A stretch of 64,000 nucleotides of DNA, taken from the NCBI GenBank assembly GCA_963715465.1, contig OY970246.1, forward strand, positions 829,969 through 893,968, written 5' to 3'. This stretch comes from an uncultured Flavobacteriaceae bacterium (GTDB lineage Bacteria > Bacteroidota > Bacteroidia > Flavobacteriales > Flavobacteriaceae). Shown in pieces: positions 1-64,000 of this stretch (the stretch's first letter is position 1; the number at the start of each line of letters is the position of its first letter). Both the position numbers and the translations under genes were made by a program. Below the pieces are notes generated by a model, which was given only the letters and a program-made list of their open reading frames with translations, was not told the DNA's origin and did no database searches.

Positions 1-2
1 AG

Positions 3-254
3 TTTGCTTTGAGCAATGAATACTACGGCTTTTATATTGATGAGTACGCAGCAATCGTTGATCGTGTTGAAGATAGAATCTATAAGGATAAGGAGTACTT
101 TAAAGACATTGCAAAAAAAGAAGAACTAGAGAAGCAACGAAAACGTGATTCTGTAAGAGCGCTCAGTGATTCTTTAAGCGTTAAGGTTCTCAAAGTGCCA
201 AAGCAACAAGAAAAGCGTGAGGATTATAAAGAGGATTCAGATGAATCTAACTGA
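3..254 (+). CDS. 3' end of an unidentified gene (5' part outside the window), with a charged Lys/Glu/Asp-rich tail
   Basis: The frame is open from the window edge to the TAA at 252-254. Track ORF 9..254 begins at an internal TTG. No family recognised. Confidence 0.3.
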   Translation, partial: FALSNEYYGFYIDEYAAIVDRVEDRIYKDKEYFKDIAKKEELEKQRKRDSVRALSDSLSVKVLKVPKQQEKREDYKEDSDESN

Positions 255-1252
255 TAATACGCTATAACTTCGGAAATAGATTGCTCTATCGATTTAAACT
301 CAAAATTTAAGTCTGTTTTCAGTTTAGAATTATCGTAGAGTGCCGTTTCTGAAAGTGACTTTGCCAATTGTTTTGAGAGTTTTCTGCGCTTTCCGAAGAG
401 TTTATGATTGAGCCAATCCAGCCGCCAAGCCAACGATAATAAAAATGGTGCTGCTTCTTTTTGTGGCGCTTTTACTTGGAGTGCTTTTGCCACACGATCC
501 TGAAAGGTCTTAAACGGTAAATTTTTAGAAATAAGAATATACCGTTCATTTTTTATATTGCTCTCCAAAAGTTGTATCATAATAGCCACGACATCCCAAA
601 TATCAACATAGGCCGAGGATCCCAAAGGATAGTATTTAAGACCATGATCAATTTGTCTAAACAGGCTGCCGCTCCCACCGCCTTTCCAAAATCCAGGACC
701 TAAAATTATACCAGGATTAACGATTACGGCATCAACACCTTCTTGTGTACCTCTCCATATCTCAAGTTCGGCGCCGTACTTTGTAATGGCATAAACACTA
801 TTGTCATGCTCTGGGTTCCATTCGGTATGTTCTGTAATGAGCTCATCAATAGTCATTTCATGGCCTATGGCAGCAATAGAACTCACGTAGCAAATTTTCT
901 GAACATTATTTGAGATGCATAAATTGACGATGTTTGCGGTACCTTTAATATTAACCTTTCGAAGTTCATGATATTTATCGGGTTCAAAACTTATAAAGGC
1001 AGCACAATGATAAACATGCAAAACCTGTTCAAAGGCAATCTCCAAGGCAGGAATATCGTTAATAGTCGCTTCGACCCACTCGATTTTATTATAGAGCGTC
1101 TCAACATCTTGCGTATAGTATGAGAAGACTTTTTTTACAGCTTCGAGTTTATGGGCGCGCCTATAAATAGCACGAACGGCATTATGCTTATTCACCAACT
1201 TAAACAATAAATGCGACCCTACTAAGCCAGTCCCTCCTGTTACTAAAATCAT
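224..1252 (-). CDS. NAD(P)-dependent epimerase/dehydratase (extended SDR) family protein
   Basis: N-terminal Rossmann motif MILVTGGTGLVGSHL and SDR catalytic YxxxK (YAITK); 342 aa. Confidence 0.8.
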   Translation of the reverse strand: MILVTGGTGLVGSHLLFKLVNKHNAVRAIYRRAHKLEAVKKVFSYYTQDVETLYNKIEWVEATINDIPALEIAFEQVLHVYHCAAFISFEPDKYHELRKVNIKGTANIVNLCISNNVQKICYVSSIAAIGHEMTIDELITEHTEWNPEHDNSVYAITKYGAELEIWRGTQEGVDAVIVNPGIILGPGFWKGGGSGSLFRQIDHGLKYYPLGSSAYVDIWDVVAIMIQLLESNIKNERYILISKNLPFKTFQDRVAKALQVKAPQKEAAPFLLSLAWRLDWLNHKLFGKRRKLSKQLAKSLSETALYDNSKLKTDLNFEFKSIEQSISEVIAYYQLDSSESSL

Positions 1253-1290
1253 TTTGTAAAATTAGGCTTTTTTCTTTTGAGCTATAAATC

Positions 1291-1298
1291 TATATTTG
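1291..1298 (+). promoter_or_regulatory. Candidate Bacteroidota sigma-A -7 box (TATATTTG) upstream of tyrS
   Basis: Exact match to TAnnTTTG, 25 nt upstream of the ATG at 1323. No well-spaced -33 TTG seen. Confidence 0.35.
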
Positions 1299-1322
1299 CC
1301 AAAGATTACTAAAATAAGGATT

Positions 1323-2615
1323 ATGATAAAGAATTTTGTTGAAGAGTTACAGTGGCGAGGAATGATTCATCAAACCATGCCAGGCGCTGAGGAACATCTT
1401 ATGGAAGCGATGCGATCGGCATACGTTGGTTTTGATCCTACGGCAGATTCTTTGCACATTGGTAACCTCGTGCCTATAATGTTATTGGCGCATTTTCAAC
1501 GTTGTGGTCATAAACCGGTGGCTTTAGTTGGTGGCGCGACTGGTATGATTGGTGATCCTTCTGGTAAGTCCAGCGAACGCAATTTATTGGATGAAAAGAC
1601 CTTGCGTCACAATCAAGATGCCATTAAAAAACAATTATCTCATTTCTTGGATTTTGAGAATGACGTTCAAAACGCTGCAGAGCTTGTCAACAATTATGAT
1701 TGGATGAAAGACTTTTCGTTCTTGGAGTTTATTCGGGATGTTGGTAAACACATCACTGTTAATTATATGATGGCAAAGGATTCTGTAAAAAACAGAATTT
1801 CTTCGGAATCGAGCGACGGCATGTCTTTCACTGAGTTCACCTATCAACTGGTTCAAGGCTATGACTTTTTACATTTGTACAACGCGAAAGATTGCTCCAT
1901 ACAGATGGGCGGAAGCGATCAATGGGGCAATATCACGACAGGAACCGAACTCATACGACGTGTTGCACAAGGTAAAGGTTTTGCAATTACGTGCCCATTG
2001 ATTACGAAAAGTGACGGCTCTAAATTTGGAAAATCTGAGGGTAGTAACGTGTGGCTTGATGCTAACCGAACGTCACCCTATAAATTTTACCAATACTGGT
2101 TAAATTCTAGCGATGATGATGCCGAAAAGTACATCAAAATTTTTACGTTTTTAACAGAAGAAGAGATCAAAACCATCATTAAAGAACATCAAGATTCACC
2201 ACATTTACGTTCGCTTCAAAAGCGTTTAGCTCAAGAAATTACAACGATGGTTCATTCTGAGTCTGATTTTAAAAATGCCGAAAGAGCGTCAAACATCTTA
2301 TTTAGCAAATCGTTTAAAGTTGATATAAGGACCTTGGATGAAAAGACGTTTTTAGATGTGTTTGAAGGTGTACCGCAAGCAGAAATTTCTAGAGAGGAAT
2401 TATCCCAATTGGATATGATTGGAGCTTTATCTGCCCAAACTAATTTCTTGGCGTCTAATAGCGATGCGCGTCGCGCATTAAATGAAAATGCAGTCTCGGT
2501 CAATAAGGAAAAAGTCACCGAAGACTACCAATTATCTGCTGAAGATTTAATTAATGACATCTACATTATCTTAAACAAGGGTAAGAAAAACACCTATATT
2601 ATTAAAGTTTTATAA
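1323..2615 (+). CDS. tyrS: Tyrosine--tRNA ligase
   Basis: Class I HIGH-type motif (SLHIGNL), KMSKS-type KFGKS and a C-terminal S4-like domain. ATG 1323 ([13 protein letters not shown]) is preferred over the track TTG at 1296, which sits inside the -7 box. Confidence 0.95.
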
Positions 2616-3121
2616 GAGGTACATCTTTATTTCGTTAAGTTTTCAAAACCATGAAAGTATCGAATGCTGATCATATTTCCTAAAAGTATGATATTCAAGC
2701 CTAACTGATAAAACTAATTATAGTGGTTTGTCTTTTGAAGTTTTCGAAACCATACAGGTATGATAACTTCTTGATTTTTTTCTTTCAGTACAAGATTCAA
2801 ACGAAAATAATTCTATTTTTCAATGAGCAATTGATGTGAAAAATTAGTGATTATCCTGTAAGATTTTAAAACCTAGAGGGTACCCTAGATTGATTACATT
2901 TTCCCAAACTACGAGTCGTTAATTTAAATAATAAAACGAGTTTAGATCTGAAGGCGACATAACTACAGCATGAGCATCACTTTAGTATTGAAATCTGGCA
3001 GGTCTAACAAATAGAAGCTACTCACTTTCGATATAATATTTTAAGAGTAAGAATAGAGCAATCTTTCACCAAAAATTATTCTAGTAACCTAGGTATCGTT
3101 CATGTTTAAATACGTTAATTG

Positions 3122-3157
3122 TATATCATCGTAATATTGCAATATTACGATGATATA
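3122..3157. repeat. Perfect 36-bp palindrome (18-bp arms) TATATCATCGTAATATTG/CAATATTACGATGATATA
   Basis: The second half is the exact reverse complement of the first half. It lies in an ORF-free gap. Confidence 0.9.
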
Positions 3158-3235
3158 AAAATTCAGACCTTCGTTTGATGATTTTTGCCGTGACTGTCTA
3201 TTGATATTGGATTTGTTTTTTCAGATATACTCAAT

Positions 3236-3267
3236 AGAAAAACGTCCCGCAAAATTTGCAGGACGTT
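3236..3267 (-). terminator. Intrinsic terminator after the YHS-domain gene
   Basis: On the minus strand, AACGTCCTGC-loop-GCGGGACGTT (one mismatch) is followed by a TTTTT run. Confidence 0.6.
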
Positions 3268-3325
3268 TAACATCAACCAATCAACTATTTTGAAGTAAAC
3301 ATTTCTTTTTCATAGAATCTTCATT

Positions 3326-3769
3326 CTAATTCATTACTTCCCAATTTTGGTCGGCTTTTTCTTGTAAACCTTTCACATTATTTTTTTTCCAAGATTTTAG
3401 TGTGTTATTAAACCATGAATTATAGAATAAATACAATTTCCCATCTCTAATTTCGAACGTTTCTGGATCAACGTCAACTTTCTTTGAGCTTTCTGCAATA
3501 GCATAAGCACAATAGCCTCCATACTGGGGGACATATTTATCAGGATTGCTTTCAAAGGTCTTTAAATTCTCTTCCGAAGCAAATTTAAACTGTACGCCAT
3601 CGTGGGTCGCAGTAAATTTATTTTCGCCTTCTACGGCCTCATTGTCAAAATAAGCCACGACATCATAACCTTTGGCAACGAAGCCTTTTTTGGTGTTGTA
3701 GTCAACAGATTGCGCAAAACTCAAGAGTACTGCGAAACATAACCAAATCGTAAGTTGTTGTCTTTTCAT
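3326..3769 (-). CDS. Secreted YHS-domain protein
   Basis: Signal peptide, then GYDVVAYF...YGGYCAYA...DGKLYLF, which matches the YHS-family pattern. Confidence 0.7.
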   Translation of the reverse strand: MKRQQLTIWLCFAVLLSFAQSVDYNTKKGFVAKGYDVVAYFDNEAVEGENKFTATHDGVQFKFASEENLKTFESNPDKYVPQYGGYCAYAIAESSKKVDVDPETFEIRDGKLYLFYNSWFNNTLKSWKKNNVKGLQEKADQNWEVMN

Positions 3770-3799
3770 ACAGACTTAGTCGATAAACAATTATCAACT

Positions 3800-4780
3800 T
3801 TACAGCACCATCAAATTACAACCTCTTATATCGCTAGAATCAAATCTTCCAATAATTTCAAAACTGTGATCTATATAAACACGGCCTAAATCTTGAGTCG
3901 CGATAAATGCACATGAATTGATATTAGAAAGGTCAATGACGTTAATTCCGCCAGTTTTTCCCCGTTTTTGAAGGGTAAGCGCGTCTTCGGGATCTCGCGT
4001 AAGAACGCGCATCCAATTTGGGCATTTAAAGAGTCCATCACCATGCGAATAGGCTTGACTCAGCAATTCGGTCATACCATATTCGCTATGAATTTTAGAA
4101 ACACCAAATCCTTGTTTTAAAATAGTTTGTAATTCATCACGTACCAATTCTTTTCTACGACCTTTCATGCCACCAGTTTCCATAACGATGGTATTCTTTA
4201 ATTGAAATTGATGCGATTCTACTAAATCTAAGAGCGCAAAAGAGACACCGATGAGCATGATTTTTTTTCCTTCGGAATCTAAAGCGATCAGCTGCTTTTT
4301 TAGGGCTTCGAGGTTGTTGAGGTAAAATCCGCTTTCAGGCTGTCCAGATGCTTTGATCATATCATTGACCATATAAATAAGTGACGAACCCTCCCGTTCT
4401 AAGTAATTGGGTAACAAGGCTAAAATGGTATAATCTTTAATGTTTCCGTAGAATGTATTGAAACCTTGTCTAAAACTCTGCTCGTAAATTGAACGATCGG
4501 TCACGAAATGTTTACTTGTGATTGCTCCCGTCGTTCCGCTGCTTGAGAACACTTCTTCAACTGTAGAGGTCGAACATATGACCTTATGGCTTTTAAAAAA
4601 CTGAATGGGTAGAAACGGAATATCCTCAATACGTTTAATATCACTTGGATGCTTATAGAGTAAATCACAAAAAGACCTATAGACGCCATTGTTTTTAAAC
4701 TGAAATTTAAAAATGTCTAGCGCTGCATTATTAAAGTCTTCTTCTGAAGCGATTGAAAAAATCTCGTTGGTCTTGATCAT
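3800..4780 (-). CDS. LuxE/PaaK-like adenylate-forming acyl-protein synthetase family protein (often annotated as acyl transferase)
   Basis: SSGTTG adenylation-type motif and ETGGMKGRR. The overall layout resembles Flavobacteria LuxE-family proteins. Start moved to MIKTNEIF (ATG at 4780) because a TATGTTTG -7 box lies at 4786-4793. Confidence 0.55.
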   Translation of the reverse strand: MIKTNEIFSIASEEDFNNAALDIFKFQFKNNGVYRSFCDLLYKHPSDIKRIEDIPFLPIQFFKSHKVICSTSTVEEVFSSSGTTGAITSKHFVTDRSIYEQSFRQGFNTFYGNIKDYTILALLPNYLEREGSSLIYMVNDMIKASGQPESGFYLNNLEALKKQLIALDSEGKKIMLIGVSFALLDLVESHQFQLKNTIVMETGGMKGRRKELVRDELQTILKQGFGVSKIHSEYGMTELLSQAYSHGDGLFKCPNWMRVLTRDPEDALTLQKRGKTGGINVIDLSNINSCAFIATQDLGRVYIDHSFEIIGRFDSSDIRGCNLMVL

Positions 4781-4785
4781 TGTTG

Positions 4786-4793
4786 CAAACATA
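4786..4793 (-). promoter_or_regulatory. Candidate -7 box (TATGTTTG on the minus strand), 5 nt upstream of the ATG at 4780
   Basis: Exact TAnnTTTG match. The position implies a leaderless or very short-leader transcript. Confidence 0.3.
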
Positions 4794-4800
4794 TGCAAAA

Positions 4801-4832
4801 ACAAAAAGCGCCCCGAGAATTATCGAGACGCT
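4801..4832 (-). terminator. Intrinsic terminator after the 692-aa T9SS protein gene
   Basis: Minus strand: an imperfect GC-rich hairpin (AGCGTCTCGA...TCGGGGCGCT) followed by TTTTTGTTTTT. Confidence 0.5.
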
Positions 4833-4857
4833 TTTATAAGTTATTTGCAAAATTGGT

Positions 4858-6936
4858 TTACTCAATCACTAATTTCTTAGTTACTGAAGTTCCATTTTGA
4901 GAAATCTTTACGATATAAAGTCCTGTATTTAATGCTGAAACATTAACACGATCATTAACTAAAGTTTCGTTGATCACTTGCTTGCCTAAAATATCATAAA
5001 CCGCAACGTTTGTGCTGCTATCGCTAACGCTTGTGATGTTTACAAACCCAGTTGATGTTGGGTTAGGAAATATCTTGAATGTATTTGCGGTGAACCCATT
5101 AGTTGATAAGGTCGTAGGCGTGACATCTGCCCAAGTAGCACCTAATCGTAATTCATCAAAAAGAATGAAAGGGGTTTCTGTACTAGAATCTTGACGAATT
5201 ACAAATTGATTAAGACTTGTTTGAGGAGTAGCATCAGTATCAGTTGCACTCGCTGCAGGAGCTGTACTACCAAATGAAGCAGCATCAGGATTTACCCATG
5301 TATTGATCACACCAGTAACGGTGTCATAGCTCATAACCACTAAAACAGTATCACCTTCTAATAATATAGTGCTATCAAGCGCTCCAGCAGTAGGTGCTGC
5401 ATTTACATTTGAAATCCCGATTTGGTATTCACCAGCATTTACGCCAGGAACCGTCCATAATCGTGCATCAAAATCACCTAATATCGCAAAATAACCTGCT
5501 GATGTTATTGCCATATTATCTGATACATTCATCAAAAAAGAAGCGTAAAGTGTTCCGCCAACAATTGGGGTAAATTCAATAGCTGTATCGCTACCGCCAC
5601 CGTCAAACGTAATATGATTTCCAGTTTGATTTCCAGCAGCAAAACCAGTGTATGTAAGACCTCCTGGGCCACCTATTAAAATTTCATCGGTAGAATCGGA
5701 AATATTAGACCAATCTGCCGTATCAATTAAATTAGACCCAACTGTATAGTCAAATCCTTCGTATAGCGGTAAAGGCAACTGAGGATCACAATCTGGGCTG
5801 TTGATATTTCGTGTAAAATCACAGCTGCTTTCTAAAGGATCACCTGTAAACGTCACCACAAAATCAGTGCCTTCTGTAACCCCTGTAATTAAGATAGTCC
5901 CATCTGCAACACTAGAAGGATTGTCACCACCAATAACGCCTACACCTCCAGTATCAACCGTATAAGCCGTAGTTGCTCCACCAGCATAATCAATGGTGAC
6001 GTTGTATGTGTCTGTAGTTCCAGAAGTGACAGCATCACATGTCGTTACGATGGTGCCAACAAAAATATCACAAGGAAATGCGATGCTAAAATTGACCATA
6101 TCTGAATCTAAAACACCGCCATCAACTAAATCTGCAGTTACAGAAAATGTATCCCCATCAACGGCTGGACCAACTTGAAACGGACTTGTAGCATTATTAA
6201 CCACTTCTGGTGTCCCACCATTTTTTATTACGGTCATCGTCACAGTAGCACCTGGCGCATTTGCAGTCGTGAACACAACATCTACAGTCGTTGTTCCAGC
6301 GTCTAAAGCTTGATTGTCAAATGGAGATGAGATAGAAATCGTTGGATTTGTATTTGCAGTAGCCGTATACGTTCCAATAGGAAACGGTACATTACAAGCA
6401 GCATTTGTAGTGCCGCCTTCTAACTGATCAACACCACTGTAAGTCCAATTGGTAACTACAAAACTGTTCCCGTCAGGACCGCTGCCATCTACTCTATAAG
6501 CCCAGCCATCTAAATATTCCCATGGTTCTCCATTTCCGTCAACATCAATATCGCCAAAAACGTCTACGACTGTTCCATTTTGAAATAATTCAATGGCATC
6601 ATCACCATTTATTCCCATTGAGCCATCGGTGTAGTCTGGATCAAAACCAAAAAAGGCATTAAAGTTTGGTGTTTCAGTAGCCACATATATGTAATCTCCT
6701 GCATCAGCACTTACAGCGGGAAATGTAAATTCTTCGCCATCAGTTCCTCCGCCATTATTCGCGCTACCAACAGCATAAATGCTCAAATCGGCGATATTGT
6801 TTACCACATAAAGCTCTATACCTTTTGGAGTACCTCCAGTTACAGGTCCATCATAGGCACCAGTTAATATTAAATCTTGCCCAAAGGACAACGTCGTTAC
6901 TAGAACAGCAAGACATAAAAAGTAAATTTTTTTCAT
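4858..6936 (-). CDS. Secreted cell-surface protein with a type IX secretion C-terminal sorting domain
   Basis: N-terminal signal peptide (MKKIYFLCLAVLVTTLSFGQ), Thr/Gly/Asp-rich beta-type repeats and a C-terminal FKIFPNPTS...GLYIVKI...KLVIE T9SS CTD signature. Confidence 0.75.
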   Translation of the reverse strand: MKKIYFLCLAVLVTTLSFGQDLILTGAYDGPVTGGTPKGIELYVVNNIADLSIYAVGSANNGGGTDGEEFTFPAVSADAGDYIYVATETPNFNAFFGFDPDYTDGSMGINGDDAIELFQNGTVVDVFGDIDVDGNGEPWEYLDGWAYRVDGSGPDGNSFVVTNWTYSGVDQLEGGTTNAACNVPFPIGTYTATANTNPTISISSPFDNQALDAGTTTVDVVFTTANAPGATVTMTVIKNGGTPEVVNNATSPFQVGPAVDGDTFSVTADLVDGGVLDSDMVNFSIAFPCDIFVGTIVTTCDAVTSGTTDTYNVTIDYAGGATTAYTVDTGGVGVIGGDNPSSVADGTILITGVTEGTDFVVTFTGDPLESSCDFTRNINSPDCDPQLPLPLYEGFDYTVGSNLIDTADWSNISDSTDEILIGGPGGLTYTGFAAGNQTGNHITFDGGGSDTAIEFTPIVGGTLYASFLMNVSDNMAITSAGYFAILGDFDARLWTVPGVNAGEYQIGISNVNAAPTAGALDSTILLEGDTVLVVMSYDTVTGVINTWVNPDAASFGSTAPAASATDTDATPQTSLNQFVIRQDSSTETPFILFDELRLGATWADVTPTTLSTNGFTANTFKIFPNPTSTGFVNITSVSDSSTNVAVYDILGKQVINETLVNDRVNVSALNTGLYIVKISQNGTSVTKKLVIE

Positions 6937-7178
6937 AATGTATTAGTTTAATGGTTTCAAAAATTAGCACACAAATATACTCGGTTTTTGTAGTTTTTAA
7001 TAATATTCTTATCATAAAAACAGTAGTTTACAATATGATAACATTAAATAATAAGCTCTTAAAACTAGAAATTTGCACATGTCATTTAGGTTAACTTAAT
7101 GTTATCAATTATGGGTATGGTTTGGTTTTTTGTGAATAAGCCTATCTTTACGTTGTTAAGCGTGTCAAACCATAATCC

Positions 7179-7862
7179 ATGAAAAAAAGAGATATTAAGA
7201 TTTTGCTAGTCGACGACGAACCAGATATTTTAGAAATTGTTGGTTATAATTTATCATCTGAGGGTTATAAAATAGTGACTGCAGAAAATGGCCTAGAGGC
7301 CGTCAAGAAAGCAAAAAAGGAGAGACCTCAACTCATTATATTAGACGTCATGATGCCCGAAATGGATGGCATTGAGGCTTGCGAGCAAATAAGAAAAATC
7401 CCTGATTTAAGTGAAACTATCATCGCTTTTCTAACGGCTAGAGGTGAAGATTATTCTCAAATGGCAGGTTTTGATGCTGGTGCAGATGATTATATTACCA
7501 AACCAATCAAGCCCAAGGTTTTGGTAAGCAAAGTCAAATCACTACTCAGACGCCTCAAGGATCAAGACCGGGTTGATGAGGTTTTAACTATTGGTAACTT
7601 AACTATTAATAGGGAAGAATACAAAATCACCATAAAAGGCAAAGAACTCGTACTGCCAAGAAAAGAGTTTGAATTGCTATCTTTGTTGGCAACAAAACCT
7701 AACAAAGTTTTTAAACGCGAAGAAATACTAGATAAAGTCTGGGGAAATGAAGTAGTAGTTGGTGGTAGAACGATTGATGTTCACATTAGAAAATTGCGCG
7801 AAAAAATTGGCGATAAAAAATTTAAGACGATCAAAGGTGTTGGGTATAAGTTTGTAGATTGA
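7179..7862 (+). CDS. OmpR/PhoB-family response regulator
   Basis: Receiver domain (DDEPDI, DVMMPEMDG, KP) plus a winged-helix output domain (GYKFV at the C-terminus). Confidence 0.9.
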   Translation: MKKRDIKILLVDDEPDILEIVGYNLSSEGYKIVTAENGLEAVKKAKKERPQLIILDVMMPEMDGIEACEQIRKIPDLSETIIAFLTARGEDYSQMAGFDAGADDYITKPIKPKVLVSKVKSLLRRLKDQDRVDEVLTIGNLTINREEYKITIKGKELVLPRKEFELLSLLATKPNKVFKREEILDKVWGNEVVVGGRTIDVHIRKLREKIGDKKFKTIKGVGYKFVD

Positions 7863-8905
7863 TGCAAAACAAATTAAAGAAAACGTATAGGTTCGCTTTC
7901 AGGACGTCCTTATACATCACTATTTTTTTAACGCTCTTATCGAGTGTTTTTTTATTCGCCTTACATTCAGTGAGCATTCTTTACTTAGTATCTTTTGCGC
8001 TTTTTACCTATATCATTTCCTTTATAGTCATACAGTATCGTGTCGAGCGTTTTATTTACCGACGAGTTAAAAAAATCTACGACGATCTCACCCTTTTAGA
8101 ATCTACCTCTCTTCGGAAACAGCCCATCACGACCGATATGGCGACACTTACAGAAGAAATAGACAAATACGCCAAAGACAAAAAGCTTGAAATAGAAACC
8201 TTAAAAGTAAGAGAAGAATATAGAAAAGAATTTCTTGGCAATGTATCCCATGAACTCAAAACCCCTTTATTCACGGTTCAAGGTTACTTGTTAACCCTAT
8301 TGGATGGCGCCATTGATGATAAAAAAGTAAGTGAAAAGTATCTCAACAGAGCCAGCAAAGGTCTAGAACGTCTTATTTATATTGTCAAAGATCTGGACAT
8401 GATTACCAAATTAGAAGTAGGCGATCTTCGCTTAACCATTGAAGTCTTTGACGTGGTCGAGCTTGTGGAAAGCGTTTTTGAACTCTTAGAAATGAAAGCC
8501 GCCAAAAAGAAGATCTCGCTCATTTTTGATATGGATTATACCGAGCCTATCATGGTTTTGGCCGATAAGGAGCGCATCCAGCAAGTGCTTACCAATCTTA
8601 TTGTCAATTCTATTAAGTATGGTGAAGAACGTGGTACAACAGAAGTGAGTATCGAAAACCTCATTAAAAATAAAGTGATTGTTCGTGTGACCGATAATGG
8701 TGAAGGTATTTCTAAAGCAAACATTCCTCGATTATTTGAACGTTTTTTTCGGGTCGATAAAAGCGGTTCGCGTAAAGAAGGTGGCTCTGGTTTGGGACTT
8801 TCCATTGTTAAGCATATTATTGAAGCCCACGAAGAGAAAATCTATGTAGAAAGCGAAACAAGCGTAGGCAGTGAGTTCTCATTCACTTTAGAAAAGGCCA
8901 AATAA
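7862..8905 (+). CDS. Sensor histidine kinase (two TM segments, HisKA + HATPase_c)
   Basis: H-box SHELKTPL, N-box NLIVNSIKY, G1 DNGEGI and G2 GSGLGLSIV. The ATG overlaps the regulator stop (TGATG). Confidence 0.9.
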   Translation: MQNKLKKTYRFAFRTSLYITIFLTLLSSVFLFALHSVSILYLVSFALFTYIISFIVIQYRVERFIYRRVKKIYDDLTLLESTSLRKQPITTDMATLTEEIDKYAKDKKLEIETLKVREEYRKEFLGNVSHELKTPLFTVQGYLLTLLDGAIDDKKVSEKYLNRASKGLERLIYIVKDLDMITKLEVGDLRLTIEVFDVVELVESVFELLEMKAAKKKISLIFDMDYTEPIMVLADKERIQQVLTNLIVNSIKYGEERGTTEVSIENLIKNKVIVRVTDNGEGISKANIPRLFERFFRVDKSGSRKEGGSGLGLSIVKHIIEAHEEKIYVESETSVGSEFSFTLEKAK

Positions 8906-9964
8906 AGCCGCATAATTTAAGTCATGATCTACTGGGCTAAGCCCTTTTGTATTTGCGATGTCCTCTAAGCAACTTAAACTAAAATCACCTTGTTTGCAAC
9001 TAGCCACATATCCTAATCTTGTCAAACGTTCAGCCAAATATTCTTGCTCAAATTGACCAGGCGTGGGAATAAAAAAAGCCTTTTTTCGCATTCTTGCTAA
9101 ATCCATAATCGTCGTATATCCAGATCGAGAGACAATCAATTCACTTTCGTTTATGGCAGTCTCCAATTGGGAACTGGTCATATAATTATATACGGTCATA
9201 TTCCTTTCTTCGGAAACTTTACAGACCTTTTCAACCACGCCTCTAACAAAGAGCACCTTGCCACCAAAGTTTTTAAATTCAGAACGTAATTTAGTTTCTA
9301 TACACGTACGTTGAGGTTCAGGTCCTGAAATCAAAACCATAACGTTATATGTAATCGAGCACTCTGTTTGTTTAAACCTGCTCAAGCACCCAATAAACTT
9401 TACAGGCAATTCTGCGTTGCGGGTATGACTTAGCTTTCCGCTTAAATTCGTGTCGCCAACTGTATCTGGAACCCAACATTCATTAAAGCGTTTGATGATT
9501 CTTTGATGCAGCTTAGTGCTCAGCCAAGTCGTGTTTCCGCTTAAAACTTGAAGCTGATGCGTTATAAATACGCTAGGTAAGGTGTCATGGTATACGCCAA
9601 AACGATTATCAGAGATAATACCTTGAATATCATGTGACTTAATGATAGCCTTGACCATGTGGTTTTCAGCTTTAATCGCTTTCAATAGTTTAGGAGTACT
9701 CCAAAACATTTTTAATTTGAAAAACTTACCATTTTTTGGGTACGTGATATGATACGATGGCAGTGCAATATAGTCTAGATCAGGAAATTCCTTTATCAAA
9801 AGTTGTAAGGCTACGCCGTCACTGGCGATAATGGGTTCAAATTGATGTGTGATCAGCGCTCGAATTATAGGAATACATCGCGTAGCATGTCCCAATCCCC
9901 AATTTAATGGAGCGACGAGAATTCTTTTTTTTTGCTGAATTTTCACCTGCCTAGTATTCTTCAA
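8888..9964 (-). CDS. GT-B fold glycosyltransferase (MurG/GT28-like superfamily)
   Basis: N-terminal NWGLGHATRC glycine-rich motif and a C-terminal SRSGYTTIMD...IPTPGQFEQ donor-binding-like region. Non-ATG start (TTG at 9964 or GTG at 9946). Its 3' end overlaps the kinase gene by 18 nt. Confidence 0.6.
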   Translation of the reverse strand: MKNTRQVKIQQKKRILVAPLNWGLGHATRCIPIIRALITHQFEPIIASDGVALQLLIKEFPDLDYIALPSYHITYPKNGKFFKLKMFWSTPKLLKAIKAENHMVKAIIKSHDIQGIISDNRFGVYHDTLPSVFITHQLQVLSGNTTWLSTKLHQRIIKRFNECWVPDTVGDTNLSGKLSHTRNAELPVKFIGCLSRFKQTECSITYNVMVLISGPEPQRTCIETKLRSEFKNFGGKVLFVRGVVEKVCKVSEERNMTVYNYMTSSQLETAINESELIVSRSGYTTIMDLARMRKKAFFIPTPGQFEQEYLAERLTRLGYVASCKQGDFSLSCLEDIANTKGLSPVDHDLNYAALFGLF

Positions 9965-10072
9965 ATTTGGTCTCTTTTAATGAGTCTGTAAGTAAATCAA
10001 AGTTAAAGCTTAAAATGTTTCCTTAATTTTACGGCAGAATTAGTAAATATAACAAATAGTTAAATTTTTAAA

Positions 10073-10747
10073 GTGGGAAGTAAAAATAAACTTAAGCGAT
10101 TTAAGGAGAATGAAACTTTTGACAATGTGTTTCAACCCAAACGTGAAGACTTAGTAGATGCCAAATACAAACTTCAAGGTCAGTGGAATAGCGTGGTGTT
10201 CAAAAACGACCATCCGTTGATTTTAGAATTGGGCTGTGGTCGTGGTGAATATACGATTGAGCTCGCTAAAAAATTTCCGCAGAAAAACTTTATTGGTATT
10301 GATATCAAAGGCGCACGATTTTGGAGAGGTGCGAAAACCGCTATTGATGAAAATTTGACTAATGTCGCTTTTTTGAGAACCCAAATTGAACTTGTCGATT
10401 TTGCTTTTGCCGAAAATGAAGTAGACGAAATCTGGATTACTTTTCCCGATCCTCAAATAAAATACAAACGCACAAAACATAGAATGACCAATTCAGGGTT
10501 TTTGAAACGTTATAAAACCGTTTTAAAACCAGATGGTATTGTTAATCTTAAAACCGATAGTGAATTTATGCATGGCTACACTTTAGGTCTTCTACATGGC
10601 GAAGGCCATGACGTGTTATATGCCAATCATAACGTTTATAAACAAGAGGGAAGTCCTGAGGAAGTCACGAGTATCCAAACCTATTACGAGTCGCAATATC
10701 TCGAACATGACAAAGCAATTACGTATATTAGATTCAAAATTAAGTAG
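10073..10747 (+). CDS. trmB: tRNA (guanine-N7)-methyltransferase
   Basis: LELGCGRGEYT SAM-binding motif, FPDPQ motif and typical TrmB length; GTG start. Confidence 0.85.
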   Translation: MGSKNKLKRFKENETFDNVFQPKREDLVDAKYKLQGQWNSVVFKNDHPLILELGCGRGEYTIELAKKFPQKNFIGIDIKGARFWRGAKTAIDENLTNVAFLRTQIELVDFAFAENEVDEIWITFPDPQIKYKRTKHRMTNSGFLKRYKTVLKPDGIVNLKTDSEFMHGYTLGLLHGEGHDVLYANHNVYKQEGSPEEVTSIQTYYESQYLEHDKAITYIRFKIK

Positions 10748-10749
10748 AT

Positions 10750-11379
10750 TTGAGTATCAGCGTCATTTTTTTTCTAGGATTTATCATAGCTCTTATTGGT
10801 GTGATTCCTCCCGGATTATTAAATATGACCGCAGCAAAAGTAAGTCTTAAAGAAGGATATGCTAGAGGGATTATTTTCTCGATCGGTGTTTGCGCAATCG
10901 TATTTCTACAAACATATATCGCTGCAATGTTCGCGCGCTATTTGAGCAATCACCCACACACCGTTGAGATTTTAAGACGTGTCGCTTTTGTAATTTTTGT
11001 ACTCATCACAATCTACTACCTTTTTATTTCAAAAGAAAGCTCTAAGCCAAATGTTGAGACGCATTCTAGGAGTAAGCACAGTCGTTTTTTTCAAGGCGTG
11101 TTTTTATCTGCAATCAACGTGTTTCCTATTCCATATCAAGCGTACATGACGATATCTATCGCTGGGTTTGGGTGGTTTAGCTTTGAGGCAATGAATATTT
11201 TGACTTACTGTGCTGGTGCTGTGATGGGAACTTTTGTTATGCTTTACATGTATATCTTCTTTTTTGATAAGATCAAGAATAAAAGACTGACCTCTCAAAA
11301 AAACATGAATTATAGTATTGGGGTAATCACTGGGATTGTGGCCATTGTCACTTTAATAAATATTGTAATGGAGTCTTAA
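10750..11379 (+). CDS. LysE/RhtB-family amino-acid exporter-like membrane protein
   Basis: About six hydrophobic segments and an N-terminal GxIPPG-type motif; TTG start. Confidence 0.5.
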   Translation: MSISVIFFLGFIIALIGVIPPGLLNMTAAKVSLKEGYARGIIFSIGVCAIVFLQTYIAAMFARYLSNHPHTVEILRRVAFVIFVLITIYYLFISKESSKPNVETHSRSKHSRFFQGVFLSAINVFPIPYQAYMTISIAGFGWFSFEAMNILTYCAGAVMGTFVMLYMYIFFFDKIKNKRLTSQKNMNYSIGVITGIVAIVTLINIVMES

Positions 11380-11384
11380 ATAAA

Positions 11385-11723
11385 ATGAAGCCAGAAACTC
11401 TTAATTTTTTTGATAAAGTGTATGAAGTGGCGCGACAAATTCCCTACGGAAGAGTAACGAGCTATGGCTCCATTGCAAATTATTTAGGTGCTAAACGAAG
11501 TTCTAGAATGGTGGGCTATGCTATGAATTGTTCTCACGGTAAAGATGTTCCTGCGCATCGTGTTGTCAATAGAATTGGTCTTCTCACTGGTAAACATCAT
11601 TTTGAGGGCACTAACCTGATGCAGCAATTATTGGAAAGCGAAGGGATTATTATTATTGATAACCAAATTCAAGAATTTGAGTCTGTTTTTTGGGATCCTT
11701 CGCTAAGCTCTAAAGCGCAGTAA
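11385..11723 (+). CDS. MGMT-family DNA-binding protein lacking the acceptor cysteine (alkyltransferase-like, ATL)
   Basis: IPYGRVTSYGSIA helix-turn-helix region. The active-site motif reads PAHRVVN instead of PCHRV. Only 112 aa, so there is no N-terminal domain. Confidence 0.75.
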   Translation: MKPETLNFFDKVYEVARQIPYGRVTSYGSIANYLGAKRSSRMVGYAMNCSHGKDVPAHRVVNRIGLLTGKHHFEGTNLMQQLLESEGIIIIDNQIQEFESVFWDPSLSSKAQ

Positions 11724-11843
11724 ATCTCAATTTTTTTGCAAAACAAGATCAAATAAAAATCGTGCTCTTTTTATTGATAATAGAAGGCAATCTTGCCATA
11801 ACAAATAGCAATATTAAGACTTTAAACTTCAACCTTTATTAAG

Positions 11844-11851
11844 TATCTTTG
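11844..11851 (+). promoter_or_regulatory. Candidate -7 box (TATCTTTG) upstream of apbC
   Basis: Exact TAnnTTTG match, about 100 nt upstream of the ATG at 11949. Confidence 0.3.
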
Positions 11852-11948
11852 CTCTTAGAATGATTCTGAATAATAGAACCCAGACAAAAGAAATCCATTC
11901 GGAAACAATATGTTGAAATTCCGATTGTGTTTCCCGAATCCAAATCAC

Positions 11949-13085
11949 ATGAAATTAAATAAACAAGATATACTCAAAGCGCTCGAATCTATCTCTGCAC
12001 CTGGTGAAGGACAAAATATGGTAGAGAGTGGAGCCATCACTAATATTGTTACTTTTGCCGATGAGGTTGTCGTGGATATTACAATTACAAATCCAAGTTT
12101 GCAAGCCAAGAAAAAAACTGAAGTCGAAATCATGAAAGCGATCCATGATCTCGTTTATGAAAAAGCAAAAATAAAGGTTAACGTAAAAGTAGATGCACCA
12201 ACGCAATCTGCACCTAATGTTATTAAAGGAAAATCTATTCCTGGCATACAAAACATCGTTGCCGTTGCTTCAGGAAAAGGCGGTGTTGGCAAATCAACGG
12301 TGACCGCAAATATAGCCGTGACCTTGTCAAAAATGGGCTTTAAGGTTGGTATTTTAGATGCCGATATTTATGGGCCGTCCATGCCCATCATGTTTGATGT
12401 GGAATTAGAGCGACCAATTGCTGTCAATATTGACGGCAAGTCAAAAATGAAACCTGTAGAAAATTATGGCGTCAAGATTTTGTCCATTGGCTTTTTTACT
12501 AAACCAGATCAAGCGGTCGTATGGAGAGGTCCTATGGCCGCAAAAGCACTCAACCAAATGATTTTTGATGCGGCTTGGGGTGAACTCGATTTTATGTTAA
12601 TCGATTTACCTCCAGGAACGGGCGATATTCACTTAAGCATTATGCAATCGCTTCCAATCACAGGGGCAGTTGTGGTAAGCACACCGCAAAATGTAGCTTT
12701 AGCCGATGCTAAAAAGGGCGTGGCCATGTTTCAGCAAGATAGTATTAATGTGCCGGTTTTGGGAATTATAGAAAATATGGCGTATTTCACACCAGAGGAA
12801 TTGCCCGAAAACAAATATTACATTTTTGGTAAAGAAGGTGCCAAGCATTTGGCCGAAGATCTAAACGTGCCATTTTTAGGACAATTGCCATTGGTGCAAA
12901 GTATCAGGGAAGCAGGAGATGTTGGTCGTCCTGCAGCCTTGCAAACAGAAACGCCTTTAGAACAAGCCTTTGAAACAATCACTCAAAATGTTGTACAGGA
13001 AGTCGTGAGACGAAACGATGATTTACCACCAACAGAAGCTATTAAGATTACGACCATGGCTGGATGTTCAGCCGTTAAAAAATAA
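11949..13085 (+). CDS. apbC: Mrp/NBP35-family Fe-S cluster carrier ATPase with an N-terminal DUF59/MIP18 domain
   Basis: Deviant Walker A SGKGGVGKST, a MinD-like fold and a CxxC-type region. ATG at 11949 (MKLNKQDILKAL) is preferred over the track start. Confidence 0.9.
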   Translation: MKLNKQDILKALESISAPGEGQNMVESGAITNIVTFADEVVVDITITNPSLQAKKKTEVEIMKAIHDLVYEKAKIKVNVKVDAPTQSAPNVIKGKSIPGIQNIVAVASGKGGVGKSTVTANIAVTLSKMGFKVGILDADIYGPSMPIMFDVELERPIAVNIDGKSKMKPVENYGVKILSIGFFTKPDQAVVWRGPMAAKALNQMIFDAAWGELDFMLIDLPPGTGDIHLSIMQSLPITGAVVVSTPQNVALADAKKGVAMFQQDSINVPVLGIIENMAYFTPEELPENKYYIFGKEGAKHLAEDLNVPFLGQLPLVQSIREAGDVGRPAALQTETPLEQAFETITQNVVQEVVRRNDDLPPTEAIKITTMAGCSAVKK

Positions 13086-13159
13086 TATGAATTCCAGGTC
13101 ATTTTTTGTTGTACTGCAATCCAGTTCAAACAAAGAAAGAAAGGATAGGAACTATTTAC

Positions 13160-13402
13160 ATGAGTACAGAAGAACTTAGACTTAATGTCGAAAAAGCCTT
13201 AGACGAGATTCGTCCGTTTTTACAAAGCGATGGTGGCGATATCTCCTTACTGTCCATCGAGAACGGTAAGTTGGTGAAAGTACAATTGCAAGGGGCTTGC
13301 GTTGGGTGCAGTGTCAATCAAATGACGCTCAAATCGGGTGTTGAGATGACCATAAAAAAGCACGCTCCCCAAATAGAACAGGTGATTAATATTGAGGCTT
13401 AA
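13160..13402 (+). CDS. NifU C-terminal domain (Nfu-type) Fe-S assembly protein
   Basis: IRPFLQSDGGDI...GACVGCS CxxC motif. ATG at 13160 preferred. Confidence 0.85.
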   Translation: MSTEELRLNVEKALDEIRPFLQSDGGDISLLSIENGKLVKVQLQGACVGCSVNQMTLKSGVEMTIKKHAPQIEQVINIEA

Positions 13403-13404
13403 TT

Positions 13405-13497
13405 GGGCGTGACCGCAAGGGTCAGGCTCTCACTACTCGCTCTCTGCGAGGAGCTCAAACAGGCCGTTCCATCCTTCACGCAAACCGTTAAGCGACA
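13405..13497. repeat. GC-rich intergenic repeat element, copy A (inverted relative to copy B at 33726-33815)
   Basis: The reverse complement aligns with 33726-33815. Shared blocks are AAGGATGGA, TGTTKGAGCTC and AGCGAsTwGyGAGAGCCTG. It contains an internal hairpin CTCGC-AGAGA-GCGAG. Confidence 0.7.
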
Positions 13498-13579
13498 CTA
13501 CCTTTAGATAGAAAATAACTAATTTGTCATTAAAAGGCAAAGTTGCATTAAAGAGATACCCATAGTTATGGGCGTTACT

Positions 13580-14641
13580 ATGATTAAAACAGATATACTT
13601 ATTATTGGAGCAGGACCCACCGGATTATTCACCGTTTTTGAAGCCGGACTCCTCAAACTAAAATGCCATTTAATTGATGCGTTACCGCAACCAGGCGGAC
13701 AATGTTCAGAAATTTATCCTAAAAAGCCCATTTACGATGTGCCAGCCTATCCAGAAATCCTTGCAGGCGATCTTACCGATAAGTTACTAGAACAGTGTAA
13801 GCAATTTGAGCCAGGATTTACATTAGGAGAACGTGCCGAAACTATAGAGAAACAAGAGGATGGCAGTTTTATCGTGACCACAAACAAAGGAACGCAGCAT
13901 CACGCGCCAGTTGTTGCCATTGCTGGCGGCCTGGGAAGTTTTGAGCCGCGCAAACCTTTAATTGATAATATTGCCCATTTTGAAGATGTTGGTGTCGAGT
14001 ATATAATAAAAGATCCAGAGTTTTATAGAGATAAAGAGGTTGTCATTGCAGGTGGAGGAGATTCTGCTTTAGATTGGAGTATTTTTTTAAGCGATGTGGC
14101 CAGTAAAGTGACCTTGATCCATAGACGCAATGAATTTCGTGGGCATCTAGATTCCGTAGAAAAAGTGCAAGAACTAAAAGATGCAGGAAAAATAAACTTA
14201 ATCACGCCAGCCGAAGTTGTCGGCATTGTTGGTGATGACCAAGTAAAATCAGTTGTTGTCAAACAAGCCCAGCATATTGAAAAGGAGTTTGAAATTGAGT
14301 GTGACCATTTTATACCACTTTTCGGTTTGTCTCCAAAATTAGGACCAATCGCAAATTGGGGCTTGGAGATCGAGAAAAATGCGATCGTCGTTAATAACGC
14401 CTTAGATTATCAAACCAATATTCCGGGAATTTTTGCGATTGGCGATGTCAATACCTATCCAGGGAAGTTAAAATTGATTTTATGTGGTTTTCACGAAGCT
14501 ACACTTATGTGCCAGGCTGCTTATCAAATTATCAATCCAGGGAAACGTTTTGTATTGAAGTACACAACCGTTAGTGGTGTTGACGGTTTTGACGGAACGC
14601 GAAAAGAAGCACCGAAGGCTGTTGTTAAAGCGATTAATTGA
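13580..14641 (+). CDS. Thioredoxin-reductase-like ferredoxin--NADP(+) reductase
   Basis: GAGPTG FAD motif, GGGDSA NADPH motif and GD(V) at the C-terminal FAD site, but no CxxC redox-active disulfide. That combination indicates a TrxR-like FNR rather than TrxB. ATG at 13568 is also possible. Confidence 0.8.
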   Translation: MIKTDILIIGAGPTGLFTVFEAGLLKLKCHLIDALPQPGGQCSEIYPKKPIYDVPAYPEILAGDLTDKLLEQCKQFEPGFTLGERAETIEKQEDGSFIVTTNKGTQHHAPVVAIAGGLGSFEPRKPLIDNIAHFEDVGVEYIIKDPEFYRDKEVVIAGGGDSALDWSIFLSDVASKVTLIHRRNEFRGHLDSVEKVQELKDAGKINLITPAEVVGIVGDDQVKSVVVKQAQHIEKEFEIECDHFIPLFGLSPKLGPIANWGLEIEKNAIVVNNALDYQTNIPGIFAIGDVNTYPGKLKLILCGFHEATLMCQAAYQIINPGKRFVLKYTTVSGVDGFDGTRKEAPKAVVKAIN

Positions 14642-14702
14642 GTTTTTTATAAAAAGTAATTAGAAATTAGTGATGAGTAATTGGTAAATAGTATTTATTC
14701 GA

Positions 14703-15052
14703 ATGGCAATACAGAAATTTGAAGAGCTTTTAATTTGGCAGAAATCTCAAGATTTTTGTGTTTTAATTTATAAACACTTCGCAAATATTGGAGATTTTGC
14801 TTTCAGAGATGAAATAACAAGAGCTTCAGTATCTATTTCAAATAATGTTGCCGAAGGTTTTGATCGGAATACAAACCCTGTGACTTTAAACGATTTTTAT
14901 TTTTTGCAACCGCATCTGCGAGTGAATTCAGATCAATGCAATATTTAACTGTCAGACTTAATTTTTCAGAAAAAGAAATTGCAGACAAATTGATCAGTAA
15001 CTCAAATGAAATATCCAGAATGCTCTATGGCTTAATAAAATCTTTAAAATAG
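14703..15052 (+). pseudogene. Four-helix-bundle (23S rRNA intervening-sequence type) protein gene, disrupted by a frameshift
   Basis: Frame 1 gives MAIQKFEELLIWQKS...ISNNVAEGFDRNTNP. The conserved C-terminal half (DFKRFLFFATASASEFRSMQYL...ISRMLYGLIKSLK*) continues in another frame to the TAG at 15050-15052. The switch point is around 14875-14890. Confidence 0.75.
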
Positions 15053-15091
15053 AAAATAACCACTAATTACTTTCTACTAGTTACTTTTCAA

Positions 15092-15427
15092 ATGGAAAAA
15101 ACCGACGTTAACATAAAAATAATAGACCGTGAAGGCGTTGCCCACAATGTAGCAGCTCCAATTGATATGGCTATGAACCTCATGGAAGTCGTTCGATCTT
15201 ACGAGCTAGCTCCAGAAGGTACTATCGGTATTTGCGGTGGAATGGCGATGTGTGCCTCTTGTCAATGCTATGTACTTAGCAAAACCGAGTTGCCAGAAAT
15301 GGAAGACGACGAAGAGGCGATGTTAAGCGAGGCATTTTATGTAAAGGATTCATCCCGTCTCGGTTGTCAAATTCAAATGACACTAGATATGGAAGGCCTA
15401 GAAGTAGAGCTTGCACCAGAATCATAA
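15092..15427 (+). CDS. 2Fe-2S ferredoxin (adrenodoxin/putidaredoxin type)
   Basis: Cys ligand pattern CGGMAMCASC...C and a C-terminal SRLGCQI motif; 111 aa. Confidence 0.85.
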   Translation: MEKTDVNIKIIDREGVAHNVAAPIDMAMNLMEVVRSYELAPEGTIGICGGMAMCASCQCYVLSKTELPEMEDDEEAMLSEAFYVKDSSRLGCQIQMTLDMEGLEVELAPES

Positions 15428-15451
15428 TCATTGATTCAAAATTAAAAAAAA

Positions 15452-16129
15452 TTAAAAAAATTGAAAATAGCCGTTGAGTTGGTATGCAAAAAGTAGTAGT
15501 CCAGCTACTATTAAATATGTGTTTACAGACTGATAAAAGGCTTTAAAACTACTTTGAGTTTTCCAATAGGTAATTAGCATGACGATAGGGATTAAAGCGA
15601 TCACTTGACCTAATTCCACCCCAATATTAAAACTAAAGATCTTAGCTAGAAATAGTTCGTTACCTATATCAAAAGATTGGAGACGGGTTGAAAGGCCTAA
15701 GCCGTGAATGAGGCCAAAGATAAATACCATCATCAGTAGATTGGGCGATTTAAGTTTGATTTTTTGAAAGCCTCCTAGATTTTCAAAACCCTTATACACG
15801 ACACTAAGTGCAATAATAGCATCTATAACATGCTCATTAATTGAGATATTTAAGTAAGTGGCGCCCAATAAGGTGATGCAATGCCCAACAGTAAATACAC
15901 TTATAAACTTTACAATATCTTTAAAGCCATTGAGGTAAAATACAACTCCAATTATAAAGAGTATGTGGTCATAACCTGTAAGCATGTGTTTTGCACCTAC
16001 ATAAATATAAGATAATAAACCGCCAGAATTTAAAATCTCTTGATCTGCATCACTTACACCATGGGCTATTGCCAATGCAGGTAACAACAAAAAAATGATA
16101 ACAACAATACGGCTCAATATAGAATTCAA
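15452..16129 (-). CDS. HupE/UreJ-family metal (Ni/Co-type) permease
   Basis: Signal peptide ending AHG, a GYDHILFI motif and six hydrophobic segments. TTG start 2 nt after the stop of the upstream DUF4198 gene. Confidence 0.7.
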   Translation of the reverse strand: MNSILSRIVVIIFLLLPALAIAHGVSDADQEILNSGGLLSYIYVGAKHMLTGYDHILFIIGVVFYLNGFKDIVKFISVFTVGHCITLLGATYLNISINEHVIDAIIALSVVYKGFENLGGFQKIKLKSPNLLMMVFIFGLIHGLGLSTRLQSFDIGNELFLAKIFSFNIGVELGQVIALIPIVMLITYWKTQSSFKAFYQSVNTYLIVAGLLLFAYQLNGYFQFF

Positions 16130-16131
16130 AA

Positions 16132-17337
16132 TTAATTTTTACGCTTAAACCAGAAAAACAAACCTACAATAAGTAATCCGCTTGCGATCCAATACACATA
16201 AGAAGGGATTTCGGTTTCGAGCTCGTGACTATGATCTTTAGTATCGTGCGCGTGCTGTATTTCGAATGTAAGTGTTGCCCAGTTTGACTCGTGAGTAAGT
16301 CCTTCTTCTTTAGTGGGTACAAGATGAATAGTGCGTAAATACCAAATACCATCTGCAGAAAGTTTTACATTCACTAGCCCATCATTATCAGTACGCAAGA
16401 GTTGACCATCAGTATGTTCATGCTCGTTGTCTTTCGTTTCTTCTGTATCATCATGACGGTGTACAGTATCATTTTGAGAATGAGTGTGAGCATTCTTTTG
16501 AGTGTCATGAGAATGTGTTTTATCATGTTCATCTATTTCAGCATGACTATGGTTTTGACTATCATCGTGAGAATGTTGTGCTTGGGCATCATGTGAATGA
16601 CCGTGAGTCGATTCTTTAGCGTTATGAGCATGCTCATCGTTTTCGTCACCATGACTATGAGGTTGGTCACCGTCATGAGAATGCATCTGTTCAGTCGAGT
16701 GTGAGTGCTGATTTAGGGAGGGTCTGAAATTAGCATATACCAACTGATTGGCAAGCGGTTTGCCATCTCGTAATAAGAGTACACTTAGCGTATCACCAGT
16801 ATGCGTTTCATAAGGATTACGCTTTGGAACAAATTCTATTGGGTAACCTAATACAGTATTCCAGTCACTTGTTCTTACATCACCTACTTGAAAAATAGCC
16901 TTGACATGCTTTGAGTATTTTTCTATGGCATCTTCTTCAAGTAATTGGTTATCCTCGCGATAGTCTAATAAATCGGTTACACCATCATGTTTAAGATACT
17001 TATTAAAGGCCTTTGCATCCATCTCTATTTGACGTGGTTTTGTGGATACACCTGCGACCCATGTCCCTTCATCTCCCGAAGTAAAATTGAGGGTGGTGAT
17101 GCTGTCCTTTTCGGTCCATTGACTTTCGTCCAAGACATTGCGTTGGCCTTGACCTGTAAGACTAACATCAATCATGCGATCGCGATCAATGATATTTTCG
17201 CTTTTATCAAACGTTCCATTATACAAGTGAATGCTGCTTTTTTGCTGAGGCTCTAAAAAGAATGTTTCCAGCTTTAGGTACATATCGTGGCTGCAAAACA
17301 CCAAAAAGCATAGCAGTAAAAATAGTTTGTTTTTCAT
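16132..17337 (-). CDS. DUF4198-family periplasmic metal-binding protein with a histidine-rich insert and a C-terminal TM anchor
   Basis: N-terminal signal then SHDMYLKLE (the H-D/E-x-aromatic-L start typical of DUF4198). There are 24 His in about 101 residues (nt 16405-16707), mostly as HSH/HxH. C-terminal anchor WIASGLLIVGLFFWF. ATG at 17337 preferred. Confidence 0.65.
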   Translation of the reverse strand: MKNKLFLLLCFLVFCSHDMYLKLETFFLEPQQKSSIHLYNGTFDKSENIIDRDRMIDVSLTGQGQRNVLDESQWTEKDSITTLNFTSGDEGTWVAGVSTKPRQIEMDAKAFNKYLKHDGVTDLLDYREDNQLLEEDAIEKYSKHVKAIFQVGDVRTSDWNTVLGYPIEFVPKRNPYETHTGDTLSVLLLRDGKPLANQLVYANFRPSLNQHSHSTEQMHSHDGDQPHSHGDENDEHAHNAKESTHGHSHDAQAQHSHDDSQNHSHAEIDEHDKTHSHDTQKNAHTHSQNDTVHRHDDTEETKDNEHEHTDGQLLRTDNDGLVNVKLSADGIWYLRTIHLVPTKEEGLTHESNWATLTFEIQHAHDTKDHSHELETEIPSYVYWIASGLLIVGLFFWFKRKN

Positions 17338-17433
17338 AATATTCTTAACGAGATAGTTAGAATTCAAAAATAATAATCTCCAATTAAAAACGTACAGTTT
17401 TAACCTTTTAGTTGTGTCTTATCCAATATATCC

Positions 17434-18192
17434 TCAAAGAATTTTTTCAAGTGCCAAAGGCAGAAGACGTTCAACAAATTTTGTGTAAGCTGATTGAGAA
17501 GGATGCAAACCATCAGCTGCTACCAAAGATGGATCTTCCAAACCCATTCTGGTGATATCTGTTATATTTAAAAAACTGATATTTTCTTGAGAGCAATACG
17601 TTTCTATAAATGTATTGTAAACATCTATTTCTTGGGAAGTCTCAACAGGATTTCCATTATTTTGACCATAAGGTGTGAACGCATAATCGGGAATCGATAG
17701 TACGATAAGATTTGATTTATCGCCATTGGCAGCCATTATGGCTGTTTCGACAAGCTGTGGAAATTCAGTTTCATAAATCGAAAACGGCGCGTTTTGAAAT
17801 TGGTTATTAACGCCAATCAGTAAGGTCACTAAATCATAGTCGGTCGTTAAAGTTTCCGAAGCAATACCAATTTGTAGATCGGTCGTAGTCCATCCCGTTT
17901 GGGCGATAACGGTCGATATGATATTACTGTTACTTATGATATGTGTCAAGCTATCATTTAATTGTTCTGGAAATCTACAGGTGTTACAAACACTTTGGCC
18001 TATAGTATAGCTATCGCCGAGTGACAGTATTTTATAGATTTGCAAGGGTTCAGGATCATCATCGTCATCAGGATCTGGGGTATTAGTATCCTCAGTATCT
18101 TGCGTGGACATGTCCATATCTGATGGATCATCGCTAGAACAGGATGCGAAGAGGATCAAGATTAAAAAGCTATACAAAATGGTTTTCATCAA
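17434..18192 (-). CDS. SGNH/GDSL-family hydrolase lipoprotein
   Basis: Lipobox LFASC, an Asp-rich linker, block I GDSYT, block III GVNN and block V DGLHP. Confidence 0.8.
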   Translation of the reverse strand: MMKTILYSFLILILFASCSSDDPSDMDMSTQDTEDTNTPDPDDDDDPEPLQIYKILSLGDSYTIGQSVCNTCRFPEQLNDSLTHIISNSNIISTVIAQTGWTTTDLQIGIASETLTTDYDLVTLLIGVNNQFQNAPFSIYETEFPQLVETAIMAANGDKSNLIVLSIPDYAFTPYGQNNGNPVETSQEIDVYNTFIETYCSQENISFLNITDITRMGLEDPSLVAADGLHPSQSAYTKFVERLLPLALEKIL

Positions 18193-18301
18193 AATAAAAA
18201 TACGATTTATTATAAAAGTTGATATATCTTTTAGTGTAAAGCTTGTGTGTTTGAGTTATTAAATTAAAAAATTTCTTTTTTCAATCCTCAAAATCGAGTA
18301 C

Positions 18302-18326
18302 AAAAAAACCTCTCACAATAGAGAGG
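18302..18326 (-). terminator. Intrinsic terminator after the acyl-CoA dehydrogenase gene
   Basis: CCTCTC-loop-GAGAGG hairpin followed on the minus strand by a 7-T run. Confidence 0.65.
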
Positions 18327-18374
18327 CGTTTTTCTAATATTATAACGATATCAACCGCATAACTTTTAACGGGA

Positions 18375-19553
18375 TTATTTAAAGGCGTTCAATCCAGTGA
18401 TGTCTAAACCTGTGATCAATAAATGAATGTCGTGGGTGCCTTCGTAGGTGACGACGCTCTCCAGATTCATCATATGTCTCATAATACTATATTCGCCGCT
18501 TATACCCATACCGCCTAACATTTGTCTCGAGTCACGTGCGATGGTCAAGGCCATATCGACATTGTTACGTTTAGCCATTGATATTTGAGCAGAGGTAGCT
18601 GTACCGTTCTCGCGCATGACGCCCAATCTCCAGGCTAATAATTGTGCTTTCGTGATTTCGGTAATCATCTCGGCAAGTTTTTTTTGTTGTAATTGAAATT
18701 GACCAATAGGTTTTCCAAATTGCATACGCTGTTTGCTGTATCTCAAGGCTGTGTCATAACAGTCCATGGCTGCACCAATCGCTCCCCAGGCAATACCAAA
18801 ACGAGCAGAATCCAAGCAACCTAATGGCGCTCCTAACCCAGATTTATTTGGTAATAAATTCTCTTTAGGCACTTTAACATTGTCAAATATAAGCTCACCA
18901 GTAGCAGAGGCTCTCAATGACCATTTGTTATGGGTTTCGGGAGTTGAAAAGCCTTCCATATCGCGTTCTACAATGAGACCGTGAATACGTCCTTCTTCAC
19001 TTTTGGCCCAAACCACCGCGACGTTACAAAACGGAGAATTACTGATCCACATTTTTGCACCATTCAAAAGATAATGGTCACCCTTGTCCTTGAAATTGGT
19101 GGTCATGCCTCCCGGATTTGAACCATGATCGGGTTCGGTCAAACCAAAAGAACCCATCCATTCTCCAGAGGCTAATTTTGGAAGGTATTTTTTACGTTGT
19201 GCCTCGTTACCATATTTCCAAATAGGGTACATCACTAGAGATGATTGAACCGATGCTGTACTTCTTACGCCAGAGTCACCACGTTCAATTTCTTGCATAA
19301 TCAAACCATATGAAATTTGATCCAGTCCTGCGCCACCATATTCTTCTGGGATATATGGCCCAAAAGCGCCAATATCTGCCAATCCTTTTATGATTTGCTT
19401 CGGAAATTCTCCACGTTGTGCATAGTCTTCGATGATTGGAGAAACGTCACGCTTTACCCAATCTCGGGCTGCGTCACGCACTAATTTATGTTCTTCGGTA
19501 AGGAGCTCATCCAAATTATAATAATCTGGAGCTTCGAATAAATCTGGTTTCAT
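18375..19553 (-). CDS. Acyl-CoA dehydrogenase (glutaryl-CoA dehydrogenase-like)
   Basis: ACAD N/M/C domain pattern (FGLTEPDHGSNP, catalytic-base region YEGTHDIH). ATG at 19553 (MKPDLFEAPDYY) is preferred because a -7 box lies inside the longer track ORF. Confidence 0.85.
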   Translation of the reverse strand: MKPDLFEAPDYYNLDELLTEEHKLVRDAARDWVKRDVSPIIEDYAQRGEFPKQIIKGLADIGAFGPYIPEEYGGAGLDQISYGLIMQEIERGDSGVRSTASVQSSLVMYPIWKYGNEAQRKKYLPKLASGEWMGSFGLTEPDHGSNPGGMTTNFKDKGDHYLLNGAKMWISNSPFCNVAVVWAKSEEGRIHGLIVERDMEGFSTPETHNKWSLRASATGELIFDNVKVPKENLLPNKSGLGAPLGCLDSARFGIAWGAIGAAMDCYDTALRYSKQRMQFGKPIGQFQLQQKKLAEMITEITKAQLLAWRLGVMRENGTATSAQISMAKRNNVDMALTIARDSRQMLGGMGISGEYSIMRHMMNLESVVTYEGTHDIHLLITGLDITGLNAFK

Positions 19554-19630
19554 TATCTTAATTATTTTTAGTATTCCAAGATCAAAACGCTGCAAATTTT
19601 TAAAGATCGCTTCGGTTTTTCTTTGAATTA

Positions 19631-19638
19631 CAAAGATA
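19631..19638 (-). promoter_or_regulatory. Candidate -7 box (TATCTTTG on the minus strand) for the acyl-CoA dehydrogenase gene
   Basis: Exact TAnnTTTG match, about 78 nt upstream of the ATG at 19553. Confidence 0.35.
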
Positions 19639-19661
19639 ACGAAAACGTTTGCAGTGCGCAA

Positions 19662-20375
19662 TTACATCTTCAAATAAAAATCTTTGGTAAGTTCAATATA
19701 GTCGTCGGTATAGTGATGACGTGCTGTTTCAATGATTAATTCTGAAGATATGACCTCTGCGCTCACCAATGAAAATTCAATAAGACTTCTTTTAATTTCT
19801 GCGGAAGGATTACCTCTAACATGTGTAATTCGCTTGGGAAACAAACCAACTCTAAACGCTAATTTTGTAAATCGAACTTCTTCGGAAAACGGAATAACGA
19901 CCGAAAAAACCCCTTGCTCAGAAAGTAGATCAACCACAGATTCTAACAAATGCTTAAATGGCATAGCATCTTGAAATCGAGCGAGATCACGCTGGCTGTT
20001 GTCGGTTTTATAATCTTCGGAAAAGAATGGCGGATTACAAACAATCAAATCATAAGTATCATCAATCTCATTGACAAACTCTTCTAGCGAGGCATGATAG
20101 CAAAATAAGCGGTCGTTCCAACCCGATTGCTCAAAATTATCTACACATTGTTCGAAAGCCTGATCATCAATCTCAAGCGCTTCGATAATTTCTGCGTGAC
20201 ATCGTTGCGCCATCATGAGCGCCAAAATGCCGGTTCCTGCGCCAATATCCAATACCGAAAATGGATTCGTCTCAACCGACGTCCAAGCACCAAGCAAGAC
20301 CCCATCGGTCCCAATTTTCATGGCGCATTGGTCTTGGCCAACCGAAAATTGCTTGAATTCAAAATTCTTATTCAT
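19662..20375 (-). CDS. SAM-dependent N6-adenine methyltransferase, tRNA1(Val) m6A37 (YfiC/TrmN6)-like
   Basis: VLDIGAGTG SAM motif and a CNPPFF catalytic motif. Confidence 0.7.
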   Translation of the reverse strand: MNKNFEFKQFSVGQDQCAMKIGTDGVLLGAWTSVETNPFSVLDIGAGTGILALMMAQRCHAEIIEALEIDDQAFEQCVDNFEQSGWNDRLFCYHASLEEFVNEIDDTYDLIVCNPPFFSEDYKTDNSQRDLARFQDAMPFKHLLESVVDLLSEQGVFSVVIPFSEEVRFTKLAFRVGLFPKRITHVRGNPSAEIKRSLIEFSLVSAEVISSELIIETARHHYTDDYIELTKDFYLKM

Positions 20376-20418
20376 GAGATCTAAAAGTTCGTTCCATTGG
20401 TAAGTATTTAGGACGGGA

Positions 20419-20949
20419 TTATTCCTCTAAATATAAATCAATCAAACCTTCAGGTGTATCGACATGAATGACCTTATTTTTCTTGTCAACCTTCGAAATG
20501 AACTCGTCGTTCATTGGTATTAAAATTTCAATCCCATCCCTGTCAATTTCAAAAAGAGATTGCGCTGTAGAATCGTTGATGGCTTTGATGATGCCAACAA
20601 ATCCAAAGTTCTTGTCTTCGACTTTATAACCTATGATTTCATGAAAATAAAACTTGTCCTCGTCAAGTTTTGGTAAAAACTCAAGCGGTAAATAAAGTCC
20701 GCTTTTCATAAGAGCGTCGGCATCGGCTTCAGTATCGACATCTTCAAACTTAACCCGAAGTAATTCTGATTTGTGCAGTTGCGACGCTTCAATAAAGAAA
20801 GGCACCAAATTATTGCGTACCTCTATAAATACCGAATCCATGTGTTCATAAAGTTCTGGCTCATCGGTATCTAGTTTGACGAGCAATTCACCCTTGAAAC
20901 TGTATTTTTTTACGATTTTACCAAGAAAGAAGCAGTCTTTTTTATTCAT
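20419..20949 (-). CDS. rimM: 16S rRNA processing protein RimM
   Basis: RimM N-terminal and PRC-barrel pattern, 176 aa, located downstream of rpsP. Confidence 0.8.
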   Translation of the reverse strand: MNKKDCFFLGKIVKKYSFKGELLVKLDTDEPELYEHMDSVFIEVRNNLVPFFIEASQLHKSELLRVKFEDVDTEADADALMKSGLYLPLEFLPKLDEDKFYFHEIIGYKVEDKNFGFVGIIKAINDSTAQSLFEIDRDGIEILIPMNDEFISKVDKKNKVIHVDTPEGLIDLYLEE

Positions 20950-21041
20950 AATCTAGATTAGTTACAAATTAGTGCAGTCAAAATTTCATGTTATAGTAAT
21001 GCGAGGTCTCAACTGCGGTCGGCCTGACATCAAGGGAATTC

Positions 21042-21071
21042 AAAAAAAAACCCAGACCTTAAAAGTCTGGG
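21042..21071 (-). terminator. Intrinsic terminator or attenuator between rpsP and rimM
   Basis: CCCAGAC-loop-GTCTGGG hairpin followed on the minus strand by a 9-T run. Confidence 0.65.
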
Positions 21072-21095
21072 TTTAAAAGTATAAAAAATAAATTT

Positions 21096-21629
21096 CTATT
21101 CTTCTTCATTTGTAGCGGCAACTTCACCTTCTGCTTTAGGCTCTTCAGTAGTTTCTTCAGTAACCTCAGCTTCTTCAACAACAGGAGCTGCAGCAGCGAT
21201 TCTAGCTTCATTCACTGCTTTTTCGGCTGCTAAGGCATCAGCTTTCGCTTTGGCTTGAGCTTCAGATAAACCAGCTTCTTTAGTTTGTACCTTATCCGCT
21301 TTTTGTTCTAACCAAGCGTTGAATTTTTCGTCAGCTTGTTCTTCGGTCAAAGCGCCTTTAGCAACACCACCAGCTAGGTGGTTTTTAAGCATCGCACCTT
21401 TATAAGATAAAATAGCTCTGGCTGTGTCAGTTGGTTGAGCACCATTTTGTAACCATTGTACTGCTCCGTCAAGATTTAATTCTATCGTTGCAGGGTTTGT
21501 GTTTGGATTGTAAGCACCTAATTTCTCTAAGTATTTACCATCTCTTGTTGCTCTTGCATCTGCGGCAACAATCCAGTAATAAGGTTTTCCTTTTTTACCG
21601 TGTCTTTGTAATCTAATTTTTACAGGCAT
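21096..21629 (-). CDS. rpsP: 30S ribosomal protein S16 with an Ala/Glu/Lys-rich C-terminal extension
   Basis: MPVKIRLQRHGKKGKPYYWIV is the canonical S16 N-terminus. ATG at 21629 is preferred; the longer track ORF contains the promoter box. Confidence 0.95.
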   Translation of the reverse strand: MPVKIRLQRHGKKGKPYYWIVAADARATRDGKYLEKLGAYNPNTNPATIELNLDGAVQWLQNGAQPTDTARAILSYKGAMLKNHLAGGVAKGALTEEQADEKFNAWLEQKADKVQTKEAGLSEAQAKAKADALAAEKAVNEARIAAAAPVVEEAEVTEETTEEPKAEGEVAATNEEE

Positions 21630-21677
21630 ATGTTTAATTAATTTGCGAGGTACGCGATCTCTATTATTAATGAGGCG

Positions 21678-21685
21678 CAAAGATA
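21678..21685 (-). promoter_or_regulatory. Candidate -7 box (TATCTTTG on the minus strand) for rpsP
   Basis: Exact TAnnTTTG match, about 49 nt upstream of the ATG at 21629. Confidence 0.4.
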
Positions 21686-21978
21686 CTACAATTATTTAAT
21701 TCACAATGTTTTATTTAACGTTAAGTAGGTGTGTGTTTCTAGTTCTCAATTTATTCATATAGAGATAGTGATGTATGATTCATGTTTTAAATGACGCCAG
21801 TTTTTAATCAGGTCAATTAAAAAGGGTTGCGAAAACATTATTTTGATAAAATTTATTCTAGAATAAAAGGTGAAAAAGTGCGTTTTGTAATGGGAATCCC
21901 AAACATTAAATGATATAATTATACTATATTTAACCCAAAAAAAATTTGCCTCATGTGAAGAGCAATAAAATCAAAGCA

Positions 21979-23193
21979 ATGAAAAGAATAGCTATACTTT
22001 TAGTAACTGTTTTAACGTTAGTGAGTTGTGGTGATGAAGTTGAGTTCAATTCGCCCGGATTTCAAGGTGACAGAGAATACGGACTTTGGAAAGCGGAGTT
22101 TACAAGTGCCTCAATCAATGAAAATGGTTTCTTAACAATTACCGCTGGAAATAATGTGGAGACGGTATCCTTGACAATTCCTTCGGTAGCCGTTGGAACT
22201 TATGTTTTAGGCGATGTCGATTCTATGGAGGGGCGTTATGTAAGTGCAAACGGTACCATATTTTCCACAAATAATAGACCAGATCCTAGCGTTTCTATCT
22301 ACCCTGAGTATGGTTTTGTAAAATTGGATGAGATTAGCAATAATACTTTTACGGGTACTTTTGAATTTTTAGCTTTCGATGAATCAGGATTAAATTCCAT
22401 AAGCTATAATGTTGGTGTATTTTTCAGGGTGCCTTTAGTTTCGGGAGCTATACCAGCAGTAGTGATCACATGTGAAGACACCGAAGCATTGGTCACACAA
22501 ACAAGAACGGCCTATTTAGCCTCTTTTGCGTCATCATTAGAGTATGTCGACCAAGCAGCCTTTTCTACAACATGTCAAGCGTATGACGACGCGCTTGCTG
22601 TTAAAGCCAGTTATTGTGGCGATGTTGACGGCGAGATTTCTGAAATTATATCGAGTTTAGAAGAATGCGAATTTCGATGTGAGTTTGCCGAACGAAACAG
22701 AACGAGCGCTCAAACAACTTTTGAAACTGCCACAATTGGTAATTATAGTGTTGAATGTGAAAATTATACATTTTATCTGCAAGAGTTTTTACAATTTTGT
22801 TCTGACGACGAGGACGGCAGCGCTCAAGCGATCCTTGATGATTTAGATTGTGGTGATAATGATACTGATGGCATACCAAACATTTTTGAAAATTTTAATG
22901 GTGATATTGATGGCAATTTAGATGATGATGATACTGATGGTGACGACATACCAAATTATCTAGATGACGATGATGATGGCGATGGCATTTTAACGATCAA
23001 TGAAGCTAAGGATGAAAACGGTAATCCGATTGATTCTGACGGTGATGGTCAAGTAGACTACTTAGACGATGACGACGACGGCGATGGTATTTTAACTATA
23101 AACGAAGACGCCGACCCAAATGGCGATGGGAATCCAGATGATGCTTTAGATACCGATGGCGATGGTATTCCAGATTATCTTGACGATATGTAA
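21979..23193 (+). CDS. Lipoprotein with a C-terminal array of thrombospondin type 3-like Ca-binding repeats
   Basis: Lipobox LVSCGDE. The C-terminus has repeated DxDxDGxxDxxD units ([13 protein letters not shown]) and an internal duplication [14 protein letters not shown] x2. Confidence 0.7.
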
Positions 23194-23219
23194 GACATAC
23201 ATTATTTTTAATAATCTAG

Positions 23220-23246
23220 CCCAAGCCATCGTGCTTGGGTTTTTTG
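23220..23246 (+). terminator. Intrinsic terminator after the TSP3-repeat lipoprotein gene
   Basis: CCCAAGC-loop-GCTTGGG followed by TTTTTTG. Confidence 0.7.
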
Positions 23247-23382
23247 TTAAAATCTTTTAAGATTTTGTTAAAGGCGTTAAATTTTTTGATGGTTCACAGG
23301 TTTTTTAATATCCTCTTGGAGTGTGATGTGAAACAATACGCATCCCAAAAAAAAGTATTGAAATTTAAATGTAAAAGACAAC

Positions 23383-23832
23383 ATGAAGTATTCAGAAGAA
23401 ATTTCAAATAAATTGAATCAACTACTAGTAAAAAATTATGATGCCGAAAAAGGATATCTTAACGCCTTGAATAATGTGGATAGCGATTAATTAAAAATGT
23501 TTTTTAAGCGTCGCGCATCAGAAAGAAGTGAATTTGCAAAAGAACTAAGAACTGAAATTTTACAATATGGAGAAATTCCAGAAGATTCAGGAACTTTTAA
23601 AGGATCAATGCATCGCAACTGGATGAGTTTAAAGGCGACGTTCAGTTCAAATAATGAAGCGGTTATACTAGAAGAAGCCATTCGTGGTGAAGAAGCTAGT
23701 TTAGAAGAATATAACGATTTGATAAAAGAACGAAACTTGCCGCCAAGTATAGATTCATTGTTGGTAAAACATAAACAGGCTATAGTATCGGCCATAAATA
23801 CCGAGAAAGTTCATGAAGAACTTGTATCGTAA
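23383..23832 (+). pseudogene. DUF2383 (PA2169-type four-helix-bundle) protein gene interrupted by an in-frame TAA
   Basis: ATG at 23383 gives MKYSEEISNKLNQLLVKNYDAEKGYLNALNNVDSD, then a TAA at 23488-23490. The same frame continues LKMFFKRRASERSEF... (track ORF 23497..23832). The upstream piece carries the conserved helix-1 DAEKGY motif. Confidence 0.65.
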
Positions 23833-23852
23833 TACCTATAAAACTAAATGGA

Positions 23853-23881
23853 AGTCAGCTTGAAAAAGCTGGCTTTTTTTT
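23853..23881 (+). terminator. Intrinsic terminator after the DUF2383 gene
   Basis: AGTCAGCTT-GAAA-AAGCTGGCT hairpin (GNRA loop) followed by a T run. Confidence 0.7.
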
Positions 23882-24015
23882 GTTTAAAACTGTTTATAAC
23901 TTCGCCTAATAAAAAAATAGTTTCTTCGTAATTTTAGAGACTAAATTAATATTAAGGAAACCTATTTTGGGTAACCATTTTTTTCCCTTTGGGGACATTA
24001 AAAGGGACTATTTTT

Positions 24016-27000
24016 ATGTATTTAATCTTCGATACCGAAACCACAGGATTACCAAAACGTTGGGATGCTCCAATCACAGATATCGATAACTGGCCAAGAT
24101 GTATCCAGATTGCATGGCAATTGCATGACAAGATGGGCAACTGTATCGAGCATCAAGATTATTTGGTAAAACCAGATGGCTTTAACATTCCCTATGATGC
24201 CGAAAAAATTCATGGGATTTCTACGGAATTGGCTCAAGAACAGGGCGAGCCACTTTCTGAAGTTTTAGAGAAATTTAACGCAGCGCTGTCAAAGACCAAA
24301 TTTGTAGTAGGTCAAAACGTGAAATTTGACCTCAATATTATGGGAGCCGAATTTGTAAGAGAAGCGGTCGTCAATCCCTTACAGGAACTGCCTGTTTTGG
24401 ATACGTGTACAGAACATACCGCGCAGCTTTGTCAAATTCCGGGTGGACGTGGCGGGAAGTTTAAATTACCAACACTTACAGAGCTACATCAATTTTTATT
24501 TAGCAAACCGTTTTCTGAAGCACACAACGCAACTGCCGATGTGGAGGCAACGACGCGCTGCTTTTTTGAATTGATCCGTTTGGGAGAGTTTACCAAAGCG
24601 CAGTTAGATGTCGCACCCGATTATTTTCAGAATTTCAGGGAAGAACATCCACAAACCATTCAGCTTATTGGCCTAAAGCACATCAATCTTAAAAAGGAGA
24701 GTGCCAAGATCAATAAACGACTGCAAGCCTTACAGGTTGATGATATTTCCGAAGAAGACATTAAAGAGAATATCTCTGATCTTAAAGATGCAGAATTTGT
24801 TCATTTACACAATCACTCGCAGTTTTCGGTGTTGCAATCGACAATTAGTATTACCGATTTAGTTGCGGTCGCTGCAGAACATGATATGCCAGCCGTGGCG
24901 TTGACCGATCATGCCAATATGATGGGTGCTTTCCATTTTGTGAAAGCGGTGAGCAATCACAATAAAGGAATCCAATCTAAAATCAAGGAAGCCGATGAGA
25001 AAGGGGAAACGCATCATTTAAAAGAAATCAAACCCATTTTAGGGTGTGAGTTTTTTGTTTGTGAAAACCATACCGATAAAACCCGCAAGGACAATGGTTA
25101 CCAAATTGTCTTGATTGCCAAGAATAAAAAAGGCTACCATAATTTGGCGAAATTATCGTCTCATGCCTTTGTTGACGGATTTTATTACCTCCCAAGAATC
25201 GATAAAAAACTTATCGAGCACTACAAAGAAGATTTAATTTGCCTTACCGGAAATCTCTACGGCGAAGTACCGAGTAAAATTTTGAATGTTGGCGAAAACC
25301 AAGCTGAAGAAGCACTTATTTGGTGGAAAGAGGCGTTTGGCGACGACTTGTACGTTGAATTGATGCGCCACAATCAAGAGGACGAAAATCGTGTAAATCC
25401 TGTACTTATAAGTCTCGCTCAAAAGCACGACGTGAAATTAATTGCGACTAACAATACCTATTACTGCAAACAAAATGATGCGAACGCCCACGATATTTTG
25501 TTGTGTGTAAAAGATGGCGAAAAGCAAGCGACACCAATTGGTCGCGGTCGAGGTTATCGTTATGGATTGCCAAACCAGGACTATTATTTTAAGTCTTCGG
25601 AAGAGATGAAGGCGCTTTTTAGGGATCTGCCCGAAGCGATTATAAACATTCAAGAGGTTGTTGACAAGGTCGAGCCTTTTGAGTTGGCACGTGATGTGTT
25701 GTTGCCAGCTTTTGATATCCCGAAAGAATTTGAGGATTTGGCCGATCTTGCCGATAGTGGAAAGCGCGGTGAGAATGCCTATCTACGTCATTTAACTTAT
25801 GAAGGCGCCAAAAAACGCTATCCAGATCTTACCGATGAGATCAAGGAACGTCTCGATTTTGAGTTGAGTGTTATCGAGAATACTGGCTATCCAGGGTATT
25901 TTTTGATTGTTGAGGATTTTATTAGGGAAGCCCGAAATATGGATGTCTCGGTTGGTCCAGGTCGTGGGTCGGCAGCAGGCTCTGTGGTGGCTTATTGCTT
26001 GTGGATCACCAATATTGATCCGCTCAAGTACGATTTGCTTTTTGAGCGTTTTTTAAATCCAGATCGTGTGAGCATGCCAGATATTGATATTGATTTTGAT
26101 GATGAGGGTCGAAGTCGCGTCATGGATTATGTGATCAACAAATATGGTAAAAATCAGGTGGCTCAAATTATTACCTACGGAACGATGGCCGCCAAATCCT
26201 CGATTCGTGACACCGCAAGAGTATTGGATCTGCCGTTGTTTGAAGCCGATCGTATTGCGAAGTTGATTCCTACGATGTCTAAACTGAATAAGATTTTTGG
26301 CCTTTCGGAAAAAGAATTGGGGAGTAAATTTAGAGCCGAAGATTTAGAGAAAGTCAACGAACTACTAAATATTGCCGATGGTGAAGGCTTAGATGCCGAA
26401 ACCGTGAATTTGGCGAGATCGCTGGAAGGCTCTGTAAGAAATACGGGAATTCATGCTTGTGGCGTGATCATAACGCCAGATGATATTACGAAGTTCGTTC
26501 CGGTCGCTTTGGCAAAAGATTCAGATTTGTATGTTACACAGTTTGATAACTCGGTGGTTGAAGATGCTGGATTGCTTAAAATGGATTTCTTGGGCTTAAA
26601 AACCTTAACGCTAATTAAGGATACGGTTAAAATTGTCAAGGCAAAGCACGATATACTGTTAGATCCCGATACCTTTCCGTTAGATGACGAAAAAACCTAT
26701 GAGTTGTTTCAAAAAGGTGAAACCGTAGGTGTGTTTCAGTATGAATCTCCAGGGATGCAAAAACATCTTAAGGACTTAAAGCCTACTGTTTTTGAGGATT
26801 TAATCGCGATGAACGCACTCTATCGTCCAGGACCTATGGAGTATATCCCGAGTTTCGTACGCCGTAAACATGGTGATGAGGATATTGAATATGATTTACC
26901 AGCTATGGAAGAGTATCTCAAGGAAACCTATGGGATTACCGTCTATCAAGAGCAAGTGATGTTGCTCTCTCAAAAGTTGGCCGACTTTACCAAAGGTGAG

Positions 27001-28404
27001 GCCGACGTCTTGAGAAAAGCAATGGGTAAGAAGCAAATTGCGGTTCTCGATAAAATGAAACCGAAATTTATTGAACAAGCCAGTGCTAAAGGCCATGATG
27101 CTGCAATTTTGGAAAAAGTCTGGAAAGATTGGGAAGCTTTTGCGAGTTATGCCTTTAACAAGTCTCATTCCACCTGTTACGCTTGGATTGCCTACCAGAC
27201 TGCGTATTTAAAAGCCCATTATCCTGCGGAGTATATGGCAGCCGTTTTATCTAACAACATGAATGACATCAAGCAGGTCACCTTTTTCATGGAAGAATGT
27301 AAGCGTATGCGCTTGGATGTTTTAGGTCCAGATGTCAATGAGTCGTATTATAAGTTTTCGGTGAATCAAGATTATGCCGTTCGTTTTGGAATGGGAGCTA
27401 TCAAAGGTGTTGGCCATGGCGCCGTAATGACGATTGTAGATAACCGGAAAAAGGATGGTCACTATAAATCGATTTTTGATCTCGCAAAACGAATTGATCT
27501 TAGGGCTGCCAATAAAAAAGCGTTTGAGAACTTGGCGTTGGCAGGTGGATTTGACGGATTTGGTGATACCCATCGCGCTCAGTATTTTCAAGATGAAGGC
27601 GATGGCATTACGTTTTTAGAGAAAGCCATTAAGTATGGCGCCAAACATCAAGAGAATGAAAATTCTGCCCAAGTGAGCTTATTTGGAGCGACAAGTGATG
27701 TACAAATTGCGGAGCCTATCGTACCACCTGCTGAAGAATGGGGAACGATGGAAAAACTCGCCCAAGAAAAAGAAGTGGTGGGCGTTTACATTTCTGGGCA
27801 TCCTTTAGATGATTTTAAGGTGGAAATGAAAACCTTTTGTAATGGTAATCTGGCCATGTTTAATGAGCTTGATGCCTACGTCAATCGCGAGATCACTTTT
27901 GGAGGTGTCGTGACCGATGTGCAGCATCGGGTAAGTAAGCAAGGCAAAGGTTGGGCCATGTTTATGGTAGAGGATTATACCGATAGTTTTGAGTTTAGGA
28001 TTTTTGGAGAGGAATATCTTAAATACCGTCACTTTTTGGTAAAAAACAGCTTTGTGTACGTGAAATCTTTTGTGAGAGAAGGATGGGTGAATCGTGACAC
28101 AGGTAAAAAGAGTGACCCTAGGTTACAGTTTAATAGTTTCCAGCTGTTGCATGATGTGATGGATACCTATGCTAAAAAATTGTCCATACAGCTTAATATT
28201 GCCGATTTAGAAGCACAGCGCATAACCGTGTTGCAAGACTTGTTTAGAATACACCAAGGTGAAAAAGCACTTAGTTTTTTGATCTATGACCAAGACGATA
28301 AGATCAAGATCAATATGCCCAGTAGGAAGCAAAAAGTAAAAATCTCTCAAGAGTTGTTAGATGAATTGAGCTCAAATAATGTGAGGTTTAAGTTGAACGC
28401 TTAA
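24016..28404 (+). CDS. dnaE: DNA polymerase III alpha subunit (DnaE) with a fused N-terminal DEDDh 3'-5' exonuclease domain
   Basis: Exo I DTETTG, Exo II GQNVKFDLN and Exo III HNATADVEAT within residues 1-200. These are followed by PHP (HLHNHSQFS), palm/fingers (GPGRGSAAGS, PDIDIDF) and an OB-fold C-terminus. ATG at 24016 preferred. Confidence 0.95.
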   Translation: MYLIFDTETTGLPKRWDAPITDIDNWPRCIQIAWQLHDKMGNCIEHQDYLVKPDGFNIPYDAEKIHGISTELAQEQGEPLSEVLEKFNAALSKTKFVVGQNVKFDLNIMGAEFVREAVVNPLQELPVLDTCTEHTAQLCQIPGGRGGKFKLPTLTELHQFLFSKPFSEAHNATADVEATTRCFFELIRLGEFTKAQLDVAPDYFQNFREEHPQTIQLIGLKHINLKKESAKINKRLQALQVDDISEEDIKENISDLKDAEFVHLHNHSQFSVLQSTISITDLVAVAAEHDMPAVALTDHANMMGAFHFVKAVSNHNKGIQSKIKEADEKGETHHLKEIKPILGCEFFVCENHTDKTRKDNGYQIVLIAKNKKGYHNLAKLSSHAFVDGFYYLPRIDKKLIEHYKEDLICLTGNLYGEVPSKILNVGENQAEEALIWWKEAFGDDLYVELMRHNQEDENRVNPVLISLAQKHDVKLIATNNTYYCKQNDANAHDILLCVKDGEKQATPIGRGRGYRYGLPNQDYYFKSSEEMKALFRDLPEAIINIQEVVDKVEPFELARDVLLPAFDIPKEFEDLADLADSGKRGENAYLRHLTYEGAKKRYPDLTDEIKERLDFELSVIENTGYPGYFLIVEDFIREARNMDVSVGPGRGSAAGSVVAYCLWITNIDPLKYDLLFERFLNPDRVSMPDIDIDFDDEGRSRVMDYVINKYGKNQVAQIITYGTMAAKSSIRDTARVLDLPLFEADRIAKLIPTMSKLNKIFGLSEKELGSKFRAEDLEKVNELLNIADGEGLDAETVNLARSLEGSVRNTGIHACGVIITPDDITKFVPVALAKDSDLYVTQFDNSVVEDAGLLKMDFLGLKTLTLIKDTVKIVKAKHDILLDPDTFPLDDEKTYELFQKGETVGVFQYESPGMQKHLKDLKPTVFEDLIAMNALYRPGPMEYIPSFVRRKHGDEDIEYDLPAMEEYLKETYGITVYQEQVMLLSQKLADFTKGEADVLRKAMGKKQIAVLDKMKPKFIEQASAKGHDAAILEKVWKDWEAFASYAFNKSHSTCYAWIAYQTAYLKAHYPAEYMAAVLSNNMNDIKQVTFFMEECKRMRLDVLGPDVNESYYKFSVNQDYAVRFGMGAIKGVGHGAVMTIVDNRKKDGHYKSIFDLAKRIDLRAANKKAFENLALAGGFDGFGDTHRAQYFQDEGDGITFLEKAIKYGAKHQENENSAQVSLFGATSDVQIAEPIVPPAEEWGTMEKLAQEKEVVGVYISGHPLDDFKVEMKTFCNGNLAMFNELDAYVNREITFGGVVTDVQHRVSKQGKGWAMFMVEDYTDSFEFRIFGEEYLKYRHFLVKNSFVYVKSFVREGWVNRDTGKKSDPRLQFNSFQLLHDVMDTYAKKLSIQLNIADLEAQRITVLQDLFRIHQGEKALSFLIYDQDDKIKINMPSRKQKVKISQELLDELSSNNVRFKLNA

Positions 28405-28632
28405 AACAATGGTAAGTTAAATACTCACTAACTTAAGTCCTTAAAAATTAGTTGTGCAATCCCGTTTTGGTTGTTAGTTTGAGAGCAGTCGAGAACTTGT
28501 CATGGATTGGAAAGGATTTTTGATTTGGCTTAAATTACTACCTGTTTAGTATACAGTTGAATTTAAAAATAATTTCTGAGCTTGATTGAGAAATTGGTCA
28601 TAAACATCATGGGAATAAAGCGCTACGGTGTT

Positions 28633-28672
28633 TAATAAAAGAGCGCAGTCTTAATTGAAGACTACGCTCTTT
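28633..28672 (-). terminator. Long hairpin terminator after the 1096-aa gene, possibly bidirectional
   Basis: 14-bp stem AAGAGCGCAGTCTT/AAGACTACGCTCTT with one mismatch; T-rich on both flanks. Confidence 0.5.
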
Positions 28673-28696
28673 TAATAGATAATTTTAAAGACGTTT

Positions 28697-31600
28697 TTAT
28701 TTCACAATAATTTGATGGTGTTCTACAGAACTATCCATATAGATCTTGAGAAGATATACACCAGGTGTCAATCTAGCCACAGAGAACTGCCCTTCATTTC
28801 GATTCATTTGTATGTTTTGTTTAGGCCTGCCTACAATATCAAACAACTCTGCCGTCACATTTTTATAATTTGAAAGTTTGGAGTCGGTATCCTCTAGGGT
28901 AATATTGACAATGTCCTCTGCAGGGTTGGGATATACCTTAAATGCTGTGGTGGGATTGCCAACCCTGGCACTACCGCAACTGGTAATATTGTAACTCAGG
29001 TTTTGCCATTGCGACCAACCACAGGCCGTTCGTGTACGTACTCTAAAATTAAAGACTTGGTTGTTACTGGGGTAAATCACGACATTACGGCTAGTTGGAT
29101 CTTGTACATTTAGTATCCACTGCACACTAGACGTGAGTTTTTGCCATTGTATCTCCAAGATACCAGAATTGCTTGGACTATAATTTAATTCGAGACCAAT
29201 ATCACAATATTGCCCTCCCGATGAGAAATGCGGGATGGTATTAAGATTGATTTTGTTAACAGAGTTGACCGTTTTGGAGCCAAGATAGTATTGTCTTTCA
29301 AAAAAGGCATTACCACATGCAGCACTCGTAATGTTTACATAAATTGTAACAAAACCGCTAATACCAGGATTTCGTTTAACGATAACGACATTAGGACTCG
29401 GTGGATTATCTTCAATGTAGCCGCTTGCACCAGAAATGGCCCATTGGTAAGTGTCACCGCCAGCTGGAGCTGTCACAGTAAATTGACTGGCGCAAGTAGA
29501 TACAAGACCTGAGCCAAATGATGCCGAGTCGCATACAAATGAACAATTATCTTGAACAGGAAATGTATTGCCCGGTTGGTTAGCCTCCAACTCAGCAGCT
29601 AACCAATTACCGTTTCTTTCTTCAAATGAGATGTGCTCATTATTAAAAGTCTGATCGGGCTGGTTATCAACAAAAAAAGCATCAAAGCCAGACTCTAAAT
29701 TAGTGTCGGCTGGTATACCGCCAGAGTAGGATTTTAGATAATCATCTGGTGTTGGGTCATTGCCATTAGTTTTTGTGATGTCTAGAGCGCTTACTACAGG
29801 TACAAAGCCGTAGAAATCATTTATTACGTCCATTAAATCTGGTAATATAGGAATGTCATCAAACACAAAATCGCCATCTTCGTCAAAAAAATTTAATCTG
29901 CCACCAGAAAAAGTATCGAAAGGTAAAGCGTCTTGCGGCGCGTAATAACTGCGGTTGGTGATATCATGATAAACTGTTGGGCCTATCCATAATATCTTTT
30001 TTTCAAATCTAATTCTACCTCTATAAATTCGGTTTTCAGAGCCTTGAGTACCGTAAGAATTGAAATCAAAATTAGTTTGCCAACGGCTTCTGCCAGGTAT
30101 CGCACCTGTTAACACAAGTCCCAAATCAAAAGTCACTACGCCAATACGAGGTGCTAAAAATGCATTCATCATATCCAAAAGAAAACCAGGATTGCTTCTA
30201 GAATCAATATCTATTAATTGTGCACCGGGCTCAAAGCCATTATCTGCACCGCATTCATTACCATTACTAATGGCGATATTTCTGGATTGGGTTGGCCAGC
30301 CCTCTGCGCTTAATGTTTGCTGCCATGCCAAATTCTCGCTTCTGGTTTGGGCATGTTGCCCAAATAGCGTGCTGTACGCCGACCAATAATTTAACTGTCT
30401 TGCAGCGGTTTGATCTTGTATACTGAGCAGCTGTGAGGGCGTAACAAAAGACGGTACAGAGGTATTTGCTCCAAAGACATTTAATAGATCACTACCAATT
30501 TGTGCCAGGCCATAACCAATGGGAACTAAAACTTCACCTGTAGCCCAAATTAATGGCGAACTTACATACTCCTCTTTCATATGAGCAGAAAAATGTTGAA
30601 ATGCTAATGGTGTGTTAGCTCCCTGCATCGGGCTATCGTGAGCAATAAATAACCTCACATCATGATCTGGGGCATTTGGGTCGTTGGTTTGGGCATTTTC
30701 CATACGGGCTAGGGTATAGCGACCAATCACACCGCCCATGCTCTGGCCGAGCAATACATTAGGTTCGTTACCTACTTTTTGAGCATTGACCCATTCTATA
30801 ACTTCCTCTAAAACCTTACTATTGTCACGCATGTCTGCCATACCCCGAACCCAGTCGATGTAGATAAGATCATATTGTTGAGAATTTCCCAATAACAATG
30901 GAGATAATTCTCCAGCTTCATCTTCGGTGTTAATATCTGCAATAAAATTTTGAAGTGTGGTTTCCCCTCCAAAATCATCGGGTGCGGTAAAGTTACCGGT
31001 ATCCAAGCCTTCTGCAATAATGAGCGGTCTAGTAATAAAAGGTGAAACAGAATCTTGTCTACGTCTAATAGTCAGCCAAGCGGCACTAAAAAAGTTGCTG
31101 TCCTCGTGGATGTACACCCGTTCGTCATTTACAACAATAGCGCCTCGCGCTTGTTGCTGCTGTTGGTCTAACACGGGGTCATCTATTTTAAATTTACTGC
31201 GGCAATACAAGGTTTGGTTATTGTTTAGGGTCACCTTAAAAGTAAGGTCATGTATTTTGTTTTCAAAAAATTGAATTTGTATTGCAGTATTGAATGGTAA
31301 ATTTTTGTAGCCTTGCCCATTGCCAGCATCTATCTGGATGTTTGTAATTTGGTTGCCCAAATTGCTCAAGAATAATTCATTTGGCAATTTAAAATAAATA
31401 TCCTTACTGCGGCTATGCAGTATGGGCGGGGTAAGTGCAAAGGTCTTTTGGGTCAGGTAAGGATTCTGCCAAACACCGTTAACAAATTTATCGTAATATT
31501 TACTATTGCTTACCGTGATCCTGTTTTGATCTTGTGGGTTTGGATCAAAAATACTAGGTCCAAACGGCATTAATATGTGGCGATATGCATCTCCATCAAG

Positions 31601-31987
31601 TTTTTGATACTCGTAAAGCAGCCCCGTCAAAATATACACTCCAGTACTATCCTTGGTTGCGTTAAAACGTTCGCGCGCCCAATTATAGGCGTAACGGTCA
31701 AATAAAGGGGTATGAATGGTATCAGCACTAACCTTGGCCATAAAGAGCGTTTTGTAAATATCGCCCAAAATGTTGGCGTTGATATACGTCGTATCGGTCA
31801 ATACGCCATTATACGCTTCAACATCGGTAAATTCCATAGCATAGTCCAATAATATGCCCGATTGAACTCTGCTTTTGTCAAGATTTTGGAAAATTGGATT
31901 GATGTTGTTTTTCCATTGGTTATCGATGTGGATTTGGGTAAACGCTAATGCAGGTAACATTAGTAAGAGAACATGAAGTTTTTTCAT
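28697..31987 (-). CDS. Large secreted alpha/beta-hydrolase-like protein (GxSxG) with a T9SS C-terminal sorting domain
   Basis: Signal peptide, a nucleophile-elbow motif LLGQSMGGVIG mid-protein, and a C-terminal FKVYPNPAEDIVNI...GVYLLKIY...IIVK T9SS CTD. Confidence 0.65.
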   Translation of the reverse strand: MKKLHVLLLMLPALAFTQIHIDNQWKNNINPIFQNLDKSRVQSGILLDYAMEFTDVEAYNGVLTDTTYINANILGDIYKTLFMAKVSADTIHTPLFDRYAYNWARERFNATKDSTGVYILTGLLYEYQKLDGDAYRHILMPFGPSIFDPNPQDQNRITVSNSKYYDKFVNGVWQNPYLTQKTFALTPPILHSRSKDIYFKLPNELFLSNLGNQITNIQIDAGNGQGYKNLPFNTAIQIQFFENKIHDLTFKVTLNNNQTLYCRSKFKIDDPVLDQQQQQARGAIVVNDERVYIHEDSNFFSAAWLTIRRRQDSVSPFITRPLIIAEGLDTGNFTAPDDFGGETTLQNFIADINTEDEAGELSPLLLGNSQQYDLIYIDWVRGMADMRDNSKVLEEVIEWVNAQKVGNEPNVLLGQSMGGVIGRYTLARMENAQTNDPNAPDHDVRLFIAHDSPMQGANTPLAFQHFSAHMKEEYVSSPLIWATGEVLVPIGYGLAQIGSDLLNVFGANTSVPSFVTPSQLLSIQDQTAARQLNYWSAYSTLFGQHAQTRSENLAWQQTLSAEGWPTQSRNIAISNGNECGADNGFEPGAQLIDIDSRSNPGFLLDMMNAFLAPRIGVVTFDLGLVLTGAIPGRSRWQTNFDFNSYGTQGSENRIYRGRIRFEKKILWIGPTVYHDITNRSYYAPQDALPFDTFSGGRLNFFDEDGDFVFDDIPILPDLMDVINDFYGFVPVVSALDITKTNGNDPTPDDYLKSYSGGIPADTNLESGFDAFFVDNQPDQTFNNEHISFEERNGNWLAAELEANQPGNTFPVQDNCSFVCDSASFGSGLVSTCASQFTVTAPAGGDTYQWAISGASGYIEDNPPSPNVVIVKRNPGISGFVTIYVNITSAACGNAFFERQYYLGSKTVNSVNKINLNTIPHFSSGGQYCDIGLELNYSPSNSGILEIQWQKLTSSVQWILNVQDPTSRNVVIYPSNNQVFNFRVRTRTACGWSQWQNLSYNITSCGSARVGNPTTAFKVYPNPAEDIVNITLEDTDSKLSNYKNVTAELFDIVGRPKQNIQMNRNEGQFSVARLTPGVYLLKIYMDSSVEHHQIIVK

Positions 31988-32039
31988 AATTTTGAAATGG
32001 TTTAAGGATTAATACTTGTGTGAGTCTTTATTCTAATTT

Positions 32040-32066
32040 AAAGCCCAGTTGCCGCTGGGCTTTTTT
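32040..32066. terminator. Hairpin terminator (AGCCCAG-loop-CTGGGCT) within duplication unit 1
   Basis: GC-rich stem with a T run on the plus strand and an A run before it. It sits between two minus-strand genes, so the direction of function is uncertain. Confidence 0.45.
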
Positions 32067-32068
32067 AT

Positions 32069-32614
32069 TTACTGTGTAAAAAGACTGTCAAAGCGTCCTT
32101 CGGTTACAGTATATATTTTATCATTGATTGTATCTCGTATTTGAAAATTAAACGTGCCTGAAATAATGTTTTCTTCACTATCTATAAGAGATATGCTTAC
32201 CAAACCAGAGTTTGATGTATCCGTTGTATTATCATTTAAGAATAATGGAGGTGCGTTATCAAAAGTAACTTCGGCATAGAAACTATTTTCATCACGTGTC
32301 AATAGTTGATACGAGGCATTTGATTCAATTTCTAAGGAGTTAGTAGCTAATGAAATTAATTTAGGTGTTTTATTGTTAAAGTTTGCAGTTATATTAAAAA
32401 AATACTCTCCATCCACCAATTGGTAAAAGCAATTAAAAAAACCAGAGTTATCAACAAAAGGTTCACCATTAACGAGACAGCCAAAAGTGCCTGCACCTGT
32501 TTGCGTAGCTGGCGGCAGGCAGTCAATACCTTGGCAGTTGTCGTCGTCATCGTTACAGCCCCCTAGCCCCCAAAGGGGGAATATAAGCAGTGCTATGTAT
32601 ATCGTTTTTTTCAT
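32069..32614 (-). CDS. Small lipoprotein, paralog A (family unknown, possibly a lipocalin-like beta-sandwich)
   Basis: Lipobox GLGGCNDDDD. The N-terminal ~75 aa are nearly identical to paralog B. Shared C-terminal signature xSGTFxF...TEGRFDxxFTQ. Confidence 0.7.
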   Translation of the reverse strand: MKKTIYIALLIFPLWGLGGCNDDDDNCQGIDCLPPATQTGAGTFGCLVNGEPFVDNSGFFNCFYQLVDGEYFFNITANFNNKTPKLISLATNSLEIESNASYQLLTRDENSFYAEVTFDNAPPLFLNDNTTDTSNSGLVSISLIDSEENIISGTFNFQIRDTINDKIYTVTEGRFDSLFTQ

Positions 32615-32717
32615 GATTTGTTGATTTAGAGTTTATAGTCTATAAATTTAGGGTTTATTATTTACTTTATATTACGGTTTTTCCGTAGTTGATGTTATGA
32701 AATTGTTAAGTTGAGGT

Positions 32718-32894
32718 TTAATTTAAACTATTCGTAAACTCCATAGCATAGTCCAATAATATGCCCGATTGAACTCTGCTTTTGTCAAGATTTTGGAAAA
32801 TTGGATTGATGTTGTTTTTCCATTGGTTATCGATGTGGATTTGGGTAAATGCTAATGCTGGTAACATTAGTAAGAGAATACGAAGTTTTTTCAT
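32718..32894 (-). pseudogene. 5' remnant (58 codons) of the 1096-aa T9SS hydrolase gene, created by the duplication
   Basis: It translates to MKKLRILLLMLPALAFTQIHIDNQWKNNINPIFQNLDKSRVQSGILLDYAMEF, matching residues 1-53 of the full gene. It then diverges at the duplication junction and stops. Confidence 0.85.
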
Positions 32895-33600
32895 AATTTT
32901 GAAATGGTTTAAGGATTAATACTTGTGTGAGTCTTTATTCTAATTTAAAGCCCAGTTGCCGCTGGGCTTTATTAGTTATTGAGTAAATTGTGCATCGAAA
33001 CGTCCTTCCGTTATTTCATAAACTTTTCCATTATTTGGGTCAGTAACTGTAAATTCAAATATTGCAGAGACAATATTATTTTCAAAATCTAATAAAGTAA
33101 ATTTTATAAGCCCTAAACTTTCTTCTGTTGTAGTAGCGCCCATGCAATTAGAACAGTTGAAAGAGACTCTACCATAAAAATTACCATCTTGCTGTGATTT
33201 TAAAAATAAATTAATGTTTGTCTCTATATTTTTTTTTTCTGAACCAATTCCTATTTGGTCTATAACACTATCCTGACGGCCTCTTATACCAAAATAATAC
33301 TCTCCATCTACCAGTTGATAAAAGCAATTAAAAGAACCGCTGTTGTCCACAAAGGGTTTACCATTAACTAAACAGCCAAAAGTACCTTCACCAGTTTGCG
33401 TAGCTGGCGGCAGGCAGTCAATACCTTGGCAGTGATCGTCGTCCTCGTTACAGCCGCCTAGTCCCCAAAGGGGGAATAGAAGAAGTAATATGATATACAT
33501 TGTATTTTTCATAATCTTTTGTTTGAGTTTATAGTCTATAAATTTAGAGATTATTATGCGTTATATGTTGAGGTTTTTTTTTGCAGTTGATTTGATCATT
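32740..33600. repeat. Tandem segmental duplication, unit 2 (upstream boundary approximate)
   Basis: See unit 1. The leader AGTTTATAGTCTATAAATTTAG is shared upstream of both lipoprotein genes. Confidence 0.85.
32976..33512 (-). CDS. Small lipoprotein, paralog B
   Basis: Lipobox GLGGCNEDDD. Conserved N-terminal CQGIDCLPPATQTG...FNCFYQLVDGEY; the central part has diverged from paralog A. Confidence 0.7.
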   Translation of the reverse strand: MKNTMYIILLLLFPLWGLGGCNEDDDHCQGIDCLPPATQTGEGTFGCLVNGKPFVDNSGSFNCFYQLVDGEYYFGIRGRQDSVIDQIGIGSEKKNIETNINLFLKSQQDGNFYGRVSFNCSNCMGATTTEESLGLIKFTLLDFENNIVSAIFEFTVTDPNNGKVYEITEGRFDAQFTQ

Positions 33601-33725
33601 CTTTCGTTTCTCTAGACCAAAACCCGAATGTGTTTTATGGTTGCCGCTTTATTTAAGCCTTATTTTTTTATAACTATGTGTTATTGTCCTTTTTTTTACA
33701 AAATATACTCATTACAGAAGTCTCC

Positions 33726-33815
33726 CGCGCAAAGGATGGAGCAATTGTTGGAGCTCTCCCGATTTTTTTTCGGGAAGCGACTTGCGAGAGCCTGGTCTCG
33801 TTTCCTGCTAGCGAC
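33726..33815. repeat. GC-rich intergenic repeat element, copy B
   Basis: Homologous to the reverse complement of 13405-13497. At the equivalent position its internal hairpin is CCCGA-T8-TCGGG. Confidence 0.7.
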
Positions 33816-33945
33816 ATCTTCGTTTTTTAACGGTGATTTTTCTTGCAGGAATAAAGAGATGCGCCCAAACCATCAAATTTAACACGTCTATATGGTCATA
33901 ACCAAAACAAATACTGAGGCCGTAAGGTTTGGAGAATATTTTGAC

Positions 33946-33953
33946 TAATTTTG
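33946..33953 (+). promoter_or_regulatory. Candidate -7 box (TAATTTTG) upstream of trxA
   Basis: TAnnTTTG match, 43 nt upstream of the ATG at 33997. Confidence 0.3.
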
Positions 33954-33996
33954 TGTATTACATTAAAACGAAGTTGAATATAAACACGATATAATT

Positions 33997-34314
33997 ATGG
34001 CATTAGAAATAACAGATGCAACATTTGAAGAAACAGTATTAAAGAGTGATAAACCGGTTGTAGTTGATTTTTGGGCTGCTTGGTGTGGACCATGTAGAAT
34101 GGTTGGGCCAATCATCGATGAAATTAGTACAGAATATGATGGGAAAGCCATTGTAGGTAAGGTTGATGTTGATGCGAACCAAGAATTTGCAGCAAAATAT
34201 GGCGTGCGAAACATCCCAACGGTTTTGGTTTTTAAAGATGGTGAGGTTGTAGGTCGTCAAGTAGGTGTCGCGCCTAAAAATGCGTACACAGAAGCGATCG
34301 ATTCTTTATTATAG
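33997..34314 (+). CDS. trxA: Thioredoxin
   Basis: WAAWCGPC active site; 105 aa. Confidence 0.95.
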   Translation: MALEITDATFEETVLKSDKPVVVDFWAAWCGPCRMVGPIIDEISTEYDGKAIVGKVDVDANQEFAAKYGVRNIPTVLVFKDGEVVGRQVGVAPKNAYTEAIDSLL

Positions 34315-34340
34315 GGAGCGTATAAACTAAAACAAATCAT

Positions 34341-34375
34341 AAAAGGTTTGCCATTGTGGTGAACCTTTTTTTATT
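34341..34375 (+). terminator. Intrinsic terminator after trxA
   Basis: AAAGGTT...AACCTTT stem followed by a T run. Confidence 0.7.
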
Positions 34376-34410
34376 TTTATCTAAATATTTAAGACTAAGA
34401 CAAAATTGAT

Positions 34411-34953
34411 ATGAGCAAGCAAGCAAAAGCACAGGATATAATTGATAGTAAATTATTAGAGGAGCGCAAGGTGTTTCTATGGGGAATGGTCGATGATAAA
34501 TCGGCAAAACATGTCATTGATCGCCTGTTGTACCTAGACGCTCTAGAAACAAAGGATATTCATTTGTATATTAATAGTCCGGGAGGTTACGTGACTTCGG
34601 GGTTTTCTATGTACGATTGCATACAGTCCTTAAATAGTGACGTATCGACGATTTGTACGGGTTTGGCAGCTTCAATGGGATCTATTTTATTGTCGGTTGG
34701 TACTAAGGGCAAACGGTTTATCCAACCACATGCGCGCGTGATGATTCACCAACCTAGCGGAGGAGCAAGAGGTCAGGCGAGTGATATAGAAATTACGGCG
34801 CAGGAAATCCTTAAAACGAAAGAGTTAAGTGCTAAGATTTTGGCTGAAAATTGTGGTCAGGACTTTGATCAGGTTATGAAAGATTTTAATCGTGACCATT
34901 GGATGGGCGCAGAGGAGTCTAAGGCTTACGGCATTGTAGATGGTATTATCTAA
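34411..34953 (+). CDS. clpP: ClpP-family serine protease subunit (short, 180 aa)
   Basis: Catalytic Ser in GLAASMGS, His in MIHQP and Asp in NRDHWM. No clpX or clpA is adjacent. Confidence 0.8.
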   Translation: MSKQAKAQDIIDSKLLEERKVFLWGMVDDKSAKHVIDRLLYLDALETKDIHLYINSPGGYVTSGFSMYDCIQSLNSDVSTICTGLAASMGSILLSVGTKGKRFIQPHARVMIHQPSGGARGQASDIEITAQEILKTKELSAKILAENCGQDFDQVMKDFNRDHWMGAEESKAYGIVDGII

Positions 34954-35125
34954 TAATTTTTACTTCGGAAATTTTAAGATTTACGAAGCGCTAAATTTTT
35001 CTAAAATGCGTTAGTTGTTAAGCTAGCATCACTATTATAATGTACCTCCTCAACGTGTACTCGACTTTGTTAGAGTCTGTGGGAGCATTAAGAGCAAAAG
35101 ATTCTAGTTTTCGCAGGAAATATAT

Positions 35126-36055
35126 ATGAACTTACAAGCAGAACTCAACAAGGCAGGAGGCTTTAAAAACCTCGAACTTCTTGCGAAGCAAGTGGTGGAG
35201 GGTTTTATTTCAGGTATGCATAAGAGTCCGTTTCACGGGTTCTCTGCAGAATTCGCCGAACATAAGATCTACAACCAAGGCGAAAGTACGCGCCATATTG
35301 ACTGGAAGTTATTTGCAAAGACCGATAAGCTGTATACCAAACGCTATGATGATGAAACAAACTTGCGTTGTCATCTTATCATCGATAATAGTAGCTCGAT
35401 GCATTTTCCCGAATTAAAGGAGTTTAGTATTTCGAAATTGAACAAGATTGGCTTTTCGGCTTTGGCATCGGCATCCTTGATGCATATTTTAAAAAAGCAG
35501 CGCGATGCAGTTGGACTCAGTATCTACAGTGAGGATTATGATTATTACGCGCCAGAAAAAGGAAGCGAGCGGCACCACCAAATGCTGTTGAGTCAATTGG
35601 CACAAACGGTAATCACCAAGCAAATAAACAAGCAAACCGAAACCTATAGGTATCTGCACCAAATTGCCGAAAAAATTCATAGACGATCGTTAATTTTCTT
35701 TTTTACAGATATGTTTCAAACATCAGATGGGAGTGATAAATTATTTGAGGCATTGCGCCATTTGAAGCATAATAAGCACGAAGTGGTTTTATTTCATGTG
35801 ATGGATAAAGCCAAAGAATTAAGGTTTGATTTTGACAATACACCAAAACGTTTTATAGATGTAGAGACCAATGAATTTATCAATCTATATCCCAATACGG
35901 TAAAGGAGAGTTATGAACGTGCTGTGGATGATTACTTTAAGAGTATTAGATTAAAATGCCTACAATATCAAATCAAATACGTTGAGGCCGATATCAATAA
36001 ACCCTTTGATACAATACTCACAACCTACATGGTAGAGCGTCAGAAATTTATTTAA
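35126..36055 (+). CDS. DUF58 domain protein (vWA-like, the family usually found in MoxR/Bat clusters)
   Basis: SPFHGFSAEFAEHKIYNQGESTRHIDWK is the characteristic DUF58 motif region. Confidence 0.75.
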   Translation: MNLQAELNKAGGFKNLELLAKQVVEGFISGMHKSPFHGFSAEFAEHKIYNQGESTRHIDWKLFAKTDKLYTKRYDDETNLRCHLIIDNSSSMHFPELKEFSISKLNKIGFSALASASLMHILKKQRDAVGLSIYSEDYDYYAPEKGSERHHQMLLSQLAQTVITKQINKQTETYRYLHQIAEKIHRRSLIFFFTDMFQTSDGSDKLFEALRHLKHNKHEVVLFHVMDKAKELRFDFDNTPKRFIDVETNEFINLYPNTVKESYERAVDDYFKSIRLKCLQYQIKYVEADINKPFDTILTTYMVERQKFI

Positions 36056-36082
36056 ATTTTGTCAAAAAAGGTGTTTAAATAT

Positions 36083-36112
36083 TTGCAGTATTAAAAAACG
36101 AATGTATATTTG
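36083..36112 (+). promoter_or_regulatory. Candidate sigma-A promoter for tRNA-Asp (TTG-N19-TATATTTG)
   Basis: TTG at 36083-36085 and TATATTTG at 36105-36112, with the 19-nt spacing of the Bacteroidota consensus. Located 37 nt upstream of the tRNA. Confidence 0.45.
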
Positions 36113-36148
36113 CCCTCGCTTGCATTAGCAGGTACGCAATAAAGCAAC

Positions 36149-36222
36149 GGTCTGGTAGTTCAGTTGGTTAGAATGTCGCCCTGTCACGGCGAAGGTCGCG
36201 GGTTCGAGTCCCGTCCAGACCG
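36149..36222 (+). tRNA. tRNA-Asp (anticodon GTC)
   Basis: 74-nt cloverleaf folded by hand: acceptor GGTCTGG/CCAGACC, anticodon stem TCGCC/GGCGA, loop CTGTCAC and T-loop TTCGAGT. CCA is not encoded. Confidence 0.9.
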
Positions 36223-36268
36223 CTACTATTGCAAAATTAAAGCTCTAAGAAATTAGGGTTTTTTTTTT

Positions 36269-36420
36269 AGCAATAGATTCCCGGTTTTATGGGAGTAAGG
36301 TGTTGTGTTGTTCCGAGTAAGATCGGAATGTAGTTGTAAGACACTCAATGTTGTTGAGTGCTTACCAATGAGAAGCTTTCCTTTTTTCTGAATAAGAAGA
36401 TTGGGATGCTTTTTTGTTTT
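36269..36420 (+). repeat. 152-bp direct repeat, copy 1 (left boundary of the EPS island)
   Basis: Differs from 42097-42248 at only 3 positions, all within the first ~32 nt; the last ~120 nt are identical. It contains the hairpin CACTCAA-TGTTG-TTGAGTG and a 3' terminator-like stem followed by TTTTTTGTTTT. Confidence 0.95.
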
Positions 36421-36915
36421 ATCGCCTCTTGGTCTTATCCAGGTGTGTCTCAAGATTTATTTTTTAAGCTTTTATAATCAGTTAATCAACGGTTGGAAGA
36501 CATGCGCATATCGTAACTTAATAGAAATAAAGAGATTCAAAAAGCTTCTAAAAACAACAATGAGAATTTCGGTTTAAGACTGTGGTAACCAAAACGTAGT
36601 GACGAATAGAAATTGATTTCGAAATGATTAAAAGAAGTAAGGTATAGCAATCACCATAAATCTCTATGGCCTTTGATATAGACGAACGATTATTTTATAT
36701 TTTAACTAACAATGACAACATTAAACGTCATCTCAACGATTTGATTTGTGCTTTGGCTAGAATGTTTTGAAATTTGACACCTTTTAAAACTAATATCCTA
36801 TATTTCAAATTAGTACATTTAATCACTACTGAAATGTTTTCTTTTTTTATGACCTAGCAATAATAACTATTAGCTCATAAATAATTGATGTTCTAATCTT
36901 TAAAAATTGTGTCAA

Positions 36916-38265
36916 ATGAAATATAGATTCATTCTCCCTATTCTATATGATCTATTGTTATTTATGTTTTTTGGTCTTATTTTAATGTTGTTTCCTTGGG
37001 GAGGAATTAATGGTATTTATAATTCAGATGGAGTGGTGCATATAAATAGCGAAGGTGATGCTTTGCAGTTATATCGAAATGGAAAACCGTTTTATATTAA
37101 AGGGGCTTCGGGAGATTCTTATTTTGGAGAATTGTCAAATATGGGTGCCAATACAATTCGCGTCTATGACACTTTAAATTTGGCATCGGTATTGGATAAT
37201 GCAGACAAAAATGGTTTGGCTGTGATTGTTGATATCCCTCTGCCGGAATATGATGAAAAATATTCGGAATATGATGATGATACTAAAAATGAAGCGCGTA
37301 AGACTAAGATTAAAAGTTTAGTTAGAACATTTAAGAATTATCCCGCATTACTTATTTGGAATTTAGGCAATGAAGTGCGCTATCCCATCACGTTGATACC
37401 AAATAAATTCATCAAAACCTACAATGATTTGATTGATATTATTCATGAAGAAGACCCTAATCATTTGGTTGGTACAACTGTTCAAAGAAGAATGGATATC
37501 ATGGCTATTTCAAGACATTCTTCAAAATTAGATATCATAGGATATAATATTTTTGGAACTATTGGAAATCTAAAATCAAATATAGAATCATTGAACTCTA
37601 TTTTAGAGAAGCCGTTTCCCTACTATATTAGCGAATGGGGTATTGATGGCTATTGGGAAACTGAGCAAACAACATGGGGAGCGAGTATAGAGCCAACAAG
37701 CACAAAGAAGATTGAACAACTTAGGTATAGATACAATAATTTTATTCGTAATGCAGGTGATGATTGTCAAGGATCATTAATCTTTTATTGGGGGCAAAAG
37801 CATGAGTGTACCAACACTTGGTTTAATGCTTATGGTCAACTCGGTGAGAAGTCTATAATGATTTCTATGCTTGAGATGTTATGGGCAAATAAAGAAGGGA
37901 ATAGCAGTAAGATAGGTCTTGATTATATGTTATTAGATGAAAGGGGAGCTCAAAATAGCATTGTTCTAAATCCAAATAGTTTAATAAAAGCTGAATTGAA
38001 ATTAAAAGAAACCTATGACGATAGTCTTAAAATTAGATGGGAATTGTATCACGATCACTGTAGTTTAGAAAGTATAAGTGATGACATTGGAAACCCAAAA
38101 AAGGTAGAAAATTTATTAACGCCTGAACACGGATTAAGTACAATGCTTAAAACTCCGCTTAAAGAAGGTCCTTATAGAATTTATGCATATCTAGAGAACA
38201 AAGATGGTCTCGTAGGTACATGCAATACGCCTTTTTATGTCTTAGATTCAAAGAATGAGCAATAA
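36916..38265 (+). CDS. Membrane-anchored clan GH-A-like glycoside hydrolase (TIM barrel)
   Basis: N-terminal TM segment, acid/base-type motif LLIWNLGNEV and nucleophile-type motif YYISEWG. ATG at 36916 preferred. Confidence 0.55.
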   Translation: MKYRFILPILYDLLLFMFFGLILMLFPWGGINGIYNSDGVVHINSEGDALQLYRNGKPFYIKGASGDSYFGELSNMGANTIRVYDTLNLASVLDNADKNGLAVIVDIPLPEYDEKYSEYDDDTKNEARKTKIKSLVRTFKNYPALLIWNLGNEVRYPITLIPNKFIKTYNDLIDIIHEEDPNHLVGTTVQRRMDIMAISRHSSKLDIIGYNIFGTIGNLKSNIESLNSILEKPFPYYISEWGIDGYWETEQTTWGASIEPTSTKKIEQLRYRYNNFIRNAGDDCQGSLIFYWGQKHECTNTWFNAYGQLGEKSIMISMLEMLWANKEGNSSKIGLDYMLLDERGAQNSIVLNPNSLIKAELKLKETYDDSLKIRWELYHDHCSLESISDDIGNPKKVENLLTPEHGLSTMLKTPLKEGPYRIYAYLENKDGLVGTCNTPFYVLDSKNEQ

Positions 38266-41200
38266 ACCAACTATTAGCGAACCTACAAAAATAGAATTGT
38301 TGACGATACATCTAATGATTTTAGTTGGGTGTTTTTCTATAGTCAATTTCTTGTATTGGTTTTTACAGCCTGAATATAGATTATATCCGCTTCTATATTG
38401 GCTGTTATGCTTGACATTATTTTATGGCATTTTAAGAACACTGTACATATGGTATTATTATTGGAATATATCGATTCCTAAAATTCAAAGTTCAGAAAAA
38501 ACATTCACTGTTGATATTTTGACTACCTTTTTTCCAGGTGAGCCTTATGAGATGATCCTAACAACGCTGCATGCAATTCAGAGAATATCTTATCCTCACA
38601 CTACATATTTATGTGACGAATCAAATGATCCTTATTTAAAACAAATCTGTAAAAGTATAGGTGTAATTCACGTGACGAGAGATAATCGAATCGGTGCAAA
38701 AGCTGGAAATATTAATAATGCCCTAAAGATAGCAAAAGGAGAAATATGTGTAGTTCTCGATCCAGATCATGTGCCCAGTCCAGATTTCTTAGACCCGATA
38801 ATGCCTTTTTTTAGCGATGCCGAAATTGGATTCGTACAGGTTGTTCAGTCTTATTATAATACAGATGATACTTTGGTAGCTCGAGGTGCGGCAGAGCAAA
38901 CGTATCAGTTTTATGGTCCTATGATGATGACTATGAATTCATATGGTACTGTTAATGCCATAGGAGCCAATTGTACATTTAGAAGAAAAGCATTGAATAG
39001 TATAGGTGGTCATGCTGCAGGTTTGGCAGAAGATATGCATACTGCCATGCTTTTGCATTCCAAAGGTTGGAAATCGGTTTATATCCCGAAGGTTTTAGCA
39101 AAAGGACTTGTCCCTTCTAGCTTAACAGCTTTTTTTAAACAACAACTAAAATGGGCGAGAGGTACATTTGATCTTCTTTTCTTTGTCTACCCTAAGCTTT
39201 TTACAAGGTTCACACTAAGACAAAAGATTCATTACGGACTTCTTCCTCTTCATTATTTTATTGGAGTGCTCTATCTTGTCAATTTCTTGATTCCGATTTT
39301 ATCTCTTTTTCTTTATAAAATGCCGTGGAGTGGCAATATTCTCTATTTTGGATTTATCATAATGCCCATAATTATGAGCAATTTTCTTTTAAGAGTTTAT
39401 ATTCAAAAATGGGTTATTGAGAAAAAGGAACGAGGATTTCACGTTATTGGAGGATTATTACAAATTACATCTTGGTGGTACTATTTTTTAGGATTTGTTT
39501 ACACCATTTTAAGAAAGAAAATACCATATATACCAACACCTAAGCAAGGGGAGAACAGCTCCAACTATAAAATAATAATACCAAACTTAGTGATTGCTGT
39601 TCTATCAATTGCCGCAATAATTTATGGACTCCATAAAAACTTAACTCCGTTCTCTATTATAATGTCTGGATTTGCAGCATTGAATGCAGGTTTTATGATA
39701 TTTAGCATATACTTAAGTAATCAAGAAACCAATAGAAATCAGATTCTTAGGGAAAAGCTACACCAAACTACCGTAACCTTTTTTGTGTCTCTAAAAGGAT
39801 ATTACCGTCAATTATCCAATTATTTATTTCATCTCATAAGACCCATCGCACTAAGTTTGCTTCTCATCATATTAAGTCTATCTATTTTTGCTCAAGTAGA
39901 TTATACTAAAAGTCAGTGGGAAGATGTGAGTGAAAGCGTTATAGAAAGAACACCATTGCGATATTTAGGTATTTTTTACCCTGCTGAAGATAATGGCCTA
40001 TCTAATTTAAAGCAAATTGCTAAATTGGAAAACAAAGAGAATATTAAGTTTGATATTGTATCTCTCTATGTTGCTTGGGGAGACAAAGAGCATATCGCCA
40101 TAAATGATGAGCTAATTTCTGGAATTTATAAAAAAAATGCTATTCCGTTGATAAGTTGGGAGCCTTGGGCTTCTGATTTTTCGATGAACGACAGTCTTCC
40201 AGAATCAAATAAGGAAGATTATATACTTAAGCACATAGCCCATGGTAAGTATGACAATTATATTAAAAGCTACGCAAGGTATTTAAAATCATATGAAAAA
40301 CCAGTTTTCCTTCGTTTTGCTCATGAATTTGATAATCCATTTTATCCTTGGTCAGAAACGGGACTAAATAGCCCGTTGCACTTTAAAGAAGCTTGGGTAC
40401 ATATATATAAAATGTTTAAAGACTGCGGTGCTGGTAATGTGTTCTGGATATGGAATCCATGGAAGGTAGAAAATATGAATAACTATTTTCCAGGGGATGC
40501 TTATGTTGACTGGGTTGGCATTACAGGATTAAATTATGGTCTGGTTAATGAAGAGAATCAGTTGTATTCTTTTGAGAGTCTTTACAGTCCGTTTCATGAT
40601 GCATTAAAAACAGTAACAGACAAACCTGTAATGATTGCAGAGTTTGGATCATTAAATGCAGATGGTCATCAAGAAGAGTGGATAGAGAAAGGGCTTAGGT
40701 CAATTGATCAAAAATTTAAGGACGTAAATGCCGTTGTCCTGTTTAATAGCAATCTGGATAATAACATACCCAATACGCTTAAGGAGACTTCCAATAAACT
40801 AAATTGGACACTCAATTCTTATAGACCATTCCGCTTAAATTTTGCTCACGATTTGCCAGAGTATGTTTTTAATACATCGCTTAAACAAAAAGGAGCAAAG
40901 ATTGATGATACGAGGAAGCAAAATAATAATGTGATTACGCAAATAGAGAAACCTATCACAGCAGTCGCTTATAAAAAAGGACATAACTGGATGTCCAATA
41001 ATTATGTATTAAGTAGAGATGTTCTTGTTGAGGATTTTGGTCTAATGAAGGATATAGGTGTTAGTACCATAAAGTACGAGGGTATTAGTATTTACGATAC
41101 GAATGTAGTCAATATTTCTCGCGAGATGGACATGTCCCTAATTTTTAGCTTCTGGATACCTGAGACCATCAACTTTGCAGAAGATGATGACATGAAACGT

Positions 41201-42079
41201 AGTTTAAGTAATGAGATTCTCGAAAAGGTTAAAGGTTTACTTGGTGAAACGCATATTAGATCATGGTATATAGATAACGACCTACAAGAATACCAAGATA
41301 AAGTATATCATGAACCAGTCTTGACTTTTCAAAAAATGGCTTATTTGAAATGGCTAAGACAATTAATTATAGATATAAAGAAAATCGATTCAATCCGGCC
41401 AGTTATCGCTAATGTAGAGCTTGATTTCGAAACCTTAGATAAAATCGATTATATGCGAGCGCTGGGAGTTAGCCCAGATATATACGGCTTTACTGTAACT
41501 GATAGCGATTTCTTAGAGACTTTTAATAATGACCCGAGAAGTGCGGCCATACAATATATCTTACAGGATGTTGATGCTAATTCATTTTTAGAGTTTAAAC
41601 GCAGTTATAGAAAGGCATCAGTAATACTCGAGAACTGGCAAGATCAATGGGAAAATAATAGTGTTAGTTTTGATGGGTTGATTGATTTTAAAGGTAGAAA
41701 GAAAGCTAGCTACAATGAAATGCTTCAAGATATTTCTAGTACTATCACGTCTAAAAAAGAGAGTTCAATTAGAATATTGGTTCCGTCAATTTTATTATAC
41801 CCTAAAGACGAAGTAACTTATAGTGCGGTAAGCTTACAAGACGGTAAGTGGATTTATCCAGATCCTGATACTAATGATGATTTATTTGAGTGGATTTTAA
41901 TAAAAAAAGACCGTTATAATAATAGATTAGCTATTAAGGATCTAGGCACTGGTGTAGTTAAGAAAATTACGATTCCTAGCGATTACAGCAAATTTGAACT
42001 TATGCTAGTTTATAATAATATAAACGAGAGTACTGTTTATACCGATATAACAGATTTAAATACAAAAATAAACGATTAA
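38255..42079 (+). CDS. Processive GT2 beta-glycan synthase (BcsA/CelA-like) fused to GH26-like and degenerate GH-A-like domains
   Basis: GT2 motifs VVLDPDHVP, GANCTFRRKAL, AEDMHTAMLLHSKGWKSVY and QQLKWARG, with multiple TM segments. The GH26-like block has FLRFAHEFDNPFYPW, YFPGDAYVDWVGITGLNYG and VMIAEFGS. The C-terminal domain is paralogous to the upstream GH but reads IDNDL where NLGNEV is expected. No PilZ motif seen. Confidence 0.7.
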   Translation: MSNKPTISEPTKIELLTIHLMILVGCFSIVNFLYWFLQPEYRLYPLLYWLLCLTLFYGILRTLYIWYYYWNISIPKIQSSEKTFTVDILTTFFPGEPYEMILTTLHAIQRISYPHTTYLCDESNDPYLKQICKSIGVIHVTRDNRIGAKAGNINNALKIAKGEICVVLDPDHVPSPDFLDPIMPFFSDAEIGFVQVVQSYYNTDDTLVARGAAEQTYQFYGPMMMTMNSYGTVNAIGANCTFRRKALNSIGGHAAGLAEDMHTAMLLHSKGWKSVYIPKVLAKGLVPSSLTAFFKQQLKWARGTFDLLFFVYPKLFTRFTLRQKIHYGLLPLHYFIGVLYLVNFLIPILSLFLYKMPWSGNILYFGFIIMPIIMSNFLLRVYIQKWVIEKKERGFHVIGGLLQITSWWYYFLGFVYTILRKKIPYIPTPKQGENSSNYKIIIPNLVIAVLSIAAIIYGLHKNLTPFSIIMSGFAALNAGFMIFSIYLSNQETNRNQILREKLHQTTVTFFVSLKGYYRQLSNYLFHLIRPIALSLLLIILSLSIFAQVDYTKSQWEDVSESVIERTPLRYLGIFYPAEDNGLSNLKQIAKLENKENIKFDIVSLYVAWGDKEHIAINDELISGIYKKNAIPLISWEPWASDFSMNDSLPESNKEDYILKHIAHGKYDNYIKSYARYLKSYEKPVFLRFAHEFDNPFYPWSETGLNSPLHFKEAWVHIYKMFKDCGAGNVFWIWNPWKVENMNNYFPGDAYVDWVGITGLNYGLVNEENQLYSFESLYSPFHDALKTVTDKPVMIAEFGSLNADGHQEEWIEKGLRSIDQKFKDVNAVVLFNSNLDNNIPNTLKETSNKLNWTLNSYRPFRLNFAHDLPEYVFNTSLKQKGAKIDDTRKQNNNVITQIEKPITAVAYKKGHNWMSNNYVLSRDVLVEDFGLMKDIGVSTIKYEGISIYDTNVVNISREMDMSLIFSFWIPETINFAEDDDMKRSLSNEILEKVKGLLGETHIRSWYIDNDLQEYQDKVYHEPVLTFQKMAYLKWLRQLIIDIKKIDSIRPVIANVELDFETLDKIDYMRALGVSPDIYGFTVTDSDFLETFNNDPRSAAIQYILQDVDANSFLEFKRSYRKASVILENWQDQWENNSVSFDGLIDFKGRKKASYNEMLQDISSTITSKKESSIRILVPSILLYPKDEVTYSAVSLQDGKWIYPDPDTNDDLFEWILIKKDRYNNRLAIKDLGTGVVKKITIPSDYSKFELMLVYNNINESTVYTDITDLNTKIND

Positions 42080-42096
42080 AAAAATAAAGTATTTTC

Positions 42097-42248
42097 AGCA
42101 AGAGATTCCCGTTTTTATGGTAGTAAGGTGTTGTGTTGTTCCGAGTAAGATCGGAATGTAGTTGTAAGACACTCAATGTTGTTGAGTGCTTACCAATGAG
42201 AAGCTTTCCTTTTTTCTGAATAAGAAGATTGGGATGCTTTTTTGTTTT
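42097..42248 (+). repeat. 152-bp direct repeat, copy 2 (right boundary of the EPS island)
   Basis: See copy 1. It starts 17 nt after the synthase stop codon. Confidence 0.95.
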
Positions 42249-42446
42249 GTACTAAGACCATGAAGCATTAGACTTTTTAAGGTGTTTTGCTTTTAAAAAA
42301 CTCAAAATTATACTTTAAGTTGTTCACAGCTTTCGAAAACGTCCTCCAAAACCACGCATGTATAGACATCATATCTAGATTTTTTATCTTTTGCTTATTT
42401 AGGCAATAGAAGGACAGGCTATTTTAATATTTAACAACTATAAAAT

Positions 42447-42469
42447 TAGTTTAAACTAAACTTTTAGTT
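42447..42469. promoter_or_regulatory. Overlapping palindromes upstream of blaI-like gene 1, a candidate operator
   Basis: TAGTTTAAACTA (a perfect 12-bp palindrome, 42447-42458) overlaps AACTAAA-CT-TTTAGTT (42454-42469). They lie about 35-55 nt upstream of the ATG at 42503. Confidence 0.4.
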
Positions 42470-42502
42470 ATATTTGCGTATTGAAAATTGAAAATACAGC
42501 TC

Positions 42503-42862
42503 ATGAAACAACTCACCAAAGCCGAAGAAGAAATTATGCACATCTTATGGCAACTCGAAAAAGCCAATGTAGCCGCCATAATTGAAAAGCTCCCTGAGCC
42601 AAAACCTGCCTATAATACGGTATCCACAATTGTTAGAATACTAGAAAATAAAGGTTTTGTAGATTATGAAAAGCAAGGTAAAGGTCACATTTACTTTGCG
42701 CTGGTGAAAAAACAGGAGTATAGTAATCAATCCATAAATAATCTCGTTGACAACTATTTTCATGGCTCATTTAAAAGTATGGTGTCGTTTTTTGTGAAGA
42801 AAAATGACGTCGATTTAAAAGATATGGAGGCCATATTAAAGGATATCAATAACACTAAATAA
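42503..42862 (+). CDS. BlaI/MecI/CopY-family transcriptional repressor
   Basis: Winged-helix N-terminus (LTKAEEEIMHILW...YNTVSTIVRILENKGFV), ~120 aa, immediately upstream of an M56 gene. Confidence 0.85.
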   Translation: MKQLTKAEEEIMHILWQLEKANVAAIIEKLPEPKPAYNTVSTIVRILENKGFVDYEKQGKGHIYFALVKKQEYSNQSINNLVDNYFHGSFKSMVSFFVKKNDVDLKDMEAILKDINNTK

Positions 42863-42867
42863 ACGCT

Positions 42868-44733
42868 ATGTTACATTATGTTTTGCAGGTTATTGCGTTT
42901 CAGATCGTTTTTTTAATGGTCTACGATTTTTTTCTTCGGAAGGAGACGTTCTTTAATTTAAATCGCATTTATTTGTTAGCTACTGCGGTGCTTTCCGTCG
43001 TGATTCCTTTTATAAAGATCGACCAGATCAAAACGGTGGTTTCAAAAGATTTTGTGATTACATTGCCAGAGGTCATTCTTGGTGCGCCGTCTAACATAGC
43101 AAGCACTATCGATCCACAAATTGCCATGGAAGCTGGCATCAACCTAGCGCCTCAACCCATACCTTTTTGGACCATTATTTTCATTTCTGGCATCTGCTTG
43201 GCAGCTCTAGTGTTTATTATAAAAATGTCAAAATTACTGCTGCTCAGTTCTAAATTTCCTAAACAACAGCATGGAAAGGTCACGATCATTCATATTCATA
43301 ATAGTACCAAGGCATTCTCATTTTTCAATATCGTTTTTTTAGGAGATAGTTTAAATGAGAACGATCAAGGTTCCATTTTACAGCATGAATTAGTGCACGT
43401 ACAACAGCACCACTCGTTTGATCTTCTGCTTTTTGAACTCTTCAAAATTGTGTTCTGGTTCAATCCGTTGGTATATATCTATCAAAGCCGAATCGCGACC
43501 TTACATGAATATATCGCAGATTCTAAATCCATAAAACAGCAACCTAAAACCGATTACTACAATAAGTTATTGGCTCAAGTTTTCGAGACTCAAAAATTCT
43601 CATTCATCAATCCTTTTTTCAAACAATCACTAATCAAAAAACGAATCGTTATGTTAAGCAAATCAAGATCAAAGCACATTCAACTCACCAAATACGCACT
43701 TCTATTTCCTATCATATTGGCCATGTTACTTTACACCTCATCCTACGCTCAGGATACTATAGTGGAGACTTCGGAAACTTTAACGCAGGACTATCAAGCG
43801 TTATCAGATGATGAATTGAAGCAAAAGCTGCGTGAAGAGCTTACGCAAATGCAGCGGGACAGAACATCTTTCGACAAGCTATATCAACTTGCCAGTCACA
43901 TCAATGATACCTATCTGCTTTCTCGCGTCGATTATTACCGATTGGAAATCTTTCTAGAAGACATGTCACAATCTAAGATTGATAGAGGATCAACCGAAGG
44001 AAAAGCTTCAAAAGGTGATGTCGAACAAGATGACCGCTTGGTTTCCCGAAATTTTAAAAACTATAAAGAGTATGTAACGTATAAAAATACAGCCGAAGCA
44101 AAAGCAAAATGGGAAAATAAGGATACAGATGGTGTTCTTAAATTATTTGTTGAGGACATTAGCACGATGACTTCCGAAGAAAAAGTTAGAAAAGAGAATA
44201 AACTTAATAAGTTAAAAACAGATCCATTTTATGATAAGCTCATAATTTCAGAATTATATGACCAAAACATTTTTTACTCTGAAACACCCAAGACCGTCAC
44301 AGAAATTGAAATCATCAAAGAAACCAAAATAATCGATTCTTCTTCACAGGTACCATTTAATATTGTAGATGAGGTACCAATTTTTAAAGGCTGTGAGGAT
44401 TTTGAAACCAATAAACAGCGTAAAGAATGCATGAGTACTAATATATCAAAGCATGTCGTTGAAAATTTTGATACTAAAATGGCAAAAGCACTTGGATTGA
44501 CTGGGAGGCAACGCATTAACGTCACTTTCAAAATTGATAAAGAAGGTCATGTCATTGAGGTAAAATCAAGAGCGCCTCATCCTGCTTTAGAAGAAGAAGC
44601 CAAACGTGTGATCAATACGTTACCACCATTTATTGCTGGAAAACAAAAGGGTATAAATGTGATTGTGCCTTACAGCTTGCCAATTATATTTCAAGTCAAT
44701 AGTGACCACGACCATCCTGAAAAGAAAAATTAA
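42868..44733 (+). CDS. BlaR1-like M56 metallopeptidase sensor fused to a C-terminal TonB-C-like domain
   Basis: N-terminal TM segments, HELVHVQQHH zinc motif, and a C-terminal VDEVPIFKGC...C...INVTFKIDKEGHV...VPYSLPIIF region of TonB-C type. Confidence 0.8.
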   Translation: MLHYVLQVIAFQIVFLMVYDFFLRKETFFNLNRIYLLATAVLSVVIPFIKIDQIKTVVSKDFVITLPEVILGAPSNIASTIDPQIAMEAGINLAPQPIPFWTIIFISGICLAALVFIIKMSKLLLLSSKFPKQQHGKVTIIHIHNSTKAFSFFNIVFLGDSLNENDQGSILQHELVHVQQHHSFDLLLFELFKIVFWFNPLVYIYQSRIATLHEYIADSKSIKQQPKTDYYNKLLAQVFETQKFSFINPFFKQSLIKKRIVMLSKSRSKHIQLTKYALLFPIILAMLLYTSSYAQDTIVETSETLTQDYQALSDDELKQKLREELTQMQRDRTSFDKLYQLASHINDTYLLSRVDYYRLEIFLEDMSQSKIDRGSTEGKASKGDVEQDDRLVSRNFKNYKEYVTYKNTAEAKAKWENKDTDGVLKLFVEDISTMTSEEKVRKENKLNKLKTDPFYDKLIISELYDQNIFYSETPKTVTEIEIIKETKIIDSSSQVPFNIVDEVPIFKGCEDFETNKQRKECMSTNISKHVVENFDTKMAKALGLTGRQRINVTFKIDKEGHVIEVKSRAPHPALEEEAKRVINTLPPFIAGKQKGINVIVPYSLPIIFQVNSDHDHPEKKN

Positions 44734-45870
44734 ATGCGAGTATTTTGGGTTTTCATCATAGTGTTCTTCAGTATTTTTTCTGAAGCGCAACCGACGGTTT
44801 TACAAAAAGCGGATAGTTTATATGCCAACGGAAATTTCAGTAAAGCCATAGCGGTTTATAAAACACATAACGATCAATCCTTAGTTTATGAGCGTTTGGC
44901 AAAAGCCTACGTGGCTATCGGGAATTATGACTTAGGTCTGCAAAATTATGAGGCTAGTGTAAACAGTAATCCCGACAATGCCTTACTAATATATGACTAC
45001 GCAAAGCTTTTGTCACGCACTAAAAACTATGAAAAAGCGACCCAATACTTCAACGACCTTGTATATATAGATTATAAAAATCCCAACTATCATTATGAGT
45101 TAGGTGTGGCGCTTGAAAAACGAAATGACTCAACGGCGATAAACCGGTTTCGATCTGCTTATGATTTAGACAATACTCATCAAAAGGCCATTTTTAAAAT
45201 CGCTAAGCATTTTTTAATCAAACGAAAACACGAGCTGTCGCATCAATATATTGATAAAGGTCTGGAGAGCTATGAAAATAATCTCGAACTTATTAGCTTA
45301 AAGGCGCAAAATTATTACTACCAAGATGATTACAAAAATGCGAAAACTTGGTTGTTAAAGTTGATTGATCTAGGAGAGTCATCTGAGTTTATCCATGAAA
45401 AACTTAGCATCATCTATGCCGATTTCTCAGAGTATGAGCTGGCCATTGAGCAGCGAAAGTTGATGCTCAAAATAAATCCGTTAGACGCTAATTCAATGCT
45501 TCTCATTGGCTATTATTATGACAGTCTCAAAGATTACATCAAGGCCGAAGGCTATCTCAAGCAAGCACTTACATTAAAAGACGTCGTCTTAGATTATGAA
45601 TATCAAAAACTGGGTACGGTTTTAAACCGTCAAGATAAGCATAAAGAGGCTATTGCGGCCTTTCAAAAATCACTAAAGGAAAATCCCGATAATATAAGTT
45701 CAGAATTTTATATCATTTCTACGAAGGACAAATTCTATGTAGATTTTGATAATAAAATCAACCTTTACGAAGATTTCAAGGCAAAATATCCCGATACGTT
45801 TTACGCACAATTTGCCGAGCGTCGCATAAAGGAGCTCAAAGAAGAAAAGTTTTTAAAGGCACAGGACTAA
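44734..45870 (+). CDS. Secreted tetratricopeptide-repeat protein
   Basis: Signal peptide plus multiple 34-residue A/Y/L-patterned repeats. The ATG directly abuts the M56 gene stop. Confidence 0.75.
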   Translation: MRVFWVFIIVFFSIFSEAQPTVLQKADSLYANGNFSKAIAVYKTHNDQSLVYERLAKAYVAIGNYDLGLQNYEASVNSNPDNALLIYDYAKLLSRTKNYEKATQYFNDLVYIDYKNPNYHYELGVALEKRNDSTAINRFRSAYDLDNTHQKAIFKIAKHFLIKRKHELSHQYIDKGLESYENNLELISLKAQNYYYQDDYKNAKTWLLKLIDLGESSEFIHEKLSIIYADFSEYELAIEQRKLMLKINPLDANSMLLIGYYYDSLKDYIKAEGYLKQALTLKDVVLDYEYQKLGTVLNRQDKHKEAIAAFQKSLKENPDNISSEFYIISTKDKFYVDFDNKINLYEDFKAKYPDTFYAQFAERRIKELKEEKFLKAQD

Positions 45871-45921
45871 AGCTTAGGCATAGCTAAAAAAATTGTATTT
45901 TTCGGTTTCAGTTATAGGATC

Positions 45922-46398
45922 ATGAACCGCTATTTGCTATTATTGTTTTTCTGTGCCTTTTGTTCTTGCGATTATTTCGACAAGAAAAAAGTCTATACTA
46001 AAGATCTACTCGAGGAAGAGCTGCAAGCATTCAATTGGAAAGATGTTGATGAATACCCAACATTTACGTCATGTGATTCCACTTCAGGAAAAATTGAGCA
46101 GAAACACTGTTTTGAAACGACCTTGCGACGTATTTTAAATACCAATCTCGCGAAGCATCACATCATGGTGACCTCAGAAATACATGATACCATCCACCTT
46201 AAGATAACGATAAATAATAAAGGTGTTTTTTTTATTGATTCTATCCAAAGTAGCGTAATGACAAAAAGTGAAATTCCGCAACTAGACAGTCTGTTAAGAC
46301 ATAGCCTAAGCAACTTGCCTAAAATCTATCCTGCCATAAAAAGAAGTCAGCAGGTAACAACCCAATTTAGTCTTCCTGTGATTATCAAAATAGAATAA
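45922..46398 (+). CDS. Small lipoprotein with a TonB-C-like domain
   Basis: Lipobox-like FCSC. VDEYPTFTSCDS...KHCFETTLRRIL...LKITINNKGVF parallels the C-terminal domain of the adjacent M56 protein. Confidence 0.5.
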   Translation: MNRYLLLLFFCAFCSCDYFDKKKVYTKDLLEEELQAFNWKDVDEYPTFTSCDSTSGKIEQKHCFETTLRRILNTNLAKHHIMVTSEIHDTIHLKITINNKGVFFIDSIQSSVMTKSEIPQLDSLLRHSLSNLPKIYPAIKRSQQVTTQFSLPVIIKIE

Positions 46399-46412
46399 TC
46401 ATGTTTCAAATT

Positions 46413-47270
46413 TTATAAATTGATCTTGTAACCTACGGTAAAGTTAGTTGAGAAATTACCTTTATTATCTAAAAATATAGCAAACAGTTCATTATAAGCG
46501 AGGGTGACAAAACTGTTTTCGGTCACGCGTATATCGGCTCCAATTCCAAAGATAAATGGAATGTCAAACGAGGTTTCATTAAATTCTTCGCTGATAATGC
46601 TGTCGTCCTCTATTGTGGTGACTTCAGCATTCGAAAAATTCAAGGTGGCAAATTTCATATTTCCGTAGAGACTATAACACTTTTTATTAATAGCTCTAAA
46701 ACGATACCCCAAGGCAATTTCTGTGGTTGAATATTTAATATATTCTTGTTCCAAAACATGTTTAAACTGAAGAAAAAGCGCGTGTCTCGATGCCTCATTG
46801 ATATCTAAAACCTCAAGTTCCCCTCCAAATAATGGCGTTGATTCATTATCGGGATTGGTAATAAATGGGCTGTTGGTGATCCCGCCAAATATGCCAACTC
46901 TTAGCTTAAGTCTTTTTTGGTTGGGCGCAACAACATAATCACTATTTTGTTGACCGTTATAAATGTCAATATAATCCTTGAGACTGGAACGGGTAAATTT
47001 GACATTAGAAGTTGGAACAGTAGCGTTGGTGAGGTCGCTAAGCGTCAATTTATAGTTGTTTTGATCGGTATCAAAAAGTTCGGTTAATTCACCATTTTCT
47101 TGTCTTACAAAAAACCGATAGTCCCTATTTACAATCGTCCAAAATAAATCGAGCTTACCATCGACGGCTTGTTTCAGTTCTAAAGGTTCACCATTAACAA
47201 CCATAGTCTCTTGCGCTTTTGCAAACGAAAAGCAAACTAGAAGACAGAATATACAGGTAAATTTTTTCAT
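46413..47270 (-). CDS. Secreted hypothetical protein, possibly an outer-membrane beta-barrel
   Basis: Signal peptide ending AKAQ, alternating beta-strand pattern and an aromatic-rich C-terminus (FTVGYKINL). Confidence 0.4.
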   Translation of the reverse strand: MKKFTCIFCLLVCFSFAKAQETMVVNGEPLELKQAVDGKLDLFWTIVNRDYRFFVRQENGELTELFDTDQNNYKLTLSDLTNATVPTSNVKFTRSSLKDYIDIYNGQQNSDYVVAPNQKRLKLRVGIFGGITNSPFITNPDNESTPLFGGELEVLDINEASRHALFLQFKHVLEQEYIKYSTTEIALGYRFRAINKKCYSLYGNMKFATLNFSNAEVTTIEDDSIISEEFNETSFDIPFIFGIGADIRVTENSFVTLAYNELFAIFLDNKGNFSTNFTVGYKINL

Positions 47271-47322
47271 TGTGATTGGGTTTCAAATTAGGTAAATCTA
47301 ACAAAAATAAATGAGTCTAGCA

Positions 47323-48450
47323 CTATTTCATAAAGGCTCTGTCTTTCCATCTGTAGCCTTTAAAAAGCGATGTAAAAGCGATGTAAACATTAAAAAAAGG
47401 GTAGAACAAACTAGAAAAAAAATAAGACGATAGATACCGTTCTTGACCAAAAAACCGAGCCGATTTAAACAATAGTAAAAAATCAATGAGGCATTTTACG
47501 GCAAAGGCATAAGCTAGAGTTTTTAAGCTAATCACCTGTAAAAGCCATAGCAAAGGCAAACAAACGAGCAAACTATTCATAAGTAACACTAAAAAGCCAG
47601 TGAGCTTCCCAAAGGCATTTTTATAATGCGTCGTTTTTGCTGCCCAACGCACGCGTTGCGACTTTAAAGCCTTAAAATTAGGCTGGGACGTAGTGGTGAC
47701 GATAGCTTGATCATGTTTTACATAGAGCACAGCGCTTTGATCCCGTTTGACAGCTTTCTCCAACATAAAAATATCGTCGCCGCTGGCGATGTCAGTATTT
47801 CCATCAAAACCATTGAGGCTACGAAATATGTCTTTTGTATAAGCGAGATTAGCGCCATTGCATAAAAATGGTTTTCCAACTCCAAAACCACCAATAGTCG
47901 CACCTTGCAGACTCAGGATATCCAGCAATTGAAAGCGCTCAAAAAAGGAATTGGCCAAATTAAAGGTCACAGGTGCAACCAGCATCTTGGCATCTGTCGT
48001 ACGAATAGCGTGATCAAAAACATCAAGCCAATAAACCGGTAATTCACAATCGGCATCTGTGGTGACAATCCAATCGTATTTTGCCAAATCTATAGCTTTG
48101 GTAATGGCATCTTTTTTTGGGGAATTGGTGATACGTTTATTTTTTACTACGGAAATATTAACGAATTTGAATTGGCGTACAAAATCAGAAATTATAGCGA
48201 CCGAATTATCAGTAGATTCATCGTCCACGAACAGAATTTCAAATAACGGCATAGGGTATTCTAGCTGAGCGATCGATTTTAATAATTGCGGTAAATTTTC
48301 AGCTTCATTTCTAAAAGGAATAACAATAGAAAATTTTGTGGTTACCACAGCGTCTTTCAATTGAAGCACAGGAACTTTGTCAAACCCAATAACAAAACTG
48401 CCAATAAGTAAGACATAAGACAGTGTAATAATAAATATAATAATAAGCAT
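47323..48450 (-). CDS. GT2-family glycosyltransferase with C-terminal TM segments
   Basis: FSIVIPFRNE, FVDDESTD, TDADC and GDD motifs. Its start overlaps the upstream stop (TAATG). Confidence 0.8.
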   Translation of the reverse strand: MLIIIFIITLSYVLLIGSFVIGFDKVPVLQLKDAVVTTKFSIVIPFRNEAENLPQLLKSIAQLEYPMPLFEILFVDDESTDNSVAIISDFVRQFKFVNISVVKNKRITNSPKKDAITKAIDLAKYDWIVTTDADCELPVYWLDVFDHAIRTTDAKMLVAPVTFNLANSFFERFQLLDILSLQGATIGGFGVGKPFLCNGANLAYTKDIFRSLNGFDGNTDIASGDDIFMLEKAVKRDQSAVLYVKHDQAIVTTTSQPNFKALKSQRVRWAAKTTHYKNAFGKLTGFLVLLMNSLLVCLPLLWLLQVISLKTLAYAFAVKCLIDFLLLFKSARFFGQERYLSSYFFSSLFYPFFNVYIAFTSLFKGYRWKDRAFMK

Positions 48451-49421
48451 TAATCGTCTGTTTTAGGAAGGTTGAAATTTAGCACATAATAACTGCCAAA
48501 CACACTTGGGAGCACAAAATTTAGCACCCACATGATCATGACAATGCTCAATATGGTGAAAGCATTAATGCCAGCAAGCGAAAACAGATAAACGGCAACA
48601 CTACCTTTTACCACAACATCAAAAATGAATATAGACGGAAGCACTGAAACCAATAGATACATAGTCGTGATAATAGTCATGGCTTCAAGATAGTTGAAGT
48701 CCACTCCAAAGAGAAGAAGCAGCACGTAAAATTGAAACGAGAAAATGGAGTATCTTATAAGGGACAATACTATGATATAAACGTGAAGGTTCAAGGATAA
48801 ACTTAAAAAGAATACTTTCAATTTTTCTAAGGAAAATCCTTTGATTTTAAATTTAGTTTGTCTCAAGCCAAAAGCAACAAACGCTAAGATACTGACTACT
48901 ATAATCATCAAATAACTCAATTTGGTCGTATTAATATTGAGGTCGTAACTTAGATACATTAACCACAAACCGATACTTCCAAAAACAAGTGTTGTCGCCA
49001 TTTGGCTCACATTGCCTAATAAGTTAAGAAGCATAACTTGCTTACGTTGGCCGGCCCGAAAATAAATAGCTTTGGCGCCATATTCACCAATGCGATTTGG
49101 TGTTAAAAGAGACGCGGTCAATGCGGCCAAACTTTGTTCTAAAGCCTTTTTAATTGAAATTGATGTGATAGAACGCACCAGCGTTTGCCATTTGAGTATT
49201 TCAAAAAACCAATTAAACCCAGTTAAAAGGAGTAAAAAAATGATGGTTTTGAGTGAAAATACGTGACTTTCTTTTAAAAATGACCAAAACTGTTTGATAT
49301 TGAATTCGGTATTATGAATTATTTTTTGATAGATGAGGTAAAATGCAGCAATGACAATACTTAATTTAATAAGTACAAAAAAGAATTGTTTAGTTTTGTA
49401 AGGAAGGCTGTCAAAATGCAT
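48450..49421 (-). CDS. Flippase-like / lysylphosphatidylglycerol-synthase TM-region (UPF0104) family membrane protein
   Basis: About eight hydrophobic segments and a PNRIGEYG-type motif. Translationally coupled to the GT2 gene. Confidence 0.5.
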   Translation of the reverse strand: MHFDSLPYKTKQFFFVLIKLSIVIAAFYLIYQKIIHNTEFNIKQFWSFLKESHVFSLKTIIFLLLLTGFNWFFEILKWQTLVRSITSISIKKALEQSLAALTASLLTPNRIGEYGAKAIYFRAGQRKQVMLLNLLGNVSQMATTLVFGSIGLWLMYLSYDLNINTTKLSYLMIIVVSILAFVAFGLRQTKFKIKGFSLEKLKVFFLSLSLNLHVYIIVLSLIRYSIFSFQFYVLLLLFGVDFNYLEAMTIITTMYLLVSVLPSIFIFDVVVKGSVAVYLFSLAGINAFTILSIVMIMWVLNFVLPSVFGSYYVLNFNLPKTDD

Positions 49422-49466
49422 AAAGCCACAATGAGTTCTTGGTACAAATTAAACCATTATAATGTT

Positions 49467-50105
49467 ATGACCTCAAATTATCGACTTCAAAAACTGAGTA
49501 TTTTAGTGTTCGTTGTGTTCTGCATCACGAATACTTACGGTCAAAAATCAACAAATACTTGGAAAGCCCAAATATCATTAGGAGTTAATAGCCCGTCGCA
49601 ATCTGGTTTTGTCGAGGGTTTTGAAGCAAAGCCAGTCAATTTCCCAACGGTTAATCTTGGTGTTCAGCGTATGTTTACTAGACAATATGGCGCTAAATTA
49701 GACTTTGGGTTCAACCGGTTTTCAAGTAGTGATACTTCCGTAGAGTTTAAAACCAATTACACACGTCTCAACGTCCAATTTATATATGACCCTACTGAGT
49801 TGATAGGCTTTCTTCCGCAGCGCATCGGTATAGTCGCCCACGCAGGACCAGGGTATACATTTGTAAAACCTTTAGGTGATTTTGGAGATAACAACAACTC
49901 GTTTTTTAATGCGATGGGTGGTTTGGAGTTTCACTACGGAATAACAGAATACATGTCTGCCTTTGTCGATACCTCCTATATTTTAGGTTTTGGTAAAGAT
50001 TTTGATCCGGTGACCGAAGGCTTTGGCTCCTTCAACGGAAACTTGCTCACGGTAAGTTTCGGACTCACATTTTCATTAAGCGGCTGTGAATACTGTAATC
50101 AATGA
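49467..50105 (+). CDS. Outer-membrane beta-barrel (porin-family) protein
   Basis: Signal peptide KLSILVFVVFCITNTYGQ and an alternating strand pattern. Start at MTSNY (49467) is preferred over the track start, which would overlap the divergent gene. Confidence 0.5.
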   Translation: MTSNYRLQKLSILVFVVFCITNTYGQKSTNTWKAQISLGVNSPSQSGFVEGFEAKPVNFPTVNLGVQRMFTRQYGAKLDFGFNRFSSSDTSVEFKTNYTRLNVQFIYDPTELIGFLPQRIGIVAHAGPGYTFVKPLGDFGDNNNSFFNAMGGLEFHYGITEYMSAFVDTSYILGFGKDFDPVTEGFGSFNGNLLTVSFGLTFSLSGCEYCNQ

Positions 50106-50656
50106 GCAACGAAAAAATAATATTGGGCATTGATCCAGGAACAACGATTATGGGTTTTGGGATCATTAAAGTCGTTGGGAAAAAGATGACCTTTTTACAA
50201 TTGAATGAATTGGATTTAAAAAAATACTCCGATCATTATCTCAAGCTCAAACTTATTTTTGAGAGAACCGTTGAGCTTATCGACACCCACCATCCCGATG
50301 AAATCGCAATTGAAGCGCCTTTCTTTGGGAAAAACGTGCAGAGTATGCTCAAGCTTGGTCGTGCACAAGGGGTCGCCATGGCAGCTGGATTATCAAGAGA
50401 AGTACCTATTACCGAGTATGCACCAAAAAAAATTAAAATGGCGATCACTGGTAATGGTAATGCCAGCAAGGAACAAGTAGCAAGGATGCTTCAAAGTTTA
50501 CTCGGCTTAAAAACCCTACCAAAAAATCTGGACTCTATGGATGGTTTGGCTGCTGCAGTATGTCATTTCTACAATCAAGGTCGCATTGAGATTGGTAAAA
50601 GCTATTCTGGTTGGGGTGCTTTTGTAAAACAAAATGAGGATCGGGTGAAGAAGTAG
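50102..50656 (+). CDS. ruvC: Crossover junction endodeoxyribonuclease RuvC
   Basis: ILGIDPGTTIMGFG at the N-terminus, catalytic acidic residues (IEAPFFG) and a length of 184 aa. Confidence 0.9.
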   Translation: MSNEKIILGIDPGTTIMGFGIIKVVGKKMTFLQLNELDLKKYSDHYLKLKLIFERTVELIDTHHPDEIAIEAPFFGKNVQSMLKLGRAQGVAMAAGLSREVPITEYAPKKIKMAITGNGNASKEQVARMLQSLLGLKTLPKNLDSMDGLAAAVCHFYNQGRIEIGKSYSGWGAFVKQNEDRVKK

Positions 50657-50772
50657 TTTTTTGAGATTAGTCGCAGTCGCAGTTTTCAGTGGTGCAATTA
50701 TAATTGGGGGTTCATTTTCTTTTTCCTCCGTGAATCTCTGTGGTTCTCTGTGCAACTCTGTGTAATAACCAT

Positions 50773-50780
50773 TATTTTTG
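50773..50780 (+). promoter_or_regulatory. Candidate -7 box (TATTTTTG) upstream of hemW
   Basis: TAnnTTTG match, 40 nt upstream of the ATG at 50821. Confidence 0.35.
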
Positions 50781-50820
50781 CAGTTCCAACCACACCACCA
50801 AACGGAGACTGAAAACTAAT

Positions 50821-51993
50821 ATGAGCGGCATCTACATCCACATTCCATTTTGCAAACAAGCCTGTCATTACTGTGATTTTCATTTTTCGACCTCATTAAA
50901 AAAAAGAGATGAATTAGTCAAAGCTTTAGCCAAGGAGTTGGAAATGCGCAAATCTGAATTTCAAAACACGACGGTCGAAACCATTTATTTTGGTGGTGGC
51001 ACGCCTTCTCTTTTAAGTGTCAAGGAACTTGAATTTTTGATTCAGCAGTTGTACGCGCATTATAACGTTTCCGAAGCCCCAGAAATTACCCTTGAAGCTA
51101 ATCCTGATGATTTAATCGAAGCACAACGGTCGCCTCAAGCACATGCCAATGATCACAGCTCTAAATCCGTTTTTCAAGCGTACAGGCGTATTGGTATTAA
51201 TCGTTTGTCAATTGGGATTCAATCCTTTTTTGAGGAGGATCTAAAATTGATGAATCGTGCGCACAATACCAAAGATGCTAAAACGTGTTTAGAGGAGGCG
51301 ACACGCTATTTTGATAATATTTCTATCGATCTCATATACGGGATTCCAGGCTCTAGTAATGCCCAGTGGCTGGAGAATGTTAATTTAGCGCTCAGTTATA
51401 AAATCCCACATATTTCGAGTTATGCTCTCACGGTCGAACCAAAAACAGCATTAAAAACCTTTATTGACAAAGGAATTATTTCTAATGTTGATGACGCTTC
51501 GGCCGAGGCTCAATTTCAGATTTTAGTGAACACTCTAAAAGCTCACGGTTTTATACATTATGAATTATCTAACTTCGGAAGGGAGGGGTTTTTCAGTAGA
51601 AATAATTCGGCCTATTGGCAGGGAAAGTCGTATTTGGGCATTGGTCCCTCTGCTCATTCTTTTAATGGCAACGAGCGAAGCTGGAATATTAGAAACAACT
51701 CCAAATACATTGCTGCTATTGAGGCTGGCAAATTTCCGAAGGAAACCGAAGTTTTAAGCATCACCGATAAATACAACGAATATGTCATGACAGGTTTGCG
51801 AACTATTTGGGGTGTTTACATGCCGCATGTGGTGTCTCGATATGGCGAAGATTATAAATCCTATTTATTAGAACAGGCCGATACTTATATACAGCAACAA
51901 TTATTGTATATTGAAAACGAAAGGCTCTTGGTTACTAAAAAAGGACAGTTTTTAAGTGATGGGATTGCAGCGAGCCTATTTCGACTGAACTGA
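50821..51993 (+). CDS. hemW: Radical SAM heme chaperone HemW (HemN-like, oxygen-independent coproporphyrinogen oxidase family)
   Basis: MSGIYIHIPFCKQACHYCDF contains the CxxxCxxC radical SAM motif, followed by GGGTPS. ATG at 50821 preferred. Confidence 0.9.
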   Translation: MSGIYIHIPFCKQACHYCDFHFSTSLKKRDELVKALAKELEMRKSEFQNTTVETIYFGGGTPSLLSVKELEFLIQQLYAHYNVSEAPEITLEANPDDLIEAQRSPQAHANDHSSKSVFQAYRRIGINRLSIGIQSFFEEDLKLMNRAHNTKDAKTCLEEATRYFDNISIDLIYGIPGSSNAQWLENVNLALSYKIPHISSYALTVEPKTALKTFIDKGIISNVDDASAEAQFQILVNTLKAHGFIHYELSNFGREGFFSRNNSAYWQGKSYLGIGPSAHSFNGNERSWNIRNNSKYIAAIEAGKFPKETEVLSITDKYNEYVMTGLRTIWGVYMPHVVSRYGEDYKSYLLEQADTYIQQQLLYIENERLLVTKKGQFLSDGIAASLFRLN

Positions 51994-51998
51994 ATTTT

Positions 51999-52748
51999 AT
52001 GATTACAACCATACACTACAACTCAAGAAAGCTGGTCATTGATTTGTCAAAACCCTTGGATATTTCTATTCCAATGCGAGCCTCAAAATCCAATGTAAAT
52101 GCTTGGTATATCGATGAACCCAAGATAGAACCCGTACAATTTGACGAGAATATTATGACGGTTGCTCAAGGTGCCGCTGTGAATTTCAATACGATAGAAT
52201 TTAATCCTCATGCTCATGGCACCCATACCGAATGCGTTGGTCATATTACCGAAGAATTTCATTCCGTCAATCAAAATTTAAAGCAGTTTTTCTTTGTAGC
52301 CGAAGTGGTTACCGTCGCTCCAGAGAAATTGATGAAAGATACCGTAATCTCAAAAAAACAGTTGCAGTTTGCCCTTGGAAATAAAAAGCGCGATGCCATT
52401 GTTATCAGAACCATCCCGAATTTAACCGATAAATTATCACGTCAACATTCTCACACCAATTGGACCTATTTAAAGCAAGATGCGGCAGAATTTCTAGTCA
52501 AGAAAGGCATAAAGCACTTGCTCATCGATTTGCCCAGTGTAGATCGTGAAGAGGATGGTGGTGAACTAAGAGCGCATAAGGCGTTTTGGAACTTTGAAGG
52601 GAAACTGCGAAAAGACGCCACAATCACTGAGCTTATTTATGTGCCCAATCATGTCGAGGATGGTGAGTATGTCCTCAACCTTCAAATTGCGCCTTTTGAA
52701 AATGATGCCTCGCCAAGTAAGCCCATTTTATTTAAGGTTTTTAAATAA
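51999..52748 (+). CDS. Cyclase-family protein (kynurenine formamidase-like fold)
   Basis: HAHGTHTECVGH metal-binding-type motif; ~250 aa. Confidence 0.6.
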   Translation: MITTIHYNSRKLVIDLSKPLDISIPMRASKSNVNAWYIDEPKIEPVQFDENIMTVAQGAAVNFNTIEFNPHAHGTHTECVGHITEEFHSVNQNLKQFFFVAEVVTVAPEKLMKDTVISKKQLQFALGNKKRDAIVIRTIPNLTDKLSRQHSHTNWTYLKQDAAEFLVKKGIKHLLIDLPSVDREEDGGELRAHKAFWNFEGKLRKDATITELIYVPNHVEDGEYVLNLQIAPFENDASPSKPILFKVFK

Positions 52749-52844
52749 TATGGTATAGTTTTTTACGCCGAAATACAAAAAAACAGCTTTACATTTGAAC
52801 GTCAATTACAATGTATTTCAAATCTTAAAGTATGACACATCACT

Positions 52845-53453
52845 ATGGAAACATTTTTTATAATTATATTAAGCATTTTGGTAACCCTTGGAGTAGTGAC
52901 TGTATTTAAGCAGTTTAAGCTCAAAAAACAAACCAATTCACAATCGGTTATTTTATTGGATAAGATCAAAAAGGTGTGCAAATTTATTACGGTCGAGGGC
53001 GATTTTGCCGAAATTTACCATTATGAAGATGTTAAGCAACGCTTTTTAAAATTGATTGTAAGCAAAAAGAAAGCCCTCGTCGTCATTAATGCGAAGGCTC
53101 ATGTTGGATTCGATTTATCCAAAATTGAAATGGACTCAGATGTCAACACCAAAACAGTAACACTCTTTCATTTTCCACAACCTGAAGTATTGAGCATTGA
53201 GACCGATTTAAATTATTACGATAAGACCGACGGTATGTTCAATAAATTTGAAGCTAGAGATTTAACCGGTTTGCATAACGAAGCCAAATTGCATATCATG
53301 AACAAAGTTCCAGAAAGTGGGCTATATGACATCGCAAAACGAGAAGCTCTAGAATCGGTGCTACTCATCGAGGGCATTGTTGAAACCATTGGTTGGAAGC
53401 TTGATTATTCTGCTCTTAAAATGGAGGCGGAAGAGCAAAAAGTACTTAGGTAG
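52845..53453 (+). CDS. DUF4230-like membrane-anchored protein
   Basis: Single N-terminal TM followed by a TVEGDFAEIYHYED-type region, as in DUF4230. Confidence 0.45.
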   Translation: METFFIIILSILVTLGVVTVFKQFKLKKQTNSQSVILLDKIKKVCKFITVEGDFAEIYHYEDVKQRFLKLIVSKKKALVVINAKAHVGFDLSKIEMDSDVNTKTVTLFHFPQPEVLSIETDLNYYDKTDGMFNKFEARDLTGLHNEAKLHIMNKVPESGLYDIAKREALESVLLIEGIVETIGWKLDYSALKMEAEEQKVLR

Positions 53454-53504
53454 CTACTGGTTGACTTCCGAAAAAAAGAGAGCAGGTTTTATTTAAAACG
53501 TACG

Positions 53505-53523
53505 TTTCCGAAGAAAAAAAAGA
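53505..53523 (+). repeat. 19-nt dispersed motif TTTCCGAAGAAAAAAAAGA, copy 1
   Basis: Identical 19-mers occur at 57796-57814 (+) and 54540-54558 (-). Confidence 0.9.
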
Positions 53524-53528
53524 AAGCA

Positions 53529-53894
53529 ATGAACATTGAACAGTTTAGAGACTATTGCTTGCATAAAAAGGCTGTGACAGAGCATTTTCCGTTTGATGAA
53601 CATACGCTCGTGTTTAAAGTCGCGGGTAAAATGTTTGCTCTGGCAAACTTGAAAAAGTGGGAGGAAGGTGACGCTTTTATCAATTTAAAATGTGATCCTG
53701 ATTATGCCTTAGAATTGAGAGAAAGCTACGCAAGTATCCAACCTGGTTACCACATGCACAAACAACAATGGAATAGCGTCTATCTGCACAACAACGACTT
53801 GCCTCCACAATTAATTACATCGCTCATTGATCACTCGCATGAGATGGTGATTAAGGGCATGACGAAAAAATTAAGGGATAGCTTGAAGGATTGA
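53529..53894 (+). CDS. MmcQ/YjbR-family DNA-binding protein
   Basis: FPFDEHTLVFKVAGKMFA...NLKCDP...GYHMHKQQWNSV matches the YjbR-family pattern. Confidence 0.7.
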   Translation: MNIEQFRDYCLHKKAVTEHFPFDEHTLVFKVAGKMFALANLKKWEEGDAFINLKCDPDYALELRESYASIQPGYHMHKQQWNSVYLHNNDLPPQLITSLIDHSHEMVIKGMTKKLRDSLKD

Positions 53895-53958
53895 GCCAGA
53901 TGCATTTCTAGATTAGGTTGAATTGTCCCAAAACGCTATCATTGCAAAAACATAATTT

Positions 53959-54537
53959 ATGAGCGTTTTACAAACTCTACAAGACCGAAGTAATACCACC
54001 TGCGAGTTATGCACTAGCAAAAAGGATCTCAGGCAATATACAATCCCACCATCATTAAACGAAAATGTTGCGAACGATATTTTAGTTTGCAGCACTTGCT
54101 TAGATCAAATTGAAGGGAGAGAAGACATGGATCCCAACCATTGGCGTTGTCTCAATGACAGTATGTGGAGCGAACATGTCGCTGTTCAGATTATGGCTTG
54201 GCGCATCTTGCAGCGGTTACGAAAACAAGGCTGGCCTCAAGATCTATTGGATATGATGTATCTGGACGAGGAGGCTATGGCGTTGGCAAGAGCCACCGGC
54301 GAACATGAAGAAGAAGCCGATAGGATTATTCACCGTGACGCCAACGGTGTGATTTTGGAGTCGGGAGATGCGGTCGTGTTAGTCAAGGATTTAAAAGTTA
54401 AAGGGTCAAGTATGGTTGCCAAACAAGGTACTGCGGTTAGAAATATTCGTTTGGACCACGAAAATGCCGAGTATATTGAAGGCAAGGTCGATGGCCAACA
54501 AATCGTCATCATCACCCAATACGTCAAAAAATTGTAA
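53959..54537 (+). CDS. phnA: PhnA-family zinc-ribbon protein
   Basis: N-terminal CELC...CSTC zinc ribbon. The C-terminal DANGVILESGDAVVLVKDLKVKGSS...GTAVRNIRL region is the PhnA domain. Confidence 0.8.
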   Translation: MSVLQTLQDRSNTTCELCTSKKDLRQYTIPPSLNENVANDILVCSTCLDQIEGREDMDPNHWRCLNDSMWSEHVAVQIMAWRILQRLRKQGWPQDLLDMMYLDEEAMALARATGEHEEEADRIIHRDANGVILESGDAVVLVKDLKVKGSSMVAKQGTAVRNIRLDHENAEYIEGKVDGQQIVIITQYVKKL

Positions 54538-54539
54538 GA

Positions 54540-54558
54540 TCTTTTTTTTCTTCGGAAA
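54540..54558 (-). repeat. 19-nt dispersed motif, copy 2 (reverse orientation)
   Basis: The plus strand reads TCTTTTTTTTCTTCGGAAA, the exact reverse complement of the motif. Confidence 0.9.
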
Positions 54559-54649
54559 TATAAACACATAGACTGTTGCCTCAGATGTATTAAAAACATC
54601 TATAACTAAAACATAAATAGAACTCATTCGCTAAAAATCTAAAAATCAA

Positions 54650-56380
54650 ATGAAACACATAAGCCTTATTTTAAGCATAAGTTTAATCGCTGTATGTGGT
54701 TTCAGTCAGGAAACATCTAAAAATGCATTATCTGGTTTAGATCAAATTATTGAGCGCTATGAAAAGAACGAGGGTTATGATCGTGACCAATATCCCTTAG
54801 GTCTGTTCACAAAAGCCTATTACCAATCGAAAGCAGAATTTGCTAAATTGCTACTAAAAGACTTATCTCAAATTGAAACCGCATCATTGGGCGAAACCGA
54901 TCAAATTTCCGCAGCACTTCTAAAATTTGAACTTGAGGACGATATTAATTTCTATGAGTTTGAACGGTATTTAAATCCGTTGTTATCAGACACAGGCTTT
55001 CACAGCAATCTTACCTATGAGGTGCGACCGCTAAACAGTTACGATCAGGCAAAGCGATACTTAAACAAATTAAATAGTATTCCTGTTTTTGTAGATCAGC
55101 ATTTGGTCAACCTACGTGAGGGCCTAAAAAAAGGCGTATCGCAACCACGCGTGATTTTTAAGGGTTATGAATCTACTTATAACGATCATATTGTTGACGA
55201 TTATAAACTGAGTTACTATTATTCGCCCTTTGAAAATTTACCTTTAGATGTTAACGACATTCAGAAAGACTCGCTATTAGCTGCCGCGAGAATCGCCATA
55301 GAAACCAATGTGACACCACAATTTAAAAAAATCAAAACATTTTTTGAAACCGAGTATTTGCCAAAAACGCGAACCTCACTTGGTATTTCTGAAACGCCAA
55401 ATGGAACGGCTAATTACCAAGACCGGATCAATTTTTATACGACAAGCACGCAATATTCCGCAGAGGATATTCATCAAATCGGACTCCAAGAGGTTGCCCG
55501 AATAAAAGCTCAAATGGAGCAGATCATTACCGACCTAAATTTTGAGGGAAGTTTCGCAGAGTTCTTTCATTTTCTAAGAACAGACGAACAGTTCTACGCC
55601 AAAACACCCGAAGAATTATTGATGATCGCTAGAGATATCGCTAAACGCGTCGATGCGCAATTGCCGAGGTTTTTTAGAACCTTACCTCGAAAACCTTACG
55701 GTGTGGCGCCTGTTCCTGATGCGATTGCTCCAAAATATACAGCAGGTCGTTATGTTGGAACGTATAAGGAAAGTACAGAGCCTGGCTATTATTGGGTCAA
55801 TACTTATGACTTACCAAGTAGAACCTTATACACCTTACCTGCGTTGACCGTTCATGAGGCCGTACCTGGTCATCACTTACAGGGCAGTTTGAACAATGAG
55901 TTGGGTGATAGCATACCGCAGTTTAGAAAAAAATTATACCTATCGGCTTACGGTGAAGGTTGGGGTTTATATGCTGAATTTTTAGCAGATGAAATGGGCA
56001 TGTACACCACGCCTTACGAGCAATTTGGAAAACTAACCTATGAAATGTGGCGCGCTTGCCGCTTGGTTGTCGATACAGGAATCCATGCAAAAGGCTGGAC
56101 GCGAGATGAGGTGATTGCCTACATGTCGGCGAATACTGCGCTATCCATACATGAGATCAATACTGAAACCGATCGTTATATTTCGTGGCCAGGTCAAGCG
56201 TTATCCTATAAAATTGGAGAAATCAAAATAAGGGAGTTGCGACAAAAAGCTGAGAAGGAACTAGGTTCAAAATTTGATATACGAGACTTTCATGAGATTG
56301 TTTTAGAACAAGGCACAGTGACATTATCTATTCTTGAGAAGCGTATGATGGCTTATATCGAGAACAGAAAAGACAAGTAG
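54650..56380 (+). CDS. DUF885-family secreted protein (putative metallopeptidase-like)
   Basis: Signal peptide and an HEAVPGHHLQ motif characteristic of DUF885. Confidence 0.75.
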   Translation: MKHISLILSISLIAVCGFSQETSKNALSGLDQIIERYEKNEGYDRDQYPLGLFTKAYYQSKAEFAKLLLKDLSQIETASLGETDQISAALLKFELEDDINFYEFERYLNPLLSDTGFHSNLTYEVRPLNSYDQAKRYLNKLNSIPVFVDQHLVNLREGLKKGVSQPRVIFKGYESTYNDHIVDDYKLSYYYSPFENLPLDVNDIQKDSLLAAARIAIETNVTPQFKKIKTFFETEYLPKTRTSLGISETPNGTANYQDRINFYTTSTQYSAEDIHQIGLQEVARIKAQMEQIITDLNFEGSFAEFFHFLRTDEQFYAKTPEELLMIARDIAKRVDAQLPRFFRTLPRKPYGVAPVPDAIAPKYTAGRYVGTYKESTEPGYYWVNTYDLPSRTLYTLPALTVHEAVPGHHLQGSLNNELGDSIPQFRKKLYLSAYGEGWGLYAEFLADEMGMYTTPYEQFGKLTYEMWRACRLVVDTGIHAKGWTRDEVIAYMSANTALSIHEINTETDRYISWPGQALSYKIGEIKIRELRQKAEKELGSKFDIRDFHEIVLEQGTVTLSILEKRMMAYIENRKDK

Positions 56381-56381
56381 G

Positions 56382-57701
56382 TTAATTTTCAATCCAGCTA
56401 TCAATAATAGAATAGATCTTGGCCTGTGTCGTTTTCGAAAAACTTCTGATTCGGGTACTATGATCTCCTTTTGGCTGCACAAACTTATAAACTTCCCGTT
56501 CTTGGGATGTGTCGTTCAATTCAACCGCTGTGGCACTCCATGCATCGTATTCGCCATAAATAAAAATCATATTTTCAGCTTTAGTATCCAAGAATTGCTT
56601 TATCTCTTGCATGGGTTTGAGATCGTAATCTTTGGTGACGCCTTCAGGAAAAGCCCAATCAAATTTATAAATCTCCTCTGTATTTAGATAGGATTTAAAG
56701 GGTGCCGTTTCATAACCATAAATTCCTTGTTGCGTTAAGGCTGCCCAAAAGTAAGGTTGAAGGTTATTGACCGATTGCTCTTCAAAAAACCCGTAACCAA
56801 CCACATCAATTAAATGCGCATAGATTTGCGTTACAGAGGCATCCTTTTCAGGAATACTAGCGACTGATGAGCCATACTGCCAGAACACAAACGAATATTC
56901 AAGAATGGTATATTCTAAAGCCTTTTCGGCTCCAATTTCCCAAGTCATATTTTTAGAATTGGCTGCATCTTTGAACTTTTGTAAAAGCGCTGTTTTATGT
57001 TCAAAACAGAGATTTTGGAAATCTTTTACAGCATCACGCTCCGCTTTGGTGGCGACCGTTTTTAAATGCGAATAGACTCTAGGGTCTTCACGTTGGTAGT
57101 TCAATGGTCCAACATAACAAACGCTAGCATCAACATCTTTGGGGAAAAATCGACGATGCGCCATCGTAGTTTGGCAACCTTTTGAGATTCCTGTGGTGAT
57201 AAATTTTGCCTCAGGAAATAATGCGTTCCTAATAGCATTTATGATAATGGTTTGATCTTTTGCGGCGTTCTCAATGGTCAAGGTATTCCAATCTATAGTG
57301 TTTGGACGTGACCTATTAAAATAGCGATGTTCTATCACAAGTTCATTGGTGTTGTAATGCTTTGATAATTCGCCAGCTGCTCTTGAGCCTATGCCATAGC
57401 CTTTTAATTCTACAATAACGGGTAAGCTTATATCTTCAAGTCCTAAAAGTACGCGCTGGTTAAAGCTTCCTTTTGAAAGGTCATCATGATCTACAGGCTG
57501 GTTGAACTGTAGCTCGTAATAATGATCAAAGTGACTTGATGGCATTAATTTTTCTACGCTAATTACTTGAGGAATGGAGCTGAGTTTATCGAAGTTGGAT
57601 ATGGATTGCTTCGGAATTTCTGTAACTACCGTCTTTGTAGAATTGCAACTAAAAATAGAAACGGTCATCAAGACCATCAAAAAAATATGCTTTACTGTCA
57701 T
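56382..57701 (-). CDS. Secreted alpha/beta-fold serine peptidase, S28/S37-like
   Basis: Lipoprotein-like signal (IFSCNS), an EHRYFNRSRP motif of S28/S37 type and a GISKGC nucleophile-like elbow. Confidence 0.5.
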   Translation of the reverse strand: MTVKHIFLMVLMTVSIFSCNSTKTVVTEIPKQSISNFDKLSSIPQVISVEKLMPSSHFDHYYELQFNQPVDHDDLSKGSFNQRVLLGLEDISLPVIVELKGYGIGSRAAGELSKHYNTNELVIEHRYFNRSRPNTIDWNTLTIENAAKDQTIIINAIRNALFPEAKFITTGISKGCQTTMAHRRFFPKDVDASVCYVGPLNYQREDPRVYSHLKTVATKAERDAVKDFQNLCFEHKTALLQKFKDAANSKNMTWEIGAEKALEYTILEYSFVFWQYGSSVASIPEKDASVTQIYAHLIDVVGYGFFEEQSVNNLQPYFWAALTQQGIYGYETAPFKSYLNTEEIYKFDWAFPEGVTKDYDLKPMQEIKQFLDTKAENMIFIYGEYDAWSATAVELNDTSQEREVYKFVQPKGDHSTRIRSFSKTTQAKIYSIIDSWIEN

Positions 57702-57795
57702 CGTCGTTAGGTTTTGTTAAGACATCTAAAATAAGCAATATATCAAGAGTGATCTTACTGTTCTTCACGTTATTTATATGTGGTGAGCAAGACCA

Positions 57796-57814
57796 TTTCC
57801 GAAGAAAAAAAAGA
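57796..57814 (+). repeat. 19-nt dispersed motif, copy 3
   Basis: Exact TTTCCGAAGAAAAAAAAGA. Confidence 0.9.
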
Positions 57815-57999
57815 GAACTTATAATCACTTATAAACGTGTTGTTTATCGATTAAAAAAGTCTCTTTGTTATGTAGAACTTTACAATGTCACCGTTGGTCG
57901 ATTTTATAATGGAAACGTTTTCTTTATTTGGATCTTTAAGCTATCAACACACCACACGATAGTCAAATAACTAATTGCATTACCCTAAATTTCAATACA

Positions 58000-58269
58000 A
58001 TGAACCTAGAAATCACTCAAGCCAATAACTTTTTTAAAGTCAAGGGCGCTTTACATAGACGTAATGTCCATGTATTTACTAAAGAATTTCAACACGTTTT
58101 TGAACGTGCCAATGCCATTACGGTGAGTATTGAGAATTTGATCAGTATTGATCGCCATGGTATTAAAGCTATTGCACAACTAAATGATGAGGCGCTGTCA
58201 AAAAATAAGCGCCTATCCATTATTGGGAGTGGTCCGAGTAGTTTATACCATCACTTCAAGACGGTATAG
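58000..58269 (+). CDS. Small STAS-like protein, tandem paralog 1
   Basis: 89 aa. FFKVKGAL...ITVSIENLISIDRHGIKAI...LSIIGSG fits a minimal STAS layout. About 40-45% identical to the next ORF by eye. Confidence 0.5.
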   Translation: MNLEITQANNFFKVKGALHRRNVHVFTKEFQHVFERANAITVSIENLISIDRHGIKAIAQLNDEALSKNKRLSIIGSGPSSLYHHFKTV

Positions 58270-58407
58270 GCCTTTGCCTATTTGATAGCATACATAATCA
58301 TTCCAATTAATTATTACTAGTTTTTGGCTTTAGGTGTCAACCTACATGCTACATGCTTCATTTTTCATCTCCAAATAGATAAACAGTTAATCTAACAATA
58401 CCCAATT

Positions 58408-58698
58408 ATGGCAATAGACGTAGAACGTTCAAATCATTATTTTAAAGTCAAGGGCGCTTTAGATAAGCACAGCATCACTGAATTTAAGCGGTATCTAAAT
58501 GGTGTTTTCGAAACTTCAACCCCAATAACAATTTGTATTGAAGATGTGGTTTCCATAGATCAACATGGCGTCAATGCATTGACTGAGCTTTATAGAGAAT
58601 CTATTGAAAAACAGAAGACAATATCTATTGTGGGATCGGGTTGTAAAGAGCTGTATCAACATTTTAGAACGCAGAACATACAAGCACTCGTTTCGTAA
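58408..58698 (+). CDS. Small STAS-like protein, tandem paralog 2
   Basis: 96 aa. YFKVKGAL...ITICIEDVVSIDQHGVNAL...ISIVGSG. Confidence 0.5.
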   Translation: MAIDVERSNHYFKVKGALDKHSITEFKRYLNGVFETSTPITICIEDVVSIDQHGVNALTELYRESIEKQKTISIVGSGCKELYQHFRTQNIQALVS

Positions 58699-58701
58699 CG
58701 T

Positions 58702-59802
58702 TTACAGTGCATTCTTTTGATGCTCAAAAAAGGCATCGGCCTGTAATTGCATTAATTCACGGGCTTTTTTACGCTTATAGTTATAAAGTTCGTCTTCTTC
58801 GGAAATATCACGGTAGATGTTATTGTTAAGTACCAGATCTGTTGTTAGCAAGATTTTCCGCTCATTTAGTTTTTGCTCAACCCAGGTTTTTATTGCAGTT
58901 TCTGCATCTTCAAGTTTATAATCATATTCACCTTTTGGTGATAGTAATTTGGCGAAAATCGGTGATGTTTCAACCGCTAAAAACAACAACAGTATAAAAA
59001 AGGACGGGAGCCATGGCAATTGACCTAAAGCGTTCACTCGAGCCATCAAGCCATCGAATCCGTCAATTATGGGCTGGGTCGTGCTTATTTGCGAGGCGTA
59101 GTCTAATTTTAATTGTGCGATTTGATTTTCGGCGATTTCAATTTTAGCTTTATTTTCAGACTTTAACAGCTGTAATGCTGCGAGTGCTGCATCGTGTTTG
59201 TCCCGTTTCTCTTTGTAGACTGGGCCTTTTCCTAAACGTTCGGTTCCTGCCGTACCTTCGGCTTCAGAAATATATATGGAATATAAGGCATTTACTTCGC
59301 TCTCTTTTGTATCGATTTGTGCTTGTAAGTCGCTTATGTCCTGTTCTAATTTAGAAAAGCCTGGCGCATATTGTTCAGCGATTTGGTTTTGATTGGCTAG
59401 CGTTAGCTCGTTTTTTTGTTCTAACAATACTTGGTTAATTTCCTTTTCAAAAATCTTTAATTCTAAAGGTTTTGAAATGACCACAGCAATAATAATGGCA
59501 AGTACTAATCGCGGTGAGGCTTGAAGTAGCTCGTTTGAAAATCGGTTTCTTTTTTTAATGGTCGATACAATAAAACGATCTAAATTAAAAATAAGCAATC
59601 CCCAAATCAAGCCAAAGCCTATTGCCATATAACCATTGTCAAATACGGTATACAGCGCATAACTGCAAGCAATAAAAGCCATGACTGCGGTGAAGAAGAC
59701 TGTGGCGCCAATACCAGCGTACTTATTTTGTTCGCCGTTGGAACAATGTGATAAAATATCGATATCTGCTCCAGAACAGATAATAAAGAATTTTTTTAGC
59801 AT
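58702..59802 (-). CDS. DUF4407-like membrane protein with a central coiled coil
   Basis: N-terminal FFIICSGADIDILSHC...KYAGIGATVFFT and TM segments, a ~150-aa heptad-rich segment and a C-terminal TM, as in DUF4407. Confidence 0.55.
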   Translation of the reverse strand: MLKKFFIICSGADIDILSHCSNGEQNKYAGIGATVFFTAVMAFIACSYALYTVFDNGYMAIGFGLIWGLLIFNLDRFIVSTIKKRNRFSNELLQASPRLVLAIIIAVVISKPLELKIFEKEINQVLLEQKNELTLANQNQIAEQYAPGFSKLEQDISDLQAQIDTKESEVNALYSIYISEAEGTAGTERLGKGPVYKEKRDKHDAALAALQLLKSENKAKIEIAENQIAQLKLDYASQISTTQPIIDGFDGLMARVNALGQLPWLPSFFILLLFLAVETSPIFAKLLSPKGEYDYKLEDAETAIKTWVEQKLNERKILLTTDLVLNNNIYRDISEEDELYNYKRKKARELMQLQADAFFEHQKNAL

Positions 59803-59885
59803 GATGATTGATTTTTGATTGATGCTTAGATGTTGTCTAAGGTCTATAAGAACGCAGCCCTTGGTACTTTGTTACAAAATTTAAC

Positions 59886-59928
59886 ATAAAAACGCCTCAT
59901 GCTTAGCGGCTTGTACTAAGTATGAGGC
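59886..59928 (-). terminator. Intrinsic terminator after blaR1-like gene 2
   Basis: 13-bp stem GCCTCATGCTTAG/CTAAGTATGAGGC (one G-U pair) followed on the minus strand by a T-rich run. Confidence 0.6.
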
Positions 59929-59982
59929 AATTTTAAGAGGTGTGGTTGATGTTTTGGGTTTTCTCTTTAAAATTTTAGGTCT

Positions 59983-62670
59983 TTAATTTTTAGTGCCCTT
60001 CGGCAAAGAGATGACGGTTGTGTTATGCTCCATTGAAGAGATGACTTTGGCATTCTTATGCTTTCGAACAAAACTTAATGCCTCTTTATATGTAATTTCG
60101 GTTTCGCCTAAAAAGAAGCGTGCATGATGTCTATTCATGACCTTAATGTGGCTGATGATATTAGCAGATGTAGGTTTGGATATACTGTTTGATTGCTTCG
60201 GAATGAAAGTGTCCTTCGTAATAAAGATTTTTGGATTTTTTGTTTTCGAATGTTTTACGAAAACGTTTAAATCGCTGTTTTTTTCTATTAGTTTAATGGC
60301 CTTAGATGAAGTAATTTCTCGACCTTCATTATAGAATGTTGCATCCTTTTTTGCCAATTCATTTACCAAATCCAATGCCGATATAGGCGCTACCGGTTCT
60401 ATCGATTTTGGTGGAAGCGGGACATCAATTACAGTGTTCTTGCGATGCGGTTGATCGTCTTTAAATTCGGTAACGATTTTACTGTCACTAAATACTTTCG
60501 TGATGTATTGGCCAGGCACTACCTGCGACGCACTAACTTGGCTTTTACTTACTAGTTGTCCGTTTTTGTTAACTTCAAACCCTTCTCTATTATAATATCT
60601 CGTGTTGTTATTAATACTCACGCTATAATGTGGTATGCCATTAATTTTGACAAATCCGGTTTTTACAGTATCGCTATTGTAGCTGCTGGGTTCATAAACC
60701 TCGTCATTTACGATAAGATTTAAACGTTCTCCCGTATCATCGACTTGCATTGTACGCACCTTACGTTTGTAAGTTTTTTCATATCGCTCGATTTCTGCTT
60801 GCATTTCTTTTTGGTGCTCAGGTGAGGCATCGACTGGAATTGGTGGAGGAGGAGGCGGAATTAACGAGGTTTCTTTTTCTTCGGAATGTGGTGTGCTTGG
60901 AGCCTCAGGCGGTGGCGGGAAATTGGGAAATGGCTCTGCATCGGTCTTTTGGGCGTCGCTCAATTTTCCGTAGAGTTCATATAAACGCTCAACATCGTTT
61001 CGTTTGACCGTACGGTTATTGTTGTTTTGGTCGTTATAGGATTTGGCCAAGGCGTTGTATGCTGCCATTTGTTTTGGAGTCGCGATTTGTTGAAATGTTC
61101 TTTGTTTAATGGCGATCTTGGTTGAACTGCTCAAAGGTTTTACACCGTTTTTGTAATGGTCGTTATAATAGGCTTCGGAATACAAACTGATTTGATAAAA
61201 ATGTTTGCCATAGTTGATGGCATTCTTCTCTAATTTACTTTCATAGAATAAGCTGAAATCTGATGCTGAAAACGAATCTAAAGTATTGTTTTCAATGCGG
61301 TTGCCATCATACCAAATGCCATAAGTTTTAGCATCTTTCCATCGTTCTAAATCTGAAGGTTGTGGCGAACGTTTGGATGGCACATTCACGGGAGGCAAGA
61401 GTGCTTTTTCTTCCGAAGATAATTCAGAGAAACGTTTTGTAGAGATCAATTTTTGATTAGCATCTAGAATTTGAAATTCGACATTGTTGTAGTGGGTTTT
61501 CAAATCACTTTCCGTCGCGGTTGAGGTTGGTGTTTGCTGAAATTCTCCTATACGGCTTGAGCACACCATCATCTTTTTGATGCCCGTTTTTCTCAGATCT
61601 TCGAGGAGTTTTTGTGAAATTTCGGGATCTGCATCTGGAAATAATTTAACCGAAACCTTTAGCTTCGGATTTTTTTTATACATAATTTTAATATCCTCTA
61701 ACGTAATAACCTCGTCTTCTAATAGGAGTTGGTGCTGTTCATTTAGATAAAGTTCAATTTCATTGGTATCGATGATGGGTATTTCAAGGATAGAACGCTC
61801 TGCAAAACTGTAAAAGAGAACGGCGAGTACTGGCAAGAGCAATAAGCTTCGTAGCCAAATAGATCTTTTGGGTGTGTGTGTTTTCATAACTGTAAATCGT
61901 TTTTTGAGCACGCCTACAGCGTGCCAGGTGGATGAATAATTGATGGCATTTGCCAAGTCGTGGTGTTGGGCTTTTGATGAGAAAGCCAGTAAAATAGTTT
62001 GATATGTAGATGGTTGAATGCCTTTTTTTAAAACTGCTTGATCTGCTAAAAATTCGTGGTTTAATTTAATGTCTCGTTTTAATATGTAGAGAAGCGGGTT
62101 AAACCAAAAGATAATCTGTAAAATTTCAATACACATCACGTCAAGACTGTGTTTTTGACAGGCGTGCGTTTGTTCGTGTAGTAAGACTTCTTCTGGGATC
62201 TCACCGTTTTCAAATTTGTATTGGTTTATAAAGATATAGTGAAAAAAGGTATGGGGCGTTTTGAGATGATCGATCAACACATTGATAAAATTCCCAGATC
62301 TCACTTTGGGGTTTGAGTTGATGTCTGTGATAATGCGATACAGATTACGAAAAAATTTAATAGCGCATAATAACACGCCCAATCCATAAATTGACCATAG
62401 TAAAAGCTGAGTATAATTTATGTTTGTTTCCTGCGGAATCGTTTCAACAACGCTATAATCAATAGGCATATCAATCATTTGAAAGGTTTCGTATGATTGA
62501 ACTTCAATATATTCAATAATAGAGAGTTTTGGGATCACGAGCGAGACCAAAATAGCACCCAATAAATAGAACCGTTTAAAAGTGTGCATGCTGGATCTCT
62601 CTAGAACTAATCTATAGAATACCATAAATACGGCAAGGCATGCGCTAAATTTTAAGATATAAATGAGCAT
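59983..62670 (-). CDS. BlaR1-like M56 metallopeptidase sensor with a long C-terminal extension (Pro-rich linker, repeated C-terminal modules)
   Basis: N-terminal TM segments, HEQTHACQKH zinc motif, Pro-rich FPNFPPPPEAP...IPPPPPPIPV, and two ~55-aa C-terminal repeats (ATFYNEGREITSSKAIKLI / ARFFLGETEITYKEALSFV). Confidence 0.75.
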   Translation of the reverse strand: MLIYILKFSACLAVFMVFYRLVLERSSMHTFKRFYLLGAILVSLVIPKLSIIEYIEVQSYETFQMIDMPIDYSVVETIPQETNINYTQLLLWSIYGLGVLLCAIKFFRNLYRIITDINSNPKVRSGNFINVLIDHLKTPHTFFHYIFINQYKFENGEIPEEVLLHEQTHACQKHSLDVMCIEILQIIFWFNPLLYILKRDIKLNHEFLADQAVLKKGIQPSTYQTILLAFSSKAQHHDLANAINYSSTWHAVGVLKKRFTVMKTHTPKRSIWLRSLLLLPVLAVLFYSFAERSILEIPIIDTNEIELYLNEQHQLLLEDEVITLEDIKIMYKKNPKLKVSVKLFPDADPEISQKLLEDLRKTGIKKMMVCSSRIGEFQQTPTSTATESDLKTHYNNVEFQILDANQKLISTKRFSELSSEEKALLPPVNVPSKRSPQPSDLERWKDAKTYGIWYDGNRIENNTLDSFSASDFSLFYESKLEKNAINYGKHFYQISLYSEAYYNDHYKNGVKPLSSSTKIAIKQRTFQQIATPKQMAAYNALAKSYNDQNNNNRTVKRNDVERLYELYGKLSDAQKTDAEPFPNFPPPPEAPSTPHSEEKETSLIPPPPPPIPVDASPEHQKEMQAEIERYEKTYKRKVRTMQVDDTGERLNLIVNDEVYEPSSYNSDTVKTGFVKINGIPHYSVSINNNTRYYNREGFEVNKNGQLVSKSQVSASQVVPGQYITKVFSDSKIVTEFKDDQPHRKNTVIDVPLPPKSIEPVAPISALDLVNELAKKDATFYNEGREITSSKAIKLIEKNSDLNVFVKHSKTKNPKIFITKDTFIPKQSNSISKPTSANIISHIKVMNRHHARFFLGETEITYKEALSFVRKHKNAKVISSMEHNTTVISLPKGTKN

Positions 62671-62671
62671 A

Positions 62672-63037
62672 CTATTTGTTTTTAATTTCCTTGTCTATTA
62701 ATGTTTTTAAGTCCTCTAATTCTTCTTTAGAAAGATCTGTTTCTGTTGTAAAAAACGACGCAAATTGAGAAGCACTGTCATTAAAAAATGTTTTGATAAG
62801 TGTGTTTACATGTTTTGAGAAATAGTCTTTCTTTTTGACCAATGGGTAATATTCACGAGATTTTCCGTAGAGATTATAGTCCACAAAACCTTTGTTGATC
62901 ATGCGCTTAAGAAGTGTTGCCACAGTGGTCGTTGCAGGTTTTGGATCGGGAAAGGCATCAAGCAAATCTTTCATAAAGGCTTTTTCTAGCTTCCAAAGGT
63001 GCTGCATGAGTTGTTCCTCTGTTTTTGATAATTGCAT
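62672..63037 (-). CDS. BlaI/MecI/CopY-family transcriptional repressor
   Basis: LSKTEEQLMQHLW...TTVATLLKRMINKGFV winged helix, 121 aa. Its stop lies 1 nt before the M56 start. Confidence 0.85.
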   Translation of the reverse strand: MQLSKTEEQLMQHLWKLEKAFMKDLLDAFPDPKPATTTVATLLKRMINKGFVDYNLYGKSREYYPLVKKKDYFSKHVNTLIKTFFNDSASQFASFFTTETDLSKEELEDLKTLIDKEIKNK

Positions 63038-63058
63038 TGCTCTACATGTTTAGAATTA

Positions 63059-63076
63059 ACTCTACAAATGTAGAGT
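63059..63076. promoter_or_regulatory. Candidate BlaI operator: perfect inverted repeat ACTCTACA-AA-TGTAGAGT
   Basis: 8-bp arms containing the TACA/TGTA core typical of BlaI/MecI operators, 22 nt upstream of the blaI-like ATG (minus strand). A half-site-like CTCTACATG also occurs at 63040-63048. Confidence 0.5.
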
Positions 63077-63133
63077 AAAAATATGAAATCACAAAATCTT
63101 CCTCATTATTTTCTCTTAAATCTATTATCTTTG

Positions 63134-64000
63134 ATGAAAATTAGTGCTGAATTACTTGTTATGAGAACGATTACAACTGTTGTTATTTTTTTGTGCGTCA
63201 CTTCGTCTTATGGTCAAAATATTCAAGATATTATTGATCAGGTAGACCTTGGTAACTTAACGGTGACGCTTAATGAGTTTTCTGGTGAACAAACCACAAC
63301 GGTAAACGGAAACACGGTTTCTATCATAGATCGACGCCAAGCGGTTAATGACATTGCTGCCGATTACTTGATTGAGCGCTTTCAAGAGCTCGATAATATT
63401 ACCATTACCGATCAATCCTTTAATACCAACGGCAGAAACATCATCGCAACGCAACTCGGTAAAACAAATCCTGAAAATATATATATGATATGTGCGCATT
63501 ATGATACGGTAACTAATTTTTGTGCCGATGATAATGCGAGTGGTACAGGAGCGATTTTAGAAATTGCCCGAATTTTATCGACGCAATGCCTTGATAATAC
63601 TATTGTTTATGCCTTGTGGGATGAAGAGGAGATTGGTTTATTTGGATCGGCATTTTATGCCACACAAGCGCAAACTGATAACGATAACATTTTAGGGGTT
63701 TATAATATTGATATGATCGCTTATGATGGTGATGGCGACAACAGTTTTGATATTGATGTCAAGCAAGGTGATGCTGGATCAATTGCTATGGGAAATGCGA
63801 TTATTAATGTATTAAATTCCTACACATTCAATTTAAATCATAATCTTATTAATCCCGGAACTGAGCAGAGTGATCATTCCAGTTTTTGGAATCGTGGCTT
63901 TCCAGCAGCATTGGTGGGAGAGGCTTGGTCAGAAAATGATCAAAACGATCAATACCATACGTCTGGCGATGTGGTAAGCAATTTGAATTTATCCTTTTAT
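63134..64000 (+). CDS. Secreted M28-family aminopeptidase (3' end outside the window)
   Basis: Signal peptide ending SSYGQ and metal-ligand motifs AHYD, DDNASGT, WDEEE(IG) and DMI. The frame is open to the window end. ATG at 63134 or 63161. Confidence 0.75.
   Translation, partial: MKISAELLVMRTITTVVIFLCVTSSYGQNIQDIIDQVDLGNLTVTLNEFSGEQTTTVNGNTVSIIDRRQAVNDIAADYLIERFQELDNITITDQSFNTNGRNIIATQLGKTNPENIYMICAHYDTVTNFCADDNASGTGAILEIARILSTQCLDNTIVYALWDEEEIGLFGSAFYATQAQTDNDNILGVYNIDMIAYDGDGDNSFDIDVKQGDAGSIAMGNAIINVLNSYTFNLNHNLINPGTEQSDHSSFWNRGFPAALVGEAWSENDQNDQYHTSGDVVSNLNLSFY

Follow-up and report, generated by a model that had tools for sequence, protein, structure and literature searches.

A tRNA-Asp gene of this uncultured Flavobacteriaceae bacterium, a Psychroserpens, is followed by two genes bracketed by long direct repeats. 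What are the repeats, and how did the genes come to lie between them? The window, that is, the whole stretch of 64,000 nucleotides analysed here, and the corresponding loci of related species suggest that a duplicated trailer RNA of tRNA-Asp, here called E, brackets lineage-specific beta-glucan cargo at an insertion hot spot beside E. The probability of this whole explanation is estimated at roughly 0.7.

The repeats and the genes between them

The features of the locus are as follows.

35126..36055, + strand: DUF58 gene, the conserved left flank and synteny anchor (Pfam; 78-89% identical in 80 species)
36082..36112, + strand: canonical Bacteroidota promoter of tRNA-Asp (TTTG, 19 nt, TATATTTG; regex scan)
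36149..36223, + strand: tRNA-Asp (GTC) (ARAGORN; Rfam tRNA, 70.6 bits; after DUF58 in 78 of 80 related loci)
36242..36268, + strand: short hairpin and T-run 3' of the tRNA, a first and probably leaky terminator (sequence reading)
36264..36420, + strand: E, copy 1, the left repeat (fold -53.2 kcal/mol, z = -5.8; covariance model (CM) R1, 97.2 bits; covariation), with the optional hairpin P0 (~36275-36297), the invariant GUUGUGUUG (36302-36310), the stems P1 (36310-36329) and P2 (36336-36365), and the terminator hairpin P3 (36370-36414), then a U-run
36421..36915, + strand: AT-rich spacer 5' of the GH gene, unique to the cassette (blastn matches only same-species contigs)
36916..38265, + strand: GH158-like glycoside hydrolase (GH), a putative endo-beta-1,3-glucanase of 449 aa with a hydrophobic N-terminus (PDB, Pfam)
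38255..42079, + strand: membrane GT2 synthase of 1274 aa (Pfam, PDB, NCBIfam, motifs)
42092..42248, + strand: E', copy 2, the right repeat (CM R1, 98.8 bits; fold -49.1 kcal/mol, P0 weakened)
42436..42476, + strand: palindrome upstream of blaI, a probable BlaI operator (inverted repeat), overlapping the -7 box at 42469
42503-42862 and 42868-44733, + strand: blaI and a blaR1-like/TonB_C gene, the conserved right flank (Pfam, synteny)

The repeat search of the window finds E and E' as direct repeats of 157 nt, 97% identical, with a spacing of 5828 nt. An earlier sequence-only reading had set the repeats at 152 nt, with three differences near the 5' end and identity in the rest. Within these limits three mismatches are indeed seen, none beyond the first ~30 nt, and the identical 3' part is 127 nt long (36294-36420 and 42122-42248). 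Exactly two copies of a 56-nt core of the repeat are present in the window, 100 shuffles yield none, and no third repeat copy is found within the 64 kb. In three draft assemblies of this species the contigs end precisely at the repeat, and the cassette is a separate contig of 5955 nt (5828 + 127). These facts indicate two collapsed copies, and the duplication is thus shown independently. An exact 24-mer of the repeat has no match in genome or viral contig collections, exact matching being too strict across species.

The same reading had placed the left repeat close behind tRNA-Asp and had seen only the GH and GT2 genes, and no mobility gene, between the repeats. All of this is borne out: 41-46 nt separate the tRNA from the left repeat, the two open reading frames are the only genes enclosed, and neither contains an integrase or transposase domain (Pfam). 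E' starts 12 nt past the stop codon of GT2, in a T-run, and is preceded by neither a tRNA remnant nor a promoter.

The composition of the cassette is less distinct than had been claimed. A contrast of 25-35% against 42-43% GC was exaggerated; the measured values are 33.1% for the cassette and 37.4% for the window, a deviation below 2 sd. GH (0.332) and GT2 (0.337) have the two lowest GC contents of 45 ORFs (mean 0.382, sd 0.026), and their GC3 values are 0.267 and 0.285 against 0.353 (sd 0.051), so that both measures lie ~1.3 to 1.9 sd below the mean. Low GC is therefore confirmed, but the codon-usage distance of both genes is unremarkable.

A candidate RNA behind tRNA-Asp

As modelled, each repeat is a copy of a strongly structured small RNA, so far undescribed, which trails tRNA-Asp in most Flavobacteriaceae. 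E is ~125-155 nt long and is encoded on the tRNA strand, directly downstream of tRNA-Asp. It consists of the invariant GUUGUGUUG, whose complementary sequence is CAACACAAC, two hypervariable covarying hairpins, and a long conserved terminator hairpin with a U-run. In all copies, P3 is followed by UUUUUUGUUUU. P3 was not flagged by a simple terminator scan; its stem is bulged and longer than the model of the scan. A long-range helix GUUG/CAAU might close P1 and P2, and both of its sides are invariant.

The stems are conserved in pairing rather than in sequence. The alignment has 96.6% of its cells paired; shuffles reach 80.5% and slid controls 43-63%. Double changes occur at 16 of 26 pairs and amount to 324 cells, compared with 83 for shuffles; in P1, each of the six pairs shows 5-6 pair types. 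The covariation score is 0.453 against 0.167 in shuffles and is reached by none of 500 shuffles. The alignment used here is biased towards the structure by having been fitted to the model, but the same stems are already present in an alignment made by MAFFT only (A3). On the raw MAFFT alignment of 61 sequences, RNAalifold yielded no more than P3 and part of P2, P1 and P2 being misaligned by indels; both were recovered with a 35-sequence subset and CM realignment. The fold exists on the + strand only; numerous G-U pairs fit no other strand, and two of them, a U-G and a G-U in P3, are invariant.

E is found behind tRNA-Asp in 66 of 78 loci of related species, with a median gap of 45 nt (range 2-90 nt). 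Culturable relatives with E include members of Winogradskyella, Algibacter and Mariniflexile. The CM gives 79 matches at E < 1e-6, and all 83 matches in the 78 loci are on the + strand; these counts cover 20-kb loci around tRNA-Asp. An unbiased metagenome sample contains 49 copies behind intact tRNA-Asp and ~24 full-length copies without it. Rfam 15 gives only tRNA matches at the locus and nothing relevant for E even at E <= 10, and E is not in the small RNA catalogue of F. psychrophilum. The published F. psychrophilum RNAs Rfp11, 13, 15 and 18 were considered and show no relation to E, including in a motif-string search of the supplements. A separate small palindromic hairpin around E behaves as a dispersed repeat.

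How could E be transcribed? The promoter consensus of Bacteroidetes is TTTG/TAnnTTTG. In a motif scan, TAnnTTTG is seen neither between tRNA-Asp and E nor upstream of E', and the spacer at 36421..36915 contains no canonical promoter motif. The only promoter lies upstream of tRNA-Asp; E has none of its own. The short hairpin after the tRNA is present in most relatives and absent in some, where E abuts the tRNA. We infer a stable E RNA, its ends and its processing along the following lines. Transcription of tRNA-Asp would also yield E, as a 3' trailer, by read-through of the short first hairpin where this is present. Processing of the tRNA 3' end would free E as a stable small RNA, and E would also act as the terminator of the tRNA-Asp operon.

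The closest likeness is 3'ETS-leuZ of the E. coli glyW-cysT-leuZ operon, which is the RNA of a tRNA 3' external transcribed spacer. Both are structured RNAs directly 3' of a tRNA, without a promoter of their own and ending at the intrinsic terminator of the operon, and E, too, would be released by tRNA processing. Their sequences are unrelated, however, and E differs in its greater length, its two covarying hairpins, the invariant GUUGUGUUG, and, in many species, the additional hairpin and T-run between it and the tRNA.

E' is probably the terminator of the GH-GT2 operon and a 3'UTR RNA. It would terminate the GH-GT2 transcript, and the 3'UTR product would be a second dose of E RNA. CpxQ, SroC and DapZ are small RNAs derived from 3'UTRs that share the terminator of their mRNA. 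E' resembles this class in its position 12 nt past a stop codon, in the absence of a promoter and in supplying the terminator, and it would form only as an mRNA 3' end. What sets E' apart from this class is that the 3'UTR duplicates an RNA gene normally located behind a tRNA.

The cargo and its insertion site

By sequence, the product of the GH gene can be assigned to family GH158. It matches PDB 6pal (E = 5.5e-51) and, over residues 47-441, the GH158 structure 9oro (E = 1.4e-44), with weak Pfam matches to GH2_C and GH5. The GT2 protein is composed of a BcsA-like catalytic region (aa 74-484), a GH26 Lic26A-like domain (aa 591-836) and ~440 C-terminal residues without an assigned domain; its PDB matches are 4p00 (BcsA, 1e-37) and 2bvd (4e-24). 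The predicted fold, the motifs DPD169, AED258 and QQLKW296 (K replaces R), ~6 hydrophobic segments and the matches to Pfam GT2 families all point to a processive synthase of the BcsA type. A cellulose synthase proper is not indicated: no PilZ match and no BcsB partner were detected, and the NCBIfam CelA domain scores 165, far below the cut-off of 699.

Pairs of synthase and glucanase are represented by BcsA/BcsZ for cellulose, and BgsA and CrdS are GT2 synthases for mixed-linkage or beta-1,3-glucan. Like these, the present pair places a membrane-embedded GT2 of the processive type beside an endo-glucanase of the matching specificity class (GH158). Unlike these, its synthase is fused to a lichenase-like GH26 domain and the ~440 residues.

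Among the best 120 homologues of GT2, the nearest named one outside the species is 66% identical and belongs to another genus and another context; none is from other Psychroserpens. The GH-GT2 pair is seen in four other contexts, all without E. In these four genomes the pair is flanked by a repeat only in Paucihalobacter, where an unrelated 25-nt repeat is present. This indicates that the bracketing belongs to the tRNA-Asp/E locus and not to the cassette.

What is at the locus in relatives? Between E and blaI they carry a TPR histidine kinase, a response regulator and DUF456, to which some add a TonB_C protein. The block of kinase, regulator and DUF456 is conserved from Psychroserpens to Winogradskyella and is missing from the window. 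In ~20 related loci, the only conserved part of the spacer at 42249-42502 is the palindrome at 42436..42476, where synteny with relatives resumes. Judged from this comparison, the event is a replacement of the block rather than a simple insertion. The sequence-only reading had expected an empty site composed of tRNA-Asp, one repeat copy and blaI. This site was not found and is not the ancestral state, relatives having the gene block there. The corresponding pattern (tRNA terminator, one E, blaI-side flank) has no match in metagenome contigs, a collection that possibly does not include the species. No circle junction of the cassette was found.

The notion of an acquired cassette survives in part. 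The two genes are accessory, tRNA-adjacent cargo of slightly low GC without a mobility gene, and none of the 80 related species has them at its DUF58/tRNA-Asp locus. The repeats, however, are a native RNA element of the locus and not the ends of an island in the usual sense. We infer the acquisition from other species, whose DUF58 genes are at most 89% identical.

The individual tRNA-Asp/E loci compared are given L-numbers. In four of them (L037, L059, L069 and L023) E copies enclose unrelated cargo, and in three more (L044, L053 and L055) E is displaced. Second copies that group with other species, as is the case for L037 copy 2 and L028, would suggest import. In L023, five E copies occur within 10 kb, each behind a gene. 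The kinds of cargo at the locus are secreted T9SS proteins, regulators, redox operons, ICEs and, here, the beta-glucan module. These loci show the DNA right after tRNA-Asp/E as a family-wide insertion hot spot, with mostly integrase-less cargo that differs by genus. The earlier reading had named, as evidence against an island, a common multi-copy repeat unrelated to island boundaries. The element is recurrent, but its extra copies are tied to the boundaries of cargo and are not dispersed.

Origin of the bracketed cassette

In the preferred explanation, the module would have entered the chromosome together with another copy of E, located at its 3' end. The route could be a Campbell-type homologous integration of an E-bearing circle, or a join at poly-T microhomology. 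That E and E' are still nearly identical might reflect a recent event or gene conversion. If the two copies recombined, the cassette would be deleted or freed as a circle, and near-identical direct repeats of 157 nt are a plausible substrate for RecA-mediated deletion.

The strongest competitor is a classical tRNA-targeting island, in which an element with a tyrosine integrase entered at tRNA-Asp, the repeats are attL and attR, and the integrase was lost later. tRNA-Asp is a real site-specific target in Flavobacteriaceae, as 19 of the metagenomic E copies without intact tRNA-Asp, and E in L037, are located behind a partial 3' end of tRNA-Asp. Such a partial end, seen before many metagenomic copies, can be regarded as an attR-like scar. 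ICE-type ORFs (ParB-like and RteC-like by sequence reading) adjoin some of these copies, and integrase-less cargo with such flanks is reminiscent of cis-mobilizable elements that are moved in trans. Other tRNA-Asp/E loci thus resemble tRNA islands in their genuine partial-tRNA scars and ICE ends. The window itself resembles tRNA-integrated islands, ICEs and CIMEs in its position beside a tRNA, its lineage-specific cargo, its flanking direct repeats and the lack of an integrase; sporadic distribution and atypical composition (<2 sd) are also seen. It differs from them in the repeat, which contains no tRNA sequence that could be an att core and is instead the whole conserved RNA element, far longer than a core att site, and in the insertion, which is downstream of E and not in the tRNA. 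The cassette contains no excisionase either, its only ORFs being GH and GT2. An island origin would also need later trimming of the partial tRNA and the hairpin, while L059 and L131 independently share the same boundary, in the T-run before GCAAT. For the window, this origin is considered unlikely. The partial tRNA found at most secondary E copies elsewhere is missing before E', implying that the mechanism here may differ from the commonest one.

It could also be supposed that the small RNA gene was duplicated locally without relation to the cassette, that the E copies are simply paralogous, and that GH-GT2 was inherited vertically and was lost or is unsampled in relatives. Tandem E copies ~260 nt apart without cargo between them do occur (L091), paralogy of small RNAs is common, and the codon usage of the cassette is ordinary. 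Elsewhere, however, extra E copies are nearly always at the far end of lineage-specific cargo. In the window the cassette replaces the conserved block, and E' abuts the stop codon of GT2. Together with the absence of other Psychroserpens among the 120 best GT2 homologues, this makes a purely local duplication improbable.

A more far-reaching idea is that tRNA-Asp/E is a dedicated platform for capturing cassettes, in which E, besides being a trailer RNA, would itself be the recombination module. Copies of E would delimit the cargo units, and E-bearing circles would be moved through the RNA or by a recombinase that acts in trans and recognises E in its folded form. It is given a slender chance only. 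If true, an RNA gene linked to a tRNA would be the basis of an integron-like system.

E as a dispersed intergenic repeat of the REP/MITE type, or as a shared terminator module, would make the flanking of the cassette incidental. The five gene-trailing copies in L023 and the partial copies composed of only the terminator half agree with it, and the separate small hairpin near E does act as a dispersed element. The distribution of E speaks against it and renders it very improbable. In 78 genomes, no match is seen in 773 kb upstream of tRNA-Asp, against 13 extra copies in 661 kb downstream; none is on the minus strand, and the window contains two. In the metagenome sample, 68 of ~73 informative full-length copies are behind intact or partial tRNA-Asp, and phage and plasmid collections give no match. 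The reading of E as an IS110 bridge RNA, raised by an IS110 transposase near one metagenomic E copy (L122), was rejected, ~70 species having E without IS110 nearby.

Hardly credible is an integron-like origin with E copies as attC-like folded sites delimiting cassettes beside tRNA-Asp: gene and E arrays (at least in L023), stems conserved in pairing and variable in sequence behind cargo genes, and cargo units of one or two genes without mobility genes recall attC sites and CALINs, but the locus has no conserved integron integrase or other recombinase, inspection by eye shows no R''/R' (GTTRRRY) boxes, strand-specific G-U pairs and the U-run point to an RNA terminator, most genomes have a single E without a cassette, and secondary copies differ in their left boundary (tRNA 3' end, hairpin, T-run).

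With the duplicated trailer RNA as the preferred explanation, the finding has several meanings for the family. E is a well-supported candidate RNA family outside Rfam, found behind tRNA-Asp in dozens of genera of marine Flavobacteriaceae and marked by textbook covariation and a single-stranded motif that does not vary. Because regulatory RNAs of Bacteroidota are little known, a widely conserved tRNA-trailer RNA is a concrete target for study. The tRNA-Asp/E locus can serve as a reusable marker of genome plasticity, and a duplicated E would offer a simple route for loss, amplification or transfer of cargo without an element-encoded recombinase. As for the cargo, the GH158 glucanase and the GH26-fused synthase predict that a beta-1,3 or mixed-linkage glucan is made by a marine flavobacterium, a member of a group usually studied as degraders of such glucans.

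The repeat pair and the genes between its copies

A repeat search found a single long direct repeat in the region. It is 157 nt long and 97% identical between copies, here called E and E', which are spaced 5828 nt apart; 36294–36420 and 42122–42248 match without any mismatch. The sequence-only reading had set the limits at 152 nt, and three mismatches between the copies do fall within them, each close to the 5' end. The 64 kb contain a 56-nt core of the repeat exactly twice, and shuffled sequences never do. No third copy was found in the 64-kb window by a whole-window repeat scan or a covariance-model search.

Features of the tRNA-Asp region
36149–36223, tRNA-Asp(GTC)
36264–36420, left repeat copy, E
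36916–38265, + strand, GH gene, overlapping the GT2 gene
38255–42079, + strand, GT2 gene, overlapping the GH gene
42092–42248, right repeat copy, E'

As had been claimed, these two genes are the only ones between the repeats, downstream of tRNA-Asp. In draft assemblies of the same species, contigs break exactly at the repeat. The DUF58 contig terminates on the final base of the left copy, the cassette is its own contig of 5955 nt (5828 + 127), and the blaI contig starts within the right copy. The repeat search, the core count, the gene content and these breaks together confirm the observation.

The first cassette gene matches solved GH158 structures (E = 1.4e-44 and 5.5e-51). The GT2 protein has a BcsA-like processive GT2 domain at aa 74–484 (E = 1e-37; motifs DPD, AED and QQLKW; about six hydrophobic segments), a GH26 domain like Clostridium lichenase Lic26A at aa 591–836 (E = 4e-24), and about 440 further residues without an assigned domain. 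By analogy with the synthase and glucanase pairing of BcsA/BcsZ, we infer that the pair serves a beta-1,3 or mixed-linkage glucan, one protein as its synthase and the other as a glucanase that trims it. The lower GC claimed for the cassette is found (33.1% vs 37.4% for the window). GH and GT2 have the lowest GC of 45 ORFs, yet only about 1.3 to 1.9 sd under the mean, and their codon usage is ordinary, so composition bears out that claim only in part.

Other features were seen in the window. The stretch at 31827–33578 is a tandem duplication whose unit measures about 900 nt (300 nt at 91%, 209 nt at 87%, 57 nt at 81%). Two small paralogous minus-strand ORFs (32069–32614 and 32976–33512) result from it, with a faint DUF6252 match in a sister assembly. 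A 55-nt direct repeat, 75% identical, lies at 58024–58078 and 58432–58486, 408 nt apart. An S16-Flavobacteria ribosomal protein leader at 21637–21671 (minus strand) scores 37.3, just above the Rfam gathering score of 35.7; the motif scores 52–59 bits in six related loci.

A conserved structured element behind tRNA-Asp

The 99%-identical match of the GT2 protein bears the source name Psychroserpens, which places the organism in that genus. With the upstream DUF58 protein as anchor, 80 loci were collected from 80 related species, including Psychroserpens, Algibacter, Winogradskyella, Mariniflexile, Lacinutrix, Bizionia and Gelidibacter. tRNA-Asp directly follows DUF58 in 78 of them, and a homologue of the repeat follows the tRNA in 66 of these 78 (median gap 45 nt, range 2–90). 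All 83 matches in these loci are on the tRNA strand. On the upstream side of the tRNA, 773 kb contain none; on the downstream side, 661 kb contain 13 extra copies. Thus the window repeat is a copy of a discrete conserved element, E. A covariance model built on 35 sequences recovers 79 copies at E < 1e-6, including the window pair at 97 and 99 bits.

Parts of E, 5' to 3'
5' end: (A/G)GCAAU, then a variable spacer (with an additional hairpin, P0, in the window)
Single-stranded motif: GUUGUGUUG, invariant
P1: hairpin after GUUGUGUUG
Linker between P1 and P2: YGUAGU
P2: hairpin, then CCRAUG
P3: long hairpin, G(R)AAGCUUUCC-UUUUUCU...AGAAAAUYGGGAUGC, then UUUUUUGUUUU

The 79 sequences were aligned by fitting to the covariance model, and the same stems had already been seen in a plain MAFFT alignment. 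In the fitted alignment, 96.6% of cells are paired, vs 80.5% in shuffles and 43–63% for slid partners, and 324 cells have changes on both sides, vs 83 in shuffles. The covariation score is 0.453 vs 0.167, and 0 of 500 shuffles reach 0.453. Each of the six pairs of P1 shows 5–6 pair types. G-U pairs are frequent and some are invariant; together with the U-run, they indicate that the structure is that of an RNA read from the + strand. The window copy has a predicted fold of -53.2 kcal/mol (z = -5.8). Rfam 15 contains no family matching E, even at E <= 10, the searched phage and plasmid collections lack it, and nothing resembling it appears in the sRNA catalogue published for Flavobacterium psychrophilum (PMC9723704). 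E is conserved, supported by covariation and apparently undescribed, and is probably a trailer RNA of tRNA-Asp.

tRNA-Asp has a perfect Bacteroidota-type promoter in front of it at 36082–36112 (TTTG, 19 nt, TATATTTG), and a motif scan found no -7 motif between the tRNA and E or upstream of E'. In most species a short hairpin and a T-run separate E from the tRNA, and in several loci E begins 2–12 nt after the tRNA (L019, L036, L047, L049 and L094; L numbers denote loci from related species or metagenome contigs). E is probably transcribed together with tRNA-Asp as its 3' trailer, and P3 would then be the definitive terminator. tRNA 3'-trailer RNAs are exemplified by E. coli 3'ETS-leuZ, which would be the same kind of RNA. 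The invariant GUUGUGUUG is the evident candidate for a pairing or protein-binding site.

A small palindromic hairpin of the type TCCCGATAGCTATCGGGA is found at varying spots around E: after the tRNA, before the hairpin, or within the P3 loop (window 36275–36297; L080, L037, L069, L179, L026, L018, L050). This suggests a miniature dispersed repeat, and the optional P0 of the window may be one.

Cargo and integration at the tRNA-Asp/E site

In many genera, E is followed by a TPR histidine kinase, a response regulator, DUF456, (TonB_C), blaI, blaR1 and a TPR protein. Other loci carry cargo after tRNA-Asp/E: PKD/CHU_C or Por_Secre_tail secreted proteins (L037 and L069), AraC-TPR and MORN proteins (L059), a hybrid kinase (L035), or a xanthine-dehydrogenase-type operon (L053). 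In L023, four cargo genes each have an E copy behind them. This five-copy array (11128–20727, Flavobacteriales bacterium 34_180_T64) contains a small ORF, a FAD/BBE oxidase, another small ORF and a 1633-aa Laminin_G_3 protein, with diverged tRNA-tail and hairpin remnants among its copies. A Pfam scan of cargo ORFs gave no integrase domain.

The E pair of L059 is 100% identical and that of L069 about 92% identical; in L037 a compensatory C-G to U-A change separates the copies. Copy 2 of L037 (15437–15556) is identical to the single E of L028 (2394–2513), another Algibacter species, while copy 1 differs, so it may be the tRNA-proximal copy that was imported. The right edge of inter-copy homology is always the end of the U-run of E. 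On the left, the second copy starts at different points: with the last 20 nt of tRNA-Asp in L037, with the tRNA tail or the hairpin in L023 and L069, and with no more than the T-run preceding GCAAU in L059 and in the window.

Metagenome contigs were also scanned for the E core motif without bias as to position, which gave 120 loci. Intact tRNA-Asp precedes 49 copies, 25 are at contig ends, and about 24 are full-length without an intact tRNA in front. Of the last, 19 have a partial tRNA-Asp 3' end (..GUCCCGUCCAGACCGC..) and the hairpin ahead of E, in form the classic attR scar of site-specific tRNA integration. ORFs adjoining some scars are, read by eye, ParB-like, RteC-like or IS110-type. The scars and the ORFs beside some of them mark tRNA-Asp as a real integration target in the family, with E as its displaced native neighbour. 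In L118, L122, L177 and L179 (metagenome), a conserved stretch of about 50 nt (..GCCACAGCGACAGGGCTCGCCAAGCAAGGTTCGAGTCCCGTCCAGACCGC) links such ORFs to partial tRNA-Asp and E; it looks like the right end of a tRNA-Asp-targeting ICE family. Several small integrase-less inserts (L037, L141, L143, L156) have their own E next to the restored tRNA. The tRNA-Asp/E site is a family-wide hot spot of insertion.

In the window, the cassette sits where relatives carry the kinase, the regulator and DUF456, a block that was not found elsewhere in the 64 kb. Synteny restarts only at the palindrome at 42436–42476 (AACTATAAAATTAGTTTAAACTAAACTTTTAGTT), a probable BlaI operator. It overlaps the TATATTTG -7 box upstream of blaI. 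About 20 related loci conserve it in front of blaI, and some Psychroserpens have it ahead of the TonB_C gene too. Between E and GH, the 495-nt AT-rich spacer (36421–36915) is devoid of any TAnnTTTG -7 motif; expression of the cassette may rely on read-through from tRNA-Asp/E or on an alternative sigma factor.

The GH-GT2 pair is kept as a unit at 45–69% identity in many Flavobacteriaceae with differing surroundings. It is found in Paucihalobacter ruber, in an EPS cluster in Costertonia, among housekeeping genes in Christiangramia, and adjoining a DDE transposase fragment in a metagenomic contig; E is never near it in these four contexts. The pair is seen in 0 of 80 species loci and 0 of 120 metagenomic E loci, and no other Psychroserpens is among the 120 best GT2 homologues. 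In P. ruber (L009, no tRNA in the locus), an unrelated 25-nt direct repeat (GTMGAGTCGGAGGGATTTTAGTTCC; 8136–8160 and 14214–14238; 24/25 identical) flanks the pair.

Origin of the second copy

The start of E' lies in a short T-run, 12 nt beyond the stop codon of GT2, with no tRNA remnant. A simple att-in-tRNA event therefore does not fit the window. Two routes would fit. One would be Campbell-type homologous integration at E of a circle carrying E and the GH-GT2 pair, derived from a conspecific donor or an earlier E-by-E excision. The other would be a poly-T microhomology join of the cargo 3' end with the T-run ahead of E. By either route, recency or gene conversion would keep the copies near-identical. 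The three differences sit in the optional P0 hairpin, and one weakens P0 in E'. An exact-match search of genome contigs and a pattern search of metagenome contigs found no empty site or junction.

The sequence-only reading of an acquired, tRNA-adjacent, repeat-deletable cassette is reasonable, and it is incomplete: the repeats are apparently copies of a trailer RNA at a family-wide hot spot, where the event appears to have replaced resident genes. RecA-mediated loss of the cassette or circle formation is predicted. E' would terminate the GH-GT2 transcript and would also supply E a second time, from an mRNA. As an island this is nothing unusual; what is new is the RNA element E and its recurrent duplication at cargo boundaries.
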